Part shown: positions 1-64,000 of the stretch, in pieces
Position numbering within the stretch: position 1 is the stretch's first letter
Layout of the letters: every line of letters begins with the position of its first letter
Source of the DNA: Escherichia coli
GTDB lineage: Bacteria > Pseudomonadota > Gammaproteobacteria > Enterobacterales > Enterobacteriaceae
Reading direction: 5' to 3' (one strand)
NCBI RefSeq assembly: GCF_003334815.1
Contig: NZ_QOWO01000013.1
Length of the DNA: 64,000 nucleotides
Made by a program: the position numbers and the translations under genes
Notes under the pieces: generated by a model
What the model saw: the letters and a program-made list of their open reading frames with translations, nothing else
The model's database searches: none
Told to the model about the DNA's origin: nothing

Positions 1-627
1 AATTAAGGCTAAGACCACGCCTGCCAGCAGCAGATTTTTCGGTGCGCCGAAGGTGTTATCGCTCATGGCTGCGTAACCGCCGCCAATGGACGTTAACCCA
101 ACCTGAATTAGCGACAGGCCGATAATCATCACCACAACGCCAGAAACCAGCGGCGTAATAATGCGGCGCGCCAGATGCAGAACGCGGGAGATCACCATCT
201 CGGTGCAACTTGCCAGCATCAACGTGCCGAACAAAGCCGCCATCATGGTAGGAACATCAGCACCACCGGTTTTCAGCGCGGTACCGCCCATAATCAGCGG
301 GGCAACAAAGTTGAAGCTGGTGCCCTGAATAGACAACAGCCCGGAGCCAACCGGACCCCAGGCCTTAATTTGAATAATCGATGCCACACCGGAGGCAAAC
401 AGCGACATACTAATAATGTGTTGCGTGTCTTGTGCCGGTAAACCCAGCGCCTGGCAGATTAATAGCGCTGGCGTGATCACCGCAACGAACATCGCCAGCA
501 GATGCTGACAGGCGGCAAACAGGGTTTGAGGAAGCGGCGGACGATCTTCAAGACGGTAAATCAGTTCGCTGTTTTGAGTCTGCGCAACCGGTTGCGCATT
601 TTCTGACTCGAGGGTGGAAACAGACAT
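1..627 (-). CDS. xanP: xanthine permease (NCS2 family), N-terminal part; 3' end of gene lies beyond window start
   Basis: Reverse-strand ATG at 627-625 followed by open frame to position 1 ([16 protein letters not shown]..., multi-TM permease); absent from ORF track because truncated by the window edge. Confidence 0.8.
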
Positions 628-906
628 CGAAAACAATCCCGTGGTAGCAAAGCGGGCATTTTAGCTGACCGAAAGAGAAAAGCAAACGTTTGCCACATCC
701 TCATCTAAATATTTAAATGAGATAAATGCACTTTTTTATATAACTTTTGGTATTTTTCTGCTTAAAATCCATGCCATTTGTTCATTAACAGCTGAGAATT
801 TGACCCAGGAAAGCATAACTCGATACCCGTCATAGTTCATGAAGTTGCCACTGCGCGATGAAGTATGACGAGTATGAAAGAGTGATGCGGATACAAAGGA
901 GTAACT

Positions 907-2112
907 ATGTTTCATCTCGATACTTTAGCAACGCTTGTTGCCGCAACGCTGACGTTGCTGCTCGGGCGTAAGTTGGTCCATTCCGTCTCCTTTTTGAAGA
1001 AATACACCATACCGGAACCTGTTGCGGGTGGTTTGTTGGTGGCGCTGGCGCTACTAGTACTGAAAAAAAGCATGGGCTGGGAAGTCAACTTTGATATGTC
1101 CCTGCGCGATCCGTTAATGCTGGCTTTCTTCGCCACCATTGGCCTGAACGCCAACATTGCCAGTTTGCGTGCCGGTGGGCGTGTGGTTGGCATCTTCTTG
1201 ATTGTGGTTGTTGGTCTGTTGGTGATGCAAAATGCCATTGGCATTGGTATGGCTAGCTTGTTAGGGCTTGATCCGCTGATGGGGCTGTTGGCCGGTTCTA
1301 TTACGCTTTCCGGCGGTCACGGTACGGGCGCTGCGTGGAGTAAATTGTTCATTGAACGTTATGGCTTCACCAATGCGACGGAAGTGGCGATGGCCTGTGC
1401 AACGTTCGGTCTGGTGCTGGGCGGCTTGATTGGCGGTCCGGTGGCGCGCTATCTGGTGAAACACTCCACCACGCCGAACGGTATTCCGGATGACCAGGAA
1501 GTCCCGACGGCGTTTGAAAAGCCGGATGTGGGACGCATGATCACCTCGTTGGTGCTGATTGAAACTATCGCGCTGATTGCTATCTGCCTGACGGTGGGGA
1601 AAATTGTTGCGCAACTTTTGGCTGGCACTGCTTTTGAACTGCCGACCTTCGTCTGTGTACTGTTTGTTGGCGTGATTCTGAGCAACGGTCTGTCAATAAT
1701 GGGCTTTTACCGCGTCTTTGAGCGTGCGGTATCCGTGCTGGGTAACGTAAGCTTGTCGTTGTTCCTGGCGATGGCGTTGATGGGGCTGAAACTGTGGGAG
1801 CTGGCTTCGCTGGCGCTGCCGATGCTGGCGATTCTGGTGGTACAGACCATCTTCATGGCGTTGTATGCCATCTTCGTTACCTGGCGCATGATGGGCAAAA
1901 ACTACGATGCGGCAGTGCTGGCTGCGGGTCACTGTGGTTTTGGCCTCGGTGCAACGCCAACGGCAATCGCCAACATGCAGGCGATCACTGAACGCTTTGG
2001 CCCGTCGCACATGGCGTTTTTGGTGGTGCCGATGGTCGGTGCGTTCTTTATCGATATCGTCAATGCGCTGGTAATTAAGTTGTATTTGATGTTGCCGATT
2101 TTTGCCGGTTAA
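907..2112 (+). CDS. gltS: sodium/glutamate symporter GltS
   Basis: ORF track 401 aa, ATG start; hydrophobic transporter sequence recognised as GltS. Confidence 0.93.
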   Translation: MFHLDTLATLVAATLTLLLGRKLVHSVSFLKKYTIPEPVAGGLLVALALLVLKKSMGWEVNFDMSLRDPLMLAFFATIGLNANIASLRAGGRVVGIFLIVVVGLLVMQNAIGIGMASLLGLDPLMGLLAGSITLSGGHGTGAAWSKLFIERYGFTNATEVAMACATFGLVLGGLIGGPVARYLVKHSTTPNGIPDDQEVPTAFEKPDVGRMITSLVLIETIALIAICLTVGKIVAQLLAGTAFELPTFVCVLFVGVILSNGLSIMGFYRVFERAVSVLGNVSLSLFLAMALMGLKLWELASLALPMLAILVVQTIFMALYAIFVTWRMMGKNYDAAVLAAGHCGFGLGATPTAIANMQAITERFGPSHMAFLVVPMVGAFFIDIVNALVIKLYLMLPIFAG

Positions 2113-2280
2113 CCGATGAAGCGGCGGTAGAAGTGCCGCCGCAACAAAGACAAATGCCTGATACGCTTCGCTTATCAAGCCTGCGTATTGATTCATAATT
2201 TATTGAATTTGTAGGGTGATGAATCGCATCCGGCAGGAAGGTAGGGTAACCTGAAATGGCGGTCTTCTCACTGCCGCCTT

Positions 2281-4362
2281 TTACGCATTCGAGTAACGTT
2301 CCGTCTCCGGCATCCAGCGTTCTATCAGGGCTTTTGCCTGTTGTGGGTAACGTTCGTGAATATGGCGTGCCAGGCGCTGAACTTCCGGGATCATCGCCTG
2401 ATCGCGCAGTAAATCCGCCACTTTAAATTCAGCATTACCCGTCTGACGCGTGCCTAACAATTCGCCAGGGCCGCGAATCTCCAGATCTTTTTGCGCAATC
2501 ACAAAACCGTCGTTACTGTCGCGCAGCACTTGCAGGCGAATTTGCGCCGTTTTAGAAAGCGGCGTTTTGTAGAGCAGCACGCAGTGAGAAGCCACCGCGC
2601 CACGACCTACGCGCCCGCGCAGCTGGTGTAACTGCGCCAGACCCAGACGCTCCGGGTTTTCGATAATCATCAGACTGGCGTTAGGCACATCAACGCCGAC
2701 TTCAATAACGGTTGTGGCAACCAGCAGGTGTAGCTCACCTTGTTTAAACGACGCCATCACCGCCTGTTTCTCGGCAGGTTTCATCCGCCCGTGTACCAGG
2801 CCAACGTTCAACTCTGGTAGCGCCAGTTTCAACTCTTCCCAGGTAGCTTCCGCCGCCTGCGCTTCCAGCAATTCCGACTCTTCAATCAACGTACAAACCC
2901 AGTATGCCTGACGACCTTCAGTTATGCAGGCGTGGTGCACGCGGTCAATGATGTCGGTACGGCGGGTATCAGGAATAGCGACCGTAGTCACTGGCGTGCG
3001 GCCTGGCGGCAGCTCATCTATCACCGAGGTATCGAGATCGGCATACGCAGTCATTGCCAGCGTGCGGGGGATCGGCGTGGCGGTCATGATCAACTGATGC
3101 GGATGGAAGCCCTGCTGCTGGCCTTTCTCCCACAATGCCAGACGCTGATGCACGCCAAAACGATGCTGTTCGTCGATAATCACCAGCGCCAGGCCGTTAA
3201 ACTGCACCTGTTCCTGGAAGATGGCGTGTGTACCGACAATCATCTGCACCTGACCGCTGGCGATGGCTTCCTGCTGTGCCAGCCGTGCTTTACCTTTCTG
3301 CTTACCGGCGAGCCAGCCCACTTCGATACCGAGCGGTGCAAACCAGTTGCGGAAGTTATTGGCGTGCTGCTCGGCGAGTAATTCGGTTGGTGCCATCAAT
3401 GCTACCTGTTTGCCGTGGGCAATCGCACGCAACGCGGCGAGGGCGGCGACCAGCGTTTTACCGGAACCTACATCGCCCTGCACCAGACGCATCATCGGCA
3501 CATCCAGCGCCATATCGCGCTCGATCTCCGCCACTACGCGTGCCTGTGCGCCCGTTGGCTTGAACGGTAAGGCGGCGAGGAGTTTATTTTTCAGCGTGTC
3601 ATTGGCGCTCAGCGGCTGGGCATGAAAACGCTGTGCTCCGGCACGTAAGGCTAACATGCTGAGGTTGTGCGCCAGCAGTTCTTCCAGAATCAGACGACGT
3701 TGCGCCGGATGCTGCCCGGTTTCCAGATCGCTAAGCTGTAGCGTCGGTGGCGGGCGGTGCAAAGTGCGCAACGCTTCCGGTAGCGTCATCATTCCTTGTG
3801 ACAGTTCCGGCGGCAGGAGTTCTTCAATGGCGCAGGTGTCGAGCAGATCCAGCGCCTGGTCGGTTAATTTACGCAGCGTGGCCTGCTTTACGCCTTCCGT
3901 TGTTGGATAAACCGGCGTGAGCGTTTCCTGTAATTCTGGCGTGCTGAGATCGCCCTGCACGCGGTATTCCGGGTGGATCATCTCCGCACCATATTTACCG
4001 CGCTTTGCTTCGCCATAAGCCAGTACACGGCGGCCCGCCGCCAGGCTATTTTTCATTGCCGCGCTGAAATTGAAAAAGCGCATGGTGAGGATGCCGGAAC
4101 CGTCGCTGATCTGGCAGGTCATCATCCGCCGACCGCCGAAGGAGATATTGCAGTTCAGCACTTCGCCTTCCACCGTGGCATAAACGCCCGGCAGTAGTTC
4201 TCCGATGGGGTAGAGATGGGTGCGATCTTCGTAGCGCAGGGGAAGGTGTAAGAGTAGATCCTGCACGGTATGCAGGTTGATTTTCGCCAGTTTGTTACTA
4301 AGTGCTGCGCCAACGCCCGTTAGGGAACTGAGTGGGACAGCATCTAACAGGCGACCTTTCAT
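2281..4362 (-). CDS. recG: ATP-dependent DNA helicase RecG
   Basis: ORF track 2281..4395; conserved N-terminus MKGRLLDAVPL begins at internal ATG 4362 (693 aa); Walker A GSGKT and DEQHRFG helicase motifs present. Confidence 0.93.
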   Translation of the reverse strand: MKGRLLDAVPLSSLTGVGAALSNKLAKINLHTVQDLLLHLPLRYEDRTHLYPIGELLPGVYATVEGEVLNCNISFGGRRMMTCQISDGSGILTMRFFNFSAAMKNSLAAGRRVLAYGEAKRGKYGAEMIHPEYRVQGDLSTPELQETLTPVYPTTEGVKQATLRKLTDQALDLLDTCAIEELLPPELSQGMMTLPEALRTLHRPPPTLQLSDLETGQHPAQRRLILEELLAHNLSMLALRAGAQRFHAQPLSANDTLKNKLLAALPFKPTGAQARVVAEIERDMALDVPMMRLVQGDVGSGKTLVAALAALRAIAHGKQVALMAPTELLAEQHANNFRNWFAPLGIEVGWLAGKQKGKARLAQQEAIASGQVQMIVGTHAIFQEQVQFNGLALVIIDEQHRFGVHQRLALWEKGQQQGFHPHQLIMTATPIPRTLAMTAYADLDTSVIDELPPGRTPVTTVAIPDTRRTDIIDRVHHACITEGRQAYWVCTLIEESELLEAQAAEATWEELKLALPELNVGLVHGRMKPAEKQAVMASFKQGELHLLVATTVIEVGVDVPNASLMIIENPERLGLAQLHQLRGRVGRGAVASHCVLLYKTPLSKTAQIRLQVLRDSNDGFVIAQKDLEIRGPGELLGTRQTGNAEFKVADLLRDQAMIPEVQRLARHIHERYPQQAKALIERWMPETERYSNA

Positions 4363-4367
4363 GGCAC

Positions 4368-5057
4368 TTACCCTGCAGCCTGCATAGTAGCCCACCAGTC
4401 GGCATCAGCTTCGATCTCGCCTTGCTGATTGACGTGGGGATAAGGCAGGCCTTTGCGTTTTGCGACTTTCGCCAGCACCGGATAGCCGCCTTCAAACAAC
4501 AGGCGTTGTTGCTCTGCTTCCGGCAACATGCTGTTTTCACGCAGGTACATGCCTGCATTTTGCCGCTGACGCTGGGCTTCGTAAAGAATGAGGGCTGAGG
4601 CAACGGAAACATTCAGCGACTGCACCATGCCGATCATCGGAATGATGATGTCCTGATCCGCCAGGGCCAATGCTTCCTGCGTGATGCCCGTTTTCTCCTG
4701 TCCCATCAAAATGCAGGTCGGGCGAGTGTAATCAATTTCGCGGAAATCGACAGCGTTATCAGAAAGATGGGTTGCCAGAATCTGCATGCCCTGGCCTTTG
4801 AGATGAGCGACGGCATCGCCAATGGTGCGGTGTGTTTTCACCTGTACCCAGCTGTTACTACCCGCCGCTGCCGAAGCCATGGTGCGCATGCGGCTACCAG
4901 GCCAGACGGCGTGAACTTCATGTACGCCAACGGCATCTGCGGTACGAATAATCGCAGAAACGTTATGAGGTTTGTGGACCTGCTCCATGCAGACGGTCAG
5001 ATCAGGCTGCCGCCTGGCGAGCATTTCGCAGATGCGTGCATAACGTGTTGGGTTCAT
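4368..5057 (-). CDS. trmH: tRNA (Gm18) 2'-O-methyltransferase TrmH (SpoU)
   Basis: ORF track 229 aa; SPOUT methyltransferase; sits between spoT and recG. Confidence 0.9.
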   Translation of the reverse strand: MNPTRYARICEMLARRQPDLTVCMEQVHKPHNVSAIIRTADAVGVHEVHAVWPGSRMRTMASAAAGSNSWVQVKTHRTIGDAVAHLKGQGMQILATHLSDNAVDFREIDYTRPTCILMGQEKTGITQEALALADQDIIIPMIGMVQSLNVSVASALILYEAQRQRQNAGMYLRENSMLPEAEQQRLLFEGGYPVLAKVAKRKGLPYPHVNQQGEIEADADWWATMQAAG

Positions 5058-5063
5058 AAAACA

Positions 5064-7172
5064 TTAATTTCGGTTTCGGGTGACTTTAATCACGTCTGGC
5101 ATCACGCGGATTTTGCGCATGATATTCGCCAGATGCACACGGTCACGAGCGGTCAGACGAATAAAGGCGCTGTAGACGCGACCATCTTTCTCTTCCGTAT
5201 TCAAACTTTGAATATTCGAAGTCGTGGTGTTAATTGCCGCCGTCAGGTTTGCCAGCGCACCCTGATGATTGAACATCTCCACCTTGATTTCGGTGATGAA
5301 CTCCTGCGCCGTCTCTTTATCCCATTCCACAGCCATAAACTTCTCTGGCTCTTTCTGGTAGCCACGGATATTACGGCAGGATTCATGGTGGATCACCAGA
5401 CCTTTACCGGGGCTGACGTGGGCGATAATCGGGTCGCCAGGAATAGGGCGGCAGCATTTCGCAAAGGTGATCAGCACGCCATCGGCACCTTTAATGGGCA
5501 GATGTCCGTGGCTTTGGGTTGCCGGTGGAATGGAGGCGTCCCCATGTTGCAGATTTTTCGCGACCACCACGCTCATTGCGTTACCAAGTCCGATTTCTGC
5601 CAGCAGATCGTCAAGCGTTGCCAGCTTCATGCGATCCAGCTCGCGCTGAATATTTTCCTGCGGGATTTCATTCAGCTTACGGCTACCACCCAAAGCATGG
5701 TTGAGCAGACGACGGCCCAGGCTTACAGAATCATCACGCTTGAGGTTTTTCAGCAACTGACGAATTTTGGCGCGCGCTTTCGAGCTAACGACAAAGTTCA
5801 GCCAAGCGGCATTCGGGCGAGCGCCCGGAGCGGTAATGATTTCAACGGTTTGACCGCTGGTAAGCGGCTGCGACAGCGGGTAAGGCTGGCGGTCAACGCG
5901 TGCGCCCACGCAGGCATGACCGATATCGGTATGCACTGCATAAGCGAAGTCGACGGGCGTTGCACCGGCAGGCAGCTCGACAATGCGCCCTTCCGGTGTG
6001 AAAACGTAAATCTCATCCGGGAAGAGATCGGATTTAACGCTCTCGATAAATTCAAACGAACTACCGGCGCTCTGTTGCAGCTCCAGCAGGCTTTGCATCC
6101 AGCGCTGGGCGCGGATTTGTGCGGTAGTACTGGTTTCGCCGTGCTCTTTATAAGCCCAGTGCGCGGCAACACCCATCTCCGCCATCTGGTCCATATCTTC
6201 GGTACGGATCTGGACCTCAACCGGCACACCGTGCGGGCCGATCATCGAGGTGTGCAAAGACTGATAGCCGTTCGCTTTTGGAATGGCGATATAGTCTTTC
6301 ACGCGGCCCGGACGCGGCTTGTACAGGCTGTGCATCTGGCCCAGCACGCGATAACAGGTGTCAGAATCATTGACGATCACGCGGAAAGCGTAGATGTCCA
6401 TGATCGAGTGAAAACGCTGCTCTTTGAGCACCATTTTGCAGTAAATCGAATAAAGATGCTTCTCGCGACCACTGACGCGGCACGGTATTCCCGCTTCCTG
6501 CAAACGCCCTTCGATTTCAGAAAGAATCTTCTGGATCATCTCTTTACGGTTGCCGCGCGCGGCTTTCACCACTTCTTTGATTACGCGATAACGGTTGGGA
6601 TACAGCGCCTCAAAACCCAGCTCTTCGAGTTCGGTTTTAATGTGGTGGATACCTAAACGGTGCGCCAGCGGGCTATAAATTTCGAGAGTTTCACGGGCGA
6701 TGCGGCGACGTTTGTCCGGGCGAAGTGAGCCCAGCGTGCGCATGTTGTGGGTACGGTCGGCAAGTTTGATGAGGATGACGCGGATATCCTGCACCATCGC
6801 CATAATCATCTTGCGAAAGTTTTCGGCCTGCGCCTCTTTCTTATCGCGGAACTTGAGTTTATCAAGTTTCGACACCCCCTCTACCAGCTCGGCGACGCTT
6901 TTACCAAAAAGCTGTTCCATATCCTGGTAGGTGGCGGGAGTATCTTCAATCACGTCATGCAGCAGCGCCGCCATCAGCGTTTCATAGTCGAGTTTCATCT
7001 CGGCCAGAATGCAGGCAACCGCTACCGGGTGCGTGATATAGGGTTCACCGCTTGAACGTGTTTGCCCCTCGTGAGCATCACGTGCAACGAGATACGCCTG
7101 CCGCAGACGCTTGATTTGGTCTTCCGGCAGGTAGGTTTGAATCAGTTGATTCAGGCTTTCAAACAGATACAA
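5064..7172 (-). CDS. spoT: bifunctional (p)ppGpp synthetase/hydrolase SpoT
   Basis: ORF track 702 aa; HD hydrolase motif (HDVIEDT) plus RelA/SpoT synthetase region; directly downstream of rpoZ. Confidence 0.95.
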   Translation of the reverse strand: MYLFESLNQLIQTYLPEDQIKRLRQAYLVARDAHEGQTRSSGEPYITHPVAVACILAEMKLDYETLMAALLHDVIEDTPATYQDMEQLFGKSVAELVEGVSKLDKLKFRDKKEAQAENFRKMIMAMVQDIRVILIKLADRTHNMRTLGSLRPDKRRRIARETLEIYSPLAHRLGIHHIKTELEELGFEALYPNRYRVIKEVVKAARGNRKEMIQKILSEIEGRLQEAGIPCRVSGREKHLYSIYCKMVLKEQRFHSIMDIYAFRVIVNDSDTCYRVLGQMHSLYKPRPGRVKDYIAIPKANGYQSLHTSMIGPHGVPVEVQIRTEDMDQMAEMGVAAHWAYKEHGETSTTAQIRAQRWMQSLLELQQSAGSSFEFIESVKSDLFPDEIYVFTPEGRIVELPAGATPVDFAYAVHTDIGHACVGARVDRQPYPLSQPLTSGQTVEIITAPGARPNAAWLNFVVSSKARAKIRQLLKNLKRDDSVSLGRRLLNHALGGSRKLNEIPQENIQRELDRMKLATLDDLLAEIGLGNAMSVVVAKNLQHGDASIPPATQSHGHLPIKGADGVLITFAKCCRPIPGDPIIAHVSPGKGLVIHHESCRNIRGYQKEPEKFMAVEWDKETAQEFITEIKVEMFNHQGALANLTAAINTTTSNIQSLNTEEKDGRVYSAFIRLTARDRVHLANIMRKIRVMPDVIKVTRNRN

Positions 7173-7190
7173 GGGCGACCCGCTTTGTGA

Positions 7191-7466
7191 TTAACGACGA
7201 CCTTCAGCAATAGCGGTAACGGCTTGTAATTCAGCGGCTTCCTGCTCTTGCTGTTCCTGGCGTTCGCGAACGTCGAGGATCTGGTTGTTGATCAGACCTT
7301 CTTCGATTTCGCGCAGCGCGATTACAGTGGTTTTATCGTTTTCTTCCGGTACCAGCGGATCCTTTCCGCCTACCTGCATCTGACGAGCGCGACGCGCGGC
7401 GACCAGTACCAGGTCAAAACGGTTACCAATTTTCTCTACAGCGTCCTGAACAGTTACGCGTGCCAT
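7191..7466 (-). CDS. rpoZ: RNA polymerase omega subunit
   Basis: ORF track 91 aa [31 protein letters not shown]... Confidence 0.95.
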
Positions 7467-7520
7467 ACTTAAAAAGCTCCACAGGTGAAGAAATGACTGG
7501 GCATGATACTGAAATCAGGT

Positions 7521-10698
<3,178 letters not shown>

Positions 10699-10988
10699 GG
10701 TTCTCTCCCTAAAAATCTGTCTGGCAGGGTAGCGATTTGTGCGCATTGTCACGATTGAGATTTTTTAAGGGGAGGGGAAATTGATAACTTGTAGTTATGT
10801 GAAATCGCTATTTTCTGTAGCAGAGATGCATTCTTCTGACTTCTTGTCTGAGAAAATGCATAAGAAAAAATAGGTTAAAACTGAGGGGGGAAAAGAAAGG
10901 TGCAATATTTAGCCATTGTGTTCACTGCACCTGGACCTTGGCTTACGCATCGGGTGTCTCAATCAACAAAAAGAGTTTTTAGTTTCTG

Positions 10989-11813
10989 CTATTTCTTCTC
11001 TGTAATTTTTACACTGTTTTCCAACTGCTTGATGCTGACCTGCGGGGTCGGCAACTCCTCAGGCATGGTTCCGCCAAGTTCCTGAATGGTTTGCCTCACC
11101 TTGCGACCCACGTCAAAGTGTGTGGTGTTTGCTTGCTGTTTTGAATTCACGCCATCCCGCTTGAGTTTTTCTTCTGTTTGGGTAGCTCGAAAGAGATTAG
11201 CCGCCAGTTCTGTTGAACCCATATGATCCAGGATCTTCTGATTCTTTTTCAGCCCCTTCCGCTGATGAATAGCTTTCTGATCTAATCCACCATACAGCCC
11301 CTGGTAACCATGATTCTGAAATATGGCGAAATCAGTAGCTGTCGCTACCCCAGCTTGCTGTGCTGCCTCAACCAATTGTTTGTTATGTTCTTTCAACTCA
11401 TTTCTCAGAAACAGACGCTTTTCGTCTTCACGAAGTTGCTTAAATGCTTCATCGTCAGCAAGCTCCTGCCGTCGGGTCTGGATAGCAAAATAAGTCTGCC
11501 CTGCCGCAATGACCGGTTTCGCAGGGTCGCCGTTTTGTACTACCAGGTAACAGGCATAGCGGGAGAGTACGATGTCTTTTAATGCTCTTTTGGCATTTGA
11601 GCCAATTTTGACCATATCGAGGATCTCCTCGAAATGGTCATCAATTGTGTGACCACTGTTCTCACAGGCTTCTTTGGCGCGCGTTAATACAGGTATAAAG
11701 TGACGATACTCTGAATAACCCAGTAGTTTCCCAAGTTGTCTTGCTGACCATTGTTCTGCTCCGTTTGCATTAATCAGTTTTATCTCTTCAAAAGGTTGAT
11801 GATGTTCGTTCAT
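10989..11813 (-). CDS. dinD: DNA damage-inducible protein DinD
   Basis: ORF track 10989..11825; start MNEHHQPFEEI at ATG 11813 (274 aa); LexA box about 45 bp upstream. Confidence 0.82.
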   Translation of the reverse strand: MNEHHQPFEEIKLINANGAEQWSARQLGKLLGYSEYRHFIPVLTRAKEACENSGHTIDDHFEEILDMVKIGSNAKRALKDIVLSRYACYLVVQNGDPAKPVIAAGQTYFAIQTRRQELADDEAFKQLREDEKRLFLRNELKEHNKQLVEAAQQAGVATATDFAIFQNHGYQGLYGGLDQKAIHQRKGLKKNQKILDHMGSTELAANLFRATQTEEKLKRDGVNSKQQANTTHFDVGRKVRQTIQELGGTMPEELPTPQVSIKQLENSVKITEKK

Positions 11814-11856
11814 TGCCCACTCCATGTGATATCAATTGCAAAGAAAGTAAATCTGT

Positions 11857-11876
11857 AACTGTATTTATATACAGTT
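11857..11876 (-). promoter_or_regulatory. LexA (SOS) box upstream of dinD
   Basis: aaCTGTatttatatACAGtt fits the CTGT-N8-ACAG SOS-box consensus. Confidence 0.65.
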
Positions 11877-12033
11877 GTGAGTATCTCACGTTCTCAGTGT
11901 GCTGGGCAAAAAAACATCGCAAAATCTGGAGCAGGCACGCAAAACAGAATTGAATGTTGCGGGGAAGAAAAATGCCGCTCTGTTTGAGTGGCGGCATTTG
12001 TGAAGGCGGAAAAGTAAGAATTGGCGTTACGAG

Positions 12034-12897
12034 TTATTCGATGTTCTGAATCTGCTCGCGCATCTGCTCAATCAACACTTTCAGCTCGATGGCGGAGTTT
12101 GTCACTTCGGCATTGATAGACTTCGACGCAAGAGTGTTCGACTCGCGGTTGAACTCCTGCATCATAAAATCCAGACGACGACCAACCGCTTCTTTTTTCT
12201 TCAGAATGTTGTAGGTCTCTTTGACATGCGCTTCGAGGCGATCCAGTTCTTCGGCAACGTCAATTCGTTGTGCCAGCAGAACCAGTTCCTGCTCCAGACG
12301 GTTGTTTTCCAGTTGCACCTGAGCATCTTCCAGCTTCGCGACCAGACGCTCACGCTGCCATTGCAGGATTTCCGGCATATGGGAGCGGACTTTGACCACT
12401 TCGGCGGTGACGCCTTCCAGACGCTGCTCGATCAATGCTTTCAGTGCCTGACCTTCGGTTTCGCGCGCGACAATAAAGTCGTCCAGCGTACCATCCAGCG
12501 CCGCGAGAATTTCAGCGGCAATGGCGTCAAGATCCTGCTCCTGGGCTGCCATCACGCCCGGCCAGCGTAGAATATCAACCGGGTTGATTTCCCCTTCGTC
12601 ACTCTGCATTTTTACCCAGTTCGCGGCAGTTACCAGCTGTTTAGCCAGTTTTTCGTTGAGGATCAGCTCACCTTGCGCGCTAACATCTGGCTCATAGCGC
12701 AGGGTACATTCCACTTTACCGCGCGTCAGGCGAGAACGAATACGCTCGCGAACGACAGGTTCAAGGCTACGGAACTGCTCCGGCAGACGAAAGTAAGTTT
12801 CCAGATAACGCTGGTTTACCGAGCGCATTTCCCAGGTTGCGCTCCCCCATTCACCCTTGATTTCACGCCGGGCGTAGGCGGTCATACTGCGGATCAT
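12034..12897 (-). CDS. yicC: YicC-family stress-induced protein
   Basis: ORF track 287 aa MIRSMTAYARREIK...; divergent from rph. Confidence 0.88.
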   Translation of the reverse strand: MIRSMTAYARREIKGEWGSATWEMRSVNQRYLETYFRLPEQFRSLEPVVRERIRSRLTRGKVECTLRYEPDVSAQGELILNEKLAKQLVTAANWVKMQSDEGEINPVDILRWPGVMAAQEQDLDAIAAEILAALDGTLDDFIVARETEGQALKALIEQRLEGVTAEVVKVRSHMPEILQWQRERLVAKLEDAQVQLENNRLEQELVLLAQRIDVAEELDRLEAHVKETYNILKKKEAVGRRLDFMMQEFNRESNTLASKSINAEVTNSAIELKVLIEQMREQIQNIE

Positions 12898-13023
12898 AGA
12901 CGTTCCTGTTTATAAAAGGAGAGGTGGAAGGATTATAGCCATCGATGCCTTGTCAGGATAGGAATAACCGCCGGAAGTCCGTATAATGCGCAGCCACATT
13001 TGTTTCAAGCCGGAGATTTCAAT

Positions 13024-13740
13024 ATGCGTCCAGCAGGCCGTAGCAATAATCAGGTGCGTCCCGTTACCCTGACTCGTAACTATACAAAACATGCAGAAGG
13101 CTCGGTGCTGGTCGAATTTGGCGATACCAAAGTGTTGTGTACCGCCTCTATTGAAGAAGGCGTGCCGCGCTTCCTGAAAGGTCAGGGCCAGGGCTGGATC
13201 ACCGCAGAGTACGGCATGCTGCCACGTTCTACCCACACCCGTAACGCTCGTGAAGCGGCGAAAGGTAAGCAGGGTGGACGCACAATGGAAATCCAGCGTC
13301 TGATCGCCCGTGCTCTTCGCGCGGCAGTAGATTTGAAAGCGCTGGGTGAGTTCACCATTACGCTGGACTGCGACGTGCTTCAGGCTGATGGTGGCACGCG
13401 TACCGCGTCGATTACGGGTGCCTGCGTGGCGCTGGTAGATGCGCTACAGAAGCTGGTGGAAAACGGCAAGCTGAAAACCAATCCGATGAAAGGGATGGTA
13501 GCCGCAGTTTCTGTCGGAATTGTGAACGGCGAAGCGGTTTGCGATCTGGAATACGTTGAAGACTCTGCCGCAGAGACCGACATGAACGTAGTGATGACCG
13601 AAGACGGGCGCATCATTGAAGTGCAGGGGACGGCAGAAGGCGAGCCGTTCACCCATGAAGAGCTACTCACCTTGTTGGCTCTGGCCCGAGGGGGAATCGA
13701 ATCCATTGTAGCGACGCAGAAGGCGGCGCTGGCAAACTGA
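13024..13740 (+). CDS. rph: ribonuclease PH, full-length 238-aa form
   Basis: ORF track 13000..13740 starts at TTG; conserved start [14 protein letters not shown] at ATG 13024; C-terminus ...[11 protein letters not shown] intact. Confidence 0.92.
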
Positions 13741-13747
13741 TTTTTAA

Positions 13748-13773
13748 GGCGACTGATGAGTCGCCTTTTTTTT
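13748..13773 (+). terminator. pyrE leader attenuator (intrinsic terminator hairpin + T8)
   Basis: GGCGACT-gatg-AGTCGCC stem followed by TTTTTTTT; starts 7 nt after rph stop, 33 nt before pyrE ATG. Confidence 0.8.
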
Positions 13774-13805
13774 GTCTGTAGAAAAGTAAGATGAGGAGCG
13801 AAGGC

Positions 13806-14447
13806 ATGAAACCATATCAGCGCCAGTTTATTGAATTTGCGCTTAGCAAGCAGGTGTTAAAGTTTGGCGAGTTTACGCTGAAATCCGGGCGCAAAAGCCC
13901 CTATTTCTTCAACGCCGGGCTGTTTAATACCGGGCGCGATCTGGCACTGTTAGGCCGTTTTTACGCTGAAGCGTTGGTGGATTCCGGCATTGAGTTCGAT
14001 CTGCTGTTTGGCCCTGCTTACAAAGGGATCCCGATTGCCACCACAACCGCTGTGGCACTGGCGGAGCATCACGACCTGGACCTGCCGTACTGCTTTAACC
14101 GCAAAGAAGCAAAAGACCACGGTGAAGGCGGCAATCTGGTTGGTAGCGCGTTACAAGGACGCGTAATGCTGGTAGATGATGTGATCACCGCCGGAACGGC
14201 GATTCGCGAGTCGATGGAGATTATTCAGGCCAATGGCGCGACGCTTGCTGGCGTGTTGATTTCGCTCGATCGTCAGGAACGCGGGCGCGGCGAGATTTCG
14301 GCGATTCAGGAAGTTGAGCGTGATTACAACTGCAAAGTGATCTCTATCATCACCCTGAAAGACCTGATTGCTTACCTGGAAGAGAAGCCGGAAATGGCGG
14401 AACATCTGGCGGCGGTTAAGGCCTATCGCGAAGAGTTTGGCGTTTAA
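13806..14447 (+). CDS. pyrE: orotate phosphoribosyltransferase
   Basis: ORF track 13791..14447; conserved start [13 protein letters not shown] at ATG 13806 (213 aa); PRPP-binding motif [13 protein letters not shown]. Confidence 0.95.
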
Positions 14448-14483
14448 AGAAACTCGCCGGATGAAAAGTCATCCGGCGTCATA

Positions 14484-15080
14484 TTACTGCAACTGTGCCG
14501 CAATTAGCGGCCAGCGGGCGTCAAAATCATCCGTCGGGCGGTATTTAAATTCGCTGCGGACAAAACGTGACAGCATACCTTCACAGAAGGCCAGGATCTG
14601 GCTTGCCAGCAGGGTTTCATCGGTGGTGTAACCTTCACCCTCACGCATTCTCTTTTCACGCAATACCTGGCGCAGCTGCGCTTCAATACGCTCGAACAGC
14701 TGGTTGATGCGCCCTTGCAGGCGATCCTGTTCAAACATTAGCGCATGACCAGTGAGGATGCGGGTCAGGCCAGGATTACGCTCACCAAAACCGAGAAGCA
14801 GCAACACAATCAGACGCAGGCGCGCTGTGGTGTCTTTCTCATCTTTCAGAATCAGGTTGATGCGAGTAATCAGGCTATCTTCGATAAACTCAATCAGGCT
14901 ATCGAACATGCGGGTCTTACTGGGGAAGTGGCGATACAGTGCCGCTTCGGAAACGCCGACAGAGGCGGCCAGTTTTGCCGTCGTGATACGTTGGCTTCCA
15001 TCGCTGGATTCCAGCATCAGCGCCAGAGACTGAAGTATTTCCTCGCGACGGTTCCTTTTCGCAGTTTGTTTTTCTGCCAT
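14484..15080 (-). CDS. slmA: nucleoid occlusion factor SlmA (TetR family)
   Basis: ORF track 14484..15122; start [16 protein letters not shown] at ATG 15080 (198 aa). Confidence 0.92.
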
Positions 15081-15186
15081 GTTACAAAATACCCCTGAAA
15101 ATAAGCACTTGCCAGGCGGCACCCACGCTATGACCGCAAACGAAATGTTTGCGGCTATGTTATGACGTTATTCGGATGCGTATGTG

Positions 15187-15645
15187 CTACTGACGACCAG
15201 AGTGACCAAAGCCGCCTTCACCGCGGTCGGTGGCGTCGAAATCTTCCACCAGATTAAATTCAGCCTGTACTACCGGAACAAAAATCATCTGGGCGATGCG
15301 TTCGCCAGGTTGAATGGTGAAGCTGTCCTGACCACGGTTCCACACGGAAATCATCAACTGGCCCTGATAGTCAGAATCGATCAATCCTACCAGGTTACCA
15401 AGCACGATACCGTGCTTATGTCCCAATCCGGAGCGCGGCAGCATCATTGCCGCCAGTGAAGGATCGGCAATATGAATCGCCAGCCCGGTCGGAACCAGCG
15501 TAGTGTCACCCGGAGCCAGTTCTACGGCGTCGTTGAGACAGGCACGCAGGTCAAGTCCGGCAGAGCCAGAGGTGGCATAAGTCGGGAGCGGAAATTCCTT
15601 CCCAACGCGCGGGTCCAGAATCTTAACGTCGATTTTTTTCATCAT
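15187..15645 (-). CDS. dut: dUTP diphosphatase
   Basis: ORF track 152 aa [11 protein letters not shown]...; second ATG at 15642 equally possible. Confidence 0.93.
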
Positions 15646-16843
15646 AACGGGTCACGATCTCGTCGAGTAATAATTGGCCAAGGAGCTCTTTGCGCTCAAG
15701 CGGTAAGACTTTATCTCCGTCCTGCCAGAAAAGGTGTAATGCGTTGTTGTCGCTGTTAAATCCTTGAGTTGGCTGGGAAACATCGTTCGCGCAGATCAGA
15801 TCAAGGTTTTTACGGATACGTTTTTGCCGGGCGTATTCTTCCACATTATTTGTTTCGGCGGCAAATCCAACGACGTAGGGTCGATGGTCTTTTAGTGCGG
15901 CAACGCCTGCGACGATATCGGGGTTTTTAACCATTTTTATTGTTAATTCATCACCCTGCGTGGCCTGCTTTTTGATTTTCTCTGGGGCCACGGTAGCTGC
16001 GCGATAATCCGCCACGGCGGCGCAGCCGATAAAAATATTTTGCTGCTGTACAGAAGCATTCACGGCGGCTTCCATTTCCAGCGCGGTCATCACATCAACA
16101 CGTTTAACAAACGGTGGCGTCGGTAGTGAAACCGGACCTGATACCAGCGTGACGTTCGCGCCACGACGGGCAGCGGCGGCGGCGATAGCAAAACCCATCT
16201 TGCCGGAGCTGTGATTAGAGATATAACGCACCGGATCGAGCGGTTCACGCGTCGGGCCGGCGGTAATCATAATGTTCAGATGTTTCAGGTCGTTGACGGG
16301 CGAAAAATGCGCTACCGCCATATCCACAATGGTTAACGGATCGAGCATTCGCCCAGGACCGATATCACCACAAGCCTGACTGCCACTGTCTGGCCCCCAG
16401 ATGAGCAAACCACGGGAAGCAAGCACCTCTAAATTATGCTGCGTGGCAGCGGCACGGTACATCTGCTGGTTCATGGCGGGGAGCACGGCTACAGGCGCAG
16501 GTGTAGCCAGACAAATCGTCGATACCAGGTCATTCGCCATTCCGGCAGCAACACGGGCAATCAAATCTGCCGTGGCAGGGGCGAGAATCACTAAATCAGC
16601 CCATTTACCCAGCTCAATATGGCCCATAGCGGCTTCGGCTGCCGGGTCCAGCAGACTGTCGGAAACGGGATAACCAGAAACCGCCTGCAAGCTAAGTGGG
16701 GTGATAAAGGCTTTTGCCGCTTCGGTCATGGCTACGCGGACGTCGGCCCCGCGATCGCGCAAACGACGCACCAGTTCAGGGGTTTTATAGGCAGCAATAC
16801 CGCCGCTAACGCCGAGAACGATTTTTTTACCGGCCAGGCTCAT
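15623..16843 (-). CDS. coaBC: bifunctional phosphopantothenoylcysteine decarboxylase/synthetase CoaBC (Dfp)
   Basis: ORF track 15623..16915; conserved start [20 protein letters not shown] at ATG 16843 (406 aa); 3' end overlaps dut start by 23 nt. Confidence 0.92.
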
Positions 16844-17014
16844 GATGATTTTTCCTGTAGGGTGACACCAGAAGTTGGCGATTTTATCACAATACTTTTG
16901 TTGTCGTGCCTTCACCTGAGATTCACTTTGCGAGGCGCTTTCCAGGATTGAAAACTGGCCGTCGATTTAACGAAACGGCTATGACAGGATGCGAGCACCA
17001 CAAAGGAGGTGAAG

Positions 17015-17683
17015 GTGAAAAACAATTCACAGCTGTTGATGTCGCGCGAAAAAATGCTGAAGTTTGGTATTAGCGCCTTAACGGATGTCGAGCTGCTGGC
17101 GCTATTTCTGCGTACCGGAACGCGCGGTAAAGATGTATTAACCCTGGCAAAAGAGATGCTGGAGAATTTCGGCTCTCTTTATGGCTTGTTAACCTCTGAA
17201 TATGAACAATTTAGTGGCGTTCATGGAATTGGCGTGGCGAAATTTGCCCAGTTAAAGGGGATTGCTGAACTGGCGCGGCGTTACTACAACGTGCGGATGC
17301 GTGAAGAAAGCCCTTTACTCAGCCCGGAGATGACGAGGGAATTTTTACAAAGCCAGCTCACGGGTGAGGAGCGGGAGATCTTTATGGTGATCTTTCTCGA
17401 CTCCCAACACCGGGTTATAACGCATAGGCGTCTTTTTTCCGGCACGCTAAACCATGTTGAAGTCCATCCTCGGGAAATTATCCGCGAAGCGATAAAAATA
17501 AACGCCTCGGCGCTGATCCTTGCACATAATCACCCTTCGGGTTGTGCTGAACCCAGTAAAGCGGATAAACTCATTACTGAACGGATAATAAAGAGTTGTC
17601 AGTTCATGGATTTACGCGTGCTCGACCATATCGTGATTGGGCGTGGAGAGTATGTTTCTTTTGCCGAACGCGGCTGGATTTAA
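17015..17683 (+). CDS. yicR: RadC-like JAB-domain protein YicR (UPF0758)
   Basis: ORF track 17009..17683 (GTG); second GTG 17015 lies 6 nt after AAGGAGG; JAMM-like HNHPSG motif. Confidence 0.85.
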
Positions 17684-17878
17684 CCCGCTATGCGCGATCC
17701 TTCGGGATCTTTGTCTGTTCGGGACTTGAGCACATCGCTGAGTCAGCGTATACTACGCCACCTTTGAGAATCTCGGGTTTGGCATTTGGGCCTGGCAATC
17801 GAGAGTTCACATAGAACTGCGATGACCGGGCTGTAAAGCCTGACGAGGCGCCAATACCCCATACGAAGCTCGAGCTAA

Positions 17879-18136
<258 letters not shown>

Positions 18137-18153
18137 GTACTTAGAGGAAATAA

Positions 18154-18324
<171 letters not shown>

Positions 18325-18346
18325 TTCTCGCTTTGATGTAACAAAA

Positions 18347-18372
18347 AACCTCGCTCCGGCGGGGTTTTTTGT
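18347..18372 (+). terminator. intrinsic terminator of rpmB-rpmG operon
   Basis: AACCTCGC-tccg-GCGGGGTT hairpin followed by TTTTTTGTT. Confidence 0.65.
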
Positions 18373-18421
18373 TATCTGCTTGCCCCCATATTGACTGCAT
18401 CTGTTCATTCCTGGAGATGCT

Positions 18422-19231
18422 ATGCCTGAATTACCCGAAGTTGAAACCAGCCGCCGCGGCATAGAACCGCATCTCGTTGGTGCAACCATTCTTCATGCAG
18501 TGGTGCGCAACGGACGCTTGCGCTGGCCGGTTTCAGAAGAGATCTACCGTTTAAGCGACCAACCAGTGCTTAGCGTGCAGCGGCGGGCTAAATATCTGCT
18601 GCTGGAGCTGCCTGAGGGCTGGATTATCATTCATTTAGGGATGTCTGGCAGCCTGCGCATCCTTCCAGAAGAACTTCCCCCTGAAAAGCATGACCATGTG
18701 GATTTGGTGATGAGCAACGGCAAAGTGCTGCGCTACACCGATCCGCGCCGCTTTGGTGCCTGGCTGTGGACCAAAGAGCTGGAAGGGCATAATGTGCTGA
18801 CCCATCTTGGACCGGAGCCGCTTAGCGACGATTTCAATGGTGAGTATCTGCATCAGAAGTGCGCGAAGAAAAAAACGGCGATTAAACCGTGGCTGATGGA
18901 TAACAAGCTGGTGGTAGGGGTAGGGAATATCTATGCCAGCGAATCACTGTTTGCGGCGGGGATCCATCCGGATCGGCTGGCGTCATCACTGTCGCTGGCA
19001 GAGTGTGAATTGTTAGCTCGGGTGATTAAAGCGGTGTTGCTGCGTTCGATTGAGCAGGGTGGTACAACGCTGAAAGATTTTCTGCAAAGTGATGGTAAAC
19101 CGGGCTATTTCGCTCAGGAATTGCAGGTTTACGGGCGAAAAGGTGAGCCGTGTCGGGTGTGCGGTACGCCGATTGTGGCGACTAAACATGCGCAGCGGGC
19201 AACGTTTTATTGTCGGCAGTGCCAGAAGTAA
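18422..19231 (+). CDS. mutM: formamidopyrimidine-DNA glycosylase (Fpg/MutM)
   Basis: ORF track 269 aa; N-terminal MPELPEVE and C-terminal zinc finger CRVCGTPI...CRQC. Confidence 0.95.
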
Positions 19232-19240
19232 TTCATGCGC

Positions 19241-19262
19241 GCCGGATGGCATACCATCCGGC
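19241..19262. terminator. perfect 9-bp hairpin between convergent mutM and coaD (possible bidirectional terminator)
   Basis: GCCGGATGG-cata-CCATCCGGC; no flanking T-run, so function uncertain. Confidence 0.4.
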
Positions 19263-19269
19263 ATAAACG

Positions 19270-21034
<1,765 letters not shown>

Positions 21035-21379
21035 AGTAAATAGCTGACTTATGGATGTGCTGGGGATTCTATGTATTTAGCTGTGGCTTTACCATTACTT
21101 TTCCCGTTTTTGACTTAAATAGCTTCAGTTTGGTCTGATCTGCCGCTACATCTTCTTTTTTTTGTATTTTTATGCGATTCATTGAAACTCGGCCCCATTT
21201 TCAAATCTACATAGGCCGTACTGACATTATCGAAATGCTATTTTTTATCTATTTGATTTTTATGATTAAAGTATATTTTGTGTATAAAAATCATTCGGGT
21301 CGGATTGCTGCGAAAGAAATGATACACTAGCACGTCAAAGTAAGTGCGTTATCAGTATTCAGGTAGCTGTTGAGCCTGG

Positions 21380-21391
21380 GGCGGTAGCGTG
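21380..21391 (+). promoter_or_regulatory. ops element (GGCGGTAGCGTG) in the JUMPstart-like leader of the waaQ operon
   Basis: Exact 12-nt ops consensus on the coding-sense strand, 48 nt upstream of the waaQ GTG. Confidence 0.8.
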
Positions 21392-21438
21392 CTTTATTCT
21401 GCTTAACTTAACCAGACAATCACACAAAAGAGTCGCTA

Positions 21439-22509
21439 GTGGAAAAGCCATTTCGAAAAATCCTGGTCATAAAGATGCGATATCATGGGGATATGTTATT
21501 AACTACTCCTGTCATCAGTACGCTCAAGCAGAATTATCCTGATGCAAAAATCGATATGCTGCTTTATCAGGACACCATCCCTATTTTGTCTGAAAACCCG
21601 GAAATTAATGCGCTCTATGGGATAAGCAATAAAGGTGCGGGAACTTTCGATAAAATTAAAAATGTGCTTTCGTTGATAAAAACTCTGCGTGCGAATAATT
21701 ATGACCTGGTCATTAATCTTACGGATCAGTGGATGGTGGCGCTGCTGGTACGTTGTTTACCTGCACGGATGAAAATATCGCAACTTTATGGTCATCGGCA
21801 GCATGGTATTTGGAAAAAAAGCTTCACACACTTAGCGCCAATACACGGTACACATATTGTTGAGCGTAATTTATCGGTCCTTGAGCCATTAGGTATTACC
21901 GATTTCTACACCGACACAACAATGAGTTACGCCGAAGATTGCTGGAAGAAGATGCGCCGGGAATTAGATGCCCTGGGCGTAAAAGATCATTATGTTGTCA
22001 TCCAACCGACAGCGCGTCAGATATTTAAGTGTTGGGATAACGATAAATTTTCTAAGGTTATCGATGCGCTGCAACAGCGAGGCTATCAGGTTGTGCTAAC
22101 CTGTGGGCCCTCGGCAGATGATCTCGCTTGTGTAGATGAGATTGCACGAGGTTGCGAAACAAAACCCATTACTGGCCTTGCAGGTAAAACACGTTTTCCT
22201 GAACTGGGTGCATTAATTGATCATGCAGTGCTTTTTATTGGTGTGGATTCTGCGCCGGGACATATTGCAGCGGCAGTGAAAACGCCAGTCATTAGTCTAT
22301 TTGGTGCAACGGATCACGTATTCTGGCGTCCCTGGACCGAGAATATTATTCAATTCTGGGCGGGGAATTATCAGAAAATGCCGACCCGGCATGAACTTGA
22401 CCGCAACAAAAAATATCTTTCTGTTATCCCAGCGGAGGATGTGATCGCCGCTACGGAAAAGCTGTTGCCAGAAGATGCCCCTTCAGCTGACAGGAATGCA
22501 CAATTATGA
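21439..22509 (+). CDS. waaQ: LPS heptosyltransferase III WaaQ (GT9)
   Basis: ORF track 356 aa from GTG 21439; first in-frame ATG is 21475 (344 aa), see findings. Confidence 0.88.
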   Translation: MEKPFRKILVIKMRYHGDMLLTTPVISTLKQNYPDAKIDMLLYQDTIPILSENPEINALYGISNKGAGTFDKIKNVLSLIKTLRANNYDLVINLTDQWMVALLVRCLPARMKISQLYGHRQHGIWKKSFTHLAPIHGTHIVERNLSVLEPLGITDFYTDTTMSYAEDCWKKMRRELDALGVKDHYVVIQPTARQIFKCWDNDKFSKVIDALQQRGYQVVLTCGPSADDLACVDEIARGCETKPITGLAGKTRFPELGALIDHAVLFIGVDSAPGHIAAAVKTPVISLFGATDHVFWRPWTENIIQFWAGNYQKMPTRHELDRNKKYLSVIPAEDVIAATEKLLPEDAPSADRNAQL

Positions 22510-23630
22510 TCGTGGCGTTTTGTTTATATAAATATTTTCCATTTGGTGGGCTTCAACGTGACTTTATGCGCATTGCATCAACAGTTGCCGCACGGGGCCA
22601 CCATGTTCGGGTATATACACAGTCGTGGGAAGGCGATTGCCCGAAAGCATTTGAGCTTATTCAGGTGCCAGTTAAGTCCCATACCAACCATGGACGCAAT
22701 GCAGAATATTATGCCTGGGTACAAAATCATCTCAAAGAGCATCCCGCAGATCGCGTTGTTGGGTTTAATAAGATGCCTGGCCTGGATGTTTATTTTGCCG
22801 CTGATGTTTGTTACGCCGAGAAAGTTGCGCAAGAAAAAGGTTTTTTATATCGTTTAACATCACGATATCGCCATTATGCCGCATTTGAGCGAGCGACTTT
22901 CGAGCAGGGTAAATCGACGAAACTTATGATGCTGACCGATAAGCAAATCGCCGATTTCCAGAAGCATTATCAAACTGAACCTGAACGTTTTCAAATTCTT
23001 CCTCCCGGTATTTATCCGGACAGAAAATACAGTGAGCAAATCCCAAACAGCCGTGAAATTTATCGCCAGAAAAATGGCATAAAAGAGCAACAAAACTTAT
23101 TACTGCAGGTTGGATCAGATTTTGGCCGTAAAGGTGTAGATCGCTCAATTGAAGCTTTGGCATCGTTACCGGAATCATTACGTCACAATACGCTTTTATT
23201 TGTTGTTGGTCAGGATAAGCCGCGAAAATTTGAAGCGCTGGCAGAAAAACTCGGCGTGCGGAGCAATGTGCATTTCTTCTCCGGTCGCAATGATGTGTCA
23301 GAATTAATGGCAGCCGCTGATTTATTACTGCATCCCGCTTATCAGGAAGCCGCGGGTATCGTTCTTCTAGAAGCGATCACTGCTGGGTTACCTGTTTTAA
23401 CAACAGCGGTATGTGGGTACGCGCATTATATTGCGGATGCCAATTGTGGAACGGTCATCGCTGAACCTTTCTCTCAGGAACAATTAAATGAAGTTTTACG
23501 TAAAGCGTTAACTCAGTCGCCATTGCGAATGGCCTGGGCGGAGAATGCTCGCCATTATGCCGATACTCAGGATTTGTATAGCTTGCCAGAAAAAGCCGCG
23601 GATATCATTACAGGTGGTTTAGATGGTTGA
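22506..23630 (+). CDS. waaG: LPS glucosyltransferase I WaaG (GT4)
   Basis: ORF track 374 aa; start overlaps waaQ stop (ATGA). Confidence 0.94.
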
Positions 23631-24420
23631 ATTAAAAGAGCCGCTTGCCACACTTTGGCGTGGTAAAGATGCTTTTGCAGAGGTCAAAAAACTGAACGGC
23701 GAGGTCTTTCGTGAACTGGAGACTCGTCGTACATTACGCTTTGAACTGTCCGGGAAAAGCTATTTTCTTAAATGGCACAAGGGGACGACATTAAAAGAGA
23801 TTATAAAAAATCTACTCTCATTGCGGATGCCCGTTTTGGGCGCAGACAGAGAGTGGCACGCTATTCATCGCCTGAGTGATGTTGGCGTTGATACAATGAA
23901 GGGCATTGGGTTTGGCGAAAAAGGGTTAAATCCATTAACTCGCGCATCATTTATTATTACCGAAGATCTCACTCCCACAATTAGCCTTGAAGATTATTGT
24001 GCCGATTGGGCAGTCAACCCGCCTGATATACGTGTTAAGCGTATGCTGATCGCACGTGTAGCAACTATGGTGCGTAAAATGCATACTGCAGGGATAAATC
24101 ACCGCGACTGTTACATTTGCCACTTTTTGCTTCATTTGCCATTTACTGGCCGGGAAGATGAATTAAAAATTTCAGTTATCGATCTGCATCGGGCACAGAT
24201 ACGTGCAAAAGTACCGCGCCGCTGGCGCGATAAAGACCTGATTGGTTTATATTTCTCATCAATGAATATTGGCCTGACGCAAAGAGATATCTGGCGATTT
24301 ATGAAGGTTTATTTTGGGATGCCTTTACGCAAAATATTGTCTCTTGAACAGAATTTATTGAACATGGCAAGCGTTAAGGCCGAGCGTATTAAAGAGCGAA
24401 CACAACGCAAAGGATTATAA
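23623..24420 (+). CDS. waaP: LPS core heptose(I) kinase WaaP
   Basis: ORF track 265 aa; kinase-like motif [13 protein letters not shown]; overlaps waaG by 8 nt. Confidence 0.93.
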
Positions 24421-24456
24421 AAATATTTATTAGTATGTACTGGAACTAACTTTATT

Positions 24457-25392
24457 ATGACTATTTATTTTATAAATTGGGTTGCAGATTATGAATTAAA
24501 AATGATTCAGTACCTGAAAAAAAAGTACAAGATAAAAAATATAACAACACCAAAAAAATATAACTGGATTAATAAAAAAATATCAAAAATAGGGATGGAT
24601 AATGCATGGCTGGGGCGATTATTCATCAAGCATTACCTCAATGATATTAAAAAAGATGACATAATTATCATTAATGACAGTGTTGTTAATAAAGGTATCA
24701 ATAAACAAATATTAAAAAATATTAACTGTCATAAAGTTTTGCTTCTAAGAAATACTGTTGGCGAAGATTTTATTCTTGATAACGCGAATTATTTCGATAT
24801 TATATATGATTTTGAGCATAGATTTATAGGGAATGAAAAGATCAAGGCAATAGAACAATTTTTTCCTATAGGAATGGATGAAATTAGAAATTATAGTTTA
24901 TCTGACAAAAATAACAGCCAGCCAATATGTTTTTTCCTTGGTCGTGATAAAGGGCGTCTTCAAATAATTAATGAGTTAGCCGAGAGATTAACAACACTAG
25001 GATGTAAGCTAGATTTTAATGTTGTCAAAGATAAGACATCATCTACGACTTCAAAGTATTTGATTGAAAAACAAATATCTTATGAAGAGAATATTAGAAG
25101 AACATTAAATGCTAATATAATTGTTGATATAACCAAAGAAAACCAATCTGGCTGGACTCTTCGTATACTTGAGGCACTATTTTTCAATAAAAAATTAATT
25201 ACTAATAATATAAATGTATTTGGTTCAGAAATCTATAGTGAATCTCGCTTTTTTATAATAGGTCATGATGATTGGGATAAGTTAGAGTATTTTATTAACT
25301 CATCTGTTAAACCAATGGATTATGATAGTTTATATAAATTCAGTCCAGATAAAATGATGTCAACGATTGTTTCTGATTTTATAGACAAATAA
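24457..25392 (+). CDS. waaS: K-12-type LPS core biosynthesis protein WaaS (RfaS)
   Basis: ORF track 311 aa; very AT-rich, Lys/Asn/Ile-rich; position after waaP typical of the K-12 core type. Confidence 0.8.
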
Positions 25393-25435
25393 AACCGTTA
25401 AAACAGTGAGTTTTACTCAATTAATGAGAGTTTCT

Positions 25436-26515
25436 ATGAAAATAGCGTTTATCGGCGAAGCTGTTTCTGGATTTGGCGGCATGGAAACTGTCATCCGTGA
25501 TGTTATTACTACCTTCAGGCAACAACATATCCAAAGTGAAATGTTTTTCTTTTGTCGTAATGACAAAATGGATAAGGGATGGCTGGAAGGTATTAAATAC
25601 TCATGTTCATTTTCCAATATTCGTTTAGGTTTTTTGCGTCGGGCGAAACATATTCATGCTCTAAGTAAATGGCTTCAGGAGTACCAACCAGATATCGTTA
25701 TTTGTATTGATGTGATCTCCTGCCTGTTTGCCGCAAAAGCACGTAAAAAATCAGGAATTGATATGCCAGTATTTTCATGGCCACATTTTTCTTTAGATCA
25801 CAAAAAACATGCTGAATATATCACCTGTGCCGACTATCATTTAGCAATCAGCTCTGGCATTAAACAGCAAATGATTAATCGAGGTGTAGCAGAATCGACG
25901 ATAAATGTTATTTTTAATCCCGTCGAAACTAAAGACTCAGTCATTCCCGCGCCCGAGGAAGGTGAAACGGCAACGTTTATTTATGTTGGGCGTATGAAAT
26001 TTGAAGGCCAGAAAAGAGTTAAAGACCTGCTTGATGGCTTATCACAAGCGAAAGGTAACTGGAAACTCCATGTATTGGGTGATGGCTCCGATTTCGAAAA
26101 ATGCCAGGCTTATGGTAGAGAATTAAATATTGATGATCGAATTGTCTGGTATGGTTGGCAACAATATCCCTGGGAATTGGTCCAGCAAGATATTGAAAAA
26201 GTGAGTGCGTTATTGCTCACGTCATCTTTTGAAGGTTTCCCAATGACCCTACTTGAAGCCTTGTCGTGGGGGATTCCTTGTATCAGTGCCGATTGTGTCT
26301 CCGGGCCTGCTGACATTATTCAACCTGATGTCAATGGCCATCTGTATCAACCGGGAGATATTGCTGGTTTTGTAACTCTTCTAAATAAATATATAGCAGG
26401 TGAAATTCATATCGAACATGAAAAAATTCCTGCGTCGATCGATGAATTTTACCAATCGAAGTATTACGATAGATTACATAAGGTAATTATTTCTGCTATT
26501 TCCCGGAGGAAATAA
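25436..26515 (+). CDS. waaB: LPS alpha-1,6-galactosyltransferase WaaB (GT4)
   Basis: ORF track 25406..26515 (GTG); conserved start MKIAFIGEAVSGFGGMETV at ATG 25436 (359 aa). Confidence 0.88.
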   Translation: MKIAFIGEAVSGFGGMETVIRDVITTFRQQHIQSEMFFFCRNDKMDKGWLEGIKYSCSFSNIRLGFLRRAKHIHALSKWLQEYQPDIVICIDVISCLFAAKARKKSGIDMPVFSWPHFSLDHKKHAEYITCADYHLAISSGIKQQMINRGVAESTINVIFNPVETKDSVIPAPEEGETATFIYVGRMKFEGQKRVKDLLDGLSQAKGNWKLHVLGDGSDFEKCQAYGRELNIDDRIVWYGWQQYPWELVQQDIEKVSALLLTSSFEGFPMTLLEALSWGIPCISADCVSGPADIIQPDVNGHLYQPGDIAGFVTLLNKYIAGEIHIEHEKIPASIDEFYQSKYYDRLHKVIISAISRRK

Positions 26516-27534
26516 TGCAGCAGGTGTTTTTCCAGGAAACTGAGTTTCTTAATTCAGTTATTGATTATGATCATAAAGTAGAAACAGAAAATCTTTGTCT
26601 GGACATCGCTTATGGAACTGACAAAAACTTTCTATTTGGTTGCGGAATTTCGATTGCTTCAATATTAAAATATAATGAAGGAAGTCGATTGTGTTTCCAT
26701 ATTTTTACTGATTATTTTGGTGATGATGATCGTAAGTATTTTGATGCCCTGGCGTTGCAGTATAAAACCAGAATTAAAATATATCTGATTAATGGTGATC
26801 GACTGCGCTCATTGCCTAGCACTAAGAATTGGACTCATGCAATATATTTTCGTTTTGTTATTGCAGATTACTTTATTAATAAGGCGCCTAAAGTCCTTTA
26901 TCTGGATGCAGATATCATTTGTCAGGGGACTATTGAGCCACTAATTAATTTCTCATTTCCTGACGATAAAGTCGCAATGGTTGTTACAGAAGGGCAAGCT
27001 GACTGGTGGGAAAAACGCGCCCATTCGTTAGGTGTTGCGGGAATTGCTAAAGGTTACTTTAACTCCGGTTTTTTATTGATTAATACTGCCCAATGGGCGG
27101 CTCAGCAGGTTTCTGCACGAGCTATTGCAATGCTAAATGAGCCAGAAATAATCAAAAAAATAACACATCCTGATCAGGATGTGTTAAATATGTTGCTGGC
27201 GGATAAACTTATTTTCGCTGATATTAAATATAACACCCAGTTCAGCTTAAATTATCAACTCAAAGAAAGCTTTATAAACCCAGTAACCAACGATACTATT
27301 TTTATCCATTATATCGGGCCAACCAAGCCCTGGCATGATTGGGCCTGGGATTATCCTGTATCACAAGCCTTTATGGAGGCAAAAAATGCTTCGCCATGGA
27401 AGAATACGGCGTTGCTGAAACCGAACAATAGCAATCAATTAAGATATAGCGCAAAACATATGCTTAAAAAGCATAGATATCTAAAAGGATTTAGCAACTA
27501 TCTTTTTTATTTTATTGAAAAGATAAAGCATTAA
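26515..27534 (+). CDS. waaO: LPS alpha-1,3-glucosyltransferase WaaO (RfaI; GT8)
   Basis: ORF track 339 aa; GT8 DxD region LYLDADIIC; start overlaps waaB stop (TAATG). Confidence 0.88.
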   Translation: MQQVFFQETEFLNSVIDYDHKVETENLCLDIAYGTDKNFLFGCGISIASILKYNEGSRLCFHIFTDYFGDDDRKYFDALALQYKTRIKIYLINGDRLRSLPSTKNWTHAIYFRFVIADYFINKAPKVLYLDADIICQGTIEPLINFSFPDDKVAMVVTEGQADWWEKRAHSLGVAGIAKGYFNSGFLLINTAQWAAQQVSARAIAMLNEPEIIKKITHPDQDVLNMLLADKLIFADIKYNTQFSLNYQLKESFINPVTNDTIFIHYIGPTKPWHDWAWDYPVSQAFMEAKNASPWKNTALLKPNNSNQLRYSAKHMLKKHRYLKGFSNYLFYFIEKIKH

Positions 27535-27573
27535 AACTGGGAAACTATAAAGTAATGATATAAGGGTAGCATT

Positions 27574-28590
27574 GTGGACTCATTTCCTGCCATAGAGATA
27601 GATAAAGTTAAAGCCTGGGATTTTCGGCTAGCTAATATAAATACTTCTGAATGTTTAAATGTTGCCTATGGTGTCGATGCTAATTATCTTGATGGTGTAG
27701 GTGTTTCCATCACATCAATTGTCCTAAATAATCGATATATTAATCTTGATTTTTATATTATTGCTGATGTTTATAATGATGGTTTTTTTCAAAAAATTGC
27801 AAAGCTTGCAGAGCAAAACCAATTAAGAATCACGTTATATAGAATTAACACTGATAAGCTCCAGTGCTTGCCTTGTACACAGGTCTGGTCAAGAGCAATG
27901 TACTTCCGTTTATTTGCATTTCAATTATTGGGTTTAACGCTTGATCGTTTGCTTTATCTTGATGCAGATGTTGTTTGTAAAGGCGATATTAGCCAACTAT
28001 TACATCTGGGTTTAAATGGAGCGGTTGCTGCTGTTGTTAAAGATGTTGAGCCAATGCAAGAAAAGGCGGTATCCAGGTTGTCTGATCCTGAATTACTTGG
28101 GCAGTACTTTAATTCCGGTGTCGTTTATTTAGACTTAAAAAAATGGGCTGACGCAAAACTAACAGAAAAAGCGTTGTCTATTCTTATGAGTAAAGATAAT
28201 GTTTATAAATACCCTGATCAGGATGTTATGAATGTCTTACTGAAAGGGATGACATTATTTTTGCCTCGTGAGTACAATACAATTTATACAATTAAAAGTG
28301 AATTAAAAGACAAAACACATCAAAACTATAAAAAGCTGATTACAGAAAGTACTCTTCTTATTCATTATACAGGTGCAACTAAACCGTGGCACAAATGGGC
28401 AATTTATCCATCGGTAAAATACTATAAAATAGCTTTAGAAAATTCCCCCTGGAAAGATGACTCTCCACGAGATGCGAAATCAATTATTGAATTTAAAAAA
28501 AGATATAAACATCTTTTAGTGCAACATCATTATATCTCAGGAATTATAGCAGGAGTCTGTTATCTTTGCCGAAAATATTACCGTAAATAA
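27574..28590 (+). CDS. waaJ: LPS alpha-1,2-glucosyltransferase WaaJ (RfaJ, also called WaaR; GT8)
   Basis: ORF track 338 aa from GTG 27574; paralogue of preceding GT8 (LYLDADVVC). Confidence 0.86.
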   Translation: MDSFPAIEIDKVKAWDFRLANINTSECLNVAYGVDANYLDGVGVSITSIVLNNRYINLDFYIIADVYNDGFFQKIAKLAEQNQLRITLYRINTDKLQCLPCTQVWSRAMYFRLFAFQLLGLTLDRLLYLDADVVCKGDISQLLHLGLNGAVAAVVKDVEPMQEKAVSRLSDPELLGQYFNSGVVYLDLKKWADAKLTEKALSILMSKDNVYKYPDQDVMNVLLKGMTLFLPREYNTIYTIKSELKDKTHQNYKKLITESTLLIHYTGATKPWHKWAIYPSVKYYKIALENSPWKDDSPRDAKSIIEFKKRYKHLLVQHHYISGIIAGVCYLCRKYYRK

Positions 28591-28607
28591 CATTTAACTG
28601 GTTTATT

Positions 28608-29306
28608 ATGATTCAGAAGAGCAAGATCAAAGACTTGGTTGTTTTTACCGATGAAAACAATTCAAAGTACCTCAATGTATTAAATGACTTCTTGTCTTAT
28701 AATATAAATATCATCAAGGTTTTTCGTTCTATTGATGATACAAAAGTTATGCTTATTGATACCGATTACGGTAAATTGATTCTTAAGGTTTTTTCTCCGA
28801 AAGTTAAGCGTAACGAACGTTTCTTTAAGTCTCTGTTAAAAGGTGATTATTACGAACGCCTTTTTGAGCAAACCCAAAAAGTACGAAATGAAGGGTTAAA
28901 TACACTCAATGACTTTTATTTATTGGCTGAACGGAAAACCTTACGTTTTGTCCATACTTATATCATGATCATCGAGTATATTGATGGCATAGAGTTGTGT
29001 GATATGCCCGATATTGATGATGCGCTAAAAAATAAAATTCAGCAATCAATTAATGCCTTACATCAACATGGCATGGTTTCTGGCGACCCCCATCGTGGTA
29101 ACTTCATTATAAAAAATGGTGAGGTTCGAATTATCGATCTCTCCGGAAAGCGTGCTTCAGCGCAGCGTAAAGCGAAAGATCGTATTGACTTAGAGCGTCA
29201 TTACGGTATTAAAAATGAGATTAGAGATCTAGGCTATTATCTTTTAGTATATCGTAAAAAAATGCGCAATTTTATTCGGCGTTTGAAAGGGAAACCAGCG
29301 CGCTAA
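28608..29306 (+). CDS. waaY: LPS core heptose(II) kinase WaaY
   Basis: ORF track 232 aa; small kinase-like protein (HGMVSGDPHRGNFII). Confidence 0.88.
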   Translation: MIQKSKIKDLVVFTDENNSKYLNVLNDFLSYNINIIKVFRSIDDTKVMLIDTDYGKLILKVFSPKVKRNERFFKSLLKGDYYERLFEQTQKVRNEGLNTLNDFYLLAERKTLRFVHTYIMIIEYIDGIELCDMPDIDDALKNKIQQSINALHQHGMVSGDPHRGNFIIKNGEVRIIDLSGKRASAQRKAKDRIDLERHYGIKNEIRDLGYYLLVYRKKMRNFIRRLKGKPAR

Positions 29307-29376
29307 AAAAAATCCCACAATTACATGTCTTCACCAGGACAGTTTTAAGCGGAGTTATTTATTTCACAGGTTTATC

Positions 29377-30228
29377 ATGAAGAATATTAGATACATTGAC
29401 AAAAAAGATGTTGAAAACCTGATTGAAAATAAAACATCTGATGATGTTATTATTTTTCTTTCGGGCCCTACATCGCAAAAAACACCTTTGTCAGTATTAC
29501 GAACAAAGGATATTATTGCTGTCAATGGTTCTGCGCAATATCTGTTAAGTAATAATATCGTTCCTTTTATATATGTACTTACAGATGTCCGATTTTTACA
29601 TCAGCGTCGTGATGATTTTTATAAATTTAGCCAGAGAAGTCGTTATACCATAGTAAACGTTGACGTTTATGAACACGCTTCCAAAGAAGATAAACTTTAT
29701 ATCCTCCAGAACTGCCTCGTATTACGGTCCTTTTACCGTCGGGAAAAAGGTGGTTTTATAAAGAAGATTAAATTTAATATTTTGAGACAGATTCACAAAG
29801 AACTGCTGATCTCTGTACCGTTGTCTAAAAAAGGTCGTCTGGTTGGATTTTGCAAGGACATTAGTCTTGGTTATTGCTCATGCCATACTATTGCCTTTGC
29901 TGCAATTCAAATCGCATATTCACTTAAGTATGCGCGGATTATTTGTTCTGGTCTTGATTTAACGGGTAGCTGTTCTCGTTTCTATGATGAGAATAAAAAT
30001 CCCATGCCCTCGGAATTAAGTAGGGATTTATTCAAAATATTGCCATTTTTTCGTTTTATGCATGATAATGTAAAAGATATTAATATTTATAATTTATCAG
30101 ATGATACAGCTATTTCTTACGATGTAATTCCATTTATTAAACTTCAAGACATCAGTGCAGAAGAATCAAAAGATATGACAAGAAAAAAAATGCAATATAG
30201 AACTTCAACCGATTCTTATGCTAATTAA
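29377..30228 (+). CDS. waaZ: LPS core biosynthesis protein WaaZ
   Basis: ORF track 283 aa; AT-rich; K-12-type core gene order. Confidence 0.85.
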   Translation: MKNIRYIDKKDVENLIENKTSDDVIIFLSGPTSQKTPLSVLRTKDIIAVNGSAQYLLSNNIVPFIYVLTDVRFLHQRRDDFYKFSQRSRYTIVNVDVYEHASKEDKLYILQNCLVLRSFYRREKGGFIKKIKFNILRQIHKELLISVPLSKKGRLVGFCKDISLGYCSCHTIAFAAIQIAYSLKYARIICSGLDLTGSCSRFYDENKNPMPSELSRDLFKILPFFRFMHDNVKDINIYNLSDDTAISYDVIPFIKLQDISAEESKDMTRKKMQYRTSTDSYAN

Positions 30229-30260
30229 TCATCCTGAAACTAAAATAATATGGTATAAAA

Positions 30261-31334
30261 ATGCGCTTAGGAACTTTTCACAAAAAGAAAAGATTTTATA
30301 TAAACAAAATCAAGATTAATTTCCTTTCTTTTTTATTTCGTAATAAAATAAATAATCAAATTACAGATCCAGCACAAGTTAAATCATGCCTTATTATTCA
30401 TGATAATAATAAACTTGGTGATCTAATTGTATTAAGTTCGATTTATCGTGAACTTTATAGTAAAGGGGTTAAAATAACTCTTCTCACAAATAGAAAGGGT
30501 GGGGAATTTCTCTCTAATAATAAAAATATATTTGAGTTCTGTATTAAAGAATCAACCGGTTTTCTTGAAATGCTTACTCTATGTAAGCATCTGCGGGATT
30601 TACAGTTCGATATTGTATTAGACCCCTTTGAAACTATGCCCTCATTTAAGCATAGCTTAATATTATCAAGTTTAAAAGATTCTTACATTCTGGGTTTTGA
30701 TCATTGGTATAAGCGTTACTATTCATTTTACCATCCCCACGATGAATGTTTAAAAGAACATATGAGTACACGAGCAATAGAAATACTGAAGCATATTTAT
30801 GGTGAGGGTAAATTTTCCACCAACTACGACTTGCATTTACCAGTAGATGTTGAAGATAAAATAAAAGAATTTATTGGAGATACAAGAATAGTCATTATTA
30901 ATCCATTAGGTGCAAAAAAAATATGCCGTCTTACGTTTGAGCAAATAAAAGTTATATATCAAGAAGTGAAAACACACTTTGAAAATTATCGGATTATATT
31001 TACCGGGTTACCGCAAGATTTATTGACAATACCAATACTTGAAATCGAAACACTACCATTTGATGAGTTTATTTATACCGTTGCGTTGACCAAGTATAGT
31101 GATTTTGTCATTTCTGTTGATACAGCTCTTGTTCATATCGCTGCGGCTTATCATAAACCAACGCTTGCATTTTACCCTAATTCACGTACTCCGGAATATC
31201 CCTCGCATTTAATTTGGTCCCCGAATCATCATAAATCTATACAAATAGTATCCCCAACATATACGGTAAAAGATATCGATACTGAAACTTTAACTAATTC
31301 AGTAAAGAGATTAAGTTGTATAGATAAGAAGTGA
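30261..31334 (+). CDS. waaU: LPS heptosyltransferase IV WaaU (RfaK; GT9)
   Basis: ORF track 357 aa; last gene of the plus-strand waaQ operon. Confidence 0.85.
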   Translation: MRLGTFHKKKRFYINKIKINFLSFLFRNKINNQITDPAQVKSCLIIHDNNKLGDLIVLSSIYRELYSKGVKITLLTNRKGGEFLSNNKNIFEFCIKESTGFLEMLTLCKHLRDLQFDIVLDPFETMPSFKHSLILSSLKDSYILGFDHWYKRYYSFYHPHDECLKEHMSTRAIEILKHIYGEGKFSTNYDLHLPVDVEDKIKEFIGDTRIVIINPLGAKKICRLTFEQIKVIYQEVKTHFENYRIIFTGLPQDLLTIPILEIETLPFDEFIYTVALTKYSDFVISVDTALVHIAAAYHKPTLAFYPNSRTPEYPSHLIWSPNHHKSIQIVSPTYTVKDIDTETLTNSVKRLSCIDKK

Positions 31335-31351
31335 GTTTTAACTCACTTCTT
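31326..31351. terminator. perfect 11-bp inverted repeat at the convergent waaU/waaL junction (bidirectional terminator-like hairpin)
   Basis: AAGAAGTGAGT-ttta-ACTCACTTCTT; includes the waaU stop codon and ends 15 nt from the waaL stop. Confidence 0.5.
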
Positions 31352-31365
31352 AAACTTGTTTATTC

Positions 31366-32625
31366 TTAATTAATTGTATTGTTACGATTATTAATGACGA
31401 GTAAGAGGACTATAGCGGATATAATGATAATTGGAATGCTGCGTGCCCATATGATCACATCACTGAGTCCAATCCCCACAATGCCAAGCGTTAATATCAA
31501 CAAACCCAAAGCTCGTTTTTTATATGCTATATAAAATAGTGAAAAATAGAGGAAAAGTGTGGAAAAAATTCCCATCAGACCTTTCAGTGACCCTGCTTCA
31601 ATTATCTCATTATGTAGATGTACGTTAGAAAACTCCAATGCCCCTCTTAGCCTATTGTGTTCTGCAACTAACAAATTCATACTTTCAGCGCGTGACTCTG
31701 CTGATCTAAATGAAAAAGGTGACTTTATGAATATATTTAAACCAATTTCGTACATTGCCAGTCTTGCACCTAGGGAAGTAACACTATTAGCATTGGTATA
31801 ACTGTTTAAGTCATTTAATGCTTCATTATAGCGATTCTGTATTGGTTTATTAAATATAATAACAATGCTAGCTAATATAGCAATTAGTAGAACAATAGAG
31901 GAAGTGAATTTCTTGGGTGATTTATTATAATAAGCTATTAATGCAGCAACACAAATTATAGGGAACAGGAGTAGGGTTGCTCTGGTTTGTGTTAGCGCCA
32001 GAACATAAAGTACCGCGCAACTATTTAATAAAAATAAAAAAGGATGATTTTTCTTAGTATAAAGAATCGCAACGCCACTAACTATCCCTATTAGCATTGT
32101 TGAATATGCTGCTCCTGTTGCCGTTCCTACACCAAAAGAAATGCGGTCATTTTCATGAATGCTATTAATATACATTGCATATCCAGCAATTAGAAATGAC
32201 AGAGAATACAAAGTGTATAATACACTCTCTTTTTTTGATTTTAGCTGGCTAGTTAGTGTCAAGAAAACAATAAAAGAACCAAATATAAATATTTTGGCAG
32301 TATTTAAATAACTATGGTAAGTAGCACGAAATGGCGAATTATCTACTTTAAACGCAGAATACCAAATTAAATCAAGCAAGCCTATTAAAAATATAGAAAG
32401 GGGAAGAATAAGGTTTTTTATATTATAATTTTCTTGTCTGCCACGTAAAATTAGTGACAATAAGCAAACTATAGCAGTGATATTATATATTTTTATGCTG
32501 AAAGTATTATCGACGAATGCAATTATCATTGAAAAAAAACATAATATATAAGTTATTATCTCTAAAATCATTGATGATTTCAGAGTGTAAGGTTTCAATG
32601 AATGAAGTTTAAAGGATGTTAGCAT
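31366..32625 (-). CDS. waaL: O-antigen ligase WaaL
   Basis: ORF track 419 aa; polytopic membrane protein, AT-rich. Confidence 0.88.
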   Translation of the reverse strand: MLTSFKLHSLKPYTLKSSMILEIITYILCFFSMIIAFVDNTFSIKIYNITAIVCLLSLILRGRQENYNIKNLILPLSIFLIGLLDLIWYSAFKVDNSPFRATYHSYLNTAKIFIFGSFIVFLTLTSQLKSKKESVLYTLYSLSFLIAGYAMYINSIHENDRISFGVGTATGAAYSTMLIGIVSGVAILYTKKNHPFLFLLNSCAVLYVLALTQTRATLLLFPIICVAALIAYYNKSPKKFTSSIVLLIAILASIVIIFNKPIQNRYNEALNDLNSYTNANSVTSLGARLAMYEIGLNIFIKSPFSFRSAESRAESMNLLVAEHNRLRGALEFSNVHLHNEIIEAGSLKGLMGIFSTLFLYFSLFYIAYKKRALGLLILTLGIVGIGLSDVIIWARSIPIIIISAIVLLLVINNRNNTIN

Positions 32626-32634
32626 GTTTTACCT

Positions 32635-33594
32635 TTATAATGATGATAACTTTTCCAAAACTGCTTGACTGTTGAGGTTAATTAAATTTTCTCTTGGAGC
32701 CCTACATACCATCTGATTCTTCCCATACCCACCAATTAATCCCGGATCGGTTGGTCCATAAACCGTGATATTGGGTCTATCCAGTGCCGCCGTTAAATGG
32801 CTTAACCCCGTATCCACCGACACTACAAATTTAGCCCCGGCCAGCACGCGGGCAACGCCTTCCAGACTCATCTTCGGCAATACTTCAACATAAGCAAATC
32901 CTTCCGCCAGTCGTTTCGCCCGTTCTTCCTCATGCGGCGCGCCCCACGGAAGTTTAATCCGTATTCCTGAATCAGCCAGTAAACCAATCAATTCTCGCCA
33001 GTGTTCTTCCGGCCAGTGTTTATCATCACGGGTCGTCGCATGAAGAAATACGGCATATTCGCCAGCATCTGTAGGCAGGTTCGTCAGAAAATGCTGTGCG
33101 ATAGCATAATCGCCCTGGGTTTGCGGTTTGCTATAGCCCAAACTTTTGGCAAACAGTTCGCGGGTGCGTTCTACGGCGTGCTGCTGTTTTGCAATATGAT
33201 GCTTACGATTGTAAAACAGGCTGGCTAAAGGTTCGCGAGCGGTTTGCCAGTCCATGCCATGCTTTACGCCATGCGCCAGACGCGTCACCAGCGCCGCGCT
33301 TTTTACCAGCCCCTGAGCGTCGATAACTGCGTCATAGTTCTCTGCTTGTAGCGCTTCACGAAACGCTTTGCGTTCCGCTTTTATGGGGGCCGAGAACCAG
33401 GCTTTACGCCAGCGACGTATTGCCACAGGAATAACTCGCTCAACGGCAGCGTGCCAGGAAGGAATCTGTGCGAACCCTTCTTCCACCACCCAGTCAAACT
33501 TAATCCCTGGGATTGCCTGCTGGGCATCAGTGAGTGCGGGCAACGTATGGAGAACATCGCCCATCGACGATGTTTTAACGATCAAAACCCGCAT
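32635..33594 (-). CDS. waaC: LPS heptosyltransferase I WaaC (GT9)
   Basis: ORF track 319 aa MRVLIVKTSSMGDVLHTLPA... Confidence 0.94.
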   Translation of the reverse strand: MRVLIVKTSSMGDVLHTLPALTDAQQAIPGIKFDWVVEEGFAQIPSWHAAVERVIPVAIRRWRKAWFSAPIKAERKAFREALQAENYDAVIDAQGLVKSAALVTRLAHGVKHGMDWQTAREPLASLFYNRKHHIAKQQHAVERTRELFAKSLGYSKPQTQGDYAIAQHFLTNLPTDAGEYAVFLHATTRDDKHWPEEHWRELIGLLADSGIRIKLPWGAPHEEERAKRLAEGFAYVEVLPKMSLEGVARVLAGAKFVVSVDTGLSHLTAALDRPNITVYGPTDPGLIGGYGKNQMVCRAPRENLINLNSQAVLEKLSSL

Positions 33595-33597
33595 CCG

Positions 33598-34644
33598 TCA
33601 GGCTTCCTCTTGTAACAATAGCGCGTTGAGTTCTTCCAGTACGCGCTGGGGAGTAATGTCGATTAAGCTCTGGTGATAACCCTCCGCAGCGTCACCTTTA
33701 CGCACTTTGTGATAGCCGGTAATCAAACGGATCACGCGCGCTTTATGGGATAGCGGCGGTGTGAAGTCCGGGCTACTCGGACCATACAGGGCAACCAGCG
33801 GACGATTGAGCGCCGCCGCAACATGCATCAGGCCAGAATCGTTAGTGACAATGGCTTTACAGGCTGCAATCAGGATAACCGCTTGATCAAGCTGTGTTTC
33901 CCCCGCCAGGTTCCGACACCATGCCTGCTGCTCGGTATTCAAAGCGGCAAGAATCTCATTGCCCGCTTCATGATCTTTCGCCGAGCCAAACAGAACCACC
34001 TGATAACCTTCATCAATCAGCTGCTTTGCCAGCTCCGCATAGTGGTAGTGTGGCCAGCGTTTTGCCGGACCAAACTCCGCACCCGGGCAAAAACCAATCA
34101 TCGGACGTTCTGATGAAAGCGAAAATTGATTACAGGTATATGATTTTTCACCTTCGCTCACCTGCAACTGCGGCCATAACAATGGCTGCGGCAGATCTTG
34201 TGCTGTGCGCATAATGCCTTTGTCATAGGCCAGCGCTATATAGCGTTCCACCATTAGCGGCCAGGCTTCTTTATCGAGCACGCGTACATCGTTGAGTAAA
34301 CCGTAGCGCATCTCGCCGCGCCAGCCGGTGCGATGAGGAATACCCGCGAAGAAAGGCACTAATGCAGATTTGAAGGAGTTGGGTAAGACGTAGGCGCGGT
34401 CGTAGCGCTTTTCACGCAGGCTATGACCCAGTTTGCGGCGTTCGCCGATTTCCAGCGCTCCGTGACCGAGAGGCATAGGAATAGCTTCGTTAACTTCCGG
34501 CATCCGCGATAATAATGGACGGCACCATGCCGGTGCCATCACATCGATTATCGCCTGGGGATAGCGCGCCTGGAGCGTGCGATAGAGACTTTGCGACATC
34601 ATCATGTCGCCAACCCAAGACGGGCCGATCACCAGTATTTTCAT
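33598..34644 (-). CDS. waaF: LPS heptosyltransferase II WaaF (GT9)
   Basis: ORF track 348 aa MKILVIGPSWVGDMMMSQSL... Confidence 0.94.
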   Translation of the reverse strand: MKILVIGPSWVGDMMMSQSLYRTLQARYPQAIIDVMAPAWCRPLLSRMPEVNEAIPMPLGHGALEIGERRKLGHSLREKRYDRAYVLPNSFKSALVPFFAGIPHRTGWRGEMRYGLLNDVRVLDKEAWPLMVERYIALAYDKGIMRTAQDLPQPLLWPQLQVSEGEKSYTCNQFSLSSERPMIGFCPGAEFGPAKRWPHYHYAELAKQLIDEGYQVVLFGSAKDHEAGNEILAALNTEQQAWCRNLAGETQLDQAVILIAACKAIVTNDSGLMHVAAALNRPLVALYGPSSPDFTPPLSHKARVIRLITGYHKVRKGDAAEGYHQSLIDITPQRVLEELNALLLQEEA

Positions 34645-34653
34645 GCAGAGCTC

Positions 34654-35586
34654 TTATGCGTCGCGATTCAGCCAGGCCATGTATTCCGTTACACCTTCAG
34701 CAACGGTTTTGAACGGTTTGTCGTAACCCGCCGCGCGCAGATTTGTCAGATCTGCCTGAGTGAACGCCTGATAGCGGCCTTTCAGTTTATCCGGGAACGG
34801 AATGTATTCGATCTGGCCTTTCTTGTGATAAGCCAGCGTAGCATCAGCTACCGCCTGGAAGGATTCCGCACGACCAGTACCGAGATTGAAGATGCCGGAA
34901 ACGCCATTTTCCAGGAACCACAGATTCACATCAGCCACGTCGCCCACATAGACGAAGTCGCGTTTGAAGTTCTCGCTACCTTCAAACAGCTTCGGTGATT
35001 CACCGTTGTTAAGCTGGGTGTTGAGATGGAAAGCGACGCTCGCCATGCTGCCTTTATGGCCTTCACGCGGTCCATAAACGTTGAAATAACGGAAGCCAAC
35101 AATCTGCGAGTTCGCTTCAGGCAGGATTTGACGAACATATTCATCAAACAGGAATTTTGAGTAACCGTAGACGTTCAACGGTTTTTCGTACTCGCGGGAT
35201 TCAATAAAGTCGGAGGTGCGTCCGCCGTAGGTGGCTGCGGAAGAAGCGTACAGGAACGGGATTTCACGCTCCAGGCAGTAGTGCAGCAGCTCCTTGGAGT
35301 ATTGATAGTTGTTATCCATCATATACTTGCCGTCCCACTCGGTGGTGGAAGAGCACGCGCCTTCGTGGAAAATCGCTTCGACATCGCCGAACTCTTCGCC
35401 AGCCATAATCTGGATCAGGAAGTCTTCCTTATCCATATAGTCTGCGATATTCAGATCCACCAGGTTCACAAACTTGGTGCCGTCTTTCAGGTTGTCCACC
35501 ACCAGAATATCGGTGATGCCTTTATCATTCAGGGCTTTAACGATGTTGCTGCCGATAAAGCCCGCGCCGCCGGTAACGATGATCAT
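34654..35586 (-). CDS. hldD: ADP-L-glycero-D-manno-heptose 6-epimerase HldD (RfaD)
   Basis: ORF track 310 aa; Rossmann start [16 protein letters not shown]. Confidence 0.95.
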
Positions 35587-35889
35587 AACTGTAACCTTCG
35601 AATTATGGAGTCAGAGACAATCTCAGACACGAATGTCTGTAATCATACCATCACATCCGAATCCCTTCAGCCCTTTACATAGAGGTGCAAGGATGCTAAT
35701 TGCAACAAACTAGTTTGGGTTTTAGCTAGTCCTTCATGGCGGATGTTGGTTTTGCATGTGAATAGTGCTTTAGTATCAATATTCCGATGTATGATAAATA
35801 ACGGAAGCATTTGAATGGATAATATACAGTATACATTCTATTAATATTTATGATATAATTCTTTTTTTATATTAATGGTCTTATTAGTA

Positions 35890-36747
35890 ATGAAATCATC
35901 CACCACAATTATCACTGCATATTTTGACATTGGTAGAGGGGATTGGACTGCTAATAAAGGGTTCCGTGAAAAACTAGCTCGTTCAGTTGATGTTTATTTT
36001 AGTTACTTTGAGCGTCTGGCCGCACTTGAAAATGAGATGATTATTTTCACTTCTCCCGATTTGAAACCAAGGGTTGAAGCGATTCGCAACGGAAAACCAA
36101 CAACGGTTATCGTTATCGATATAAAAAAGAAATTTAGATATATCAGAAGTCGTATCGAAAAAATTCAAAAAGATGAGTCGTTTACAAATAGACTTGAGCC
36201 TCGACAATTAAAAAACCCAGAGTACTGGTCACCAGAGTATGTTTTGGTATGTAACCTTAAGGCCTATTTTGTAAATAAAGCTATCAACATGGGCTTAGTG
36301 AAAACGCCTCTTGTTGCGTGGATAGATTTTGGCTATTGCCGTAAGCCAAATGTAACTCGAGGATTGAAAATTTGGGATTTCCCATTTGATGAAAGTAAGA
36401 TGCATCTTTTCACTATAAAAAAAGGGCTTACTGTCACATCTCAACAACAGGTTTTTGATTTCATGATTGGCAATCATGTATATATTATTGGGGGCGCAAT
36501 TGTTGGTTCACAGCATAAATGGAAAGAATTCTATAAATTAGTTCTGGAAAGTCAAAAAATAACACTAAATAATAACATTGTGGACGATGACCAGGGCATT
36601 TTTGTCATGTGCTATTACAAACGCCCCGATCTCTTCAACCTAAACTATCTGGGGAGAGGAAAATGGTTCGATTTGTTTCGCTGCTTCAGGAGTAACACTT
36701 TAGGGGCAAAAATGCAGGCGCTGAGAATTTTCCTTTCAAGAAAATAG
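35890..36747 (+). CDS. htrL: HtrL/YibB-family protein (function unknown, LPS-cluster associated)
   Basis: ORF track 35875..36747; ATG 35890 gives 285 aa (MKSSTTIITAYFDIGRGDW...); upstream ATG 35875 also possible. Confidence 0.8.
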   Translation: MKSSTTIITAYFDIGRGDWTANKGFREKLARSVDVYFSYFERLAALENEMIIFTSPDLKPRVEAIRNGKPTTVIVIDIKKKFRYIRSRIEKIQKDESFTNRLEPRQLKNPEYWSPEYVLVCNLKAYFVNKAINMGLVKTPLVAWIDFGYCRKPNVTRGLKIWDFPFDESKMHLFTIKKGLTVTSQQQVFDFMIGNHVYIIGGAIVGSQHKWKEFYKLVLESQKITLNNNIVDDDQGIFVMCYYKRPDLFNLNYLGRGKWFDLFRCFRSNTLGAKMQALRIFLSRK

Positions 36748-36793
36748 GTTTCCCTCCATTAGTGGGTAGCGTTTTGATACCAACTGAGATAGG

Positions 36794-36826
36794 AAAAATG
36801 ATGCTTTGGCATCATTTTTTCTTTTT
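36794..36826 (+). terminator. intrinsic terminator downstream of htrL
   Basis: AAAAATGATGC-tttg-GCATCATTTTT hairpin running into a T-rich tract. Confidence 0.55.
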
Positions 36827-37021
36827 ATATCAATGCAGTAAAATCAATCATCATTATGCCCAGCCAAAACTGTACAGTTTTTCTACTATCTGTAGGTGTT
36901 GAGAGACATCAAGTTACACGTTATTTATCCTGAATTTTGCAGAAGTGTTAACGCGTTATCTCGTCGCGACCTATAAGTTTGGGTAATATGTGCTGGAATT
37001 TGCCCTGTCTGGAGAATCGCA

Positions 37022-38218
37022 ATGCGTGGAGAATTTTATCAGCAGTTAACCAACGATCTGGAAACCGCACGGGCGGAAGGGTTGTTTAAAGAAGAGCGCA
37101 TTATTACGTCTGCGCAGCAAGCAGATATCACTGTGGCTGATGGAAGCCACGTCATTAACTTTTGTGCCAACAACTATCTCGGGCTGGCGAATCATCCTGA
37201 TCTGATTGCGGCGGCAAAGGCGGGAATGGATTCTCACGGTTTCGGCATGGCTTCGGTGCGTTTTATTTGCGGCACTCAGGACAGCCATAAAGAGCTTGAA
37301 CAAAAACTGGCGGCCTTCCTGGGGATGGAAGATGCGATTCTCTACTCTTCCTGCTTTGATGCTAACGGTGGCCTGTTTGAAACGCTTCTGGGTGCGGAAG
37401 ACGCCATTATCTCCGACGCACTGAACCACGCGTCTATTATTGATGGTGTGCGTCTGTGCAAAGCTAAACGCTATCGCTATGCCAACAACGATATGCAGGA
37501 GCTGGAAGCACGTCTGAAAGAAGCGCGTGAAGCCGGTGCGCGTCATGTGCTGATCGCCACCGATGGTGTGTTCTCAATGGACGGCGTGATTGCCAACCTG
37601 AAGGGCGTTTGCGATCTGGCAGATAAATATGATGCCCTGGTGATGGTAGACGACTCCCACGCGGTCGGTTTTGTCGGTGAAAATGGTCGTGGTTCCCATG
37701 AATACTGCGATGTGATGGGCCGGGTCGATATTATCACCGGTACGCTTGGTAAAGCGCTGGGCGGGGCTTCTGGTGGTTATACCGCGGCGCGCAAAGAAGT
37801 GGTTGAGTGGCTGCGCCAGCGTTCTCGTCCGTACCTGTTCTCCAACTCGCTGGCACCGGCCATTGTTGCCGCGTCCATCAAAGTACTGGAGATGGTCGAA
37901 GCGGGCAGCGAACTGCGTGACCGTCTGTGGGCGAACGCGCGTCAGTTCCGTGAGCAAATGTCGGCGGCGGGCTTTACCCTGGCGGGAGCCGATCACGCCA
38001 TTATTCCGGTCATGCTTGGTGATGCGGTAGTGGCGCAGAAATTTGCCCGTGAGCTGCAAAAAGAGGGCATTTACGTTACCGGTTTCTTCTATCCGGTCGT
38101 TCCGAAAGGTCAGGCGCGTATTCGTACCCAGATGTCTGCGGCGCATACCCCTGAGCAAATTACGCGTGCAGTAGAAGCATTTACGCGTATTGGTAAACAA
38201 CTGGGCGTTATCGCCTGA
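37022..38218 (+). CDS. kbl: 2-amino-3-ketobutyrate CoA ligase (glycine C-acetyltransferase)
   Basis: ORF track 398 aa; PLP-dependent class II aminotransferase-like. Confidence 0.95.
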
Positions 38219-38227
38219 GGATGTGAG

Positions 38228-39253
38228 ATGAAAGCGTTATCCAAACTGAAAGCGGAAGAGGGCATCTGGATGACCGACGTTCCTGTACCGGAACTCGGGC
38301 ATAACGATCTGCTGATTAAAATCCGTAAAACAGCCATCTGCGGGACTGACGTTCACATCTATAACTGGGATGAGTGGTCGCAAAAAACCATCCCGGTGCC
38401 GATGGTCGTGGGCCATGAATATGTCGGTGAAGTGGTAGGTATTGGTCAGGAAGTGAAAGGCTTCAAGATCGGCGATCGCGTTTCTGGCGAAGGCCATATC
38501 ACCTGTGGTCATTGCCGCAACTGTCGTGGTGGTCGTACCCATTTGTGCCGCAACACGATAGGCGTTGGTGTTAATCGCCCGGGCTGCTTTGCCGAATATC
38601 TGGTGATCCCGGCATTCAACGCCTTCAAAATCCCCGACAATATTTCCGATGACTTAGCCGCAATTTTTGATCCCTTCGGTAACGCCGTGCATACCGCGCT
38701 GTCGTTTGATCTGGTGGGCGAAGATGTGCTGGTTTCTGGTGCAGGCCCGATTGGTATTATGGCAGCGGCGGTGGCGAAACACGTTGGTGCACGCAATGTG
38801 GTGATCACTGATGTTAACGAATACCGCCTTGAGCTGGCGCGTAAAATGGGTATCACCCGTGCGGTTAACGTCGCCAAAGAAAATCTCAATGACGTGATGG
38901 CGGAGTTAGGCATGACCGAAGGTTTTGATGTCGGTCTGGAAATGTCCGGTGCGCCGCCAGCGTTTCGTACCATGCTTGACACCATGAACCACGGCGGCCG
39001 TATTGCGATGCTGGGTATTCCGCCGTCTGATATGTCTATCGACTGGACCAAAGTGATCTTTAAAGGCTTGTTCATTAAAGGTATTTACGGTCGTGAGATG
39101 TTTGAAACCTGGTACAAGATGGCGGCGCTGATTCAGTCTGGCCTCGATCTTTCGCCGATCATTACCCATCGTTTCTCTATCGATGATTTCCAGAAGGGCT
39201 TTGACGCTATGCGTTCGGGCCAGTCCGGGAAAGTTATTCTGAGCTGGGATTAA
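38228..39253 (+). CDS. tdh: L-threonine 3-dehydrogenase
   Basis: ORF track 341 aa; zinc-ADH motifs GHEYVGEV and CGHCRNC. Confidence 0.95.
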
Positions 39254-39262
39254 CACGAACAA

Positions 39263-39286
39263 GGGCTGGTATTCCAGCCCTTTTAT
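39263..39286 (+). terminator. intrinsic terminator of kbl-tdh operon
   Basis: GGGCTGG-tatt-CCAGCCC followed by TTTTAT, 10 nt after tdh stop. Confidence 0.7.
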
Positions 39287-39491
39287 CTGAGGATAATCTG
39301 TTAAATATGTAAAATCCTGTCAGTGTAATAAAGAGTTCGTAATTGTGCTGATCTCTTATATAGCTGCTCTCATTATCTCTCTACCCTGAAGTGACTCTCT
39401 CACCTGTAAAAATAATATCTCACAGGCTTAATAGTTTCTTAATACAAAGCCTGTAAAACGTCAGGATAACTTCAGAGGTCGTCGGTAATTT

Positions 39492-40526
39492 ATGATGAAC
39501 AGCACCAATAAACTTAGTGTTATTATTCCGTTATATAATGCGGGCGATGATTTCCGCACTTGTATGGAATCTTTAATTACGCAAACCTGGACTGCTCTGG
39601 AAATCATTATTATTAACGATGGTTCAACGGATAATTCTGTTGAAATAGCAAAGTATTACGCAGAAAACTATCCGCACGTTCGTTTGTTGCATCAGGCGAA
39701 TGCTGGCGCATCGGTGGCGCGTAATCGTGGGATTGAAGTGGCAACGGGCAAATATGTCGCTTTTGTCGATGCTGACGATGAAGTCTATCCCACCATGTAC
39801 GAAACGCTGATGACCATGGCGTTAGAGGACGACCTCGACGTGGCGCAGTGCAACGCTGACTGGTGTTTTCGTGAAACGGGAGAAACCTGGCAATCCATCC
39901 CCACCGATCGCCTTCGCTCAACCGGCGTATTAACCGGCCCGGACTGGCTGCGGATGGGGCTTTCTTCGCGCCGTTGGACTCACGTTGTCTGGATGGGGGT
40001 TTATCGCCGTGATGTTATTGTTAAAAATAACATTAAATTTATTGCCGGATTACATCATCAGGATATTGTCTGGACAACAGAATTCATGTTTAACGCGCTG
40101 CGTGCGCGATATACCGAGCAATCATTATATAAATATTATCTGCATAATACGTCAGTGAGTCGGTTGCATAGACAAGGGAATAAAAACCTTAATTATCAAC
40201 GTCACTATATTAAGATTACCCGCCTGCTGGAGAAATTAAATCGAAATTATGCCGACAAAATTATGATTTATCCGGAATTTCATCAGCAAATAACTTACGA
40301 GGCATTGCGTGTTTGCCATGCGGTGCGCAAAGAGCCGGATATTCTTACCCGCCAACGGATGATTGCCGAGATATTTACTTCCGGTATGTATAAGCGCCTG
40401 ATTACCAATGTGCGCAGCGTGAAGGTCGGTTACCAGGCGTTACTGTGGTCTTTCCGCTTATGGCAATGGCGCGACAAAACGCGGTCGCACCATCGCATTA
40501 CGCGTAGCGCCTTTAATTTGCGCTAG
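39492..40526 (+). CDS. waaH: family 2 glycosyltransferase WaaH (YibD)
   Basis: ORF track 344 aa; GT2 N-terminus LSVIIPLYNAG...IIIINDGSTDNS and DxD (FVDADDE). Confidence 0.88.
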   Translation: MMNSTNKLSVIIPLYNAGDDFRTCMESLITQTWTALEIIIINDGSTDNSVEIAKYYAENYPHVRLLHQANAGASVARNRGIEVATGKYVAFVDADDEVYPTMYETLMTMALEDDLDVAQCNADWCFRETGETWQSIPTDRLRSTGVLTGPDWLRMGLSSRRWTHVVWMGVYRRDVIVKNNIKFIAGLHHQDIVWTTEFMFNALRARYTEQSLYKYYLHNTSVSRLHRQGNKNLNYQRHYIKITRLLEKLNRNYADKIMIYPEFHQQITYEALRVCHAVRKEPDILTRQRMIAEIFTSGMYKRLITNVRSVKVGYQALLWSFRLWQWRDKTRSHHRITRSAFNLR

Positions 40527-41472
40527 CGTTAAACTTCGCCGCTTCGGGCTGTTTGCCCCAGCCTTGCCACTGATGCTGGAAGTAAACGATCAGCGTGCTC
40601 TGGCTGATGCTTTCGCTTAATACTTCAAAGAAGCGATTAGCATAAACAGGTTCTATCGGTTTCTTCGGTTTGCACAGCTTCACGCCACGGAACGGATTAC
40701 GCGGTGCATCAGGCACAGCGTTTTTCGGCGGTGTAGAAGTATCAACCTGCGGTTCATTCAGCAAGCTGCTGGCTTTCACCAGCGTAATGTCTGGCGGCAG
40801 GTTATAAACCATCTGTTGCAACACGCGTACCGTTGCAGGGTGAGGATGCCCAATGGCAATGGTCGAACCGTTGCGACGCGCCAGGTCAATTGCGCGATTA
40901 AATTGCACACGGATGTCCGCTTCATTTTGCGAATCGTCGAGGAATACCTTCCGTTTGATCACCTTCACGCCAGTGCCTTGCGCGGCGCGCATCGCCTGGG
41001 TATTACCGATGGTTACGCTGTCGAGGAAGTAAAGATTGTAACGCTCCAGCGCCTGCATCACTTTCTGCATACCAAACAGGTTAGAGGTCATCTTGCTGCC
41101 CATGTGGTTGTTGATCCCCACGGCATAGGGCACGTTATTGACCGCACTACGAATAATGCGCTCAATTTCGTCGCTGCTCATCTCCGGGCGTAGCGTATTT
41201 TTCTCCAGCGGCTGTTTACTCAACGGTGCCATCGGGAGATGAATCAACACTTCGTGCCCGCTGTTATGCGCTTTGGTCGCCATCTCTCTGGCGTGCGGTG
41301 AATCGGGTAATACAGCGACGGAGATAGCGGAAGGCATCGCCAGCACCTGGTTTTCGTTGTGCGGGCGATACCCAAAATCATCAATGACGATGGCAAGTTT
41401 GCCAGCAAGTACGGGGGAGGAGAGCGCCAACAGAGCGGCAAATGCAAGAACGTTACGACGAAATGGAAACAA
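40513..41472 (-). CDS. yibQ: divergent polysaccharide deacetylase family protein YibQ
   Basis: ORF track 319 aa with N-terminal signal-like hydrophobic segment; 3' end overlaps waaH 3' end by 14 nt. Confidence 0.82.
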   Translation of the reverse strand: MFPFRRNVLAFAALLALSSPVLAGKLAIVIDDFGYRPHNENQVLAMPSAISVAVLPDSPHAREMATKAHNSGHEVLIHLPMAPLSKQPLEKNTLRPEMSSDEIERIIRSAVNNVPYAVGINNHMGSKMTSNLFGMQKVMQALERYNLYFLDSVTIGNTQAMRAAQGTGVKVIKRKVFLDDSQNEADIRVQFNRAIDLARRNGSTIAIGHPHPATVRVLQQMVYNLPPDITLVKASSLLNEPQVDTSTPPKNAVPDAPRNPFRGVKLCKPKKPIEPVYANRFFEVLSESISQSTLIVYFQHQWQGWGKQPEAAKFNASAN

Positions 41473-41475
41473 AAC

Positions 41476-42735
41476 TTATCTTCCCAACCACGGCTGTGGA
41501 TTGACCGCCTGACCCTGGCGGCGAATTTCGAAATAGAGTGAAGGCCGACCCTGACCGCCACTGCTGCCCACCAGTGCAATCGGCTGGCCCGCGCGAACCT
41601 GCGAACCAACGCTCACCAGTGCGCTCTGATTATAGCCGTAAAGACTCATGTCGCCTTTACCATGCTCAACCACCACCACCAGACCGTAGCCTTGCAGCCA
41701 GTCAGCCAGAATCACCCGACCGTCGGCAATCGCTTTAACTTCAGTACCTTCAGAAGCACCGATAACCATACCTTTCCAGCGTAATTCACCCTGTAGCTGT
41801 TCGCCATAGCGATGCAGCGTCGGCCCGCGAACCGGCCAGAATGCCTGACCACGCGGCGCGCCCAGACCACCGGTACGGGACATCAGCGATTTTTCGCTTT
41901 CGGTCGGTTTGTAGGTGGTGCCTTTGCGCGTCGCTTCTTTCTGGCGGTCGCGAACCGCCTGGGCCTCACGTGCTTCTCGTTCTGCACGCGCTTTCGCCGC
42001 GGCTTCCGCACGGGCAATGCTGTTACGCAGACGGGATTCGTTGGCGCGCAGCTCGCTCAACTGTTGCTGACCTTGCTGGATGGAAGACTCCAGCCCTGCC
42101 AGCGTCTTTTTACGCTCGTTCAGCGCCTGAGTCAGTTTCGCCTGTTGGGCGCGCTGCTCATATAACAGCGTTTGTTGCTCGCTCTGTTTCTCTTCCAGTT
42201 CAGCACGCTGCATGGCGACTTCTTCACGCGTTTGCTTCAACTGGGCAATGGTTTCTTGTCGCGCCTGGTTGAGATAGCCGAAATAAGCCTGTAAACGCTG
42301 TCCACGCTGGCTTTCTTCACCGCTGAGAATCAGCTGAATACCGGTATGCTCGCCCTGACGGAATGCGGCATCCAGTTGTGCGGCGAGGCTGCGCTCCTGG
42401 GCGGCTTTTTGCTGCTCCAGTTTGGCAATCGACGCGTTCATCTCATCAATCTGTTTATTGAGTTGATTGAGCGTGTTTTGCGTTTCGCGCAGCTTACGGG
42501 TGGCTTCAGAGATCGCTTCTTCCTGCTTTTTCAATTGTGCGAGCAGGCTTGCGCGTTGTTGTTGCTTTTGGCGTACCGCGCGCTCTTTTGCGGCGATGTC
42601 AGCCTGAATAGATTTGAGTTGGTCACGCTCATCCGCGTGGGCGGAAAAGGCGCACAACAATACGCCAGCGCTAAGAACGCTGGCGTAGATGATGGGCCTG
42701 ATTGCAAACCTGCGCGGTTTCACGGCCCGTGTCAT
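41476..42735 (-). CDS. envC: murein hydrolase activator EnvC (coiled coil + LytM/M23-like domain)
   Basis: ORF track 41476..42759; start MTRAVKPRR at ATG 42735 (419 aa); Gln/Ala-rich coiled coil. Confidence 0.9.
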   Translation of the reverse strand: MTRAVKPRRFAIRPIIYASVLSAGVLLCAFSAHADERDQLKSIQADIAAKERAVRQKQQQRASLLAQLKKQEEAISEATRKLRETQNTLNQLNKQIDEMNASIAKLEQQKAAQERSLAAQLDAAFRQGEHTGIQLILSGEESQRGQRLQAYFGYLNQARQETIAQLKQTREEVAMQRAELEEKQSEQQTLLYEQRAQQAKLTQALNERKKTLAGLESSIQQGQQQLSELRANESRLRNSIARAEAAAKARAEREAREAQAVRDRQKEATRKGTTYKPTESEKSLMSRTGGLGAPRGQAFWPVRGPTLHRYGEQLQGELRWKGMVIGASEGTEVKAIADGRVILADWLQGYGLVVVVEHGKGDMSLYGYNQSALVSVGSQVRAGQPIALVGSSGGQGRPSLYFEIRRQGQAVNPQPWLGR

Positions 42736-42768
42736 GGTATTAATCGCCTTTCCCCTCATGGGGAGGGA

Positions 42769-44313
42769 TTATTCCACGATGAACAGCGGCTTACCAGTCA
42801 TCTCTTGCGGGATTTCCATACCCATCAGCGACAACATGGTCGGCGCGATGTCAGAAAGTTTGCCGCCTTCAACCGCTTTCACGTTCTTATCACCAACGTA
42901 AATCAGCGGAACTGGCAGGTTGGTGTGTGCCGTGTGTGCCTGACCCGTTGCCGGATCGCGCATCTGCTCAGCGTTACCGTGGTCAGCGGTGATCAGCAGT
43001 TGTCCACCCACGGACTCAACCGCTTTCGCGACTTCTTCCACGCAGTGATCCAGCGCTTCAACCGCTTTAACCGCCGCTTCCATCACCCCGGTGTGACCTA
43101 CCATGTCGCCGTTCGGATAGTTACAGATGATGGTGTCGTATTTGCCGCTCTTGATGGCCGCAACCAGTTTTTCGGTCAGCTCTGCGGAGCTCATTTCCGG
43201 TTGCAGATCGTAGGTAGCCACTTTCGGTGAGTTGATCAGAATGCGATCTTCGCCTTTGAACGACTCTTCTACGCCACCGTTGAAGAAGAAAGTAACGTGG
43301 GCATATTTTTCGGTTTCGGAAATACGCAACTGAGTTTTGTCGTTTTTCGCCATCCACTCGCCGAAGGTGTTAACCAGGGAAGCGGGTGGGTAAGCAACCG
43401 CAGTTTTGATGTCAGCGGCGTATTCGGTCAGCATCACGAAATCGACGTTAACCACTTTCTTACGCGCGAAGCCATCGAAATCAGCGTTCACGAAAGCACG
43501 AGTGATTTCACGCGCGCGGTCAGCACGGAAGTTCATGAAAATCAGTGCATCGCCGTCTTCCATTGCCGCGTCTGGCTGACCTTCAGCACGGATAACGGTC
43601 GCTTTCACGAATTCATCATTTTCGTCGCGAGCATAAGCAGCCTGCAAACCAGCAACGGCGGTATCGGCCTGGAACTCGCCCTGCGCCAGAGTCAGCAGGT
43701 CATAAGCTTTTTCTACGCGATCCCAACGGTTATCGCGGTCCATCGCGTAGTAACGACCAATGATGGACGCTACGCGGCCTTTGCCCAGCGCGGCAAATTT
43801 TTCTTCGAATTTTTTCAGCGAGGATTCAGCACTGCGCGGCGGAGTGTCGCGACCGTCAAGGAATGCGTGCAGGTAGATTTTTTCTGCGCCGCGTTCAGCT
43901 GCCAGTTCTACCATCGCCATGATGTGATCTTCGTGGCTGTGTACGCCGCCTGCGGAGAGCAGACCCATAATGTGTACCGCTTTGCCTGCGTTTTTCGCTT
44001 TATCTACCGCGCCAGTCAGCACCGGATTAGCAAAGAAAGCGCGATCTTTGATTTCAACGTCCAGACGAGTCAGGTCCTGATACACGATGCGGCCGGCACC
44101 CAGGTTAACGTGGCCTACTTCGGAGTTACCCATCTGACGGTCAGGCAGACCGACTTCCAGACCGGAAGCGTCGATTAGGGTATGCGGACGATTGGCCCAC
44201 AGTGCATCCATTACCGGGGTTTTAGCACTAAAAATGGCGTTATCCTGCTGTTCTTCGCGATAGCCATAGCCATCCAGAATCACCAGTACCATAGGTTTTT
44301 TAGAAACCAACAT
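42769..44313 (-). CDS. gpmM: 2,3-bisphosphoglycerate-independent phosphoglycerate mutase
   Basis: ORF track 42769..44457; conserved start [19 protein letters not shown] at ATG 44313 (514 aa). Confidence 0.94.
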
Positions 44314-44557
44314 TGCGACAACCTCATACTCAAGAGTCAAAATTTGCGTAATTTTACTACAGCTGAATCGATAAAATAGCCTCTGAAGATCAAAATATAC
44401 GACCGCTCGCGGCAAGCCGATGCCAGATTTACGCTTTTTTTTCGTCGCGCCCCGCAAAATTGCATTCCAGTTAACGCGCTGGCTGTATTTGCCGCACCGC
44501 GCAGGTATACTCCTTTCCTGGTTTTTTTAATCACTACGTCGGGAGTTGTTACCCCCC

Positions 44558-44989
44558 ATGCAAGAAATTATGCAATTTGTTGGCCGTCATCCCATACTGA
44601 GTATCGCCTGGATCGCGTTACTGGTGGCGGTTCTTGTGACTACGTTTAAGAGCCTGACCTCGAAAGTGAAGGTGATTACTCGTGGTGAAGCTACGCGTCT
44701 GATCAACAAAGAAGACGCTGTGGTTGTGGATTTACGTCAGCGTGATGACTTCCGTAAAGGCCATATCGCAGGTTCTATTAATCTGTTGCCGAGCGAAATC
44801 AAAGCCAACAATGTTGGTGAGCTTGAGAAGCACAAAGACAAACCGGTTATCGTGGTAGACGGTTCTGGCATGCAGTGCCAGGAGCCTGCAAACGCACTGA
44901 CGAAAGCTGGTTTTGCGCAAGTATTCGTGCTGAAAGAAGGCGTCGCTGGCTGGGCTGGCGAAAACTTGCCTTTGGTGCGCGGCAAATAA
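44558..44989 (+). CDS. yibN: rhodanese-domain membrane protein YibN
   Basis: ORF track 44546..44989 (TTG); ATG 44558 gives 143 aa; N-terminal TM then rhodanese fold. Confidence 0.85.
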
Positions 44990-45130
44990 TTTACCTGTCG
45001 TCTTTCATGATGCAGGCCGTTAGCTGCAATTAGGCCCCCAGCGACTTATTGTTATAAGCTTCTGGGGACACTCCATTTTGCTGCCGCCCTGCAACATGAA
45101 ATTTCAGGGTAAAAAAACAGGAGCTAATTT

Positions 45131-45382
45131 ATGGCCAATGTTGAAATCTATACCAAAGAAACCTGCCCGTATTGCCATCGTGCAAAAGCACTGCTGAGCA
45201 GCAAGGGCGTGAGTTTCCAGGAGCTGCCGATCGATGGCAACGCCGCCAAGCGTGAAGAGATGATCAAACGCAGCGGTCGCACCACGGTTCCCCAGATTTT
45301 TATTGACGCACAGCACATTGGCGGCTGTGATGACTTGTATGCATTGGATGCACGTGGTGGACTGGATCCCCTGCTGAAATAA
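45131..45382 (+). CDS. grxC: glutaredoxin 3
   Basis: ORF track 83 aa; CPYC active site. Confidence 0.95.
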
Positions 45383-45444
45383 CGTGTGAACGTTGGCATT
45401 ACATTGCGCAGTATTTAAGGACAACACTTAAGGGTTTTCTACAC

Positions 45445-45912
45445 ATGTCAGAACAAAACAACACTGAAATGACTTTCCAGATCCAACGTATTTATACCAA
45501 GGATATCTCTTTCGAAGCGCCGAACGCGCCGCACGTTTTCCAGAAAGATTGGCAACCAGAAGTTAAACTTGATCTGGATACGGCATCTTCCCAACTGGCA
45601 GATGACGTATACGAAGTGGTACTGCGTGTTACCGTAACGGCCTCTTTGGGCGAAGAAACCGCGTTCCTGTGTGAAGTTCAGCAGGGCGGTATTTTCTCCA
45701 TCGCGGGTATCGAAGGCACCCAGATGGCGCATTGCCTGGGAGCATACTGCCCGAACATTCTGTTCCCGTATGCTCGTGAGTGCATCACCAGCATGGTATC
45801 CCGCGGTACATTCCCGCAACTGAACCTTGCGCCGGTTAACTTCGATGCGCTGTTCATGAACTATTTGCAGCAGCAGGCTGGCGAAGGTACTGAAGAACAT
45901 CAGGATGCCTGA
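45445..45912 (+). CDS. secB: protein-export chaperone SecB
   Basis: ORF track 155 aa [20 protein letters not shown]... Confidence 0.96.
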
Positions 45913-46931
45913 TGAACCAACGTAATGCTTCAATGACTGTGATCGGTGCCGGCTCGTACGGCACCGCTCTTGCCATCACCCTGGCAAGAAATGGCCACGA
46001 GGTTGTCCTCTGGGGCCATGACCCTGAACATATCGCAACGCTTGAACGCGACCGCTGTAACGCCGCGTTTCTCCCCGATGTGCCTTTTCCCGATACGCTC
46101 CATCTTGAAAGCGATCTCGCCACTGCGCTGGCAGCCAGCCGTAATATTCTCGTCGTCGTACCCAGCCATGTCTTTGGTGAAGTGCTGCGCCAGATTAAAC
46201 CACTGATGCGTCCTGATGCGCGTCTGGTGTGGGCGACCAAAGGGCTGGAAGCGGAAACCGGACGTCTGTTACAGGACGTGGCGCGTGAGGCCTTAGGCGA
46301 TCAAATTCCGCTGGCGGTTATCTCTGGCCCAACGTTTGCGAAAGAACTGGCGGCAGGTTTACCGACAGCTATTTCGCTGGCCTCGACCGATCAGACCTTT
46401 GCCGATGATCTCCAGCAGCTGCTGCACTGCGGCAAAAGTTTCCGCGTTTACAGCAATCCGGATTTCATTGGCGTGCAGCTTGGCGGCGCGGTGAAAAACG
46501 TTATTGCCATTGGTGCGGGGATGTCCGACGGTATCGGTTTTGGTGCGAATGCGCGTACGGCGCTGATCACCCGTGGGCTGGCTGAAATGTCGCGTCTTGG
46601 TGCGGCGCTGGGTGCCGACCCTGCCACCTTTATGGGCATGGCGGGGCTTGGCGATCTGGTGCTTACCTGTACCGACAACCAGTCGCGTAACCGCCGTTTT
46701 GGCATGATGCTCGGTCAGGGCATGGATGTACAAAGCGCGCAGGAGAAGATTGGTCAGGTGGTGGAAGGCTACCGCAATACGAAAGAAGTCCGCGAACTGG
46801 CGCATCGCTTCGGCGTTGAAATGCCAATAACCGAGGAAATTTATCAAGTATTATATTGCGGAAAAAACGCGCGCGAGGCAGCATTGACTTTACTAGGTCG
46901 TGCACGCAAGGACGAGCGCAGCAGCCACTAA
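45912..46931 (+). CDS. gpsA: NAD(P)H-dependent glycerol-3-phosphate dehydrogenase
   Basis: ORF track 339 aa; NAD-binding [10 protein letters not shown]; start overlaps secB stop. Confidence 0.95.
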
Positions 46932-47010
46932 CCCCAGGGAACCTTTGTTACCGCTATGACCCGGCCCGCGCAGAACGGGCCGGTCATTATCTCATCGTGT
47001 GGAGTAAGCA

Positions 47011-47832
47011 ATGTCGTGTGAAGAACTGGAAATTGTCTGGAACAATATTAAAGCCGAAGCCAGAACGCTGGCGGACTGTGAGCCAATGCTGGCCAGTTTT
47101 TACCACGCGACGCTACTCAAGCACGAAAACCTTGGCAGTGCACTGAGCTACATGCTGGCGAACAAGCTGTCATCGCCAATTATGCCTGCTATTGCTATCC
47201 GTGAAGTGGTGGAAGAAGCCTACGCCGCTGACCCGGAAATGATCGCCTCTGCGGCCTGTGATATTCAGGCGGTGCGTACCCGCGACCCGGCAGTCGATAA
47301 ATACTCAACCCCGTTGTTATACCTGAAGGGTTTTCATGCCTTGCAGGCCTATCGCATCGGTCACTGGTTGTGGAATCAGGGGCGTCGCGCACTGGCAATC
47401 TTTCTGCAAAACCAGGTTTCTGTGACGTTCCAGGTCGATATTCACCCGGCAGCAAAAATTGGTCGCGGTATCATGCTTGACCACGCGACAGGCATCGTCG
47501 TTGGTGAAACGGCGGTGATTGAAAACGACGTATCGATTCTGCAATCTGTGACGCTTGGCGGTACGGGTAAATCTGGTGGTGACCGTCACCCGAAAATTCG
47601 TGAAGGTGTGATGATTGGCGCGGGCGCGAAAATCCTCGGCAATATTGAAGTTGGGCGCGGCGCGAAGATTGGCGCAGGTTCCGTGGTGCTGCAACCGGTG
47701 CCGCCGCATACCACCGCCGCTGGCGTTCCGGCTCGTATTGTCGGTAAACCAGACAGCGATAAGCCATCAATGGATATGGACCAGCATTTCAACGGTATTA
47801 ACCATACATTTGAGTATGGGGATGGGATCTAA
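47011..47832 (+). CDS. cysE: serine O-acetyltransferase
   Basis: ORF track 273 aa; hexapeptide-repeat acyltransferase. Confidence 0.95.
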   Translation: MSCEELEIVWNNIKAEARTLADCEPMLASFYHATLLKHENLGSALSYMLANKLSSPIMPAIAIREVVEEAYAADPEMIASAACDIQAVRTRDPAVDKYSTPLLYLKGFHALQAYRIGHWLWNQGRRALAIFLQNQVSVTFQVDIHPAAKIGRGIMLDHATGIVVGETAVIENDVSILQSVTLGGTGKSGGDRHPKIREGVMIGAGAKILGNIEVGRGAKIGAGSVVLQPVPPHTTAAGVPARIVGKPDSDKPSMDMDQHFNGINHTFEYGDGI

Positions 47833-47846
47833 TGTCCTGTGATCGT

Positions 47847-47879
47847 GCCGGATGCGATGTAATCATCTATCCGGCCTAC
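47847..47879. repeat. REP-like palindromic element between convergent cysE and trmL
   Basis: GCCGGATGCG...ATCCGGCCTAC resembles the REP consensus. Confidence 0.5.
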
Positions 47880-47884
47880 AGTAA

Positions 47885-48358
47885 CTAATCTCTCAATACC
47901 GCTCCCGGATACCCCAACTGCCGCCAGGCTTCATACACCACTACCGACACCGCATTGGACAGATTCATGCTGCGGCTGTCCGGCACCATCGGAATGCGAA
48001 TTTTTTGTTCAGCGGGCAGGGCATCAAGAATGCTCGCTGGCAGGCCGCGTGTTTCCGGGCCGAACATCAGATAATCGCCATCCTGATAGCTTACGGCGCT
48101 GTGAGCAGGTGTACCTTTCGTGGTGAGGGCGAACAGGCGCTGGGGATTTTCTGCTTCGAGGAACGCGCGATAGTCATGATGACGCGTAACGGCGGTAAAC
48201 TCGTGATAGTCCAGCCCCGCGCGGCGCAGGCGCTTATCGTCCCAGGCAAATCCCATCGGTTCGATGATATGCAGACGAAAGCCGGTATTAGCGCAAAGAC
48301 GGATGATGTTGCCAGTATTTGGCGGAATTTCTGGTTCGTAAAGTACGATGTTTAGCAT
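47885..48358 (-). CDS. trmL: tRNA (cytidine/uridine-2'-O)-methyltransferase TrmL (SPOUT)
   Basis: ORF track 157 aa. Confidence 0.9.
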
Positions 48359-48416
48359 ACTGCCCCCTTAGTGCGGGGGCAGGATAGCAGAAAATTGGTG
48401 AGCAGTGCGGCCTTTT

Positions 48417-48547
48417 CCCCTCACCCCGGCCCTCTCCCCGGAGGGGCGAGGGAGAAAAAAAGAGTGCGGTGTCGTTTCAGAGTGAGGGAGTACATACAGC
48501 GCCGAACGGTCCCCTCTCCCTGAGGGAGAGGGTTAGGGTGAGGGGGC
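48417..48547. repeat. pair of inverted GC-rich hairpin repeats (CCCTCACCC-N3-CCCTCTCC-N4-GGAGAGGG type)
   Basis: copy at 48417-48453 and reverse-complement copy at 48509-48547, between lldD stop and trmL start. Confidence 0.6.
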
Positions 48548-48555
48548 GCAAACGA

Positions 48556-49746
48556 CTATGCCGCATTCCCTTTCGCCATGGGAGCCAGTGCCGCAGGCAA
48601 CTCTTTACCCAGCCCCTGCACCAGCGAATCTTGCGTAATTTCGCTGATCGATTTCGCGCCAGTCAGCGTCATCGCCACTTTCATCTCTTTTTCGATCAGA
48701 TTTAGCAGGTTAGCTACACCCGCCTGGCCCGCTGTTGCCAGCGCATACAAGAAAGCACGACCCAGCAGTACGGTGTCGGCACCGAGCGCAATCATACGCA
48801 CGACATCAAGCCCGTTACGAATTCCGCTATCCGCCAGAATGGCTATATCACCTTTCACCGCATCTGCAATAGCAGGCAGTGCACGGGCGGAAGAGAGTAC
48901 ACCGTCCAGCTGGCGGCCACCGTGGTTAGAAACCACAATTCCATCAGCACCAAAACGTACTGCATCGCGCGCATCTTCCGGATCGAGGATCCCTTTGATC
49001 ACCATCGGGCCATCCCAGAAATCGCGGATCCATTCAAGGTCTTTCCATGAGATGGACGGATCGAAGTTATTCCCCAGCCAGCCGATGTAATCTTCCAGTC
49101 CGGTCGGTTTGCCGAGATAAGCTGAGATATTACCTAAATCATGTGGACGACCGTTCAGGCCCACATCCCACGCCCATTGCGGATGTGTCACCGCTTGCAA
49201 GTAGCGGCGCATTGCCGCGTTCGGGCCGCTCATACCTGAATGCGCATCACGGTAGCGTGCGCCCGGTGTCGGCATATCCACGGTGAAAACCAGCGTCGAA
49301 CAACCCGCTGCTTTTGCTCGCTCCAGCGCGTTACGCATAAAGCCGCGATCGCGCAGTACATAAAGCTGGAACCACATTGGGCGCTTGATGGCTGGCGCGA
49401 CTTCTTCAATCGGGCAAACGGAAACCGTCGAGAGAGTAAACGGAATACCATGCGCGTCCGCCGCTTTGGCTGCCTGAACTTCGCCACGACGCGCATACAT
49501 GCCACACAAACCCACCGGAGCCAGTGCCACCGGCATCGACAATTTCTCATTAAACAGCGTCGTTTCCAGGCTTAAGTCGGACATGTTTTTCAGAATACGC
49601 TGGCGCAGCGCCACTTCTGACAAATCTTCCACGTTGCGGCGCAGCGTGTATTCAGAATATGCACCACCATCCATATAGTGGAACAGGAACGGCGGCAGAA
49701 TGCGTTGCGCTGCGGCGCGATAATCGCTGGCTGCGGAAATAATCAT
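48556..49746 (-). CDS. lldD: L-lactate dehydrogenase (FMN-dependent)
   Basis: ORF track 396 aa; start overlaps lldR stop. Confidence 0.95.
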
Positions 49747-50519
49747 GCGTTTTTCTCCCTCGAATGCTCATTATGCTCACCGGGCAGGCGGGTAATCCGT
49801 GCGTGGCGAGCCTGATCTTCATCGAATCGTTTCATGGTGGTGTGAACAAAACTAAGGTGCGCCATCATTGCTTTACGCGCCCCGTCAGCATCACCGGCAA
49901 AAATGGCGTCAATGACAGCCTGATGTTGTTCGGTCAGTTGTGAAAAAACCGGTGGCACCAGATACATCCGCTGACGGCTATGCTTCACTGAGGATTGCAG
50001 GACATCGAAGAAACCGCGCATGGTTTGCAGCAGCACGATGTTATGTGAGGCTTCGGCAATCGCCAGATGAAAACGAACGTCCGCTTGTGAGGCGATATCC
50101 GGGTCTTCACTTAGCGTTGCTTCAAAGCAAAGCTGAATCTTTTCTTTGTCGCCAGGTGTGGCGCGCATTGCCGCATGCCATGCGGTGCTGGCTTCAATGG
50201 CGTAGCGGGCTTCCAGAATATCGAAACTGTAATCCGGATCATCGGCCATCAGTGTTTTTAGCGGCTGGACGATGTTTTGCTCCGACCATGTGTCATGACG
50301 CCAGCGAATAAACGTCCCGCCGCCGCGTCGACTGAGCAGCACGCCTTCACTCACCAGTTTTGCCAGCGCCTCGCGCAGTGAATTACGTGATACGCCGAGT
50401 TGCATCGCCAGTTGGCGCTCAGCGGGCAACTTCATGCCCGCTTCCAGGTTTTTTTCATCAATCAGCGCCCGCACACGATCGGCAACCTCGTCTGACAGGC
50501 GTCTGGGTAAAACAATCAT
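49743..50519 (-). CDS. lldR: GntR-family lactate operon regulator LldR
   Basis: ORF track 49743..50534; ATG 50519 gives 258 aa and overlaps the lldP stop. Confidence 0.9.
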
Positions 50520-52174
50520 TAAGGAATCATCCACGTTAAGACATAAGCCTGAAGCGTGGTGATCACGCCCACTATACAGGTGAAGATCAGGCTGTGTTTG
50601 ACAGTAAAGCGGAACAAATCAGACTCTTTGCCCACCAGGCCTACCGCCGCACAGGCGATAGCGATAGATTGCGGGGAGATCATCTTACCGGTGACGCCAC
50701 CGGTGGTATTGGCGGCAACCAGCAACAGATCAGAGACGCCAATTTGTTGTGCTGCGGTGGCTTGCAGCGCGGCGAACAGGGCGTTAGATGAGGTATCCGA
50801 CCCGGTCAGGAATACCCCCAGCCAGCCGAGGAACGGCGAGAAGAAGGTGAATGCATGACCGGTGTGCGCCAGTGCCAGCGCCAGTGTTGATGACAGTCCG
50901 GAATAGTTCGAAATAAAGGCGAATGCCAGCACCATACCGATGGAGTAGATGGGCAGAGCCAGTTCTTTCAGCGTGCTGCCGAAGGTGCTGATAGCGTCAG
51001 ACGGTTTCATCTTCAGCCAGACAATCGAGAGCAGTGCAGCAAACAGAATGGCGGTGCCGGTGGCAGAGAACCAGTCAAACTTAAACACGGCGGCATAGGC
51101 TGTAGCCTCGCTGACCACTGGCGGCATACGGGCAACCAGTTTATCGAGGTACGGCACCGGAATATTGATCACCCACTCATACAGCGCGCCACCCGATGCG
51201 AACAGGGCTTTAAACGGCGGGATACTCCACAGTGTTACGGTAGCTGTCAGGAACAGGAACGGTGTCCAGGCACGTAACACCTGACCCGCAGTGTAACCGG
51301 TGTGGGCCAGCGTCATATCAACCTGTGACGCCCCCAAATCACCAAAACGGAATACACGCACTGGCTGCCAGCGTTTGAGGAACAGCGTCAGGCAGAGCAG
51401 TGATACCAGCGAAGAGATAATGTCCGGCAGCTCCGGCCCAATGAAGTTAGAGCTAAGGTACTGAGCGATGGCAAACGAGCCGCCCGCAACCACGACCGCA
51501 GGCCACGTCTCTTTGATACCGCGCCAGCCGTCCATAATCGCCATGATCCAGAACAGCACGATAATGGTCATAAACGGTAGCTGCCGCCCCACCATCTGAC
51601 CAATCTCAAAGCTGTCGATACCTGTTACCTGTCCGGCAACCAGGATTGGAATGCCCATCGCACCAAATGCCACTGGCGCGGTGTTAACAATCAGGCACAG
51701 CCCGGCGGCGTACAGCGGTTTAAAACCCAGGCCGACCAGCAATGCGGCGGTAATTGCTACCGGTGCGCCAAAGCCTGCGGCTCCTTCAAGGAACGCGCCG
51801 AAACAGAAACCGACGATCAGCATTTGCAGACGCTGGTCAGGGGTTATCGAAAGAATAGACGAGCGAATGATGTCAAACTGCCCGGTTTTCACCGAGATCT
51901 TATAGACGAACACCGCTGCAATAATGATCCACGCGATGGGCCACAACCCGTAGAAGAAACCATAAACCACCGAGGCCAGCGCGTTAGCGACCGGCATTTT
52001 ATAGAACAGCAAAGCCACGGCAAGGGCGATTGCCACCGTCCACGAGGCGGCGACGTATCCTTTCAGTTTGAGCTTAATCAGCGCAAAGAAGAAAAACAGG
52101 ATGGGAAGCGATGCTATCAGACTGGAAAGCCAGATATTCCCGGCGGGATCGTAGTTTTGTTGCCAGAGATTCAT
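50519..52174 (-). CDS. lldP: L-lactate permease
   Basis: ORF track 50519..52201; conserved start [13 protein letters not shown] at ATG 52174 (551 aa). Confidence 0.92.
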
Positions 52175-52475
52175 TGCAGGTCTCCTGGAGTCCACGCACA
52201 TCGTGTAATGAGTCTGTTGCTCATCTCCTTGTCACACGTTGTGTAAAAGTGGCACTGCCAATTGTGTTGTGTAGGGATAATGACAATGAATGGTTAACTA
52301 AATGTTATGTATTGGCAACATTGATGTGAGTTTTAATTGGGAAATTGTGAACCAGAGGTCAGATAAGCGAAGAATTGGTAGGGCCAATTCTTGTGGGGGG
52401 AGATGTCTGGTAAAGAAAAGGGCAATCCTCATCAGAGAATTGCCCTTAGGTTGTTGATCCAGAGCGCCTTATCTT

Positions 52476-52509
52476 GCCGGATGCGGCGTGAACACCTTAC
52501 TCGGCCTAT
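52476..52509. repeat. REP element
   Basis: GCCGGATGCGGCGTGAACACCTTACTCGGCCTAT close to the REP consensus; downstream of yibL. Confidence 0.6.
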
Positions 52510-52545
52510 AGGAATGTGCAGAATCACCCTGTAGATACTGTGTTC

Positions 52546-52908
52546 TTAAAACGCGGTCTTTGAAAACCCAGTCATCTCCTGCAGGCCCATTTCGCGGCCC
52601 AGTGCGGTCATTGGGTGCACAACGACCAGTCCGCGAACACTTTTCTTCAGCTTGCCCATATCAGCCTGCTCTTTTTTGGTAATTGCGCGCTGGAATGGCA
52701 TCTTCATCAGCTTCTGTGCTTCTTTACTCAGTTTTTGGCTATGAACTTCACGCAGGCGAGCAATTTCTGCTTCCAGCGTGGCTTTCTCTTTTTCCAGCTC
52801 GGCATATTTGTCTGCGGCTTCAACCAGCGAAAGATCGGCCTGCTGGTGGCGGATGGCGTCCAGGCGATCGCTGAGACGTTTGATTTCGTTTTTTTCGACT
52901 TCTTTCAT
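52546..52908 (-). CDS. yibL: uncharacterised protein YibL
   Basis: ORF track 120 aa. Confidence 0.82.
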
Positions 52909-53192
52909 GTGATGGCTTCTGATAAAGATAAATTTATAGCCCCTAGTATGCGCGACCAGGTGCTTTGTTCACAACTAATGACATTGTAATAGTTCTGTAA
53001 CGTAATCATTAACATGCTCAAAAACTACGCAATTCGTTGATTAATTAAGAAATCTATAGAAAAAAGATAATAAACAGCAGCGGATGATTATTGAGGATTC
53101 AGCACGTTTTCCTTAATGTCATCTTTACCGGGAACCTAAACTAAAATTGGCGGCCGCGCATTCCCGGCGCGGGGTAATACGGAGATATCATC

Positions 53193-53402
53193 ATGGGCAA
53201 ATTAGGTGAAAACGTTCCGCTTCTTATCGATAAAGCCGTAGATTTCATGGCATCAAGCCAGGCGTTCCGGGAGTATCTGAAAAAACTTCCTCCCCGTAAC
53301 GCGATTCCGTCCGGAATACCCGATGAAAGCGTGCCGTTATATCTACAACGTCTGGAGTATTATCGTCGGCTTTATCGGCCGAAGCAGGTAGAGGGGCAGT
53401 AA
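53193..53402 (+). CDS. yibT: small protein YibT
   Basis: ORF track 69 aa; GGAG 9 nt upstream of ATG. Confidence 0.7.
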
Positions 53403-53413
53403 GCAGACGTTGC

Positions 53414-54001
53414 TTACTTTTGAAAGGCTTTTTTTAAGCTGATTTTGGAAATCAGCTCAGTCAGTGAAAGGACCATTGTTGATCGCACAGCCTGTTGATA
53501 GCGCTGAATTTGCATTGCATACAAACTGGAGTCTGCTGGTTCAAACTGTGGCGGCGGTGGTAACGCCGCCACGCAGTGCAGTTCACCAAAGGGTCCAAGG
53601 ATTTCGTCGTCGGTAAAGGCGTACTCGTTGCCGTCGTGATTTAGCTCTTCACGCAATGCCATCAGCAGTTCCGCATCTTCGTATTCCTGGCGGTTAATGA
53701 CGCCCAACCCGTAAATGAGTTTTAAACGCACAGAAAGATCGCCCAGCGGACCATCGCCGTCGAGTAACGGTTCTACAGCATACTTCACCGCGTAATCGTC
53801 TTTGCGGAATACCTGAAGCACCAGAAGATTTACCGCCTCGGTCAGGAGCTCGACGGCGGTGATCAGAAAGCTTCGCACGGTTTTGCCAGCATTCAGACGC
53901 TCAAGCACACGGTTTTCAAAGGCCTGGGTTTGTTCCATTGTTGCCTGCATATCTGACAATCTGTTATTCGGGCGCAGGGTGTCCTGCGCCTGGTCCACCA
54001 T
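53414..54001 (-). CDS. mtlR: mannitol operon repressor MtlR
   Basis: ORF track 195 aa; start overlaps mtlD stop (TAATG). Confidence 0.9.
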   Translation of the reverse strand: MVDQAQDTLRPNNRLSDMQATMEQTQAFENRVLERLNAGKTVRSFLITAVELLTEAVNLLVLQVFRKDDYAVKYAVEPLLDGDGPLGDLSVRLKLIYGLGVINRQEYEDAELLMALREELNHDGNEYAFTDDEILGPFGELHCVAALPPPPQFEPADSSLYAMQIQRYQQAVRSTMVLSLTELISKISLKKAFQK

Positions 54002-55149
54002 TATTGCATTGCTTTATAAGCGGTTACCGCCTCGGATACAACCTCGCTGTTGGCATCAAGACCGGAAATCTGTGCCAGCGCCGCCTGCGGACCTTTGTCA
54101 GCGATCAGTGCTGCCAGTTCCTGAGCCTGCGGATCATCTTCACTGCGGAAGTGCATTGCAGCGGCAATACCTTCAATCAGGTTTTTATGTGGCAGACCAT
54201 ATTCCAGCGTACCGAGCAGTGGCTTGATCAGACGGTCGCCAGCACTCAGTTTACGCAGTGGCTGACGGCCTACGCGCTCTACATCATCTTTCAGATACGG
54301 GTTCTCAAAACGGCCGAGAATTTTCTGGATGTACGCCGCATGCTTGTCAGCGTCAAAGCCGTAGCGCTTGATCAATACTGCACCACTTTCTTCCATCGCA
54401 CCTTTTACCACCGCGCGGATTTTCTCGTCGAGAATCGCGTCACGAATGGTCTGATGACCGGCCAGTTTTCCGAGGTACGCGGTTATAGCATGACCCGTGT
54501 TCAGGGTGAAGAGTTTACGTTCGACAAATGCCATCAGGTTGTCGGTTAACTCCATGCCTGGGATGTTCGGCAGTGCGCCTTTGAACTGCGTTTTATCGAC
54601 AATCCATTCGCTGAAGGTTTCTACCGTCACTTCCAGCGGATCGTTAGTTGCCGAAGCCGAAGGCGGTACGATGCGGTCAACGGCGGAATCGACAAAGCCA
54701 ACGTGTTCTTCTACCCACGCTTTGGCGTCTTCCGGCAGGGCGTTCATCACATGGCCTTTCAGCTGCGTGGTACCGCGTACCATGTTTTCACAGGCGATGA
54801 TGTTCAGCGGGGATTCATTACCTTGTTCTTTACGTTTCACCAGCCCTTTGGCGATTGCCGGAGCAATACGTTCCAGCACAACCGGGCCAACGGCGGTAGT
54901 GACTAAATCAACCTGAGCAATCAGATCAACGACATCATCACCAATGCTGCTGACAGCATTGACGCCGGAAACGGTATCTACCTGCTCGGTTTCACCAACC
55001 ACATGTACCTGATAGCTATGACGGGCATTCAGGGCATCAAGTACCACCTGATTGACATCGGCAAACGTCAGTTGGATACCCGCGTCTGCCAGCAGTTTAC
55101 CGATAAAGCCACGACCGATATTACCTGCGCCAAAATGTAATGCTTTCAT
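54001..55149 (-). CDS. mtlD: mannitol-1-phosphate 5-dehydrogenase
   Basis: ORF track 54001..55467; conserved Rossmann start [17 protein letters not shown] at ATG 55149 (382 aa); the upstream extension in the track runs through REP repeats. Confidence 0.94.
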
Positions 55150-55180
55150 AGTATTAACCTTCATCAATGTTTTTACCCGA

Positions 55181-55375
55181 GAGGGCTGGGGTGAGGCTTT
55201 TCCCTCACCCAAACCCTCTCCGTGAGGAGAGGGGCAGCGCCGGATGCGGCGTAAGCGCCTTATCCGGCCTACAAGAACGTGCAAATTCAACAAATTGTGA
55301 TGCATCCTGTAGGCCTGATAAGCGTAGCGCATCAGGCAATTAACCCCACCTTCTCCATGTGGAGAGGGTGGGATT
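55181..55375. repeat. BIME-like cluster: CCCTC/GAGGG hairpins flanking two inverted REP elements
   Basis: hairpin about 55201-55234, REP 55241-55273, inverted REP 55305-55337, hairpin about 55346-55372; between mtlA stop and mtlD start. Confidence 0.7.
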
Positions 55376-55378
55376 GGA

Positions 55379-57292
55379 TTACTTACGACCTGCCAGCAGT
55401 TCCAGCACTTCATCCACGCTGGTGGTGTGTGCCAGACGCTCGATGACGGACTCATCATCCAGTGCATTGGTCAGGCTGGTGATAACCTGAATGTGCTCGT
55501 TGTTACGGGCAGCAATACCAATCACCAGACGGGCAATGTCATCTTCTTCTTCACCGAAGCGCACGCCTTCCGGGTACTGGCAGAACACGACGCCCGTTTT
55601 CAGTACGCGATCTTTCGCTTCAACCGTACCGTGTGGCACCGCGATAGACTCACCCAGATAAGTCGGGGTCAGTTTTTCACGATCCAGCATCGCCTGAACG
55701 TATTCCGGCTCAACGTAACCGCCTTTCACCAGCTGCTCGCCAGCAAAACGAATCGCTTCTTCTTTGGTTGCCGCTTTGCGACCGAGGAAGATGTTCTCCG
55801 CGCCTAGCTTGAACAGGTTAGCACTGGAATCGTCAAAGCTGTCTTTCAGGCTGTCTTTTACTTTCTCTTCGTTTGCCGTGTGGCGTTGGGCAGCAACCAG
55901 ACGTTCGGTCAGGCTGGTGTACAGGCCGCTGTCGAGGAAGTTGGTCAGCGAAATATGCTGTGCCTGCGGAACCTGGCGCATAGCGCGTTCGGTCAGGTCA
56001 CGGTGAGTGATGACGAGGTCCACATCTGGCGGCAGGTTGTTGATCGCGCTGTTAGTAACAGAAATCTGCGACAGACCTGCATCCTGAATTTTCTTACGCA
56101 GAACGCCTGCGCCCATCGCACTGGAACCCATACCGGCGTCACAGGCAACGATGATTTTACGTACGTGGCTCAGGTCGTTAGTCACATCGCCAGCAGACAG
56201 CGGAGATGCGCCTTTAGACTCAGCTTTCATGTCCTGCATACGACGAGTTGCTGCTTCAATATCATCTTCTTCTTTCACTTTGCTGGTTTTCAGCAAAATA
56301 GCAGAGACAACGAAGGAGACAGCCATCGCCGCACACACACCCGCGATGTTAGCGAAGTAAGCACCTTTTGGTGTCATCGCCAGTACAGCAAGGATAGAAC
56401 CCGGAGATGCCGGAGAAACCAGACCACCGCCCAGGATAGTCAGCGTGAACACGCCAGTCATACCGCCGAGGATGACTGCGAGGATCAGACGCGGATTCAT
56501 CAGCACATACGGGAAGTAGATTTCGTGGATACCCCCCAGGAAGTGGATGATTGCCGCACCGCCCGCAGACTGTTTAGCGCTACCACGACCAAAGAACATG
56601 TACGCCAGCAGCACGCCCATACCTGGACCTGGGTTAGCTTCAATCAGGAAGAAGATTGATTTACCCAGTTCATGGGACTGCTGAATACCCAGCGGCGAGA
56701 AGATACCGTGGTTAATGGCGTTGTTGAGGAACAGGATTTTCGCCGGTTCAACAAAGATAGACGCCAGCGGCAGCATGTCATGGACAACCATGAAGTTAAC
56801 GCCCGCAGCCAGCATTTTGGACAGGGCTTCAACAATCGGGCCAATGCCGAGGAATGCCAGAATAGCGAGGATCATCCCGATGATGCCTGCGGAGAAGTTA
56901 TTCACCAGCATCTCAAAACCGGATTTGATCTTACCGTCTACCCAGCGGTCGAAGTGCTTAATGCACCAGCCGCCCAGCGGACCTGCAATCATAGAACCGA
57001 GGAACATCGGCATGTCTGCGCCGACGATAACGCCCATGGTGGTGATGGCACCGACTACGCCGCCACGTTCGCCGCCTACCAGCTTACCACCGGTATAACC
57101 GATCAGCAGCGGCAGGAGATAAGTGATCATCGGCCCGACCAGCTTCGCCAGCGTCTCGTTCGGTAACCACCCTGTTGGAATAAATAACGCGGTGATGATA
57201 CCCCACGCGATAAACGCGCCGATATTTGGCATCACCATGTTGCTGAGGAAACGACCAAAGCTTTGCACTTTGATCTTAATATCGGATGACAT
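55379..57292 (-). CDS. mtlA: PTS mannitol-specific EIICBA
   Basis: ORF track 637 aa [27 protein letters not shown]... Confidence 0.95.
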
Positions 57293-57435
57293 AAAAACAC
57301 CCCTTCTTATGTTTGCTGTCGCGCAGGCTGGAAGCCCGAGGTTTTTTGTTAATGTGGCGGCAGAGGTAGCCGGACCTTGTAGATACTGCGAAATCTGGCA
57401 CTGAATCGGTTAACTGTCCAGTCGACGGCCTTTTG

Positions 57436-57612
57436 TGTGATATCAATCACATAAATATAGGGGGTAGAGAGGTAATTGACGTGACGTTCATCACAAAACG
57501 CTTGTGTAAAAAAGCAACAAGGCGGCGATTTTCGCTAAAAATGGCATTTAAATGTGAGTAGTGTCACATTTTTGTTTTGATGGTTTGTTGAATCTTTGTG
57601 ATCTGAATCACA
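57436..57612. promoter_or_regulatory. mtl operon control region with four CRP-type sites
   Basis: TGTGA-N6-TCACA at 57436-57451, 57553-57568 and 57597-57612 (perfect half-sites) and cGTGA-N6-TCACA at 57480-57495; 144-320 bp upstream of mtlA start. Confidence 0.65.
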
Positions 57613-57828
57613 AGATATTTTCTTACGGCGTTCACCTGATGTGATCTACAGCATGTTATGCCTTCGTCATACAATCGTTATGTAACTAAGCAACTCATCA
57701 CCTCTAAAAATTATTCTTTGGTGTTATGGCGAGAATCGCGAACCCGGATTATTGTCAAAATATCAGCCTGACTCCCTTCTGGCTGCCAGCCCAAAAACAA
57801 CACTGATAAACGTGAATCCGAGGCAGAT

Positions 57829-58191
57829 ATGTTTCTAAACTATTTCGCGTTGGGAGTGCTGATCTTCGTCTTTCTGGTGATTTTTTATGGAATCATCGCG
57901 ATACATGACATCCCTTATCTGATTGCCAAAAAGCGCAACCATCCCCATGCCGACGCTATTCATACGGCGGGCTGGGTGAGCCTGTTTACTCTGCATGTTA
58001 TCTGGCCGTTTCTGTGGATCTGGGCGACGCTCTATCAACCGGAGCGTGGCTGGGGTATGCAGTCACATGTTGCGTCGCAGGAGAAAGCGACTGACCCGGA
58101 AATCGCCGCACTTTCTGACCGAATTTCCCGGCTGGAGCATCAACTCGCCGCCGAGAAAAAGACTGACTATTCCACGTTCCCGGAGATCTAA
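57829..58191 (+). CDS. yibI: small inner-membrane protein YibI
   Basis: ORF track 120 aa; two hydrophobic segments then a charged C-terminal tail. Confidence 0.82.
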
Positions 58192-58193
58192 TT

Positions 58194-59330
58194 ATGGATC
58201 TATTGATTGTTTTAACTTACGTGGCGCTGGCGTGGGCGGTCTTTAAAATCTTCCGCATTCCGGTAAATCAGTGGACGCTGGCGACGGCGGCGCTGGGAGG
58301 CGTGTTTCTGGTGAGTGGTTTGATTTTGTTGATGAACTACAACCACCCTTACACTTTTACCGCGCAAAAGGCAGTGATAGCGATCCCTATCACGCCACAG
58401 GTGACGGGAATTGTTACTGAAGTCACTGACAAGAATAATCAGCTTATTCAAAAGGGCGAGGTGCTTTTTAAGCTCGACCCGGTTCGTTACCAGGCGCGAG
58501 TTGACAGACTTCAGGCTGACCTGATGACGGCGACGCATAATATAAAGACGCTGCGTGCGCAGCTCACTGAAGCGCAGGCCAACACCACCCAGGTTTCAGC
58601 GGAGCGCGACCGTCTGTTTAAAAATTATCAACGTTACTTGAAAGGCAGCCAGGCGGCGGTGAATCCGTTCTCGGAACGTGACATCGACGATGCGCGGCAA
58701 AATTTCCTCGCGCAGGATGCGCTGGTGAAAGGCTCGGTGGCGGAGCAGGCGCAGATCCAGAGCCAGCTCGACAGTATGGTTAACGGCGAGCAATCGCAGA
58801 TTGTGAGCTTAAGAGCGCAACTTACTGAAGCAAAATATAACCTTGAGCAGACTGTCATTCGCGCGCCGAGCAATGGCTACGTTACTCAGGTACTGATCCG
58901 CCCAGGTACATACGCAGCTGCCTTGCCGCTGCGTCCGGTGATGGTCTTCATCCCCGAGCAAAAACGGCAAATTGTCGCCCAATTTCGGCAAAACTCGCTG
59001 TTACGTCTGAAACCCGGCGATGATGCGGAAGTGGTGTTTAACGCGCTACCTGGGCAGGTGTTTCACGGCAAACTGACTAGTATTTTACCTGTCGTGCCAG
59101 GCGGTTCTTATCAGGCGCAGGGGGTATTGCAATCATTAACGGTCGTGCCCGGCACGGACGGTGTGCTGGGAACCATTGAACTGGACCCTAACGATGATAT
59201 CGATGCCTTACCCGACGGCATCTACGCCCAGGTGGCGGTTTACTCCGACCATTTCAGCCATGTTTCGGTGATGCGGAAAGTGCTGCTAAGAATGACCAGC
59301 TGGATGCATTATCTTTATTTGGATCATTGA
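58194..59330 (+). CDS. yibH: HlyD-family membrane fusion protein YibH
   Basis: ORF track 378 aa; N-terminal TM, long coiled coil, beta-rich C-terminus; 2 nt after yibI. Confidence 0.85.
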
Positions 59331-59892
59331 GGGGGAGGGGGGAGATTATGGAACTTTGCTCCTTGTAAGGACTAATTATTTTTGCATATTACTTCATTAG
59401 CTGCGATGATTTTTCTTTAATATTCATTATGTTAATAAGTTCTGGATGAGTGTGCTCTCATTGGATTTTTTATCCGTCTTGTTCTGCCGCAGGATGAGAC
59501 TATACATCGTCGAGATCGCAATGATGATATGAGTTGTTCCTCCTGCGACGGCTCTAATCAAAAAAGAGCAGGAGTGCTTTTCCATCTATTGCGATGATGG
59601 CTTTATTATCTGAAGGATGACAGTCACATTTAAAAAATATTTAATCTATAGATCACAATGTAGGGTCATGGAATATATGTATACAACTATTTTCTTCTTC
59701 ACTTTTAATTATCGTATTCATTATAAAACTAAGTTAAAAAAACTCCTGGAGAGTGAGTTATTAATATATTTTTAAATAAAATTAAGTTATCATTCATCGA
59801 TGCACTTTATAGAATCATCAATGGCCATAATAGTACTATTAACTCTCAATTTTATATTTTTATCATCACTACAAATATTAACTGAATTTATA

Positions 59893-60228
59893 TCAATGAT
59901 TTTTTTTATTCTTATCTTTTATTTTATTTACTGTTTCAATGCAATCAGCGGCAAGTTGGAGTGGATTTAGATTTTTCAGATATGGTCTTATGATCTTTCC
60001 CTTACTTAATAAATAGCATGTATAGGATTCGGAAAGTCCAGCATCTATTTTGTACCTCATTATATTAGATAAGGATGTGAGAAATTCCTTGTTATCATTC
60101 GCAGCCATATATGCCAGTCCGAGTTCAGCCTCTGCGGCCTTACAGGCAAAATAGCTTAGTGAACACGCTTTTCGTCCCTCTTTAGTACTGGCTGATATTA
60201 GTGCCCATAATATTGCTTTGTCTGCCAA
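59893..60228 (-). CDS. hypothetical 111-aa ORF at the distal end of the rhs accessory array (possible orphan immunity gene)
   Basis: ORF track only; track start is a TTG and the first ATG is internal; AT-rich; no recognisable motif. Confidence 0.35.
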   Translation of the reverse strand: MADKAILWALISASTKEGRKACSLSYFACKAAEAELGLAYMAANDNKEFLTSLSNIMRYKIDAGLSESYTCYLLSKGKIIRPYLKNLNPLQLAADCIETVNKIKDKNKKNH

Positions 60229-60316
60229 ATCTAACTCTCTCTGAAATTGTCTTGCAGTAACTGCACTCGCAGAAATAGAGAAAAAAATACAATTGTTAAT
60301 AACCTTGCCATATTTT

Positions 60317-60610
60317 TTAGTCCGTAACTGTTAATGTGCTATCTGGCTCTGAAAATATTAACTCATTTAATTTTTGCATGTCATTAGATAAACCAGTTAT
60401 ACAACCCTCGGAACAGAATCGAGGTCCTAAAGACGGACCAAAAGCGTTTAAACAACTATGTATTGAAAATCCATTGCGATTATAAGTTCCTGTATTAACT
60501 GACGGTACTAATCGTATGCCGTCAGGTTTTCTATTGCTTGCTCCCGGGTCATTAACATTCCAACTCCATAGGCCTTGAGGTATTGGCCATCTATTTATAA
60601 ATGTGTACAA
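60317..60610 (-). pseudogene. probable remnant of an orphan Rhs C-terminal toxin tip
   Basis: ORF track 97 aa starting at TTG; lies directly downstream of the degenerate rhs core-end fragment but in a different frame. Confidence 0.35.
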
Positions 60611-60744
60611 CGGGGATTATTTTTACATTGCATATTATTACCAGAAGCGACTGGAATACTAAGCACATCATAAAAATTATCATCACATGGTATATCTGAA
60701 ACACACGAAAGCATACCTAAAGTTATGCTGTATAAACAGGTGGC

Positions 60745-60925
60745 TAATCCCAAGGGGATCGATTCCAGAAATCGGGTTCAACGGATACTGATAAAAATTC
60801 CACCTACCTTCCAGCCCAATCGGAGCCTGAGTGTTATACCGCCCCTGCTGCGGTTAATGTTACCGATAATAGTTATAGTACAGCCCTGATTCATCATCAT
60901 ACTACTGCTGCGGCAGTCTGATGAA
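60745..60925 (-). pseudogene. degenerate Rhs core C-terminal fragment with in-frame stops
   Basis: Reverse translation gives [54 protein letters not shown], a decayed copy of the rhs core end ([20 protein letters not shown]...[24 protein letters not shown]). Confidence 0.6.
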
Positions 60926-60934
60926 CTATTGCTT

Positions 60935-61396
60935 TTACGGATTCTCCTTATTCTTCCTTCTATCCATTCGCTTTAGCTTTTTGAGCTCTTGAAGTTTGCT
61001 CTTTGCATCAATATTACCGTTATTTACAGCGAATTCCATCCAATAAATAGCTCTATTCAAATTATAATATTCTGATAATGTTGGATTTGTATCTGATAAA
61101 AAGACCCCATAATTAAACTGCGCTGTAACATTCCCCTGAGATGCTGATCTTTCCAAGAATCGCAATTGTTTGTAAATGTTATTTTTAGTAAAGCAGTAAT
61201 ATTGATATAGTCGAAATGATGCCTCTGAATCACCATGTTGTGATTTATACTTCAGTTTCATCAACTTTTCTTCACTTAAATCATAGGTCATTGCTGTAGA
61301 CCCCATCATACTTTCGTTTTGTTTTATTTTCACATCAGCACCATGCAATTGACAAATAAAAGAGAAATAAAAAAATAGTAACAAGCATGCTTTCAT
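60935..61396 (-). CDS. yibG: Sel1-repeat protein YibG with N-terminal signal-peptide-like segment (putative immunity protein for the yibJ toxin tip)
   Basis: ORF track 153 aa; 12 nt downstream of yibJ stop. Confidence 0.82.
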   Translation of the reverse strand: MKACLLLFFYFSFICQLHGADVKIKQNESMMGSTAMTYDLSEEKLMKLKYKSQHGDSEASFRLYQYYCFTKNNIYKQLRFLERSASQGNVTAQFNYGVFLSDTNPTLSEYYNLNRAIYWMEFAVNNGNIDAKSKLQELKKLKRMDRRKNKENP

Positions 61397-61407
61397 ACAT
61401 CTACAAC

Positions 61408-62352
61408 CTATCTTATATCACTGGGTTTTTCTGGCGTACCTTGCATATTAGAAATGGGGTGCCCAGATGGCCCATATGTTATCCAATTACCAAGGTCTTT
61501 TGTTGTTATAGCCATTAGATCCTTATTTGAATTAAGGTTCGTTGGTGCTGTTAGCACTGTATCCATTTTTAACTTACCATTAGTTCCTCGCCCCCACCAC
61601 GTCCATAGCGTGTCAGGTCCTATTACATTTGTATGTAACTCTTTAGCTAATTGGCTAGCAAATGAATTTTGTCCTTTACCTGTATTACAAGAAAATAACC
61701 AAACTGTCATCCCATCTTTATAATTCCCATCAAATTTAATTAGATATGCTAGATCTTTAGCTGTCATGATACTGCGCGTTGCGGATTCAATAGATGTGGG
61801 GGTACCATGCCCCCCGATTGTGAAAACGCCTGGGATATTAATCTCATCAGCTACAGAATGGATAAGATCACTTTCGGGGTATAAATTTATATCAACCAAA
61901 CCTTGCGGATCTACATTTATGACCGGATTCAACGGATACTGATAAAAATTCCATCCCCCCTTCAGTCCAATCGGATCCTGAGTGATATACCGCCCCAGCA
62001 GCGGGTCATAATAGCGGTGGCGGTTGTAATACAGGCCGGACTCCTCATCATACTGCTGACCCGGCAGGCGAATGAGCTGCTGCAGATGATGCGGGTTCTC
62101 ATCACTCAGCAGGTTGCCCCATTCATCATATTCTGCGCACCACGCTGTTGCCCCTTCCGTGCTGATGAGCGCCAGCGGCAGGCCGCGATGGTCGCAGTGG
62201 TACAGGTGGATTTTTCGCGCCGGCGTGTACACCGGGTCCATCTGGTTTTGCATCTGCTCCACCGTCAGGCCGCACGATGCCAGCCAGCGGCGGCTTTCCT
62301 CACTCACCCGGTCAGCCAGGATTTCACTTTCCAGCCGGTCGAGCATCTGCAC
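61408..62352 (-). CDS. yibJ: orphan Rhs C-terminal module YibJ: rhs core 3' fragment fused to an alternative C-terminal tip
   Basis: ORF track 314 aa (GTG 62352 or ATG 62346); first ~150 aa nearly identical to the rhsA core end, diverging after DPQGL. Confidence 0.8.
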
Positions 62353-62388
62353 CGTGCCGGCGGGAATCCCCCACTGTGCATAGGCAAC
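61921..62388 (-). repeat. direct repeat of the rhsA core 3' end (second copy at 63678-64000 and beyond)
   Basis: long near-identical stretches, e.g. TTTTTCGCGCCGGCGTGTACACCGGGTCCATCTGGTT at 62211-62247 and 63964-64000. Confidence 0.85.
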
Positions 62389-62393
62389 TCACG

Positions 62394-63236
62394 CTATGAA
62401 CGCTTCAGCTTATCAATAGCGGAAGTTATAATTTCATTGTCATCAAACTTGTACAACATAGTATCTAAAACAGGAAGTAGCGTTTTATCACCTAATTCAC
62501 CCGCAGCTTCAATGATATCATCATAAACAGTATTTTTTTTTAACTCATCGCATAAAACAGATAAAACCCTTTTATCTTTTCTGTAGGAAAGTCCGATTAT
62601 TGCTTCAATACGGACTTCCTCATTTTTATCCTGAAGCATCTCCACAAAACAATCCCTAATATCACTATTATCATATTTATTGATATTTATTGCAAATGCG
62701 GCCCAGTTTCTGACATCTCCATTTGGATCTTTTAACAGATTAATCAATAGTGGAATTGTTGCTTTATCATTGATAACAGAAATAGCAAATGCTGTAGCAC
62801 GTCTGACATTAGTCGATTTATCAAAAGCAGTAATTTGAGATTGTTCTACTATTTTAGGTGAATAAATTGGGTTTTTCTTGCATCGCTGAGCCGTTGACTC
62901 GATTGCCGTAGCTCGAACGCAAGCGCTCTTATCATTCAATGCCATATTGTTCAAAATATTAAAAACATTATCTTCGCATTTTTTGCAAATTTTTATTTGC
63001 CCGAGTATAAATGCTCCGATATCTCTACGGATATAATTTTTATCAGAGCAGAACTCAATTGCCAATCTAACAGCGTCTTGCCCACCTCTTAACTGTAATA
63101 CTCTGGCAGATGAAATCCTTTTCAAGGAATTGTGATCATCAAGTAAGCGAAATAATTCATCATCATTTAGTTTCTTACATTGATTATATAAACCATACTC
63201 TTTACTTGCCTTTCTTTTCTGGTATGTATTTGACAT
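62394..63236 (-). CDS. yibA: HEAT-repeat protein YibA (RhsA-associated immunity protein)
   Basis: ORF track 62394..63251 (GTG); ATG 63236 preceded by GGAGG gives 280 aa; 20 nt downstream of rhsA stop. Confidence 0.82.
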   Translation of the reverse strand: MSNTYQKRKASKEYGLYNQCKKLNDDELFRLLDDHNSLKRISSARVLQLRGGQDAVRLAIEFCSDKNYIRRDIGAFILGQIKICKKCEDNVFNILNNMALNDKSACVRATAIESTAQRCKKNPIYSPKIVEQSQITAFDKSTNVRRATAFAISVINDKATIPLLINLLKDPNGDVRNWAAFAININKYDNSDIRDCFVEMLQDKNEEVRIEAIIGLSYRKDKRVLSVLCDELKKNTVYDDIIEAAGELGDKTLLPVLDTMLYKFDDNEIITSAIDKLKRS

Positions 63237-63256
63237 TGCAGGAACCTCCACAAGGG

Positions 63257-64000
63257 CTATCTTTTTTTATCGTTTGACTGTCTGGAGTGACGACAATTCC
63301 AGGCTTTCTGTGTGCTTTTTGCATCTTTAGCACTAATATCACCACAATCAATTAGTTCCTGAAGTACGTCACATCTGTCGGGTTTTTTCCCATCACTCCA
63401 GAATCTGTCATTTATTATGTCATTGACACGATCAGTTATCCCTGTGTCTGCAACATTTCCACGAGAAGCTATCATTGTTATATCTAATGCTAGTCCCGGA
63501 TTATTCAATATTAGAGAGTCAAATATTCTTTGTGATGCTGTATCGTTCCACCATTTTGTCAATGCTTTTGCAGCATTATCATCTGCTTGCTGCTGTGCAG
63601 GGCTTTTGGGCCATGGAATTGGCAAGGGGAATGGTCTAGGAAAAACTTCTAACCCCAGAGGATCTGTATTCGTAACTGGATTCAACGGATACTGATAAAA
63701 ATTCCATCCCCCCTTCAGCCCAATCGGATCCTGAGTGATATACCGCCCCTGCAGCGGGTCATAATAGCGGTGGCGGTTGTAATACAGGCCGGACTCCTCA
63801 TCATACTGCTGCCCCGGCAGGCGGATAAGCTGCTGCAGCTGATGCGGGTTCTCTTCATTCAGCAGGTTGCCCCATTCATCGTATTCTGCGCACCATTCTG
63901 TTGTCCCTTCCTTGCTGATAAGGGCCAGCGGCAGGCCGCGATGGTCGCAGTGGTACAGGTGGATTTTTCGCGCCGGCGTGTACACCGGGTCCATCTGGTT
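63257..64000 (-). CDS. rhsA: RhsA, 3' end only (core C-terminus, DPLGL junction and C-terminal tip); gene continues beyond window end
   Basis: Open reverse-strand frame from the window end to TAG at 63257-63259; ...[44 protein letters not shown]... Confidence 0.88.

Follow-up and report, generated by a model that had tools for sequence, protein, structure and literature searches.

The low-GC gene that adjoins the LPS core genes in this stretch of Escherichia coli DNA (the window, 64,000 nucleotides in all) is the known, functionally uncharacterized htrL, also called yibB. The interpretation that we favor, at somewhat better than an even chance, is that HtrL is a peripheral, nucleotide-sugar-dependent GT-A transferase that would add a non-stoichiometric substituent to the LPS core. 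An accessory role in LPS modification had been suggested in the earlier note from the position of the gene; the idea is supported by the predicted fold, by the loci in which relatives are found and by domain fusions.

The htrL Locus and Its Expression Signals

The window contains the E. coli waa region, in which htrL is located between the divergent hldD-waaFC and kbl-tdh operons (Table 1). As the earlier note had it, the gene diverges from hldD behind an AT-rich region of about 300 bp (35587-35889, 303 bp, 33.7% GC) and is AT-rich itself, its coding sequence having a GC content of 37.2% (GC3, 35%) against 52% in hldD-waaF-waaC and 53% in kbl-tdh (GC3 of kbl, 55%). The GC content of the whole htrL cassette defined below is 3.1 sd under that of 1283-bp segments of the 64-kb sequence minus the waa/htrL region. 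The htrL cassette does not stand alone in this respect, the GC content of the waaQ-waaL outer-core genes being just as low.

Table 1. Features of the htrL locus and its surroundings (positions in the window).
Feature	Position	Strand	Remarks
waaC	32635-33594	minus	
waaF	33598-34644	minus	
hldD	34654-35586	minus	
hldD-proximal spacer, left cassette flank	35587-35634		Common to htrL-plus and htrL-minus E. coli; identity stops near 35634 (alignment)
htrL cassette	35635-36917	plus	About 1283 bp, 36.1% GC; alignment with ST131 and VG1046-3E9; ends roughly ±20 bp
htrL promoter	35830-35859	plus	Consensus scan, cross-genus invariance, published hexamers (PMC3946193)
Upstream in-frame ATG and 5 extra codons	35875-35889	plus	Probably untranslated as part of HtrL; unconserved
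ORF of htrL including upstream ATG	35875-36747	plus	
htrL/yibB CDS	35890-36747	plus	285 aa plus stop; PF09612 member; predicted GT-A fold
htrL intrinsic terminator	36791-36830	plus	14-bp stem, 4-nt loop, T run
kbl-proximal shared spacer, right cassette flank	36918-37021		Alignment
kbl	37022-38218	plus	
tdh	38228-39253	plus	
waaH (yibD)	39492-40526		Stand-alone, just outside the waa operons

Two closely spaced candidate start codons had been pointed out, and in-frame ATGs are indeed found at 35875 and 35890. The RefSeq yibB of K-12 MG1655 starts at the equivalent of 35890, and the N-termini of the orthologs from Cedecea, Atlantibacter, Citrobacter, Providencia and Acinetobacter all correspond to this same position, with an M-K/N-S-S-T/I-T-I sequence. 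In Cedecea the upstream ATG is not in the reading frame of htrL, and Atlantibacter lacks it. Thus, HtrL starts at 35890 and has 285 residues. The distance between the upstream ATG and the transcription start predicted from the -10 element is about 8 nt.

The promoter is composed of TATACA and TATAAT hexamers separated by an 18-nt spacer, with an extended -10 (TGATATAAT), that is, 10 of the 12 consensus positions plus the TG. Its core, GTACA...TGATATAAT, is shared unchanged by E. coli, Cedecea and Atlantibacter, while the sequence around the core has diverged. Identical hexamers are given for htrL by Shimada et al. (PMC3946193). In genomic SELEX, the htrL spacer was bound by the RpoD holoenzyme and was also flagged as an H-NS site (PMC3946193); hence, expression of htrL may be low in laboratory conditions. 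At the other end of the gene, the terminator announced in the earlier note is readily recognized: a stem of 14 bp (36791-36822) leads into a T run. The hairpin has a folding energy of -18.6 kcal/mol (z = -4.7), which none of 200 shuffled sequences equals, and stable hairpins also occur just 3' of the Cedecea and Atlantibacter orthologs. Overall, htrL is best explained as a monocistronic accessory gene having its own sigma-70 promoter and intrinsic terminator.

No ops element (GGCGGTAGnnTG) was found near htrL within one mismatch, the sole exact copy in the window being that upstream of waaQ (21380-21391). The "RfaH-regulated" label attached to yibB in one genome annotation is therefore without sequence support. 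A scan of 35300-37200 against Rfam returned a single sub-threshold snoRNA match, which we read as chance. Transcripts of htrL were seen to co-vary with those of rfa genes in an ethanol-evolution transcriptome (PMC3091726), and the htrL transcript of strain EDL933 was increased 2.9-fold under ciprofloxacin (PMC11125564).

Protein Family and Predicted Fold

HtrL is a basic protein of 33.5 kDa (pI 9.7), with no hydrophobic stretch long enough to span a membrane. It matches the Pfam family PF09612 (HtrL_YibB) over the entire model (E-value 1.7e-129, positions 1-267 of 267), as well as NCBIfam NF008462, "protein YibB" (551 bits; cutoff 342), and TIGR02192 (439 bits; cutoff 265). PF09612 is listed by Pfam as of "unknown function," and the NCBI pipeline names fragments or distant members "WlaTC/HtrL family glycosyltransferase." In a scan of 1.84 billion representative proteins, the family comprised 906 clusters at E ≤0.001. 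Within the literature searched, no biochemical activity was found for any member, and papers on the Acinetobacter outer-core locus give HtrL as of unknown function (PMC4172580, PMC10327509).

Alignment of 80 full-length representatives of the family shows that F40, Y117, W144 and D146 are invariant. At least 90% conservation is observed for V8, T9, F11, D13, R16, R31, Y36 and N48 in the N-terminal region, and for E111, K124, F147, G148, Y149, G201 and the D232-D233-D234-Q235 motif further on. R16, in a conserved D-I-G-R sequence just past strand 1, is present in 79 of the 80 representatives. The earlier note had seen no recognizable catalytic motif in the protein. This stands in that no classified catalytic family is matched: at E ≤0.001, none of the 80 members matched a second Pfam family, including Glyco_transf_8, Glyco_transf_6 or other glycosyltransferase families, and PDB searches with the sequence or the family profile gave chance-level matches at most. 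The family does, however, possess sharply conserved candidate catalytic residues.

Fold prediction, which had been proposed as a check, points to a glycosyltransferase-like fold. The AlphaFold2 model of HtrL (pLDDT 95.8, pTM 0.92) predicts with high confidence a single-domain alpha/beta/alpha, Rossmann-like GT-A fold. Structural comparison of the model retrieves the GT6 enzyme BoGT6a (score 12.3), the ABO enzyme GTB (12.0), PBCV-1 A64R (11.5), LARGE1 (11.1), UGGT (10.6) and the GT8 members GlyE (10.6), LgtC (10.0) and glycogenin (9.4-9.8), with sugar nucleotidyltransferases at about 9-10.5; all these matches share 9-13% identity with HtrL. The best-matching glycosyltransferases superimpose over 171-182 residues at 3.0-3.2 Å, and NeuA over about 150 residues at 4.2 Å. 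Foldseek concurs on the fold (E-value about 1e-5, TM 0.42-0.46). A fold search of AFDB50 returned PF09612 members only and therefore gave no new functional lead.

By topology, the T9-F11-D13-R16 group follows strand 1, in the nucleotide-binding position of GT-A enzymes, and the W-x-D146-F-G-Y motif comes after the fourth strand (141-145), at the place of the DXD in GT-A enzymes. In HtrL, this position holds the lone invariant aspartate D146 rather than a canonical DXD, the conserved DDDQ sequence (232-235) being located elsewhere, in a loop that precedes helix 234-244. A large helical insert is formed by residues 78-133.

By sequence and profile, HtrL does not belong to CAZy family GT8 (LgtC/WaaO type) or GT6, as judged from Pfam and PDB-profile searches and, for GT8, from hhalign. 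In local mode, hhalign of the HtrL family profile was not significant against GT8 (WaaO and WaaJ of the window; probability 0.6%) or against Caps_synth domains (probability below 1%). A greedy, non-significant hhalign alignment pairs the DDDQ loop of HtrL with the P-D-Q-D of WaaO/WaaJ; because of this lack of significance, residue equivalences with GT8 are to be regarded as suggestive only.

Genomic Context of HtrL Relatives

A genome scan recovered 69 HtrL-family loci over many lineages, including Enterobacterales, Moraxellaceae, Pasteurellaceae, Psittacicella, Leptotrichia, Negativicutes and Campylobacter, as well as Treponema, Hyphomicrobiales, Parachlamydiaceae, Clostridia, Bacilli and Mycoplasma-like MAGs. 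Where annotated, the neighbors are glycan-assembly genes. In Providencia, hldD-waaF-waaC-htrL are arranged on one strand, and an ArnT-like gene and waaA come next. The Acinetobacter gene belongs to the LOS outer-core locus, flanked by GT25 and Caps_synth genes. In Campylobacter troglodytis, the htrL relative is immediately 5' of a waaF-like gene; in Pectinatus it comes after GT9 and GT4 genes, in H. parainfluenzae it is two genes away from a GT9-like gene, and in Moraxella porci it is two genes upstream of msbA. The relatives of Treponema and Leptotrichia adjoin GT4 genes, and GT4 and GT2 genes are among the neighbors of that of the Gram-positive Trichococcus.

The HtrL domain is also found fused to Caps_synth/GT32-like (Gly_transf_sug) domains and to a GlcNAc-GT domain (PF11397), as defined by Pfam; a further fusion, to a methyltransferase, relies on a weak partner match (E-value 0.007). 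In these multidomain proteins NCBIfam recognizes the HtrL part alone, the partner domains being found by Pfam. The Caps_synth/GT32-like and GlcNAc-GT fusions are typical of two-module glycosyltransferases. According to AFDB50, the domain also occurs in many animal proteins. The presence of the family in Gram-positive bacteria and in animals implies that it is not LPS-specific, and its copies outside LPS loci and in LPS-free organisms show it to be a general glycan-modifying module. The link of E. coli htrL to LPS is proposed from its location and its relatives.

Comparison With Known Systems

HtrL matches the WlaTC/HtrL family over its full length and above the curated cutoffs. Campylobacter relatives are found in the LOS locus beside waaF, and these relatives share about 26-31% identity with HtrL. 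Loss of wlaTC in C. jejuni 81116 is cited as a defect in LOS metabolism that lowers adherence (PMC3841222).

The GT6 enzymes (BoGT6a, ABO GTA/GTB) and the GT8 enzymes (LgtC, glycogenin, and WaaO and WaaJ of the window) that resemble the model at the 9-13% identity given above are retaining GT-A enzymes. Whereas these enzymes have a DXD, HtrL has a single Asp plus its large helical insert. GT8 enzymes carry a C-terminal HxxGxxKPW motif, which HtrL does not have.

The inner-core glycosyltransferase WaaH (YibD) offers another comparison since, like htrL, its gene is a stand-alone accessory gene just outside the waa operons. WaaH adds non-stoichiometric GlcUA to HepIII under specific regulation (PMC6358824). 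Unlike HtrL, it belongs to family GT2, has a demonstrated product and is controlled by PhoB/R. The waaH gene is present in the htrL-minus genomes that were inspected.

Distribution and Evolution of the htrL Cassette

An htrL coding sequence is found in 1958 of 5426 complete E. coli genomes (36%), and is absent from the other 64%. All copies are chromosomal, 1720 of them are at least 99% identical, and in 1950 of the 1958 carriers at least 80% of the coding sequence is in one piece; a few copies are disrupted, by IS1 (IS1A), IS903B or otherwise. In htrL-minus genomes, megablast matches just the first 46-49 nt beside hldD. Alignment shows that about 62 bp of dissimilar sequence replaces the cassette in such strains, and in two of them, ST131 and VG1046-3E9, the hldD-kbl spacer measures 213 bp with no gene inside. 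At the htrL cassette, no integrase or transposase ORF was found. The search for direct repeats at its borders gave none that is convincing, only short AT-rich matches compatible with chance. With presence or absence at a fixed site and a deviant composition, the htrL cassette fits a horizontally exchanged accessory islet.

The possibility that htrL tracks the K-12 core type was examined with a joint query running from K-12-type waaL through htrL in E. coli genomes. Both are present in 451 genomes, and waaL-only, htrL-only and neither also occur; htrL without K-12-type waaL is the case, among others, of O157:H7 and O104:H4. Since all four combinations exist, the hypothesis was rejected and htrL is independent of outer-core type.

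The divergent hldD / htrL / kbl order is also observed in Cedecea davisae, where HtrL has 82% amino acid identity with the E. coli protein, and is kept in Atlantibacter hermannii (77%). In both genera, htrL is about 10 GC points under its surroundings. The comparison of E. coli with Cedecea gives a pN of 0.094 and a pS of 0.70, which corresponds to a dN/dS of about 0.05, similar to that of hldD, kbl and waaF. On this sequence comparison, htrL is under strong purifying selection. The E. coli HtrL is nearer to the Cedecea than to the Atlantibacter protein, while the opposite is true of hldD, waaF and kbl. This conflict between HtrL and its flanks points to exchange of the cassette via the conserved flanks. 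The gene had been described as "bolted onto" the LPS cluster. The description is apt insofar as htrL is a dispensable cassette, but it does not hold in the sense of a recent addition, because Cedecea and Atlantibacter have orthologs in the same synteny that are likewise under purifying selection. The Citrobacter freundii (61%) and Salmonella (53%) copies are isolated low-GC genes at unrelated, non-LPS loci.

The K-12 Allele

The window and MG1655 differ by one base in htrL, G36341A in K-12, which results in R151H. Position 151, five residues past the invariant D146, is an arginine in 71 of the 80 representatives, and the R151 protein is encoded by O157:H7 and O111:H8. A 61-nt probe retrieved the allele of the window from 1557 genomes. 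Another 388 have a variant with one mismatch, and those of them that were sampled are mostly recognizable K-12 laboratory derivatives. Outside K-12, E. coli HtrL keeps all the family-conserved residues. It follows from R151H that negative results obtained in K-12 may say little about native HtrL.

Proposed Function and Alternatives

In the favored mechanism, HtrL, soluble and basic, would act at the cytoplasmic face of the inner membrane. A housekeeping nucleotide-sugar would be bound through the N-terminal beta1 loop (T9, F11, D13, R16), with W144-x-D146-F-G-Y, at the end of the fourth strand, taking the position of the DXD. The D232-D-D-Q235 loop may adjoin the sugar or the acceptor, like the D-Q-D motif of retaining GT8 enzymes. 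One non-stoichiometric sugar would then be added to lipid A-core, most plausibly on the heptose (inner-core) region that is common to all E. coli core types. The independence of htrL from K-12-type waaL is compatible with such a shared inner-core acceptor. The residue roles, the glycosyl transfer chemistry and the LPS core acceptor are those that we infer from the fold, the conservation and the gene context.

A GT-A glycosyltransferase could also have an acceptor other than the LPS core, such as an ECA, O-antigen, capsule or colanic acid intermediate, a protein or a small molecule, and its adjacency to hldD would then be historical. The family indeed extends to LPS-free organisms (Trichococcus, Lachnospiraceae, Mycoplasma-like MAGs) and to animals, the Salmonella and C. 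freundii copies stand isolated elsewhere in the genome, and in E. coli the gene does not follow core type. Moreover, to our knowledge, a transferase is already assigned to each sugar of the published K-12 core, and no orphan linkage is left for HtrL. Nevertheless, unrelated Gram-negative lineages (Escherichia, Cedecea, Atlantibacter, Providencia, Campylobacter, Pectinatus and Haemophilus) repeatedly show the gene linked to heptosyltransferase genes or others of the inner core, and the Acinetobacter copy is inside the LOS outer-core locus, so that we hold a non-core acceptor to be unlikely, if credible. The fold might alternatively serve another chemistry, either NTP activation of a sugar or alditol phosphate, or transfer of a phospho-substituent onto a glycan. 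Sugar nucleotidyltransferases have a G-x-G-x-R phosphate loop, which the D-I-G-R after strand 1 resembles, and a canonical DXD is missing from HtrL. However, it is glycosyltransferases, and not NeuA, that align with the model over the most residues and at the lowest rmsd, htrL fills glycosyltransferase-type slots in its loci and is fused to GT domains, and precursor-pathway genes do not adjoin it in E. coli, Cedecea or Atlantibacter. We judge this second chemistry to be improbable.

It may finally be asked whether E. coli htrL is a silenced and dispensable remnant on its way to loss, with no present envelope role. Most complete genomes do without it and have no gene in its place, its spacer is flagged as bound by H-NS (PMC3946193), in a few strains it is disrupted by IS1, IS903B or otherwise, and K-12 has replaced a conserved arginine (R151H). 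In addition, a yibB transposon mutant was unaffected in a silkworm killing screen (PMC9278758). Against this view, purifying selection between genera is strong, nearly all carriers have a coding sequence of intact length, mostly at 99% identity or above, the family-conserved residues are all kept outside K-12, promoter and terminator are conserved across genera, and transcripts are detected (PMC3091726, PMC11125564). We consider a mere remnant to be quite improbable. As an extension of the GT-A transferase reading, HtrL may found a glycosyltransferase family unclassified by CAZy, overlooked because K-12 carries the lineage-specific R151H next to W-x-D-F-G-Y and because the promoter region is bound by H-NS; this last proposal is speculative and rather doubtful.

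Biological Significance

The gene was already known and its family is already labeled as glycosyltransferase by NCBI; the present analysis sharpens this assignment rather than making a discovery. It provides items that can be tested, namely the GT-A fold and the candidate catalytic residues D13, R16, D146 and D232-Q235. The allele appropriate for such tests is R151 rather than the H151 of K-12, and the appropriate backgrounds are hns strains and natural carriers. The interest of htrL is that of a long-standing gene without assigned function within a very thoroughly mapped pathway. Should HtrL be active as a transferase that modifies the core, a third of E. coli, major pathogen lineages included, would make an LPS variant that is missing from current core structures. 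Such a variant, if true, would matter for phage receptors, for resistance to serum and for antibodies directed at the core.

Distribution and relatives of htrL

Across E. coli genomes, htrL (within the cassette at 35635-36917) and the K-12-type waaL (31366-32625) assort independently. One group of genomes carries a K-12-like waaL (97.7% identity) without htrL; many others, O157:H7 and O104:H4 among them, have htrL together with a waaL of a different type. In a few cases (E. coli genomes H1, H37, H91 and H130) insertion sequences affect the locus: IS903B and IS1A occasionally interrupt the gene, and an ISKpn26 is found in the adjoining hldD-waaFC region. Fragments of the broken genes are annotated as 'WlaTC/HtrL family glycosyltransferase'.

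Outside this locus, the YibB-family copies of Salmonella enterica and Citrobacter freundii (53-61% identity) are isolated low-GC genes in unrelated loci. Many animal proteins also contain the PF09612 domain, and several of these are multidomain, as seen from UniProt entries among the AFDB50 matches. In bacteria, the domain is fused to a GlcNAc-transferase (PF11397), to Caps_synth and, weakly, to methyltransferase domains (family proteins P0039, P0004 and P0075).

Features in the window and loci of htrL relatives in other genera
Feature	Position	Remark
ops/JUMPstart element, exact, GGCGGTAGCGTG	window 21380-21391	upstream of waaQ
11-nt perfect inverted repeat	window 35793-35803 and 36919-36929	one arm exactly at the cassette right border
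19-nt imperfect direct repeat	window 35859-35877 and 36817-36835	flanks htrL CDS and terminator
htrL codon 151 variant	window 36341	A = His151 in K-12 MG1655; G = Arg151 in window
tdh single-base difference	window 38989	C in window, T in MG1655
YibB-family copy, Salmonella enterica	locus L004, 6001-6855	near a Mig-14-family gene
YibB-family copy, Citrobacter freundii	locus L013, 5001-5858	near dinI and a peptidase S24 fragment

The K-12 allele

Two single-base differences, at htrL codon 151 and in tdh, distinguish the window from the MG1655 reference, even though its waa cluster is of the K-12 type. Arg151 is also encoded by O157:H7 and O111:H8, and an arginine occupies this position in 71 of the 80 aligned family representatives. 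In the 61-nt stretch of htrL around codon 151, about 388 of 1945 carrier genomes have a one-base variant, and those sampled are mostly recognisable laboratory derivatives of K-12. The His151 allele of laboratory K-12 may be hypomorphic.

Cassette surroundings and the hldD upstream region

The direct and inverted repeats near htrL are both AT-rich and compatible with a chance origin. Elsewhere in the window, a further very low-GC patch lies at ~59800-61100, where 1283-bp windows starting at ~59.8 kb have at most 36% GC. The ops element ahead of waaQ is expected, since the long waa operon is RfaH-dependent; scanning the window retrieved no ops/JUMPstart element linked to htrL.

Apart from the ~48 nt that directly precede the hldD start codon, all sequence upstream of hldD is replaced by the cassette. 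The predicted hldD promoter, TTAATA-17-CATAAA (PMC3946193), maps within the cassette (window 35635-35889, especially 35847-35875, minus strand), and a consensus promoter scan of the 213-bp spacer from htrL-minus strains gave no match. Together, these observations suggest that the conserved hldD-waaFC operon may be driven by differing upstream sequences in htrL-plus and htrL-minus strains.

Follow-up and report, generated by a model that had tools for sequence, protein, structure and literature searches.

The waaH and yibQ locus

In the window (the whole 64,000-nt stretch of Escherichia coli DNA analysed, from contig NZ_QOWO01000013.1), waaH on the plus strand and yibQ on the minus strand converge and share their 3' ends, including both stop codons (Table 1). 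The open reading frames, the raw sequence and the RefSeq annotation all agree with the 14-nt tail-to-tail overlap described in an earlier note on this DNA. In the 100%-identical genome NZ_CP068279.1, RefSeq gives the same two coding sequences (CDS) with the same overlap. The overlap is already known, being present in every E. coli annotation.

Based on family matches, RefSeq annotation and published experiments on both proteins, the convergent pair consists of two genuine protein-coding genes. WaaH matches NCBIfam PRK10073 (633 bits; cut-off 423) and Pfam PF00535 (Glycos_transf_2; residues 9-137, 3.6e-38), and is the UDP-glucuronate:LPS(HepIII) glycosyltransferase of the GT2 family (PMC6358824). 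YibQ matches Pfam PF04748 (residues 28-238, 5.5e-76), is predicted to be disordered from residue 239 to 319, and is SddA, a septal denuded-glycan peptidoglycan deacetylase (10.1101/2025.02.18.638797 / PMC12440217). According to the same study, sddA closes the gpmM-envC-sddA operon and the SddA:EnvC balance is physiologically important, as the dose of SddA relative to EnvC affects daughter-cell separation. The TTG start of yibQ lies 3 nt past the envC stop.

The two genes do lie apart from the main waa cluster, as had been pointed out before: waaA-rfaD occupies 19756-35586, and yibB, kbl and tdh intervene before waaH. The earlier description of both products as envelope carbohydrate enzymes holds for their family identities, but the kinship it implied is weak; as a septal peptidoglycan deacetylase and not an LPS enzyme, YibQ has no functional tie to LPS. 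Segments of waaH have a GC content of 33-40% versus 50-56% in the neighbouring genes, and in some strains waaH is a pseudogene or interrupted and yibQ is intact. The kbl-tdh terminator, to whose last nucleotide a 'primary' Term-seq 3' end of tdh maps (PMC7815308, supplementary file 1), is the upstream limit of the waaH transcription unit. The waaH promoter, yibDp, is induced on phosphate depletion (10.1101/820787), and waaH is PhoB-dependent, yet a PhoB ChIP signal was not detectable (PMC10294691).

Table 1. Features at and around the waaH/yibQ junction (window coordinates)
Feature	Position	Strand	Details and source
kbl-tdh intrinsic terminator	39261..39286	+	9-bp GC-rich stem and U-tract; -18 kcal/mol, z = -4.5
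tdh-waaH intergenic region	39287..39491	+	putative site of the phosphate-starvation-inducible waaH (yibD) promoter
waaH (yibD) CDS	39492..40526	+	344 aa, stop TAG 40524-40526; ORF and RefSeq annotation
Rho termination region, waaH strand	39531	+	NC_000913.3 3790042(-); 39 nt into the waaH ORF; PMC7815308 supplementary file 2
Rho termination region, yibQ-strand transcript	40189	-	NC_000913.3 3789384(+); within waaH on the antisense strand, 324 nt beyond the yibQ stop; approximate (800-nt windows); PMC7815308 supplementary file 2
13-bp hairpin	40463..40496	-	17-50 nt past the yibQ stop; no U-tract; candidate 3' protective or pause structure
Imperfect palindrome	40500..40529	both	10 bp, one bulge, 9-nt loop, spans the overlap; no U-tract on either side; folds on both strands
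CDS overlap	40513..40526	both	14 nt; ORFs, raw sequence, RefSeq annotation
yibQ (sddA) CDS	40513..41472	-	319 aa, TTG start, stop TAA 40515-40513; ORF and RefSeq annotation
RNase III-cut RNA duplexes (two)	41219-41239, 41285-41305	both	21 bp, p19-captured; PMC7373196 Table S3, mapped to the window
envC	41476-42735	-	RefSeq annotation; upstream gene in the yibQ operon
gpmM	42769-44313	-	RefSeq annotation; upstream gene in the yibQ operon

Geometry and conservation of the overlap

The shared nucleotides encode the last four codons and the stop of each gene, so that WaaH ends in FNLR and YibQ in ASAN. The yibQ stop comes from a conserved codon junction of WaaH (xTT-AAT), whose TTA reads as TAA on the opposite strand. 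In-frame back-up stops follow the present ones after one codon for waaH and four codons for yibQ. The antisense frame into which the yibQ tail reads holds 23 stops in 344 codons, making a four-codon penetration typical, and the length of the overlap is no more than expected by chance. Two of the nine convergent annotated pairs in the window overlap, the other being ligB/yicG with 4 nt.

The overlap lies outside the conserved domains of both proteins, the PF00535 and PF04748 matches ending well upstream and the PRK10073 profile at residue 334. It is nevertheless extremely unlikely that one CDS end is misannotated and the proteins do not in fact overlap. Such an artefact would fit with neither C-terminal tail falling within a family profile and with the hypervariability of the YibQ tail, but the stops are fixed by reading frames that run on unbroken from strongly conserved sequence and contain no earlier in-frame stop. 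[quoted passage not shown]

The junction was found in 5425 of 5426 complete E. coli genomes. The exact 14-nt overlap is present in 18 loci from at least seven genera, down to 77% WaaH identity. Over 36 syntenic loci, the spacing ranges from a 113-nt gap to the 14-nt overlap and is near zero in almost all. The WaaH tail (A-L/F/I-N-L) is conserved and sets the yibQ stop at one fixed position across loci; the YibQ tail is hypervariable past a conserved QWQGW motif. In some genera, a real terminator or a REP-like element lies between the two genes.

A sequencing error at 40513-40526 was ruled out, as the junction occurs in thousands of independent genomes.

The retention of near-zero spacing and of the 14-nt geometry across genera could reflect selection for transcript overlap, and to that extent counts against an incidental origin.

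Transcript ends at the junction

Neither stop is followed by an intrinsic terminator, a GC-rich stem with a U-run behind it. On both strands, the scan picked up no more than a weak 6-bp stem at 40589-40608 whose T-tail is poor, and the number of such sites did not exceed that in shuffled sequences. Two hairpins lacking a U-tract sit exactly at the junction, the palindrome spanning the overlap and the 13-bp hairpin on the yibQ strand, in which two G.U pairs become A.C mismatches in the waaH-strand RNA. The 146-nt minus-strand fold at the junction has an energy of -56.2 kcal/mol (z = -3.15). At a permissive threshold, Rfam gave no match between 38500 and 43000. Across 18 sequences, 75.6% of cells in the palindrome are paired and three pairs show double changes. 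Pairing in the two hairpins is far above slid controls, though the structure is derived from E. coli and both arms are coding, and covariation is 0.130 versus 0.146 in one slid control (n = 18).

Given these palindromes, the junction might work like the overlapping bidirectional terminators of Ju et al. (2019), a class described as Rho-independent (10.1101/2022.10.23.513370). Hairpins without U-tracts would then pause both polymerases, and head-on collisions together with trailing polymerases would produce defined ends near the overlap. The position of the hairpins and the minus-strand fold are consistent with this scenario, but we regard it as very unlikely. The hairpins are only partly conserved outside Escherichia; in the 13-bp hairpin, the inner pairs are invariant across genera and the outer pairs are broken in many. 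Collision requires heavy traffic in both directions, which is unlikely in rich medium, where waaH expression is low. [quoted passage not shown] (PMC7815308), and coverage on the yibQ strand drops about 0.3 kb beyond the hairpins, with read-through that is sensitive to bicyclomycin (BCM).

Indeed, read-through is BCM-sensitive on both strands at this locus (PMC7815308, supplementary file 2; NC_000913.3 positions were converted to window coordinates calibrated on three anchors). At 40189 on the minus strand, reads upstream and downstream numbered 106 and 28 without BCM and 187 and 274 with it (Rho score 5.5, p = 1.8e-15). At 39531 on the plus strand, the corresponding counts were 95 and 20 without BCM and 154 and 187 with BCM (Rho score 5.8, p = 7e-13). 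These data are from cells grown in LB, where waaH is barely expressed, and there Rho excludes plus-strand transcription from the body of waaH. Composition of the rut type is modest past the yibQ stop (C/G of 1.25-1.38 at 40-160 nt), and downstream of waaH nothing clear appears until beyond +360 nt. The SMRT-Cappable-seq supplements have no entry for waaH, yibQ, yibD or envC.

The waaH and yibQ transcripts thus probably run into each other, as the earlier note proposed. For the yibQ strand, the proposal is upheld by the Rho region inside waaH antisense and the lack of a terminator at the junction. For the waaH strand, it is plausible only, based on duplex RNAs inside yibQ. Two such duplexes lie 690-780 nt downstream of the waaH stop, indicating that plus-strand antisense RNA exists within yibQ. 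In a promoter scan, the stretch from the waaH stop to the duplexes showed no promoter-like site on the plus strand, and the only one lay inside waaH (40169-40196), a result too weak to assign a source to the antisense RNA. The duplex RNA may derive from waaH read-through. As 87% of E. coli genes give p19 duplexes at 1 RPM or more (PMC7373196), the yibQ duplexes do not stand out.

Expression of the two sides

Convergence with overlapping transcripts led to the earlier suggestion of mutual antisense interference, which is not borne out by directional RNA-seq of wild type and a phoB deletion in low phosphate (PMC10294691, Table S1). In this single perturbation, waaH changed about 4-fold in a PhoB-dependent manner. 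The envC transcript changed by -0.4 log2 (q = 0.19), nominally 25% lower where waaH was 4-fold higher, and yibQ is absent among the rows listed up to q = 0.569. Opposing expression of the waaH and yibQ sides was therefore not seen in this one condition at the RNA level.

A conditional form of interference, a convergent excludon, can also be envisaged. In phosphate starvation, waaH read-through into sddA and envC would lower SddA, and perhaps EnvC, through collision and RNase III, and transcription of the operon about 0.3 kb into waaH would damp basal waaH expression. The architecture is compatible with such an arrangement: the genes are tightly packed across genera with no terminator between them, the yibQ-strand transcript continues for about 324 nt antisense to waaH, RNAs of both strands do meet within yibQ as substrates of RNase III, and the SddA:EnvC balance matters to the cell. 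Normalised counts in low phosphate were also about 12,700 for waaH versus about 2,260 for envC (PMC10294691), and the envC shift between wild type and phoB deletion is in the expected direction. However, that shift is not significant, yibQ is not among the rows listed up to q = 0.569 for a directional library, the duplexes are of a kind found in most genes, and some genera carry a terminator or REP-like element between the two genes. In addition, neither waaH, yibQ nor yibD is among the 165 convergent core excludons of E. coli MG1655 in the ExcludonFinder map (PMC12288877, Table 1), although the same table includes three other pairs from the window, yicG-ligB, mtlR-yibT and waaL-yibX. On balance, an excludon at this locus is unlikely. 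A more specific version, in which antisense transcription from waaH brakes the distal gene of gpmM-envC-sddA specifically in phosphate starvation and shifts the SddA:EnvC ratio during LPS core remodelling, with the near-zero spacing seen across Enterobacteriaceae selected as a result, is highly improbable.

The RNA-seq comparison rests on a waaH difference of only 4-fold at the RNA level, and a modest or post-transcriptional effect on SddA is compatible with the data.

A probably incidental overlap of two unrelated genes

Given the above, the waaH/yibQ junction is probably an incidental tail-to-tail overlap of two unrelated, well-characterised genes packed without a spacer. Under this scenario, waaH, a gene for LPS modification that is low in GC and dispensable, is squeezed in between tdh and the 3' end of the gpmM-envC-sddA operon. 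The C-terminal tail of YibQ, which is disordered and hypervariable, would simply extend to the first in-frame stop, which the conserved WaaH codons fix. With such packing, an intrinsic terminator does not fit between the genes, and the two transcripts have to end within each other's gene. The yibQ-strand transcript passes the overlap until Rho halts it about 0.3 kb into waaH antisense. In rich medium, Rho also halts plus-strand transcription near the waaH 5' end, which limits antisense transcription into yibQ. The overlap itself likely has no regulatory role.

As it stands, the overlap matters little: in E. coli, convergent transcripts overlap as a rule (75% of convergent operons; 165 core convergent excludons), and nothing points to reciprocal regulation of this pair. 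What is gained is a corrected context: YibQ is the peptidoglycan deacetylase SddA, and its amount relative to that of EnvC affects cell separation. The sole version of the interference idea worth testing is whether induction of waaH by phosphate starvation lowers SddA.

Comparison with known systems

Overlapping bidirectional terminators (Ju et al. 2019; 10.1101/2022.10.23.513370) resemble the waaH/yibQ junction in placing palindromic hairpins without U-tracts at the point of convergence. However, they are described as Rho-independent, whereas Rho affects read-through at waaH/yibQ, and the hairpins have no discrete 3' ends reported for them. Convergent excludons (Sesto et al. 2013; PMC12288877) share with this locus 3'-overlapping transcripts, duplex RNA and very short or negative spacing, but the single data set with waaH perturbed showed no opposing expression.

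Closer parallels are found elsewhere. In short tail-to-tail CDS overlaps like ligB/yicG, the genes likewise lie on opposite strands, share a few 3' codons and have no intergenic terminator, and the terminal codons of one gene, read in reverse complement, provide the stop of its partner. Apart from the length of the overlap, 4 nt at ligB/yicG versus 14 nt at waaH/yibQ, the two do not differ. At the transcript level, the locus is like other convergent operons terminated by Rho in the antisense of a neighbour (PMC7815308, PMC4161252), with BCM-sensitive read-through and an overlap of a few hundred nucleotides. Among E. coli convergent operons, 276 of 370 overlap, by 286 nt on average (PMC4161252), a mean to which the overlap at this locus comes close. 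Ends antisense to a neighbouring gene are the largest class of Rho regions (PMC7815308), and waaH/yibQ is one of the loci recorded there.

The overlap and its two genes

The window comes from the E. coli chromosome. Of 5426 complete E. coli genomes, 5425 matched a 2.6-kb query covering the waaH/yibQ region, with identity reaching 100% in some, and the 110 nt at the junction were single copy in each of 5425 of the 5426 genomes, always chromosomal. Both the raw sequence and the listed ORFs show that the two genes converge and share 14 nt (Table), and RefSeq annotates both CDS, overlap included, in the same way in an identical genome. WaaH exceeds the curated NCBIfam threshold for PRK10073, and its residues 9-137 form a GT2 domain; residues 28-238 of YibQ form a PF04748 'divergent polysaccharide deacetylase' domain. 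Between the main waa cluster and waaH lie yibB, kbl and tdh. The earlier note had described a 14-nt convergent overlap between a GT2 gene set apart from the waa cluster and a polysaccharide-deacetylase-like gene, and since sequence, annotation, family matches and cluster position agree, all of these factual elements are correct. The overlap is real, already annotated and species-wide.

When phosphate is limiting, WaaH transfers glucuronic acid onto HepIII in the inner core of LPS (PMC6358824); its promoter, yibDp, serves as an element for phosphate-depletion-inducible expression. YibQ, renamed SddA, removes acetyl groups from denuded glycan strands in septal peptidoglycan; sddA is co-transcribed with envC and gpmM, and excess of SddA over EnvC leads to cell chaining (10.1101/2025.02.18.638797 / PMC12440217). 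The enzymes thus act on different polymers and have no functional link. YibQ has a strong Pfam PF04748 match yet zero NCBIfam matches at E <= 0.001, leaving this curated naming library without a model for an enzyme now characterised. The yibQ start lies three bases past the envC stop codon, a spacing that would be suited to translational coupling in the operon. The longest envC ORF encodes 427 aa; RefSeq and the SddA paper use a 419-aa form. At the end of the window lie remnants of RHS elements, comprising an Imm57 immunity gene with a frameshift, two RHS core pseudogenes, yibG, yibA and an RHS core protein.

Features of the waaH/yibQ region and of the wider window (window coordinates)
Feature	Position	Strand	Detail
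ligB	8402-10084	+	
yicG	10081-10698	-	second convergent CDS overlap, 10081-10084
waaA to rfaD	19756-35586		main waa cluster
Low-GC areas	39250-39700; 40000-40300		
tdh terminator	39261-39282		
waaH	39492-40526	+	ends ...FNLR-TAG
Rho region 3790042(-)	39531	waaH strand	39 nt into waaH ORF (PMC7815308)
Rho region 3789384(+)	40189	yibQ strand	324 nt past yibQ stop, antisense within waaH (PMC7815308)
Hairpin, 13 bp	40463-40496	yibQ-strand RNA	fold; no U-tract; two G.U pairs, hence weaker on waaH strand
Hairpin across overlap	40500-40529	yibQ-strand RNA	fold; no U-tract
waaH/yibQ overlap	40513-40526		14 nt
yibQ	40513-41472	-	TTG start; ends ...ASAN-TAA; protein encoded by 40516-41472
6-bp stem	40589-40608		weak terminator candidate
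Duplexes in yibQ	41219-41239; 41285-41305		690-780 nt past waaH stop (PMC7373196, mapped to window)
yibQ start to envC stop	41470-41478	-	envC stop codon 41476-41478
envC, longest ORF	41476-42759	-	ATG at 42759; 419-aa form starts at 42735
RHS remnants	~59790-64000		

Origin and conservation of the overlap

Four grounds indicate that the overlap does not go beyond chance. It encodes just the final four codons of each protein, which in WaaH fall after residue 334, where the family profile stops, and in YibQ a long way after the catalytic domain. Disorder is predicted for residues 239-319, the C-terminus of YibQ. The waaH antisense frame read by the yibQ tail has 23 stops per 344 codons, so a four-codon entry into it is unremarkable; in-frame back-up stops follow 1 codon further for waaH and 4 codons further for yibQ. 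Among the nine convergent annotated pairs in the 64-kb window, two overlap (waaH/yibQ, and ligB/yicG by 4 nt) and five more are spaced by merely 11-52 nt.

A WaaH scan of one genome per species returned 52 loci, 36 of which, from at least ten enterobacterial genera, have full or partial tdh-waaH-yibQ-envC synteny. With both reading frames extended to their stops, the 14-nt overlap was found at 18 loci, in Escherichia, Citrobacter amalonaticus, C. sedlakii and one C. youngae type, Leclercia, Salmonella arizonae and diarizonae, Cedecea, Silvania and one Enterobacter. The stops abut (0 nt) in the Citrobacter freundii complex, overlap by 4 nt in Kluyvera, Siccibacter turicensis and one MAG, and are separated by 10-113 nt in Superficieibacter, Pseudocitrobacter and Siccibacter colletis. 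In all 14-nt cases the reverse complement of the site where two conserved WaaH codons meet supplies the yibQ stop: xTT-AAT (Leu/Phe/Ile-Asn) gives TAA and, in Salmonella, CTC-AAT gives TGA. WaaH has a conserved tail; in YibQ, both the sequence and the length of the tail are hypervariable past the conserved QWQGW (residues 301-305). The 14 nt are thus conserved because WaaH is conserved at the protein level and indels are absent, and selection on the overlap would not be needed to explain them.

Two hairpins can be folded at the junction. Their pairing is kept at 75.6%, versus 24-44% in slid controls (18 sequences of the 14-nt group; structure taken from E. coli, both arms coding); compensatory changes are few and the covariation score was matched by one slid control in the same sequences. 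A structural role for the hairpins is unproven.

Segments of waaH have a GC content of 33-40% versus 50-56% in its neighbours, which fits a horizontal origin for most of the gene as judged from composition; its final ~230 nt, at 51-56%, resemble yibQ. In several strains waaH is damaged by a Mu-like prophage, IS1, a frameshift or C-terminal truncation and yibQ is intact. FDAARGOS_1267 (NZ_CP069522.1, 1-4186) carries a Mu-like prophage (Gam, Mor, gp16 family genes) in waaH, the last ~70 codons of which adjoin intact yibQ. An O157:H7 strain has waaH annotated as frameshifted, ETEC1748 has waaH without its C-terminus (comparison loci L057, 527-1562, and L058, 691-1512), and strain HL15 (NZ_CP079770.1) has IS1 inserted near waaH; wherever it was checked among these, yibQ has its full 960 nt. 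These observations fit waaH as an accessory gene set against the end of a core operon, and the overlap is best explained by this LPS gene being packed tightly against the disordered tail of SddA.

The Citrobacter tdh-yibQ site holds two very different waaH alleles, with ~82% versus ~67% identity to E. coli WaaH (comparison loci L007-L009 versus L019-L027 and L042); the strains concerned include two of C. youngae. With either allele, Tdh, YibQ and EnvC are conserved to an equal degree, and YibQ tail length tracks waaH type. This pattern suggests a cassette-like replacement of waaH, with a putative breakpoint near the QWQGW-coding sequence.

Termination at the junction

A consensus scan found no intrinsic terminator at or near the waaH/yibQ junction; the sole candidate is a weak stem, and terminator-like sites there are not more numerous than in shuffles. 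The tdh terminator, by comparison, is obvious and matches a mapped Term-seq 3' end. An Rfam search of the region gave zero matches. Siccibacter has a textbook bidirectional hairpin-plus-U terminator at this junction, and the 72-113-nt spacer of Pseudocitrobacter contains a GC-rich, REP-like palindrome (comparison loci L018, ~4536-4575; L029, ~1462-1505; and, 3' of waaH, L015 and L030); neither element was found at the Escherichia junction. The gene order therefore tolerates an intergenic terminator, and Escherichia simply lacks one.

Window positions were related to NC_000913.3 by x = 3829573 - w, from three Term-seq anchors. In Adams et al. 2021 (PMC7815308), neither waaH nor yibQ has a listed Term-seq 3' end, and two bicyclomycin-sensitive Rho termination regions are reported at this locus, whose positions are approximate, being taken from 800-nt windows. 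For 3789384(+), upstream/downstream reads were 106/28 without and 187/274 with bicyclomycin (Rho score 5.5); for 3790042(-), they were 95/20 and 154/187 (Rho score 5.8) (PMC7815308). The first region shows that transcription of the operon continues across the overlap and stops, antisense to waaH, after a few hundred nt. From 40 to 160 nt beyond the yibQ stop, C modestly exceeds G, and a U-rich segment comes next; both are compatible with that end point. The second shows that in LB Rho prevents plus-strand transcription from entering the waaH body and so from reaching yibQ; it could reflect premature waaH termination or clean-up of read-through at the tdh terminator, which 800-nt windows cannot separate.

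Huang et al. 2020 (PMC7373196) list two duplexes of 21 bp, cut by RNase III, within yibQ; antisense RNA is therefore present there, and its source could be waaH read-through or an internal promoter. Most E. coli genes, however, yield such duplexes (PMC7373196). The proposal that each transcript reads into the other gene is supported on the yibQ strand and is plausible on the waaH strand, termination being by Rho.

Expression of the two genes

The expression data come from a ScriptSeq library that we take to be directional. They compare wild type with a phoB deletion in low phosphate, as normalised counts (Fitzgerald et al., PMC10294691). Counts for waaH were 13,872 and 11,547 in wild type and 3,032 and 2,925 in the deletion (log2 2.1), and those for envC 2,088 and 2,432 versus 2,848 and 3,194 (log2 -0.4, q = 0.19); yibQ was not among the rows listed, sorted by q, up to q = 0.569. 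The PhoB dependence of waaH is real, and as ChIP-seq found no upstream PhoB binding, its regulation was called indirect (PMC10294691). With waaH several-fold above the operon mRNA, a 4-fold swing in waaH barely moved the operon, which was essentially unchanged at the RNA level. Independent expression of the two genes had been named in the earlier note as an outcome that would refute mutual antisense interference.

The core E. coli excludome of ExcludonFinder (58 transcriptomes, 165 convergent pairs; PMC12288877) does not include waaH-yibQ. Interference was not borne out, and a regulatory, mutually antagonistic role for the overlap is not supported at the RNA level in the one condition. A fall in SddA relative to EnvC when phosphate starvation induces waaH is very improbable.

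In E. coli, convergent operons normally overlap at their 3' ends: 276 of 370 do so, with a mean of 286 nt (PMC4161252). From the same window, yicG-ligB, mtlR-yibT and waaL-yibX belong to the core excludome (PMC12288877). Thus ligB/yicG is a core convergent excludon of E. coli, whereas waaH/yibQ is not.

Follow-up and report, generated by a model that had tools for sequence, protein, structure and literature searches.

An inverted BoxC repeat pair between lldD and trmL of Escherichia coli, its history at the locus and a possible role at the 3' end of lldD mRNA

The stretch of Escherichia coli DNA analysed here (the window) is 64,000 nucleotides long, and its minus strand corresponds to the plus strand of K-12. 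The genes lldD and trmL lie on the minus strand and are separated by a spacer of 197 nt; in MG1655, lldD ends at 3,781,017 and trmL starts at 3,781,215. Window positions were tied to MG1655 coordinates through these two genes. Of 5,426 complete E. coli genomes, 5,421 have a match to the 701-nt stretch around the spacer's pair of repeats, several of them at 100% identity. The features of the locus are as follows.

47885-48358, minus strand: trmL
48417-48452, minus strand: BoxC/TMECO copy 18, type B, with one stem mismatch and CCG as the second loop, proximal to trmL; CCCTCGCCCC-TCC-GGGGAGAGGG-CCG-GGGTGAGGGG
48453-48511, no strand: spacer between the copies, 59 nt
48508, minus strand: 3' end of the steady-state lldD transcript (...GGGAGAGGGGACC-3'), from Term-seq (Adams et al., 2021; MG1655 3,781,065, plus strand)
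48512-48545, plus strand: BoxC/TMECO copy 17, type A, with TTA as the second loop; CCCTCTCCC-TGA-GGGAGAGGG-TTA-GGGTGAGGGG
48556-49746, minus strand: lldD

The triplex motif pattern TMECO, CCCTCNCCC-N3-6-GGGNGAGGG-N3-GGGNGAGGG (Holder et al., 2015; PMC4666352), has exactly two strict matches in the window, at 48418-48452 (minus strand) and 48512-48544 (plus strand), and none in 100 shuffles. This confirms the opposed GC-rich palindromes that a preliminary description, made from the sequence, had placed between lldD and trmL; the gap that it gave as about 55 bp measures 59 nt between the strict motifs. The core used in that description, CCCTCACCC-N2-4-CCCTCTCC, has three occurrences in the window where 0.00 are expected, and CCCTCACCC and CCCTCTCC are also individually over-represented. 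The outer arms of the pair (48417-48438 and 48524-48545) are 86% complementary.

Each copy consists of a 9-bp G/C hairpin and a third G-rich block. Copy 17 starts 11 nt past the lldD stop codon and appears in the lldD sense RNA (minus strand) in its C-rich form, CCCCUCACCC-UAA-CCCUCUCCC-UCA-GGGAGAGGG, which makes a perfect 9-bp hairpin of -18.4 kcal/mol. Its sequence and position are those of entry 17 in Table 1 of Holder et al. (2015), at NC_000913.3 3,781,028-3,781,061, and copy 18 is identical in sequence to entry 18 of the same table, at 3,781,121-3,781,156. The combination of a TTA-loop copy on the plus strand with a CCG-loop copy on the minus strand also fits the published rule that a type A copy is paired with a type B copy. 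Because motif, sequences and coordinates all coincide with the published table, the two repeats are almost certainly copies 17 and 18 of the BoxC, PIT or TMECO repeat. Pair and family are already known (BoxC dates from 1992, and its copies were catalogued one by one in 2015), and their detection here is a rediscovery. The MG1655 RefSeq feature table annotates no repeat features in the lldD-trmL or mtlA-mtlD spacers.

The BoxC family of E. coli reportedly goes back to Bergler in 1992, and its members are said to have been re-described by Hoyne et al. in 2000 as potential intrastrand triplex (PIT) elements. The K-12 GenBank record carries 33 BoxC copies of 51-59 bp (PMC5172473), and in a separate survey BoxC appears among the known repeat families of E. 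coli, with a length of 56 bp and 32 copies (PMC2267715). For Enterobacter asburiae LF7a, a high-copy genome, 143 copies are reported. Holder et al. (2015; PMC4666352) gave the BoxC/PIT sequences the name TMECO, listed 23 of them, and found inverted pairs at five K-12 loci, always of one type A and one type B copy, with copies 17 and 18 among them; the orientation, operon position and neighbour-gene function of the elements were all without bias. BoxC is still without an accepted function, and the published view is that it has no terminator or promoter activity and is a source of genomic instability.

Searched with a 48-nt query covering copy 17, the 5,426 complete E. coli genomes gave 67,608 places, spread over 5,389 of them (median 15 and range 1-27 per genome). 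Only 54 of these places are on plasmids, the rest being chromosomal, and the census examples listed have no annotated feature beneath the match, placing them between genes as are both window loci, lldD-trmL and mtlA-mtlD. Among phage records, 6 of 50,697 match BoxC, several of them apparently mislabelled or contaminated. The plasmid matches likewise include several megabase-sized records that resemble mislabelled chromosomes, and extend to large replicons of Azospirillum (89-91% identity), Rhizobium and Sinorhizobium. These counts uphold the view that the repeats form a dispersed family distinct from REP, and the lldD-trmL pair indeed lacks the REP consensus palindrome. Rfam, searched at E <= 1 over positions 40000-58000, has no family for BoxC; it returned weak naRNA4 hits and one STnc380 hit, and the naRNA4 hits (REP-derived, below threshold) coincide with REPs, at 55213-55269, 52466-52506 and 47841-47876, with none in 48359-48555.

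We further note that the pair has an arrangement of its own. Copies 17 and 18 lie tail-to-tail, with their hairpin ends inward and the GGGTGAGGG blocks outermost, whereas in each of the other four K-12 pairs the GGGTGAGGG blocks face each other, a head-to-head order with spacers of 16-27 nt. The lldD-trmL pair is thus the sole tail-to-tail case among the five, and its 59-nt spacer is both the longest and unique: a 65-nt query overlapping it (48446-48510) is single-copy and is found in 2,712 of 5,426 E. coli genomes. A consensus scan of the lldD-trmL spacer gave no promoter-like and no terminator-like site. When single-stranded, the whole 152-nt unit can be folded into one long hairpin, with z = -4.0 as RNA and z = -2.4 as DNA.

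Relatives of the pair had been proposed at two other places in the window, the mtlA-mtlD spacer and the spacer between gpmM and envC. A scan of the whole window for the two-block core with up to three mismatches found four sites, namely the lldD-trmL pair, 55202-55222 (minus strand, one mismatch) and 55177-55197 (plus strand, three mismatches). The latter two belong to the following features of the mtl spacer.

55176-55197, plus strand: truncated inverted partner of the mtl copy; in mtl sense CCTCACCC-CAG-CCCTCTC-GGG; three mismatches to the two-block core
55202-55233, minus strand: degenerate BoxC copy with 8-nt stems; in mtl sense CCCTCTCC-TCAC-GGAGAGGG-TTT-GGGTGAGGG; one mismatch to the two-block core

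The copy at 55202-55233 falls outside the strict 9-nt-stem pattern and is absent from Holder's list of 23; we treat it as a degenerate relative of BoxC rather than a catalogued member. The inverted partner had been overlooked in the preliminary description, and with it the mtl spacer also holds an inverted pair. The second mtl relative proposed there, the hairpin at 55346-55372 (-23.2 kcal/mol, z = -4.6), was rejected as a member of BoxC: in 4,525 E. coli genomes it is present in exactly one copy each, it lacks a third block, and it has only the 8-mer CCCTCTCC in common with the family. It is a locus-specific hairpin. The miniature hairpin between gpmM and envC (42753-42767) exists as described, and the 5-bp CCCTC/GAGGG stem that is all it has in common with BoxC, with no third block, is too short for it to be assigned to the family or for kinship to be demonstrated.

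The lldD-trmL pair can be followed into other genera. Among 80 trmL loci examined in other species, Kluyvera has the same tail-to-tail arrangement, with a copy that is C-rich in sense just past the lldD stop and a copy that is G-rich in sense adjoining trmL; the flank ACCGTTCGGC follows the first copy in both Kluyvera and E. coli. Pseudocitrobacter carries the pair in the same arrangement with extra partial units between the copies. Kluyvera, Pseudocitrobacter, Superficieibacter and the isolate RIT691 all carry a BoxC copy of unchanged orientation directly 3' of the lldD stop. Degraded remnants proximal to trmL are found in Enterobacter asburiae and in a Pluralibacter MAG, also at loci where a gene other than lldD lies upstream. 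BoxC also occupies its mtlA-mtlD position in other genera (see below), and since it sits at the same two spots there, we infer that the copies are old and that the pair has been inherited vertically at lldD-trmL rather than inserted recently.

Within E. coli, the lldD-trmL spacer exists in at least four alleles, distributed as follows.

K-12-type allele (65-nt probe present): 2,712 of 5,426 genomes
47-nt 'empty' allele, as in E2348/69: 1,267 of 5,426 genomes
Allele with the pair centre replaced by a 34-bp palindrome (an insertion-sequence end): 792 of 5,426 genomes
Other alleles, including small deletions inside a copy: about 650 of 5,426 genomes

One of the variant alleles has a 12-bp deletion. 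The empty allele, which is also that of E. albertii and of the E. coli species representative, has 22 unrelated nucleotides in place of 171 and a different lldD stop codon. It retains a GGGTTA motif whose distance from a conserved TCTGCTATCC box equals that of the flank beside the trmL-proximal copy in Kluyvera. Because GGGTTA stands in register with this Kluyvera flank and the stop codon differs, the empty allele looks like a deletion product. We read the alleles together as erosion of the pair within E. coli by deletions and rearrangements. The opposite polarity, in which a 150-bp unit absent from E2348/69, the E. coli reference genome and E. albertii would be a recent MITE insertion, was considered and rejected, the same tail-to-tail arrangement being present at the same site in Kluyvera and Pseudocitrobacter.

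The 34-bp palindrome that replaces the pair centre in 792 genomes is the terminal palindrome of an IS4/Tn5-family element, which adjoins another BoxC-like sequence on one plasmid. The idea that this element targets BoxC was dropped, as three other insertion sites of the element have unrelated flanks.

The mtlA-mtlD copy is conserved as well. In each of the 13 other species from which the spacer was recovered, covering at least eight genera, a BoxC copy with its inverted half-copy occupies the same site ahead of mtlD; the remainder of the spacer varies from 92 to 235 nt across species. In the window, the half-copy ends 26 nt before the mtlD start codon. In an alignment of 13 species (E. coli and 12 of the 13 others), RNAalifold pairs the G-rich blocks with the half-copy in a long predicted hairpin. 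This hairpin competes with the copy's own hairpin, and the minimum-energy and centroid folds of the E. coli sequence are these two alternatives. On the sense strand, the 20 pairs across 13 species comprise 236 Watson-Crick pairs, 21 G-U pairs and three mismatches; read on the antisense strand, all 21 G-U cells count as mismatches, which raises the number of mismatches to 24 and leaves no G-U pair. Compensatory changes are seen at the hairpin tip, such as GAGAAG/CTTCTC in Kosakonia. The confinement of G-U pairs to the sense strand points to constraint on RNA rather than on DNA. For related species and a structure predicted on the sense strand, this pattern is suggestive only, and the mtl copy may thus be constrained as RNA. 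A literature search found no papers on the mtlA-mtlD intercistronic region.

For lldD itself, the 3'-end mapping that the preliminary description had called for could be supplied from public Term-seq data. Adams et al. (2021; PMC7815308) mapped a 3' end at 3,781,065 (plus strand) in MG1655, which converts to window position 48508 through the lldD stop, and classed it as the 'primary' 3' end of lldD. It lies 4 nt past the 9-bp hairpin of copy 17. The same source gives this end a Rho score of 1.49 with 'significant Rho termination region: Yes', and an intrinsic terminator score of 1.32 against a cut-off of 3.0. Neither hairpin is followed by a U tract.

The tables of Adams et al. (3,110 3' ends in total) were searched by coordinate prefix around all 18 K-12 TMECO loci, covering most, though not every, flank. 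Four of the 18 loci have a mapped 3' end just past a hairpin, and this search found no adjacent 3' end at the others.

3,781,065, plus strand: copy 17, 4 nt after the hairpin
164,636, plus strand: copy 2, 5 nt after the hairpin
3,959,467, minus strand: copy 20, 4 nt after the hairpin
624,567, minus strand: copy 7, 12 nt after the hairpin

On a uniform genome, 0.1-0.2 such hairpin-adjacent ends would be expected by chance; confining all 3' ends to intergenic DNA leaves a marginal excess (P about 0.04-0.07). These tables map no 3' end to copy 18, so a role is not apparent for the pair as such.

A class of RNA ends into which copy 17 fits has been described. Dar and Sorek (2018) showed that Rho-dependent transcripts end just past stable stem-loops without U tracts, which protect them against PNPase and RNase II. 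Copy 17 has the features of such a protective 3' stem-loop: a stem of -18.4 kcal/mol, no U tract, a 3' end 4 nt further on, and a position in a region marked 'Yes' for Rho termination. According to Holder et al. (2015; PMC4666352), Hoyne and Maher (2002) found that the elements act neither as promoters nor as terminators and leave RNA polymerase unaffected. Because copy 17 fits the stem-loop class of Dar and Sorek, the mapped 3' end can be reconciled with the absence of terminator activity as summarized there.

These observations would be accounted for by the following course of events. Transcription of lldPRD would enter the spacer and be ended by Rho further downstream; 3'-to-5' exonucleases would trim the transcript back to the hairpin of copy 17; and this hairpin would set the steady-state 3' end of lldD mRNA 4 nt past the stem. 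Copy 17 would then be a protective 3' stem-loop, a stabiliser resembling REP rather than a terminator. That copy 17 caps lldD mRNA as an exonuclease barrier in this way is a serious possibility that stops a little short of being probable; we infer the barrier, and any effect of copy 17 on lldD mRNA half-life, from the position of the mapped end. Against a role in RNA stand the negative results of Hoyne and Maher, the lack of bias reported by Holder et al., and the limitation of adjacent 3' ends to four of the 18 K-12 loci. In addition, E. albertii and roughly one in four E. coli genomes are without the element at lldD-trmL, and any benefit must therefore be dispensable. The proposal of the preliminary description that these hairpins act in termination or mRNA stability thus divides into two. 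Termination finds no support in the terminator score, the spacer scan, the missing U tract or the reporter assays of Hoyne and Maher as Holder et al. relate them. A role at 3' ends is favoured, if indirectly, by the lldD end 4 nt past copy 17 in a Rho-dependent region and by three further copies with ends 4-12 nt past their hairpins, from which a stabilising effect would follow by inference.

The alternative that keeps most of its force is that the pair acts as DNA. According to the model of Holder et al., the G-rich strand would form an intrastrand purine-motif triplex, or the pair a hairpin or cruciform, when single-stranded in replication, with fork stalling, slippage and deletions as the outcome; the locus would be a hotspot of variation with no RNA role. 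A stable single-strand triplex was indeed observed in vitro by CD and NMR, and TMECO loci were found to be more variable than control intergenic sites (Holder et al., 2015; PMC4666352). At lldD-trmL, the presence of at least four alleles, including partial deletions inside the copies, and the folding of the 152-nt unit into one long single-stranded DNA hairpin are in keeping with such a model. However, the triplex was not detected by DMS footprinting in vivo, and the duplex form gave no triplex signal (Holder et al., 2015; PMC4666352). The persistence of BoxC at the same two positions across several genera argues against simple instability, and in the mtl alignment every one of the 21 non-Watson-Crick pairs is a G-U pair when read in sense, which DNA or the antisense strand would turn into a mismatch. 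We consider the DNA model doubtful as an explanation of the pair. It is compatible with an RNA role, and the two can coexist.

A selfish origin is harder still to sustain for this locus. BoxC would here be a non-autonomous mobile element, a MITE-like or REPIN-like doublet spread by a transposase, and lldD-trmL a landing site without host function. BoxC is scattered through the genome, keeps strictly to intergenic DNA and hardly varies in sequence, and its copy number ranges from 1 to 27 per genome. Three of the four head-to-head K-12 pairs have a homologous 27-nt spacer, and doublets of about 100 bp have therefore been copied as units; the 89-91% identity matches on Azospirillum replicons, along with the matching Rhizobium and Sinorhizobium records, also suit a mobile element. 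Set against these are the absence of a target-site duplication at the pair and an 'empty' allele that is not a clean empty site. BoxC is essentially absent from phages (6 of 50,697 records) and rare on true plasmids, and its orthologous positions across genera denote old, stationary copies. No cognate transposase is known for it, and the insertion-sequence end that lies beside BoxC reflects no general preference. A mobile-element origin is plausible for the BoxC family and does not explain the two old, stationary copies of the window, for which we regard this reading as improbable. Finally, the view that the hairpins are Rho-independent (intrinsic) terminators of lldPRD, with an attenuator before trmL, appeals to strong G/C hairpins immediately after the lldD stop and to an RNA 3' end 4 nt downstream, but is already largely refuted and very improbable given two hairpins without U tracts, an empty consensus scan, a score of 1.32 against a cut-off of 3.0, a site in a Rho-dependent region, and reporter assays by Hoyne and Maher (2002) that, in the account of Holder et al., gave no terminator activity.

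Taken as a whole, the account that we favour, and believe to be probably correct, is that of a BoxC pair, old at its locus, with a role for the element at the 3' end of the RNA. The last part is suggested by the four hairpin-adjacent 3' ends, the retention of BoxC at two loci across genera, and the sense-only G-U pairing at mtlA-mtlD. Should a role at RNA 3' ends or in stability hold, BoxC would stand beside REP as a second family of repeats taken into service as mRNA stabilisers. BoxC is commonly regarded as junk or as an unstable DNA triplex motif. A broader and more speculative extension, which we put forward tentatively, is that some of its copies have been retained as RNA structures of the sense strand over tens of millions of years: one would cap lldD mRNA, and another, with its partner, would form conserved, mutually exclusive hairpins 26-95 nt upstream of mtlD that, in eight or more enterobacterial genera, could set the mtlA:mtlD ratio or the translation of mtlD. 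To the published catalogue, the analysis adds the cross-genus positions, the spacer alleles, the relation of the lldD 3' end to copy 17, and the sense-only mtl pairing.

Comparison with known systems places the pair within BoxC/PIT/TMECO on every point: motif, length, G/C composition, intergenic location, inversion of a type A (TTA) and a type B (CCG) copy, and coordinates. Nothing differs in kind, the tail-to-tail order and the 59-nt spacer being peculiar to this pair within K-12. The mtl copy, with its 8-nt stems, is a degenerate version that escapes the strict published pattern. MITE and REPIN doublets resemble BoxC in having inverted arms that can fold into one long hairpin, and some BoxC doublets have been copied with a conserved spacer. 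Inverted arms are indeed present at lldD-trmL, and the doublet form characteristic of REPIN/RAYT systems is present in BoxC; unlike those doublets, the pair has no flanking target-site duplication, clean empty site or partner transposase, and it is stationary across genera.

REP elements (PU, BIME) are, like BoxC, short multi-copy intergenic palindromes that often form inverted doublets and that can block exonucleases at the 3' ends of mRNAs; the two families occur together in the mtlA-mtlD spacer. Their sequences are unrelated, however: BoxC has no REP consensus and has a third G-rich block, is present in some 15-33 copies per genome where REP has several hundred, and is without a linked RAYT-type transposase. 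The protective stem-loops of Dar and Sorek (2018) differ in being a functional class rather than a sequence family, so that protection by copy 17 would hold by analogy; the points of likeness are a stable hairpin, no U tract, a 3' end a few nucleotides further on, and a location in a region that responds to inhibition of Rho.

Separately from the BoxC repeats themselves, a recognisable hairpin lies directly upstream of trmL, and a strong hairpin follows mtlA in the same window:

Window 48360-48395, minus strand: trmL-upstream hairpin CTGCCCCC-GCACTAA-GGGGGCAG, its 3' edge 1 nt before the trmL ATG.
Window 55342-55378: hairpin of -23.2 kcal/mol (z = -4.6), starting about 7 nt past the mtlA stop codon.

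The trmL-upstream hairpin is preceded by the box TCTGCTATYCTG, and recognisable forms of both were found at 29/29 Enterobacteriaceae loci examined (L015-L043), regardless of which gene lies upstream. A Rho-associated Term-seq 3' end has been mapped to MG1655 position 3,781,218, equivalent to window 48355 and 4 nt inside trmL, and the forward primer of the trmL reporter used in the same study begins at GCACTAAGGGGGCAG, within the hairpin loop (Adams et al. 2021, PMC7815308). The full hairpin is therefore expected to form exclusively in transcripts that read through from lldD, and there it would sequester the ribosome-binding site of trmL.

RNA ends also lie close to the inverted BoxC pair between fepB and entC. 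In the fepB leader, a very abundant Term-seq 3' end maps to MG1655 624,680 on the minus strand (about position 351 of this locus, L008), at -170 relative to the start codon and 4 nt upstream of the pair; one condition gave 103,563 reads and another 243,213 (PMC7815308). Another 3' end is found 12 nt past the pair, so that RNA ends flank the pair on both sides within an iron-regulated 5' UTR.

In the mtlA-mtlD spacer, the BoxC copy and the inverted half-copy 5' of mtlD (window 55176-55246, minus strand) are kept in at least eight genera (13 orthologous loci). Together they are predicted to adopt two mutually exclusive folds, with G-U pairing confined to the sense strand. The copy and half-copy may constitute an undescribed RNA element of the mtl operon; a literature search on mtlA, mtlD and 'intercistronic' returned no match. 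The hairpin just past mtlA is a single-copy sequence present in 4,525 of the 5,426 complete E. coli genomes searched, and Superficieibacter carries a different hairpin at the equivalent position. Elsewhere in the window, the plus strand at 52348-52456 gives a match to the enterobacterial sRNA STnc380 that spans the full model length at 36.4 bits (E = 0.0006), below the Rfam gathering score of 60.

The BoxC pair between lldD and trmL itself differs in other genomes, as at the following loci:

L002 438-471 (E. coli strain 6EVA, equivalent to window 48440-48515): palindrome TGTCTCTTGATCAGGAGATCTGATCAAGAGACAG, with further loci L011, L013, L014, L095 and L096.
L032 9795-9970 (Pseudocitrobacter faecalis lldD-trmL spacer): two tandem 43-nt units between both BoxC copies.

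The first of these, a 34-bp palindrome, replaces the centre of the pair in 792 E. coli genomes. It corresponds to the end (33-34 nt) of an IS4/Tn5-family insertion sequence, the final 19 nt being the IS50 inside end. The palindrome looks like either a minimal two-ended element or a solo end that an insertion sequence left behind. On one plasmid, a copy of this insertion-sequence end likewise adjoins BoxC-like sequence, and such a neighbour is absent at three other insertion sites. Each of the Pseudocitrobacter units consists of a partial BoxC hairpin and CCCTCACC, and their tandem arrangement suggests local duplication within the pair. In Pluralibacter gergoviae, a degenerate BoxC remnant upstream of trmL (L034, about 225-260) adjoins the 16-mer TGTGTATAAGAGACAG, about 250 nt from the contig end. 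This 16-mer has the sequence of the Tn5 mosaic end found in Nextera adapters, and may be either a genuine insertion-sequence end or adapter sequence carried over into the assembly.

Matches to the 48-nt BoxC query extend beyond E. coli chromosomes. Two Campylobacter phage records, MG065686.1 and MG065691.1 (H70 and H71), each match at two places, and both contain 48 nt that equal the E. coli lldD-trmL copy at 100% identity; these matches most likely reflect contaminating E. coli DNA in the assemblies. Large Azospirillum replicons (plasmid matches H77, H79 and H85) match the query many times, with 42-45 of its 48 bases aligned at 89-91% identity; records of Rhizobium and Sinorhizobium contain matches too. 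Alphaproteobacteria therefore have the BoxC motif as well, through either transfer or convergence.

Follow-up and report, generated by a model that had tools for sequence, protein, structure and literature searches.

Between yibL and mtlR, in the mtl-lld region of the Escherichia coli chromosome, lies a 69-codon reading frame that an initial annotation, made from the sequence alone, named yibT and described as a small ORF of the kind that is easily missed. The locus raises two questions, namely whether this frame is a genuine gene and what kind of work its product could do. We address them for a window of 64,000 nucleotides, which is the whole stretch of DNA analysed here.

Organization of the yibT locus

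The genes of the region had been correctly named, as judged from their coordinates and annotation. The minus strand carries lldP (50519-52201), yibL (52546-52908), mtlR (53414-54001) and also mtlD. The product of yibL is a 120-residue YibL family ribosome-associated protein (DUF2810), which scores 190.9 bits against the NCBIfam model NF008244 (cutoff 110), and mtlR encodes the mannitol operon repressor (195 residues). On the plus strand, yibT (53193-53402) consists of 69 codons followed by TAA at 53400-53402. It is divergent from yibL and convergent with mtlR, in agreement with the layout first described. The start codons of yibL, at 52908 on the minus strand, and of yibT, at 53193 on the plus strand, are separated by a spacer that contains both divergent promoter regions and measures exactly the 284 nt initially counted (52909-53192). 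The other two counts, of 69 residues and of 11 nt between the opposing stop codons, are equally exact: the mtlR stop codon lies at 53414-53416 on the minus strand, leaving a gap at 53403-53413. The spacer had been called AT-rich. Its GC content is indeed 39.1%, against 48.2% for the window, and falls to 34.2% over the 240 nt that precede the predicted start of transcription; however, the bias is mild, as the spacer corresponds only to the 20th percentile among windows of 284 nt, which is ordinary for a promoter region.

When 875 nt covering yibL, the spacer and yibT were searched against the 5426 complete E. coli genomes, 5411 of them contained a match over the full length. Among the matches listed, the ORF already bears the RefSeq annotation yibT, 'protein YibT', and the best match, with 100% DNA identity over the 875 nt, has it as WP_000517100.1; the description 'unannotated-looking' has to be dropped. 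YibT of E. coli K-12 (b4554) has the same sequence and occupies the same position (mtlR-yibT-yibL-lldP), and nothing differs between the two. The region is thus the known yibL/yibT divergent promoter region followed by an annotated gene, and it was already known rather than missed. Inputs from sigma-S, PhoB and Rob into yibT have been published for K-12 (PMC5437024, PMC10294691, PMC7537768).

yibT is a translated gene

The length of the yibT ORF is by itself not above chance, as many ORFs of 30-140 codons occur nearby, including one of 124 residues antisense to yibL. The coding assignment is based instead on annotation, conserved position, a low dN/dS and published proteomics. Homologues of YibT are found in Escherichia, Salmonella, Citrobacter and a few other Enterobacteriaceae. 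We aligned 22 of these sequences and obtained 25 invariant columns, including an invariant core motif of 10 residues. Salmonella, Citrobacter and strain RIT691, another enterobacterium, all preserve the order yibL(-)/yibT(+)/mtlR(-), with convergent yibT and mtlR stop codons 5-15 nt apart. Comparison with the orthologues from these three lineages gave dN/dS values of 0.03-0.11, synonymous sites being saturated. By these comparisons the ORF is conserved, and under constraint, in no fewer than four lineages of enterobacteria, which is the outcome that the initial annotation had named as a check on the gene. It had also called for detection of the protein, and this is available from published proteomics: YibT was detected by LC-MS in Salmonella (PMC5437024), by pulse-labelling proteomics in persisters (PMC6414554) and by native top-down mass spectrometry in E. 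coli K-12 colonies, where it was among 22 proteins found and was extracted as a soluble monomer (PMC9196203). This evidence is decisive: yibT is a real protein-coding gene. As it had been correctly recognised and was already annotated, what the present analysis adds is a testable hypothesis for an uncharacterised gene and, beside it, the observation of plasmid-borne copies.

Promoter region and regulatory inputs

Alignment of six spacer sequences (two E. coli alleles, Salmonella, two Citrobacter strains and RIT691) revealed four conserved islands, TAGTATGCGCG, AGCACGTTTTCCTTAATG, CCTAAACTAAAAT and GGAG. The block TAGTATGCGCG, on the minus strand at 52944-52954, is invariant in all six sequences. 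Its minus-strand reading, CGCGCATACTA, is a plausible candidate for the -10 element of yibL (CATACT), about 30 nt before the ATG. The island GGAG, at 53181-53184 on the plus strand, is likewise invariant in the six sequences; it is the Shine-Dalgarno sequence of yibT, located 8 nt before the ATG, and substantiates the ribosome-binding site that had been judged plausible.

Within CCTAAACTAAAAT (53135-53147), the heptamer CTAAACT at 53136-53142 on the plus strand is a candidate -10 element of the sigma-S type, with C at -13 followed by TAAACT, in agreement with the C(-13)/TAnnCT signature characteristic of sigma-S promoters. This element reads CTAAACT or CTACACT in Escherichia, Salmonella and Citrobacter. 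The yibT transcript is predicted to start near 53149-53151, with a leader of about 43 nt. A start directed by CTAAACT agrees with the reported sigma-S control: in Salmonella, the small-gene group to which the yibT orthologue belongs is under tight sigma-S control and has sigma-S-type -10 regions, and the E. coli orthologue is activated by sigma-S (PMC5437024). A consensus scan detected no sigma-70 promoter between 52400 and 53700, which is compatible with activator- or sigma-S-dependent promoters.

The best-conserved block of the spacer is AGCACGTTTTCCTTAATG (53101-53118, plus strand), which overlaps the -35 position and is a candidate activator site. It resembles a Mar/Sox/Rob box, with GCAC (53102-53105), 7 nt and YYTAAT, 18 bp from the -10 element; the marbox literature provides a marbox-to-promoter spacing rule for such sites (class II). 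The marbox consensus AYnGCACnnWnnRYYAAAYn is matched with 3 mismatches at 53099-53117 on the plus strand, a degree of similarity that is at chance level, 131 such matches being seen in the window where 149 are expected. The assignment of AGCACGTTTTCCTTAATG as a Rob-type site is a lead that rests on its conservation across genera and on the Rob dependence of the mRNA, of which a rob mutant retains about 2% (PMC7537768).

Upstream of these elements lies a PhoB box, TGTAATAGTTCTGTAACG (52985-53002), composed of two TGTAA repeats 11 bp apart. As in promoters of the Pho regulon, whose boxes consist of two 7-bp repeats with a period of 11 bp, the region upstream of yibT thus contains a Pho box, here identical to the PhoB-bound site published for yibT/yibL by ChIP-seq; PhoB activates yibT about 2-fold (PMC10294691). 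Since this box is located 135 bp upstream of the conserved -10 element of yibT, it probably serves a second, distinct promoter, for which a PhoB-dependent start near 53020 may be predicted. Of the 5426 complete E. coli genomes searched for the 60-mer surrounding the box, 3352 have the type present in the window and 1172 have a second type. The window has the commoner spacer allele, with an intact Pho box. In the second allele the right half-site is lost, and the box is absent from Salmonella and Citrobacter, so that PhoB control of yibT looks like a recent, strain-limited addition. Because the Pho box differs from strain to strain, the PhoB results obtained with K-12 will not hold for about one third of E. 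coli strains.

Taken as a whole, yibT is made mainly in stationary phase and upon stress, and its predicted sigma-S-type promoter is located some 55 nt ahead of the ATG. The allele of the window has an additional PhoB input through the upstream Pho box, and expression is strongly dependent on Rob.

The two E. coli alleles were also compared over the neighbouring sequence. The central part of the spacer is strongly polymorphic within the species. The 120 nt from the -10 element into the yibT ORF are identical between the two alleles, and yibL shows 21 synonymous and no non-synonymous differences (dS 0.33). In one genome with the second allele, yibL is followed by genes for a YadA-like autotransporter and a DUF3251 protein, at the place where the window has lldP.

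A G+C-rich stem-loop, CCGCGC-ATTCCCG-GCGCGG (53154-53172, plus strand), lies close to the position where the mRNA is predicted to begin. Its centroid energy of -11.7 kcal/mol is no better than that of shuffled sequences (z +1.65), and a structural RNA role was set aside on this ground. In Salmonella and Citrobacter the corresponding position is taken by a stem of different sequence; RIT691 has no stem there. A predicted pairing site for RydC (-24 to -10) overlaps the 3' arm of the stem-loop (PMC6354806). Searches against Rfam at permissive thresholds gave no match inside the spacer or yibT.

YibT as a remote homologue of theta and HOT

YibT is a hydrophilic protein of 69 residues and 8.0 kDa, with a pI of 9.4 and a GRAVY of -0.53. 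Searched alone, the sequence gave only a marginal match to the Pfam model of the theta family, DNA_pol3_theta (PF06440; i-E 0.1, 12.8 bits). It had no meaningful match in NCBIfam, PHROGs or PADLOC, no match to the GlgS models (NCBIfam NF002793, Pfam PF08971), and no hit in the PDB by phmmer. The profile scores of YibT itself therefore do not place it within the theta/HOT family (PF06440, NF008207), and its Citrobacter orthologue reaches 22 bits against NF008207, for a curated cutoff of 97.

Its orthologues and their combined profile proved more informative. Twelve of the 22 orthologues match PF06440 at E<=1e-3, and a profile built from the 22 sequences retrieved from the PDB the HOT protein of phage P1 (1SE7/2IDO) with an E-value of 9.8e-5, the match being colinear over residues 15-60. 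The family is small, as an exhaustive search of 1.84 billion representative proteins with the YibT-only profile returned only 80 proteins. Among these 80 are intermediates of 63-81 residues, of which P0174 lies on the theta/HOT side and P0186 on the GlgS side (E 1.5e-4). P0186 shares 41% identity with E. coli GlgS (E 7e-11) and matches the NCBIfam GlgS model with an E-value of 1.9e-13, which is still below the 105-bit cutoff of that model. P0174, for its part, is recognised by two NCBIfam models, that of theta (5.9e-9) and that of GlgS (5.5e-3). When the profile was widened to 37 sequences, it matched HOT (4.6e-10), theta (about 3e-4) and GlgS (1RRZ; 3.5e-4) in the PDB; 22 of its 37 members match the Pfam theta model and 5 of the 37 the Pfam GlgS model. 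Comparison of alignments with hhalign gave a probability of 98.8% for the YibT-only alignment against theta, HOT and the intermediates together, and of 10% against theta alone and 6% against GlgS alone (E 0.006). The hhalign signal against theta alone or GlgS alone being weak, the link rests on the intermediates and on HOT.

The residues that are invariant or nearly so throughout the YibT family form two groups, D17, F18, A20, S21, A24, F25 and E27 on the one hand, and R53, L54, Y57, R58 and Y61 on the other. The corresponding alignment columns are conserved in theta and HOT as well, and over a colinear stretch of residues 14-60 the three proteins have in common the pattern VD(F/L)xA(S/A)xxA(F/Y)xE ... 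(F/Y)xxRLxx(Y/H)R. Theta (HolE) and HOT (PF06440; 2IDO, 1SE7, 2AXD, 5M1S) are also similar to YibT in size, with 76-83 residues compared with 69, and all three are confined to enterobacteria and their mobile elements. In contrast to theta and HOT, YibT is regulated by sigma-S, PhoB and Rob, is abundant in stationary phase, scores far below the family cutoffs and has a proline-rich loop at the region of the middle helix of theta. Judged by these profile comparisons, YibT is a remote homologue of theta and HOT and, more distantly, of GlgS, and a member of neither family by curated thresholds. A theta-like assignment is not new, since InterPro entry IPR009052 has been listed for the Salmonella orthologue (PMC5437024); our search of the literature found no paper exploring this assignment. 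The statement in the initial annotation that the function is not evident from sequence thus stands as far as the exact job of YibT is concerned, whereas its placement in the theta/HOT/GlgS group can be read from profile and fold comparisons.

Predicted structure of YibT

A first AlphaFold (AF2) model, computed from close orthologues only, had a pLDDT of 65 and meaningless Foldseek matches; having no structural match, it was discarded in favour of a second model computed from a wider alignment from which theta and HOT themselves were left out. The second model has a pLDDT of 77 and a pTM of 0.63. It consists of two long helices, residues 8-28 and 44-61, connected by a proline-rich loop. The first conserved group, from D17 to E27, is carried by helix 1 and the second, from R53 to Y61, by helix 2. 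A Foldseek search of the PDB ranked first the epsilon-bound HOT chains 2ido_B and 2ido_D (TM 0.70/0.65), followed by theta in 5m1s_F. The model thus has the small helical-bundle fold of theta and HOT (2IDO chain B, 5M1S chain F), the margins of these matches over generic helical hairpins being small. The predicted fold corroborates the sequence evidence and would be insufficient by itself. The theta structure contains a short middle helix, which in the YibT model appears to be replaced by the proline-rich loop; P33 and P39 of this loop are invariant.

Proposed role of YibT

On the basis of these comparisons, we propose that YibT is a stress-induced, non-enzymatic adaptor that docks stoichiometrically on a partner protein, and we give this assignment of a mechanism class, which draws on analogy with its relatives, a probability of about 0.7. 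As a soluble, basic, 8-kDa divergent member of the enterobacterial theta/HOT/GlgS group, YibT would use the conserved face formed by its two helices to dock on a larger, putative partner, which it would stabilise or modulate. Downstream effects would be expected on the envelope and on surface physiology, as with GlgS, because regulation and deletion phenotypes are common to YibT and GlgS.

GlgS (ScoR; PDB 1RRZ) is, like YibT, a small (66 residues) helical protein of enterobacteria. It is a small sigma-S-dependent regulator, which NCBIfam names 'cell surface composition regulator'. It is linked to YibT through the intermediates P0186 and P0174; the direct similarity between GlgS and YibT is weak, and several of the residues invariant in YibT are replaced in GlgS, S21 by R, L54 by Y and R58 by C. 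Loss of rob makes the mRNAs of both yibT and glgS collapse, and deleting either gene increases the tolerance to butanol, the gain seen with the yibT deletion being reversed by plasmid complementation (PMC7537768). Surface properties, too, are affected by both proteins. Deletion of yibT also alters surface hydrophobicity and raises the share of unsaturated fatty acids, as reported in the solvent-tolerance paper, and improves acetoin tolerance according to the acetoin tolerance paper. These phenotypes come from a few strain-engineering papers and are of modest size. A role of YibT resembling that of the stationary-phase surface regulator GlgS is suggested by such literature parallels, in sigma-S dependence, Rob dependence, butanol phenotype and surface hydrophobicity, and the analogy does not give a mechanism for YibT.

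Theta and HOT have no enzymatic activity; they bind and stabilise epsilon (epsilon186), and HOT can replace theta in the assay that uses the mutator and temperature-sensitive phenotype of dnaQ49 holE cells. A more specific possibility is that YibT is their functional analogue and binds epsilon (DnaQ), at its N-terminal exonuclease domain, or a related DEDD exonuclease, retuning or stabilising proofreading in stationary-phase or phosphate-starved cells. Theta, GlgS and YibT would in that case be three chromosomal descendants of one fold in E. coli, of which YibT and the YibT-like proteins of plasmids would still bind epsilon or another DEDD exonuclease, YibT acting as a 'stress theta' that retunes proofreading on sigma-S, PhoB and Rob signals. 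In favour of this proposal, the closest relatives of solved structure, HOT and theta, both bind epsilon186, the structures on which the YibT model superposes best, 2ido_B and 5m1s_F, are epsilon-bound forms, and the residues conserved in the YibT clade are those conserved in theta and HOT. Furthermore, mobile elements carry both branches of the group, with HOT on P1, theta homologues on 4329 plasmids and YibT-like genes on 385 small plasmids. If the proposal were true, the fidelity of replication would be linked to general stress and to phosphate starvation, and the presence of yibT-like copies on small plasmids would be accounted for. We nevertheless consider it rather unlikely. No experiment ties YibT to replication, its loop region is strongly unlike that of theta, and the phenotypes reported for it concern solvent tolerance and surface and lipid composition. 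Cells contain many fewer molecules of the Pol III core than of YibT. The latter is abundant enough to be among the 22 proteins seen by native mass spectrometry of colonies (PMC9196203).

The same deletion phenotypes have been taken to mean that YibT is a membrane-associated protein that directly controls the fatty acid composition of the membrane. Unsaturated fatty acids, surface hydrophobicity and solvent tolerance do rise upon deletion, and complementation as well as overexpression reverse the tolerance. However, we found neither a membrane-spanning segment nor an amphipathic anchor in YibT, the maximum 19-residue Kyte-Doolittle value being 0.65, and no other hydrophobic segment or signal peptide, in keeping with its negative GRAVY. 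The protein is extracted as a soluble monomer and its fold is that of a soluble adaptor, the 'membrane' label of the butanol and acetoin papers derives from STITCH database associations, and the lipid changes may be indirect. We regard direct membrane control as improbable, ranking it after binding to epsilon. As it belongs with theta/HOT and GlgS, YibT is best studied as a partner-binding adaptor and not as the 'membrane protein' of the solvent literature.

The 3' end of yibT and its proximity to mtlR

The stop codons of yibT and mtlR are both contained in a hairpin, GTAAGCA-GACGT-TGCTTAC (53399-53417), with the yibT stop in its 5' arm and the mtlR stop in its 3' arm. The folding energy corresponds to z -2.2 on the plus strand and z -3.7 on the minus strand. 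As UUUU follows the hairpin on the plus strand, it is likely to be the terminator of yibT; no U tract is found on the minus strand. Though significant in E. coli, the hairpin is weaker in the second allele of this species and is not conserved in other genera.

ExcludonFinder lists mtlR-yibT as a convergent 'excludon' pair on the basis of overlap in RNA-seq data (PMC12288877). The pair resembles known excludons in that the convergent genes are 11 nt apart and overlapping transcripts are reported; it differs in being known as an overlap only and in having an intergenic hairpin that is not conserved outside E. coli. The locus might then act mainly as RNA, with read-through between yibT and mtlR, such that stress-induced yibT lowers MtlR and the protein is secondary. 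The short distance between the genes, which is 11 nt here and 5-15 nt in other genera, the common hairpin without a U tract for mtlR and the ExcludonFinder entry are in line with such a mechanism. Strong purifying selection on the amino-acid sequence, with its invariant 10-residue motif, argues against it, as do the abundance of the YibT protein, the complementation obtained with the ORF on a plasmid and the existence of plasmid-borne yibT-like copies without an adjoining mtlR. A primarily antisense role is thus very unlikely and ranks behind the membrane reading, while an additional antisense effect alongside the role of the protein is possible. The last alternative, that the ORF is a chance reading frame and no gene at all, could appeal to the frequency of ORFs of similar length in the region and to the empty consensus promoter scan, and is already refuted by annotation, by the retained position, by a dN/dS far below 1, by detection of the protein in proteomic studies and by genetic complementation.

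Plasmid-borne yibT-like genes

A YibT-like gene, 72% identical to YibT, is present on 385 plasmid records from E. coli, Klebsiella and other hosts, and a plasmid survey had already labelled this copy YibT. At the DNA level the plasmid gene is closest to the Escherichia copy, with a dN/dS of 0.19, and it has its own upstream region. The plasmids inspected are 1.3-5 kb long, and 298 of the 385 were typed as mobilizable; the 4329 plasmids with theta homologues are mostly conjugative. The two yibT-like plasmids that we examined individually both carry a MOBQ relaxase, and one of them was typed Col156.

Probable relationship of YibT to theta and GlgS

Proteins retrieved with a YibT profile link YibT to two other families. 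Some of these proteins, which are 63-81 residues long and of which P0174, P0186 and P0188 are listed, match both the model of theta and that of GlgS. For P0174 (locus L011, positions 3055-3276), the E-values are 5.9e-9 with the theta model and 5.5e-3 with the GlgS model. These double matches suggest that theta/HOT, GlgS and YibT belong to a single superfamily. We found no paper that states this theta/HOT-GlgS-YibT grouping.

Homologues on plasmids and in phage records

A search with P0071 as query retrieved 385 plasmid records carrying a YibT-like gene, whose product shows 72% amino acid identity. The copies on two small plasmids lie at positions 22-231 (L003) and 1507-1716 (L004). The dN/dS ratio of the plasmid gene relative to the chromosomal copy is 0.19; its upstream region is its own, while its translation start is similar. 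The plasmids that were inspected are 1.3-5 kb in size, and 298 of the 385 records are typed as mobilizable. Both plasmids examined for this feature encode a MOBQ relaxase, one of them being Col156, and the hosts include E. coli, Klebsiella and others. The retention of an accessory gene on replicons this small suggests that the YibT-like gene confers a selective benefit.

Homologues of theta (HolE/HOT-like) were found in 4329 of the 72,556 records of the plasmid collection with E. coli theta as query. These plasmids are mostly conjugative and from Klebsiella, and the gene is annotated as 'DNA polymerase III subunit theta'.

In two records labelled 'Campylobacter phage' (MG065691.1 and MG065686.1), a stretch of sequence codes for a protein that matches E. 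coli YibT at 100% identity; this stretch is most likely E. coli DNA within those assemblies. Salmonella genome contigs are likewise filed as phage records in the same collection.

Allelic variation of yibL and the yibL-yibT spacer

E. coli genomes show at least three classes of haplotype in the central part of the yibL-yibT spacer (window 52950-53135, compared with positions 1905-2090 of L002, which carries the second allele). The window type was found in 3352 of 5426 genomes and the second type in 1172, the remainder being unmatched. The published PhoB site (Pho box, 52985-53002) is intact in the window-type spacer only. The alleles are identical over the 120 nt that extend from the -10 element into yibT.

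The two E. coli yibL alleles (window 52546-52908 and L002 1501-1863) specify the same protein, all 21 differences between them being synonymous. The resulting dS of 0.33 is about one quarter to almost one half as large as the divergence from Salmonella or Citrobacter. Where the window has lldP, the single genome with the second allele that was inspected carries a DUF3251 gene and a YadA-like autotransporter gene after yibL (L002 1-942). This synonymous divergence, together with the different neighbours, suggests that the second allele represents an island-linked haplotype that is either old or imported.

Other features of the window

Between lldP and yibL lie a REP/naRNA4-like element (52466-52506, minus strand) and a terminator-like 13-bp hairpin on the yibL strand (52418-52447, minus). 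In the same interval, similarity to the Rfam model of the Salmonella sRNA STnc380 on the plus strand (52348-52456) is sub-threshold, with 36 bits for a gathering score of 60 (E-value 5e-5).

The mechanical mtlD ORF (54001-55467, minus strand) comprises 488 residues versus 382 in the annotated MtlD. We rejected a longer gene as an ORF-listing artefact, the extra N-terminal reading crossing the mtlA-mtlD intergenic region. Beyond mtlA, a region of minus-strand ORFs includes a family of three direct repeats (60749-60932, 61898-62197 and 63651-63950) that are 72-92% identical and spaced by 1151 and 1753 nt.

What the first reader, a model, noticed from the sequence alone, without database searches (positions are those of the whole stretch)
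55150..55378. Composite BIME inside the mtlA-mtlD operon junction
The 229-bp spacer between mtlA and mtlD is filled with two inverted REP elements bracketed by GC-rich hairpins. Intra-operon elements of this kind can stabilise the upstream message and attenuate read-through, which would set the mtlA:mtlD expression ratio. The six-frame ORF that extends mtlD to 488 aa is simply translation across these repeats.
Basis: partly seen in the sequence, partly recalled or inferred. Interest (0 to 1): 0.25.

Follow-up and report, generated by a model that had tools for sequence, protein, structure and literature searches.

The report
REP–BoxC repeats between mtlA and mtlD
The gap between two genes of the E. 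coli mannitol operon holds a well-known kind of repeated palindromic DNA (a REP pair) that differs between strains, next to an older GC-rich hairpin that is kept in place across the whole enterobacterial family.

Summary
Window 55150-55378 is the 229-nt mtlA-mtlD spacer, and this stretch is identical to E. coli K-12 MG1655. On the mRNA (minus) strand it reads: hairpin A, REP z1, a 36-nt L linker with an IHF-like site, inverted REP y, then a BoxC-like palindrome and the mtlD ribosome-binding site. The RNA folds at -115.6 kcal/mol (z = -7.4).

The REP pair is an ordinary BIME-1. The flanking hairpins are not part of it: they are BoxC/PIT/TMECO-type repeats.

The BIME is dispensable and unstable. 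Of 5,426 complete E. coli genomes, 872 carry a REP-free 94-nt spacer (an exact 135-nt deletion), 3,305 carry the K-12-type linker, and 1,042 carry a different linker, mostly followed by one to three extra ~100-nt z2-y units. No sampled genus outside Escherichia has this BIME.

The BoxC-like module and the stretch up to the ATG are conserved in 66 of 80 species. Stems are 92% identical, against 54% at neighbouring four-fold sites.

The 488-aa ORF is an artefact. The proposed stabiliser/attenuator role is a reasonable inference from the element class but is untested here. If a conserved function exists, it fits the BoxC-like hairpin better than the BIME. Verdict: already known, low interest.

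The parts
55379..57292 (-). mtlA (PTS mannitol transporter IICBA, 637 aa); stop codon at 55379-55381
   Evidence: ORF list. NCBIfam PRK15083 at 1324 bits over residues 1-637. Annotated as mtlA in K-12 and in all matching genomes.
55150..55378 (-). 229-nt mtlA-mtlD intercistronic spacer (the finding)
   Evidence: identical to K-12 3,774,195-3,774,423. RNA fold -115.6 kcal/mol, z = -7.4.
55342..55375 (-). Hairpin A: 16-bp imperfect stem starting 4 nt after the mtlA stop. It looks like a partial duplicate of the BoxC C1:G1 hairpin (CCCTCTCC..GGAGAAGG).
   Evidence: Inverted repeat I4 and direct repeat D1 (21 nt, 86%, spacing 135). Stability -22.4 kcal/mol. Present with compensating changes in E. 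albertii L008. Removed in the 94-nt allele.
55309..55337 (+). REP of z1 type (GTAGGCCTGATAAGCGTAGCGCATCAGGC as read on the window + strand). First REP on the mRNA.
   Evidence: -13.2 kcal/mol. Exact 33-nt matches elsewhere in E. coli genomes (row H40). The z1 assignment rests on my recall of the Gilson/Bachellier consensus.
55273..55308 (.). 36-nt L-type linker between the two REP heads, with an IHF-consensus-like site ATTCAACAAATTG at 55285-55297 (+ strand)
   Evidence: A 54-nt query centred on the linker finds a median of 10 places per genome, and a place covering at least 80% of the query in all 5,426 genomes. The IHF consensus WATCAANNNNTTR matches with 1 mismatch.
55239..55272 (-). REP of y type (GTAGGCCGGATAAGGCGCTTACGCCGCATCCGGC on the mRNA strand), inverted relative to z1
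   Evidence: I5; exact GCCGGATGCGGCG; -19.5 kcal/mol. Sub-threshold Rfam naRNA4 hit at 55213-55269, 38 bits against a gathering score of 59.5.
55179..55233 (-). BoxC/TMECO-like palindromic module. In mRNA order: C1 55233-55226, G1 55221-55214, G2 55210-55203, loop 55202-55197, C2 55196-55188, C1' 55185-55179. Two near-isoenergetic folds are possible: C1:G1 plus G2:C2, or one long G1G2:C2C1' hairpin.
   Evidence: Inverted repeats I1 and I7. Relaxed BoxC pattern hit. Fold energies -34.6 against -32.0 kcal/mol. Conserved in 66 of 80 species. 91.5% of cells paired, and 7 pairs with changes on both sides against 2.3 in shuffles. Stems 92% identical against 54% at four-fold sites. C1:G1 stem of at least 8 bp in 63 of 66.
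55150..55178 (-). Conserved tail GGGTAAAAACATTGATGAAGGTTAATACT, with the Shine-Dalgarno GAAGG at 55158-55162, 8 nt upstream of the mtlD ATG
   Evidence: 85% mean identity to E. coli across 65 orthologues. AAGG is nearly invariant in alignment A1.
54001..55149 (-). mtlD (mannitol-1-phosphate 5-dehydrogenase, 382 aa). The listed ORF 54001-55467 (488 aa) is this gene plus a spurious in-frame extension across the spacer into mtlA.
   Evidence: (profile 1-382 aligned to residues 107-488).

Best explanation
The spacer is a mosaic of two unrelated families of enterobacterial repeats sitting inside the mtlADR transcript.

(1) An old BoxC/PIT/TMECO-type GC-rich palindrome lies directly upstream of the mtlD ribosome-binding site. 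It is fixed at this position across Enterobacteriaceae.

(2) In the Escherichia lineage, a partial duplicate of that palindrome's first hairpin (hairpin A) and a BIME-1 (REP z1, L linker with an IHF-like site, inverted REP y) lie between the mtlA stop codon and the palindrome.

The REP part behaves as mobile or recombinogenic DNA. It has been lost by a 135-nt deletion between the two CCCTCTCC repeats. In other E. coli lineages it has been remodelled and amplified into arrays with one to three extra z2-y (BIME-2) units.

Inferred, not shown: on the polycistronic mRNA, the row of stable stem-loops most likely acts as a barrier to 3'-to-5' exonucleases, protecting the mtlA segment. It may also lower transcription or translation downstream, or at the mtlA stop codon. 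The BoxC-like hairpin plus Shine-Dalgarno region would carry any conserved role. The BIME would be at most a strain-specific modulator.
For: - Identity and anatomy.
- The L linker is a repeated family: (median 10 places per genome).
- The BIME-1 and BIME-2 definitions are matched (PMC3333891).
- BoxC similarity: consensus and the K-12 list in PMC4666352. The relaxed pattern hits here and at the two listed TMECOs in the window. The strict consensus is met by 24 of 80 orthologous spacers.
- Population variation: 872 genomes with the 94-nt junction, 3,305 with the K-12-type linker, 1,042 with the other linker. Sampled spacer lengths were 94, 217, 228/229, 318/319, 419 and 520 nt.
- The deletion is exactly the 135-nt spacing of direct repeat D1.
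- E. albertii also has hairpin A plus a z1-y pair, so the 94-nt form is derived.
- Conservation of the BoxC-like module and tail.
- Other genera carry different inserts at the mtlA-proximal end: a single REP-like palindrome, other hairpins, or ERIC.
- General REP functions.
Against: - No expression data for mtl were found. The E. coli 3'-end maps I could query list no 3' end in mtlA or the spacer, but the operon is not induced in those media.
- The spacer holds no hairpin-plus-U-tract terminator.
- Sense and antisense strands fold equally well (p = 0.17), so nothing singles out RNA rather than DNA as the selected level.
- BoxC stems may be kept alike by concerted evolution with other genomic copies rather than by a local function.
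- PMC4666352 reports that an earlier study found no promoter or terminator activity for PIT/BoxC elements.
- The z1/y typing and the statement that REPs in this spacer were described in the 1980s rest on my memory. The original papers are not held.
Confidence: 0.8

Rival explanations
1. One reading: the BIME itself is the selected regulator. It stabilises the mtlA message and attenuates read-through, and so sets the mtlA:mtlD (and mtlR) ratio.
For: REP hairpins are documented as exonuclease barriers and attenuators (reviewed in PMC12306157 and PMC3333891). The z1-L-y unit folds at -45.4 kcal/mol. It lies inside an operon whose other junction (mtlD-mtlR) has no spacer at all.
Against: The BIME is absent from 872 of 5,426 E. 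coli genomes, including O157:H7. It is expanded to 4-8 REPs in others. It is absent from Citrobacter, Salmonella, Klebsiella, Enterobacter and the other sampled genera. There is no terminator signature. A required ratio-setting device would not be expected to vary this freely.
Confidence: 0.2
2. The REP part is selfish or neutral DNA with no measurable effect on mtl expression. It is tolerated here because the spacer already existed.
For: There is presence/absence and copy-number polymorphism within the species. The mtlA-proximal end of the spacer accepts unrelated inserts in different genera: REP-like palindromes, ERIC, and other hairpins. Variable tandem BIME numbers at a locus are a known property.
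Against: Stable stem-loops in an mRNA usually have some effect on decay. Hairpin A keeps its pairing between E. coli and E. albertii through changes in both arms.
Confidence: 0.3
3. The elements act at the DNA level. IHF would bind the L linker, gyrase or Pol I would bind the REPs, or the BoxC-like element would form a triplex or cruciform. The role would be as a topological or nucleoid-organising site, or as a recombination hot spot, rather than as RNA structure.
For: There is an IHF-like site with one mismatch in the L linker. IHF, Pol I and gyrase binding are reported for REP/BIME. TMECO forms an intrastrand triplex in vitro, and TMECO loci are unusually variable. Here the variable region directly abuts the BoxC-like element. 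There is no sense/antisense folding asymmetry.
Against: In vivo footprinting did not support triplex formation. The window copy misses the strict triplex consensus. The strongly conserved tail up to the ATG points to an mRNA or translation constraint.
Confidence: 0.15
4. The stop-proximal hairpin lowers MtlA synthesis by stalling terminating ribosomes, as reported for REPs lying fewer than 16 nt from a stop codon.
For: Hairpin A (-22.4 kcal/mol) starts 4 nt after the mtlA UAA. In 54 of 80 species a perfect GC-rich hairpin starts within 15 nt of the mtlA stop. The rule is cited in PMC12306157.
Against: Hairpin A is not a REP, and the first REP starts about 41 nt after the stop. The hairpin scan was crude. 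I could not read the primary paper. No mtl data exist.
Confidence: 0.15

Closest known systems
[quoted passage not shown]
   Same: One z1 and one y REP, heads facing a 36-nt linker. The linker belongs to a repeated family and has an IHF-like site. It is a single unit, not a tandem array, as in the definition quoted.
   Different: IHF binding was not tested. It lies inside an operon rather than at the 3' end of a transcription unit. It is flanked on both sides by BoxC-like hairpins.
BIME-2 and atypical BIME tandem arrays (z2 + y units; copy number variable between strains)
   Same: The 319-, 419- and 520-nt alleles of this same spacer in other E. coli carry 1, 2 or 3 extra ~100-nt z2-y units after a z1-y pair. 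This is the strain-to-strain copy-number variation described.
   Different: The window (K-12) allele has no z2 REP and no tandem unit.
BoxC / PIT / TMECO intrastrand-triplex repeats (Holder et al. 2015, PMC4666352)
   Same: The block order CCCTCTCC-N4-GGAGAGGG-TTT-GGGTGAGGG matches. It is intergenic. It sits next to a hypervariable stretch, as reported for TMECO loci. Orthologues in 24 of 80 species meet the strict consensus.
   Different: The window copy has 8-nt instead of 9-nt first blocks and is not among the 23 K-12 TMECOs. It is followed after only 6 nt by its own complement (C2, C1'), giving a long hairpin. Unlike what that paper reports for TMECO loci in general, this copy is positionally stable across a family.
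malE-malF-type intercistronic REP stabilisers and BIME-associated attenuation (Newbury/Higgins 1987 and Espeli 2001; cited from memory and through)
   Same: Stable REP stem-loops lie between two cistrons of a sugar-uptake operon, with the upstream gene encoding the transport component.
   Different: There is no experimental evidence for mtl. Here the REPs are dispensable in nature.
naRNA4 / REP325 (Rfam RF02564)
   Same: Shares the REP sequence: a 38-bit match at 55213-55269.
   Different: The match is below the gathering score of 59.5 bits, so it is not a member.

Membership tests
REP (palindromic unit) | 20-40-nt imperfect palindrome with a GTAG/CTAC head, extragenic, in many copies per genome | tested here: met
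   Two units, at 55239-55272 and 55309-55337, each with a GTAG head and a stem-loop. They lie between two CDSs. The query hits a median of 17 places per genome under megablast.
BIME-1 (RIP/RIB) | One y and one z1 REP in inverse orientation, present as a single unit | tested here: met
   A CCGGAT-type (y) and a short CCTGAT-type (z1) REP are inverted, and only one unit is present. The type assignment uses consensus sequences recalled from memory and the definition.
BIME-1 (RIP/RIB) | Long, well-conserved L linker | tested here: met
   The linker is 36 nt. A linker-centred 54-nt query finds a median of 10 places per genome, and a place covering at least 80% of the query in all 5,426 genomes, including genomes that lack the K-12-type mtl spacer.
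BIME-1 (RIP/RIB) | IHF binding site in L | tested here: inconclusive
   ATTCAACAAATTG matches WATCAANNNNTTR with one mismatch. Binding cannot be tested with these tools.
BIME-2 | z2 + y REPs with short linkers, in tandem copies | tested here: not met
   The window allele has neither a z2 REP nor a tandem unit. The feature is met by the 319-, 419- and 520-nt alleles of other strains.
BoxC / TMECO | Strict consensus CCCTCNCCC N3-6 GGGNGAGGG N3 GGGNGAGGG | tested here: not met
   The window copy reads CCCTCTCC-TCAC-GGAGAGGG-TTT-GGGTGAGGG and fails the strict pattern. It is not in the K-12 list. A relaxed pattern hits it, and 24 of 80 orthologues meet the strict pattern. I therefore call it BoxC-like, or a degenerate copy.
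BoxC / TMECO | Forms an intrastrand triplex | not testable with these tools
   This needs CD/NMR or footprinting. The published in vivo footprint for another copy was negative.
Rho-independent terminator or attenuator | GC-rich hairpin immediately followed by a U tract on the transcribed strand | tested here: not met
   The scan found no terminator-like site inside 55150-55378 on either strand. The hairpins are followed by GGGTAAAAAC or by further hairpins.
Rfam naRNA4 (RF02564) | Score at or above the gathering threshold of 59.5 bits | tested here: not met
   38 bits.
REP-type mRNA stabiliser | Longer half-life of the upstream segment that depends on the stem-loops; decay intermediates ending at the REP | not testable with these tools
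   No mtl transcript data were found.

The most novel reading that the evidence does not exclude
The BoxC-type palindrome, about 25 nt upstream of the mtlD start codon, would be a dedicated cis-acting element of the mannitol operon rather than a passive repeat copy. It has been kept at the same place since the radiation of Enterobacteriaceae. Its stems are 92% identical against 54% at neighbouring four-fold sites, with compensating changes and two competing folds. Erwiniaceae carry an analogous GC-rich hairpin at the same position. It might act as an RNA processing or stability determinant, or as a switch that sets MtlD/MtlR output. That would give a BoxC/PIT element its first assigned function.
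Probability: 0.2. Interest if true: 0.45.

Novelty: already known. Interest (0 to 1): 0.18.

Why it matters
The finding itself adds little. REPs in the mtl intercistronic region of K-12 are textbook-era knowledge, and REP/BIME functions are well reviewed.

The follow-up has modest value in two ways.

- The locus is a natural allelic series, with 0, 2, 4, 6 or 8 REPs in otherwise near-identical operons across thousands of sequenced strains. The long-assumed effect of BIMEs on intra-operon expression could be measured in it directly.
- BoxC-type elements have no known function and are reported as instability hot spots. This copy has been positionally stable across a bacterial family, right next to a stretch that is hypervariable.

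MtlD and MtlR dosage is physiologically relevant, because mtlD loss makes cells mannitol-sensitive (PMC11784389).

Tried and rejected
- **Rfam at E <= 1 over 52000-59000:** only sub-threshold REP-derived naRNA4 and STnc380 hits, so no known RNA family.
- **Promoter and terminator scans:** nothing in the spacer, and overall counts were at or below the shuffle expectation. An internal mtlD promoter or an intrinsic attenuator is therefore unsupported.
- **Short REP motif with 2 mismatches:** 14 hits against 6.7 expected. This is too loose to be useful; only the exact hits (52476, 55239) are REPs.
- **Sense versus antisense folding of the conserved module, to infer an RNA-level function:** no asymmetry (p = 0.17).
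- **Small ORFs inside the spacer (55167-55343 +, 55205-55339 -) and the 488-aa ORF:** rejected as coding, because the spacer varies by indels, some of which shift the frame, and the MtlD profile starts at residue 107.
- **Literature:** no open-access paper links the mannitol operon with REPs. Two mtl papers were opened and say nothing on the spacer. The original papers (Figge 1994, Boccard and Prentki 1993, Liang 2015) are not held. 3'-end maps (Adams 2021) have no entry for mtlA or the spacer. A Term-seq search was irrelevant.
- **Holder 2015 supplements:** they do not list the mtl locus.
- **Perfect-stem hairpin finder for stop-codon proximity:** crude. It misses hairpin A because of that stem's single mismatch.

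Full report
**What is there.** The three genes lie on the minus strand: mtlA 55379-57292, mtlD 54001-55149 and mtlR 53414-54001. NCBIfam confirms all three: PTS mannitol IICBA at 1324 bits, the MtlD equivalog at 878 bits, and the MtlR family at 256 bits. The spacer is exactly 55150-55378, 229 nt. It is identical to E. coli K-12 MG1655 3,774,195-3,774,423.

**Anatomy on the mRNA strand (5' to 3').**
- The mtlA UAA is followed by 3 nt.
- Hairpin A (55375-55342) has a 16-bp stem with one mismatch, -22.4 kcal/mol.
- REP z1 spans 55337-55309.
- A 36-nt linker (55308-55273) contains ATTCAACAAATTG, one mismatch from the IHF consensus.
- An inverted REP y spans 55272-55239.
- A GC-rich module follows, built of five blocks: C1 CCCTCTCC, G1 GGAGAGGG, G2 GGGTGAGG, a 6-nt loop, C2 CCTCACCCC and C1' CCCTCTC (55233-55179).
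- It ends with GGGTAAAAACATTGATGAAGGTTAATACT-AUG, with the Shine-Dalgarno GAAGG 8 nt before the start codon.

The whole spacer folds at -115.6 kcal/mol, against -76.5 +/- 5.3 for dinucleotide shuffles (z = -7.4). The module can fold in two ways of similar energy: two hairpins (C1:G1 and G2:C2, -32.0) or one long hairpin (G1G2:C2C1', -34.6).

**What the pieces are.** The REP pair fits the published definition of BIME-1: y plus z1, a single unit, and a long conserved L linker that often carries an IHF site (PMC3333891). A query centred on the linker finds a median of 10 places per E. coli genome, and a place covering at least 80% of the query in all 5,426 genomes. The linker is therefore itself a repeated family. 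Assigning the two REPs to the y and z1 types uses consensus sequences I recall, not a tool.

The bracketing hairpins are not BIME parts. Their block order matches BoxC/PIT/TMECO elements, whose consensus is CCCTCNCCC N3-6 GGGNGAGGG N3 GGGNGAGGG (PMC4666352). The window copy is degenerate, with 8-nt instead of 9-nt first blocks. It fails the strict pattern and is not among the 23 K-12 TMECOs. A relaxed pattern finds it together with the two listed TMECOs that also lie in this window, 3 hits against 0.00 expected. Hairpin A is a partial direct duplicate of the C1:G1 hairpin (D1: 21 nt, 86%, spacing 135).

**Variation within E. coli.** Nearly all of the 5,426 complete genomes have the junction (5,402 carry both flanks), but the spacer comes in discrete alleles.
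- *A 94-nt form with no REP at all* (for example O157:H7). It equals the K-12 form minus exactly the 135 nt between the two CCCTCTCC repeats. Its junction is present in 872 genomes.
- *The K-12-type linker*, in 3,305 genomes. This count includes a 228-nt variant at 80-90% identity.
- *A different linker*, in 1,042 genomes. It is mostly followed by one to three extra ~100-nt z2-y units, that is, BIME-2 units. This gives spacers of 217, 318/319, 419 and 520 nt.

An evenly spaced sample of 59 genomes gave 229 nt x33, 228 x4, 94 x8, 318/319 x12, 419 x1 and 520 x1. This is the strain-to-strain BIME copy-number variation already described for E. coli.

**Other genera.** A scan of one genome per species returned 80 mtlD loci, and I measured each mtlA-mtlD spacer. 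E. albertii has hairpin A plus a z1-y pair. The REP-bearing arrangement therefore predates E. coli, and the 94-nt allele is a secondary deletion.

No genus outside Escherichia has this BIME. Citrobacter and Salmonella carry a single REP-like palindrome at the mtlA end. Klebsiella carries another hairpin. Two Citrobacter species and one unnamed enterobacterium carry an ERIC element there; the ERIC primers match with 1-2 mismatches.

By contrast, the module C1-G1-G2-loop-C2-C1' and the tail up to the ATG are present at the same place in 66 of the 80 species. These span Escherichia, Citrobacter, Salmonella, Klebsiella, Enterobacter, Kosakonia, Cedecea, Buttiauxella, Mangrovibacter and others. Further measurements on the module:
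- Loop length and sequence vary, while the stems do not.
- Mean identity to E. coli is 92% in the stems and 85% in the tail, against 54% at four-fold degenerate sites in 250 flanking codons.
- For the long hairpin, 91.5% of cells pair, against 36-58% when partners are slid. Seven pairs show changes on both sides, against 2.3 in column shuffles (0 of 500 shuffles reach this). Related sequences can inflate such numbers.
- The C1:G1 hairpin is at least 8 bp in 63 of 66.
- 24 orthologues meet the strict TMECO consensus.

Twelve of the remaining 14 loci (Pantoea, Mixta and three with other labels) have a different long GC-rich hairpin at the same position, and the other two have shorter, different GC-rich hairpins.

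**How it probably works.**
*Shown here:* the sequence, its repeat-family relations, its predicted folding, its polymorphism, and the deep conservation of the mtlD-proximal module.
*Inferred:* any effect on expression.

Established knowledge is that REP stem-loops in mRNA block 3'-to-5' exonucleases and can attenuate transcription. REPs closer than 16 nt to a stop codon can also lower translation of the upstream gene (as summarised in PMC3333891 and PMC12306157). From this, the most likely effect of the K-12 spacer is protection of the mtlA segment and some reduction of mtlD-mtlR output.

The BIME cannot be an obligatory ratio-setting device, because nature dispenses with it or multiplies it freely. 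If a conserved function resides in this spacer, the BoxC-like hairpin and the ribosome-binding tail are the candidates.

Several points count against even that.
- The spacer holds no terminator signature.
- There is no sense/antisense folding asymmetry.
- An earlier study, as reported in PMC4666352, found no promoter or terminator activity for PIT/BoxC elements.
- BoxC stems may be homogenised against other copies rather than selected locally.
- The only 3'-end maps I could query do not cover induced mtl expression.

**The 488-aa ORF.** The MtlD profile (382 positions) aligns to residues 107-488. The in-frame stretch upstream of the true ATG ranges from 5 to 106 codons among spacer alleles.

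**Novelty and verdict.** The finding is a correct description of a known element at a known place. To my recollection, REPs in this intercistronic region were noted when the operon was first sequenced, but I could not retrieve that paper. What the follow-up adds is threefold: a sharper parts list (BIME-1 plus BoxC-like elements, not one composite BIME); a natural allelic series of 0-8 REPs at one operon junction; and the family-wide positional conservation of the BoxC-like module. That conservation is mildly unexpected, given that BoxC loci are reported as instability hot spots. Interest is low for the finding as stated. The BoxC-module reading is a modest lead.

Noticed in passing
window 48419-48452 (-) and 48512-48545 (+): A divergent pair of strict BoxC/TMECO repeats about 60 nt apart. 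They correspond to TMECO nos. 18 and 17 of Holder et al. (K-12 3,781,028-3,781,156).
   Followed up: partly
window 52473-52509: A single, somewhat degenerate y-type REP (TGCCGGATGCGGCGTGAACACCTTACTCGGCCTAT), downstream of yibL by K-12 coordinates. Rfam gives a sub-threshold naRNA4 hit there (27 bits against 59.5).
   Followed up: partly
window 52348-52456 (+): Sub-threshold Rfam match to the enterobacterial sRNA STnc380 (36.4 bits against a gathering score of 60, full model length), next to the REP above.
   Followed up: no
L013, L015 (Citrobacter werkmanii, C. youngae) and L052 (Enterobacteriaceae RIT691): mtlA-mtlD spacer positions ~50-93 of 220-229 nt: An ERIC/IRU element (both ERIC primer sites present with 1-2 mismatches) is inserted at the mtlA-proximal end of the spacer, upstream of the conserved BoxC-like module. 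The same few bases after the mtlA stop accept REP-like palindromes, BIMEs, ERIC and other hairpins in different lineages.
   Followed up: partly
L071, L073, L074, L076, L077, L079-L083, L085, L086 (mostly Pantoea): spacers of 91-99 nt; L087 (Mixta), 67 nt: Instead of the BoxC-like module, the 12 loci with 91-99-nt spacers (mostly Pantoea) have a long GC-rich hairpin (GGGGCGGGCAAGCCCGTCCC...GGGGCGGATTTGCCCGCCC), itself built of self-complementary halves. It is followed by a T-rich stretch (TTTCGTCATTT), so it resembles a partial terminator at the same place before mtlD. Mixta (L087) has only a shorter hairpin, GGGGCGGGCATGCTCGCCC.
   Followed up: no
window ~54083 (+ strand; K-12 3,775,490 minus strand): The supplementary tables of Adams et al. 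2021 list an RNA 3' end antisense to mtlD at this position. Its origin was not examined.
   Followed up: no
window 54001: mtlD and mtlR overlap by one base (tight coupling). This contrasts with the 229-nt structured gap between mtlA and mtlD in the same operon.
   Followed up: no
E. coli genome collection: 20 of 5,426 complete genomes give no match to the mtlA-3'/mtlD-5' flanks, and a few match only one flank (for example NZ_CP100978.1, mtlD side only). This suggests occasional disruption or loss of the junction. About 200 genomes match none of the three junction or linker probes and may carry further spacer alleles.
   Followed up: no

Follow-up and report, generated by a model that had tools for sequence, protein, structure and literature searches.

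The 536-bp spacer between mtlA and yibI is almost certainly the operator-promoter of the Escherichia coli mannitol operon mtlADR, in which an array of CRP sites is combined with a docking platform for the repressor MtlR, both CRP binding and MtlR docking being documented in the literature. The spacer occupies exactly positions 57293 to 57828 of the window, i.e., the whole 64-kb stretch of DNA that was analyzed, with mtlA on the minus strand and yibI on the plus strand. The five CRP sites of mtlADR are said to have been catalogued by Ramseier and Saier in 1995. Neither the array nor its main interpretation is new: both are textbook and database knowledge, and the mechanism was published in 2026. 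All 536 bases of the spacer are identical to those of E. coli K-12 MG1655, and the published site coordinates thus apply directly to the window, which shows no difference from the K-12 mtlADR operator-promoter in its five sites, their positions and spacings, or the flanking genes. The linked operon for EII-Mtl, mannitol-1-phosphate dehydrogenase, and MtlR is present, with mtlA, mtlD, and mtlR all on the minus strand (mtlD and mtlR were placed in the window by tblastn). Moreover, a 701-bp query (57200 to 57900) found a match annotated mtlA / yibI in 5,405 of 5,426 complete E. coli genomes. Even in the allele of the uropathogenic strain UTI89, which differs at 12 of the 536 spacer positions, none of the 50 core positions of CRP1 to CRP5 is affected. 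No sequence contradicting the operator-promoter explanation was found.

An earlier reading made from the sequence alone had drawn attention to this spacer because of three perfect CRP palindromes and one with a single mismatch, placed within 180 bp upstream of mtlA. Searching the whole 64-kb window with the CRP pattern TGTGANNNNNNTCACA (TGTGA-N6-TCACA) at ≤1 mismatch returned exactly four matches, all inside the mtlA-yibI spacer, which bears out the counts. The position needs correction: the four strong sites do span 177 bp, but they lie 144 to 320 bp upstream of the mtlA ATG, approximately −51 to −227 from the transcription start. The list of four sites, correct as far as it went, had also overlooked a weak fifth site, CRP1 (Table 1). 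The density described as unusually high is indeed so, with three perfect palindromes against 0.06 expected per 64 kb, a number reached in none of 100 shuffles. At ≤1 mismatch, four matches were observed against 1.92 expected per 64 kb, and by our own arithmetic the chance of four matches falling within one 177-bp span is on the order of 1e-8. Elsewhere in the window, matches at ≤2 mismatches are at or below chance (18 against 25 expected). The site centers reproduce the published spacings of 44, 73, 44, and 43 bp exactly, and the three 43/44-bp intervals needed for MtlR docking exist in the spacer sequence.

Table 1. Features of the mtlA-yibI spacer and of the flanking genes, with positions counted from the first base of the window
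Feature	Position	Strand	Sequence	Remarks
CRP5	57436-57451		TGTGATATCAATCACA	Perfect core; center 57443.5, −58.5 from mtlA start
CRP4	57480-57495		CGTGACGTTCATCACA	CGTGA..TCACA, 1 mismatch; center 57487.5, −102.5; 44 bp from CRP5
CRP3	57553-57568		TGTGAGTAGTGTCACA	Perfect; center 57560.5, −175.5; 73 bp from CRP4
CRP2	57597-57612		TGTGATCTGAATCACA	Perfect; center 57604.5, −219.5; 44 bp from CRP3
CRP1	57640-57655		TGTGATCTACAGCATG	Weak, 7/10 core bases (3 mismatches); center 57647.5, −262.5; 43 bp from CRP2
mtlA core promoter	57385-57420	−		−35 TGGACA 57415-57420; 17-bp spacer; TG-extended −10 CAGATT 57392-57397; start 57385
Cra (FruR) operator-like box	57400-57413	+	ACTGAATCGGTTAA	Inside the −35/−10 spacer of the mtlA promoter
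mtlA 5' untranslated leader	57293-57384	−		~92 nt
CRP1-to-yibI ATG stretch	57656-57828	+		yibI promoter and leader must lie mostly or entirely here
mtlA	55379-57292	−		PTS mannitol transporter EIICBA, 637 aa; gene under array control
mtlD	54001-55149	−		Mannitol-1-phosphate 5-dehydrogenase; operon gene 2
mtlR	53414-54001	−		Repressor without DNA-binding domain, docks on paired CRP dimers (literature); operon gene 3
yibI	57829-58191	+		DUF3302 membrane protein; divergent from mtlA
yibH	58194-59330	+		HlyD-family protein; yibI-yibH operon 57829-59330

The sequence-only reading took these palindromes for CRP sites that control mtlA, and published SELEX, ChIP-seq, EMSA, and site-mutant data support this assumption. 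With 38 clones, the yibI/mtlA spacer ranked second in abundance in CRP genomic SELEX, and a RegulonDB-derived table in the same article lists the same five sequences as mtlADR CRP activator sites at −261.5, −219.5, −175.5, −102.5, and onward (Shimada et al. 2011). CRP ChIP-seq in ETEC gave a peak over CRP2/CRP1 and another over CRP5/CRP4. The five centers were placed at −262.5, −219.5, −175.5, −102.5, and −58.5, with spacings of 43, 44, 73, and 44 bp, and the sites were confirmed by EMSA and by chromosomal site mutants (Lee et al., NAR 2026, PMC13421365). Chromosomal replacement of CRP2, CRP4, or CRP5 abolished mtlD expression and growth on mannitol, replacement of CRP3 caused a slight reduction, and replacement of CRP1 had no effect, this site being dispensable for mtl and remaining unoccupied in vitro once CRP2 and CRP3 are filled (Lee et al., PMC13421365). 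Altogether, the cited work establishes that CRP binds the sites, that mtl expression is CRP dependent, and that changes to the 44-bp spacings affect repression by MtlR.

The same literature accounts for the geometry of the array. MtlR lacks a DNA-binding domain, and its repression takes place through docking onto paired CRP dimers; its supershift of CRP-DNA requires that both sites be occupied and lie 43 to 46 bp apart, 44 to 45 bp being optimal, a spacing that, according to the authors, is shared by no other CRP-regulated unit in E. coli (Lee et al., PMC13421365). In the resulting picture, cAMP-CRP on five sites (four strong and one weak) activates the weak sigma-70 promoter TGGACA-17-CAGATT, the mtlA promoter being a Class III CRP-dependent promoter. 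A dimer of MtlR docks onto two CRP dimers with sites 43 to 46 bp apart. [quoted passage not shown] Cra and Fis add repression at or near the core promoter. The high density of sites and their fixed 44-73-44(-43)-bp spacing thus follow from the inability of MtlR to bind DNA itself, the density being explained by sites that double as activator sites and as a platform for docking of the repressor. The role of the far-upstream CRP sites in activation is described only as "architectural" (Lee et al., PMC13421365).

A comparison drawn by the same authors is with the CytR-CRP complexes (e.g., deoP2), in which, as for MtlR, the specificity of the repressor is achieved via CRP dimers at tandem sites; CytR, however, also binds the DNA between the CRP sites, whereas MtlR reads only the 43- to 46-bp geometry of two CRP dimers (Lee et al., PMC13421365).

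The transcription start of mtlA at 57385 was derived from the published CRP site positions, and TGGACA-17-CAGATT is the top sigma-70 candidate on the mtlA strand in our sigma-70 scan. Across 41 aligned sequences, A, A, and T of the −10 element are conserved at 100% and G at 90%. CRP5, at −58.5, is displaced by 3 bp from −61.5, where a classical Class I site would be centered. A CRP-like 16-mer with three mismatches (AGTGCCAGATTTCGCA, 57387 to 57402, minus strand), centered at approximately −9.5 of the mtlA start, overlaps the −10 element, and its counterpart in several Enterobacter-like genomes has ≤2 mismatches and lies 49 bp from CRP5; this 16-mer is probably conserved for being the −10 and start region. 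Between −35 and −10, the box at 57400 to 57413 is a full match to the Cra consensus RSTGAAWCSNTHHW, which has three matches in the window against 0.66 expected. The two other full matches are located at 44362 to 44375 and at 58658 to 58671, the latter within yibH. Repression of mtlADR by Cra near the core promoter is described in the literature (including Lee et al., NAR 2026, PMC13421365), and we infer from the sequence match that the box at 57400 to 57413 would be the Cra box of mtlADR.

Downstream of the start, the mtlA leader offered no sign of a structured RNA. The fold of 57290 to 57385 (leader and start codon) gave a z score of 0.12 against shuffles, indicating no special structure, and an Rfam search of the spacer and mtlA leader returned no match at E ≤ 1; on these two results, the presence of an RNA element there was rejected. 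A terminator-like match from a simple scan (57414 to 57428, plus strand) and a promoter-like match (57286, plus strand) were dismissed as well, both occurring at chance rate and in implausible places.

The cores and spacing of the array are deeply conserved across species. We fetched mtlA loci from 80 species and aligned 41 sequences that were chosen for carrying the four-site pattern. Of these 41 sequences, 37 have exactly the 44-73-44 spacing. This spacing is found in Escherichia, Citrobacter, Enterobacter, Leclercia, Cedecea, Pluralibacter, Klebsiella, Pantoea, Erwinia, Serratia, Yersinia, Rahnella, Hafnia, and Budvicia, and near-identical spacings are found in Providencia (44-72-44), Aeromonas (45-73-44), and Photobacterium (45-73-43). 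Some relatives deviate, namely, Photorhabdus (44-115), Edwardsiella (~44-63-44), and several Vibrio with fewer detectable sites. The 40 core columns of CRP2 to CRP5 have a mean identity of 94.8%, compared to 54.5% for the N6 spacers and 56.7% for the inter-site DNA, with the CRP5 core conserved at 92%. The array is almost free of gaps in this alignment; the CRP1 side and the mtlA leader are rich in indels, and CRP1 is found at the 43-bp offset with ≤3 mismatches in only 18 of the 41 sequences.

These figures bear on whether the palindromes could be devoid of function, having arisen by chance or been left over from a repeat unit that was duplicated. Short palindromes can recur, and nothing else favors such a reading, to which we give practically no credence: three perfect sites are far beyond the expected number per 64 kb, the similarity between sites is confined to the CRP cores, the intervening spacers being unrelated, the cores are conserved at about 95% against about 55% for their flanks, and the published direct-binding and mutant data contradict it. 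A modular duplication of a 44-bp or a 117-bp unit was likewise rejected, as the copies resemble each other in the CRP cores only. A direct repeat was observed between 57487 to 57518 and 57663 to 57694 (72% identical over 32 nt, 176 bp apart), linking the right half and flank of CRP4 to the DNA just beyond CRP1; it is probably due to chance.

The comparison also tells to which operon the array belongs. Only Escherichia, Citrobacter, Leclercia, some Enterobacter-like genomes, and Pseudescherichia have the yibI-yibH pair upstream of mtlA. Elsewhere, as judged from translated sequences, the upstream position is occupied by a divergent glutathione transferase gene resembling yibF, by a co-directional lipoprotein gene resembling yiaF, by selA, or by other genes, and the array is unchanged with every type of neighbor. 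Since it is kept whatever gene lies upstream, the array belongs to mtl. One could instead imagine a divided labor, with CRP1 to CRP3 belonging to yibIH and only CRP4 and CRP5 serving mtlA, as the 73-bp gap parting the two site pairs and the two separate ETEC ChIP-seq peaks, labeled yibI and mtlA, might suggest. Such a partition is very improbable, given that mutation of CRP2 alone is sufficient to abolish mtlD expression and growth on mannitol (Lee et al., PMC13421365) and that the four-site array is kept, with its 73-bp gap, in genera without upstream yibIH, some of them with a co-directional upstream gene. Our survey extends a published check of the operator in four species to ~40 species, with a near-invariant 44-73-44 spacing that is independent of the upstream neighbor.

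A secondary idea, reasonable but small, is the coupling of yibI-yibH to CRP, which the sequence-only reading had raised as a possibility. The earlier claim that region 57293 to 57828 must also serve the divergent yibI stands, these coordinates being the exact mtlA-yibI spacer and the two genes being divergent. CRP at the distal sites (CRP2 and possibly CRP1) might also activate or modulate yibI-yibH, an arrangement that would supplement the mtlADR operator explanation and not replace it, and which we consider a tentative possibility falling short of an even chance. In that case, cAMP-CRP would count yibIH among its regulated genes, whose expression could depend on MtlR and mannitol as well. 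Several observations are consistent with a bidirectional array: (i) the yibI promoter must sit in the mtlA-yibI spacer because the genes are divergent, (ii) CRP2 precedes the yibI ATG by 224 bp and CRP1 by 181 bp, (iii) one of the ETEC CRP ChIP-seq peaks was assigned to yibI, and (iv) divergent promoters are often both CRP regulated (Shimada et al. 2011). Against them, CRP1, the site nearest to yibI, is weak and unoccupied in vitro, and the array is conserved in genomes without yibIH. Moreover, the placement of the CRP sites relative to yibI is not conserved among yibIH carriers, in which the mtlA-yibI spacer measures 433, 530 to 536, or 657 to 663 bp and the yibI-proximal DNA is alignable only within Escherichia and Citrobacter.

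The expression data are circumstantial. Upon glucose exhaustion in O157:H7 Sakai, yibH was upregulated (log2 3.78) together with mtlA (log2 2.84), but this induction is equally explained by RpoS, rpoS being also induced at that time. Promoter-trap clones of yibI were induced 5.6-fold in urine compared to LB, and their inserts map to 57500 to 57980 and 57685 to 57919 of the window; the latter insert, if complete, begins downstream of every CRP site. The yibI side lacks a strong sigma-70 promoter, as would be expected if transcription depended on an activator, and CRP2 would be centered at −61.5 relative to one weak candidate, but all yibI-side candidates score below the shuffle median. Our literature search, which covered supplementary data of Conway 2014, Latif 2018, Kim 2018, and an Open Biol 2022 paper, found neither a measurement of yibI in crp or cya mutants nor a mapped yibI start site; yibI is not mentioned in Lee et al. 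(NAR 2026, PMC13421365).

CRP coupling of yibIH is plausible; the comparative data neither require nor exclude it. That CRP at the distal mtl array (CRP2, with or without CRP1) also drives or gates the yibI-yibH promoter seems to us less likely than not. If it were true, docking of MtlR on the CRP1-CRP2 or the CRP2-CRP3 pair could bring yibIH under repression by MtlR and induction by mannitol, and a DUF3302/HlyD-family membrane pair linked to urine fitness would be tied to carbon-source sensing. The malEp-malKp region, with four CRP sites and MalT sites, resembles mtlA-yibI in that a nucleoprotein array with multiple CRP sites lies between divergent operons, and it offers a model of what to expect if CRP acted on both mtlA and yibI. 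There, both promoters depend on the array. The native malK array differs from the 43- to 44-bp mtl array by its 34-bp spacing, and it does not recruit MtlR (Lee et al., PMC13421365).

On the yibI side of the spacer, a sigma-70 position-weight scan of the yibI strand gave best candidates scoring 4.4 to 6.9 against a shuffle median of 8.1, none being above chance, and the predicted yibI promoter candidates are both weak and mutually discordant. The candidate with CRP2 at −61.5, TTCACC-17-TGTTAT, would start near 57666; its hexamers (57631 to 57659) overlap CRP1 and lie mostly upstream of the stretch that separates CRP1 from the yibI ATG. Another weak candidate, TCTACA-19-TACAAT, was predicted in an RNA polymerase SELEX study and would start near 57682, with its −35 element (57645 to 57650) coinciding with the N6 spacer of CRP1. 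The candidate −10 element of the latter, TACAAT (57670 to 57675), reads TAAAAT, closer to consensus, in UPEC UTI89, the strain with the reported urine-inducible yibI promoter activity.

Two further elements closer to yibI are conserved within a narrower range of species. The TGTTATGGCG block at 57722 to 57731 (TG[TG][TG]ATGGCG) is near-invariant in E. coli, E. albertii, and three Citrobacter species, and its positions 57722 to 57730 resemble an extended −10 element, TGnTATGGC, making it a weak candidate for the yibI promoter. The ATG within this block (57726) begins a 26-aa ORF upstream of yibI in E. coli, which was rejected as coding, both its frame and its stop being lost in E. albertii / Citrobacter; since the frame is not conserved, the block is conserved at the DNA or RNA level. 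The second element is an inverted repeat, CAGCC-N12-GGCTG (57766 to 57787), ~45 to 65 nt upstream of the yibI ATG, with invariant arms and a variable loop in the same five species; the DNA upstream of yibI in Enterobacter, Leclercia, and P. vulneris lacks it. This repeat could form a hairpin in the leader or serve a yibIH regulator as a dimeric operator.

A few observations were made around the spacer. In a 1,200-day stationary-phase evolution experiment, a 1-bp insertion in the mtlA/yibI spacer, reported without its position, was fixed in one lineage; because MtlR docking needs the 43- to 46-bp spacing, repression could change if a 1-bp indel fell between CRP sites. The mtlA-mtlD spacer (55150 to 55378) carries REP-like palindromes (GCCTGATAAGCGTAGCGCATCAGGC). 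O157:H7 PV15-279 differs from the window by an indel in this mtlA-mtlD spacer, yet its mtlA-yibI spacer is identical. The base-for-base match to PV15-279 does not continue 3' of yibH (~59400 to 64000), where the counterpart in PV15-279 contains remnants of an Rhs core and of an Imm57 immunity gene, together with yibG; this part of the window is a variable Rhs-associated region.
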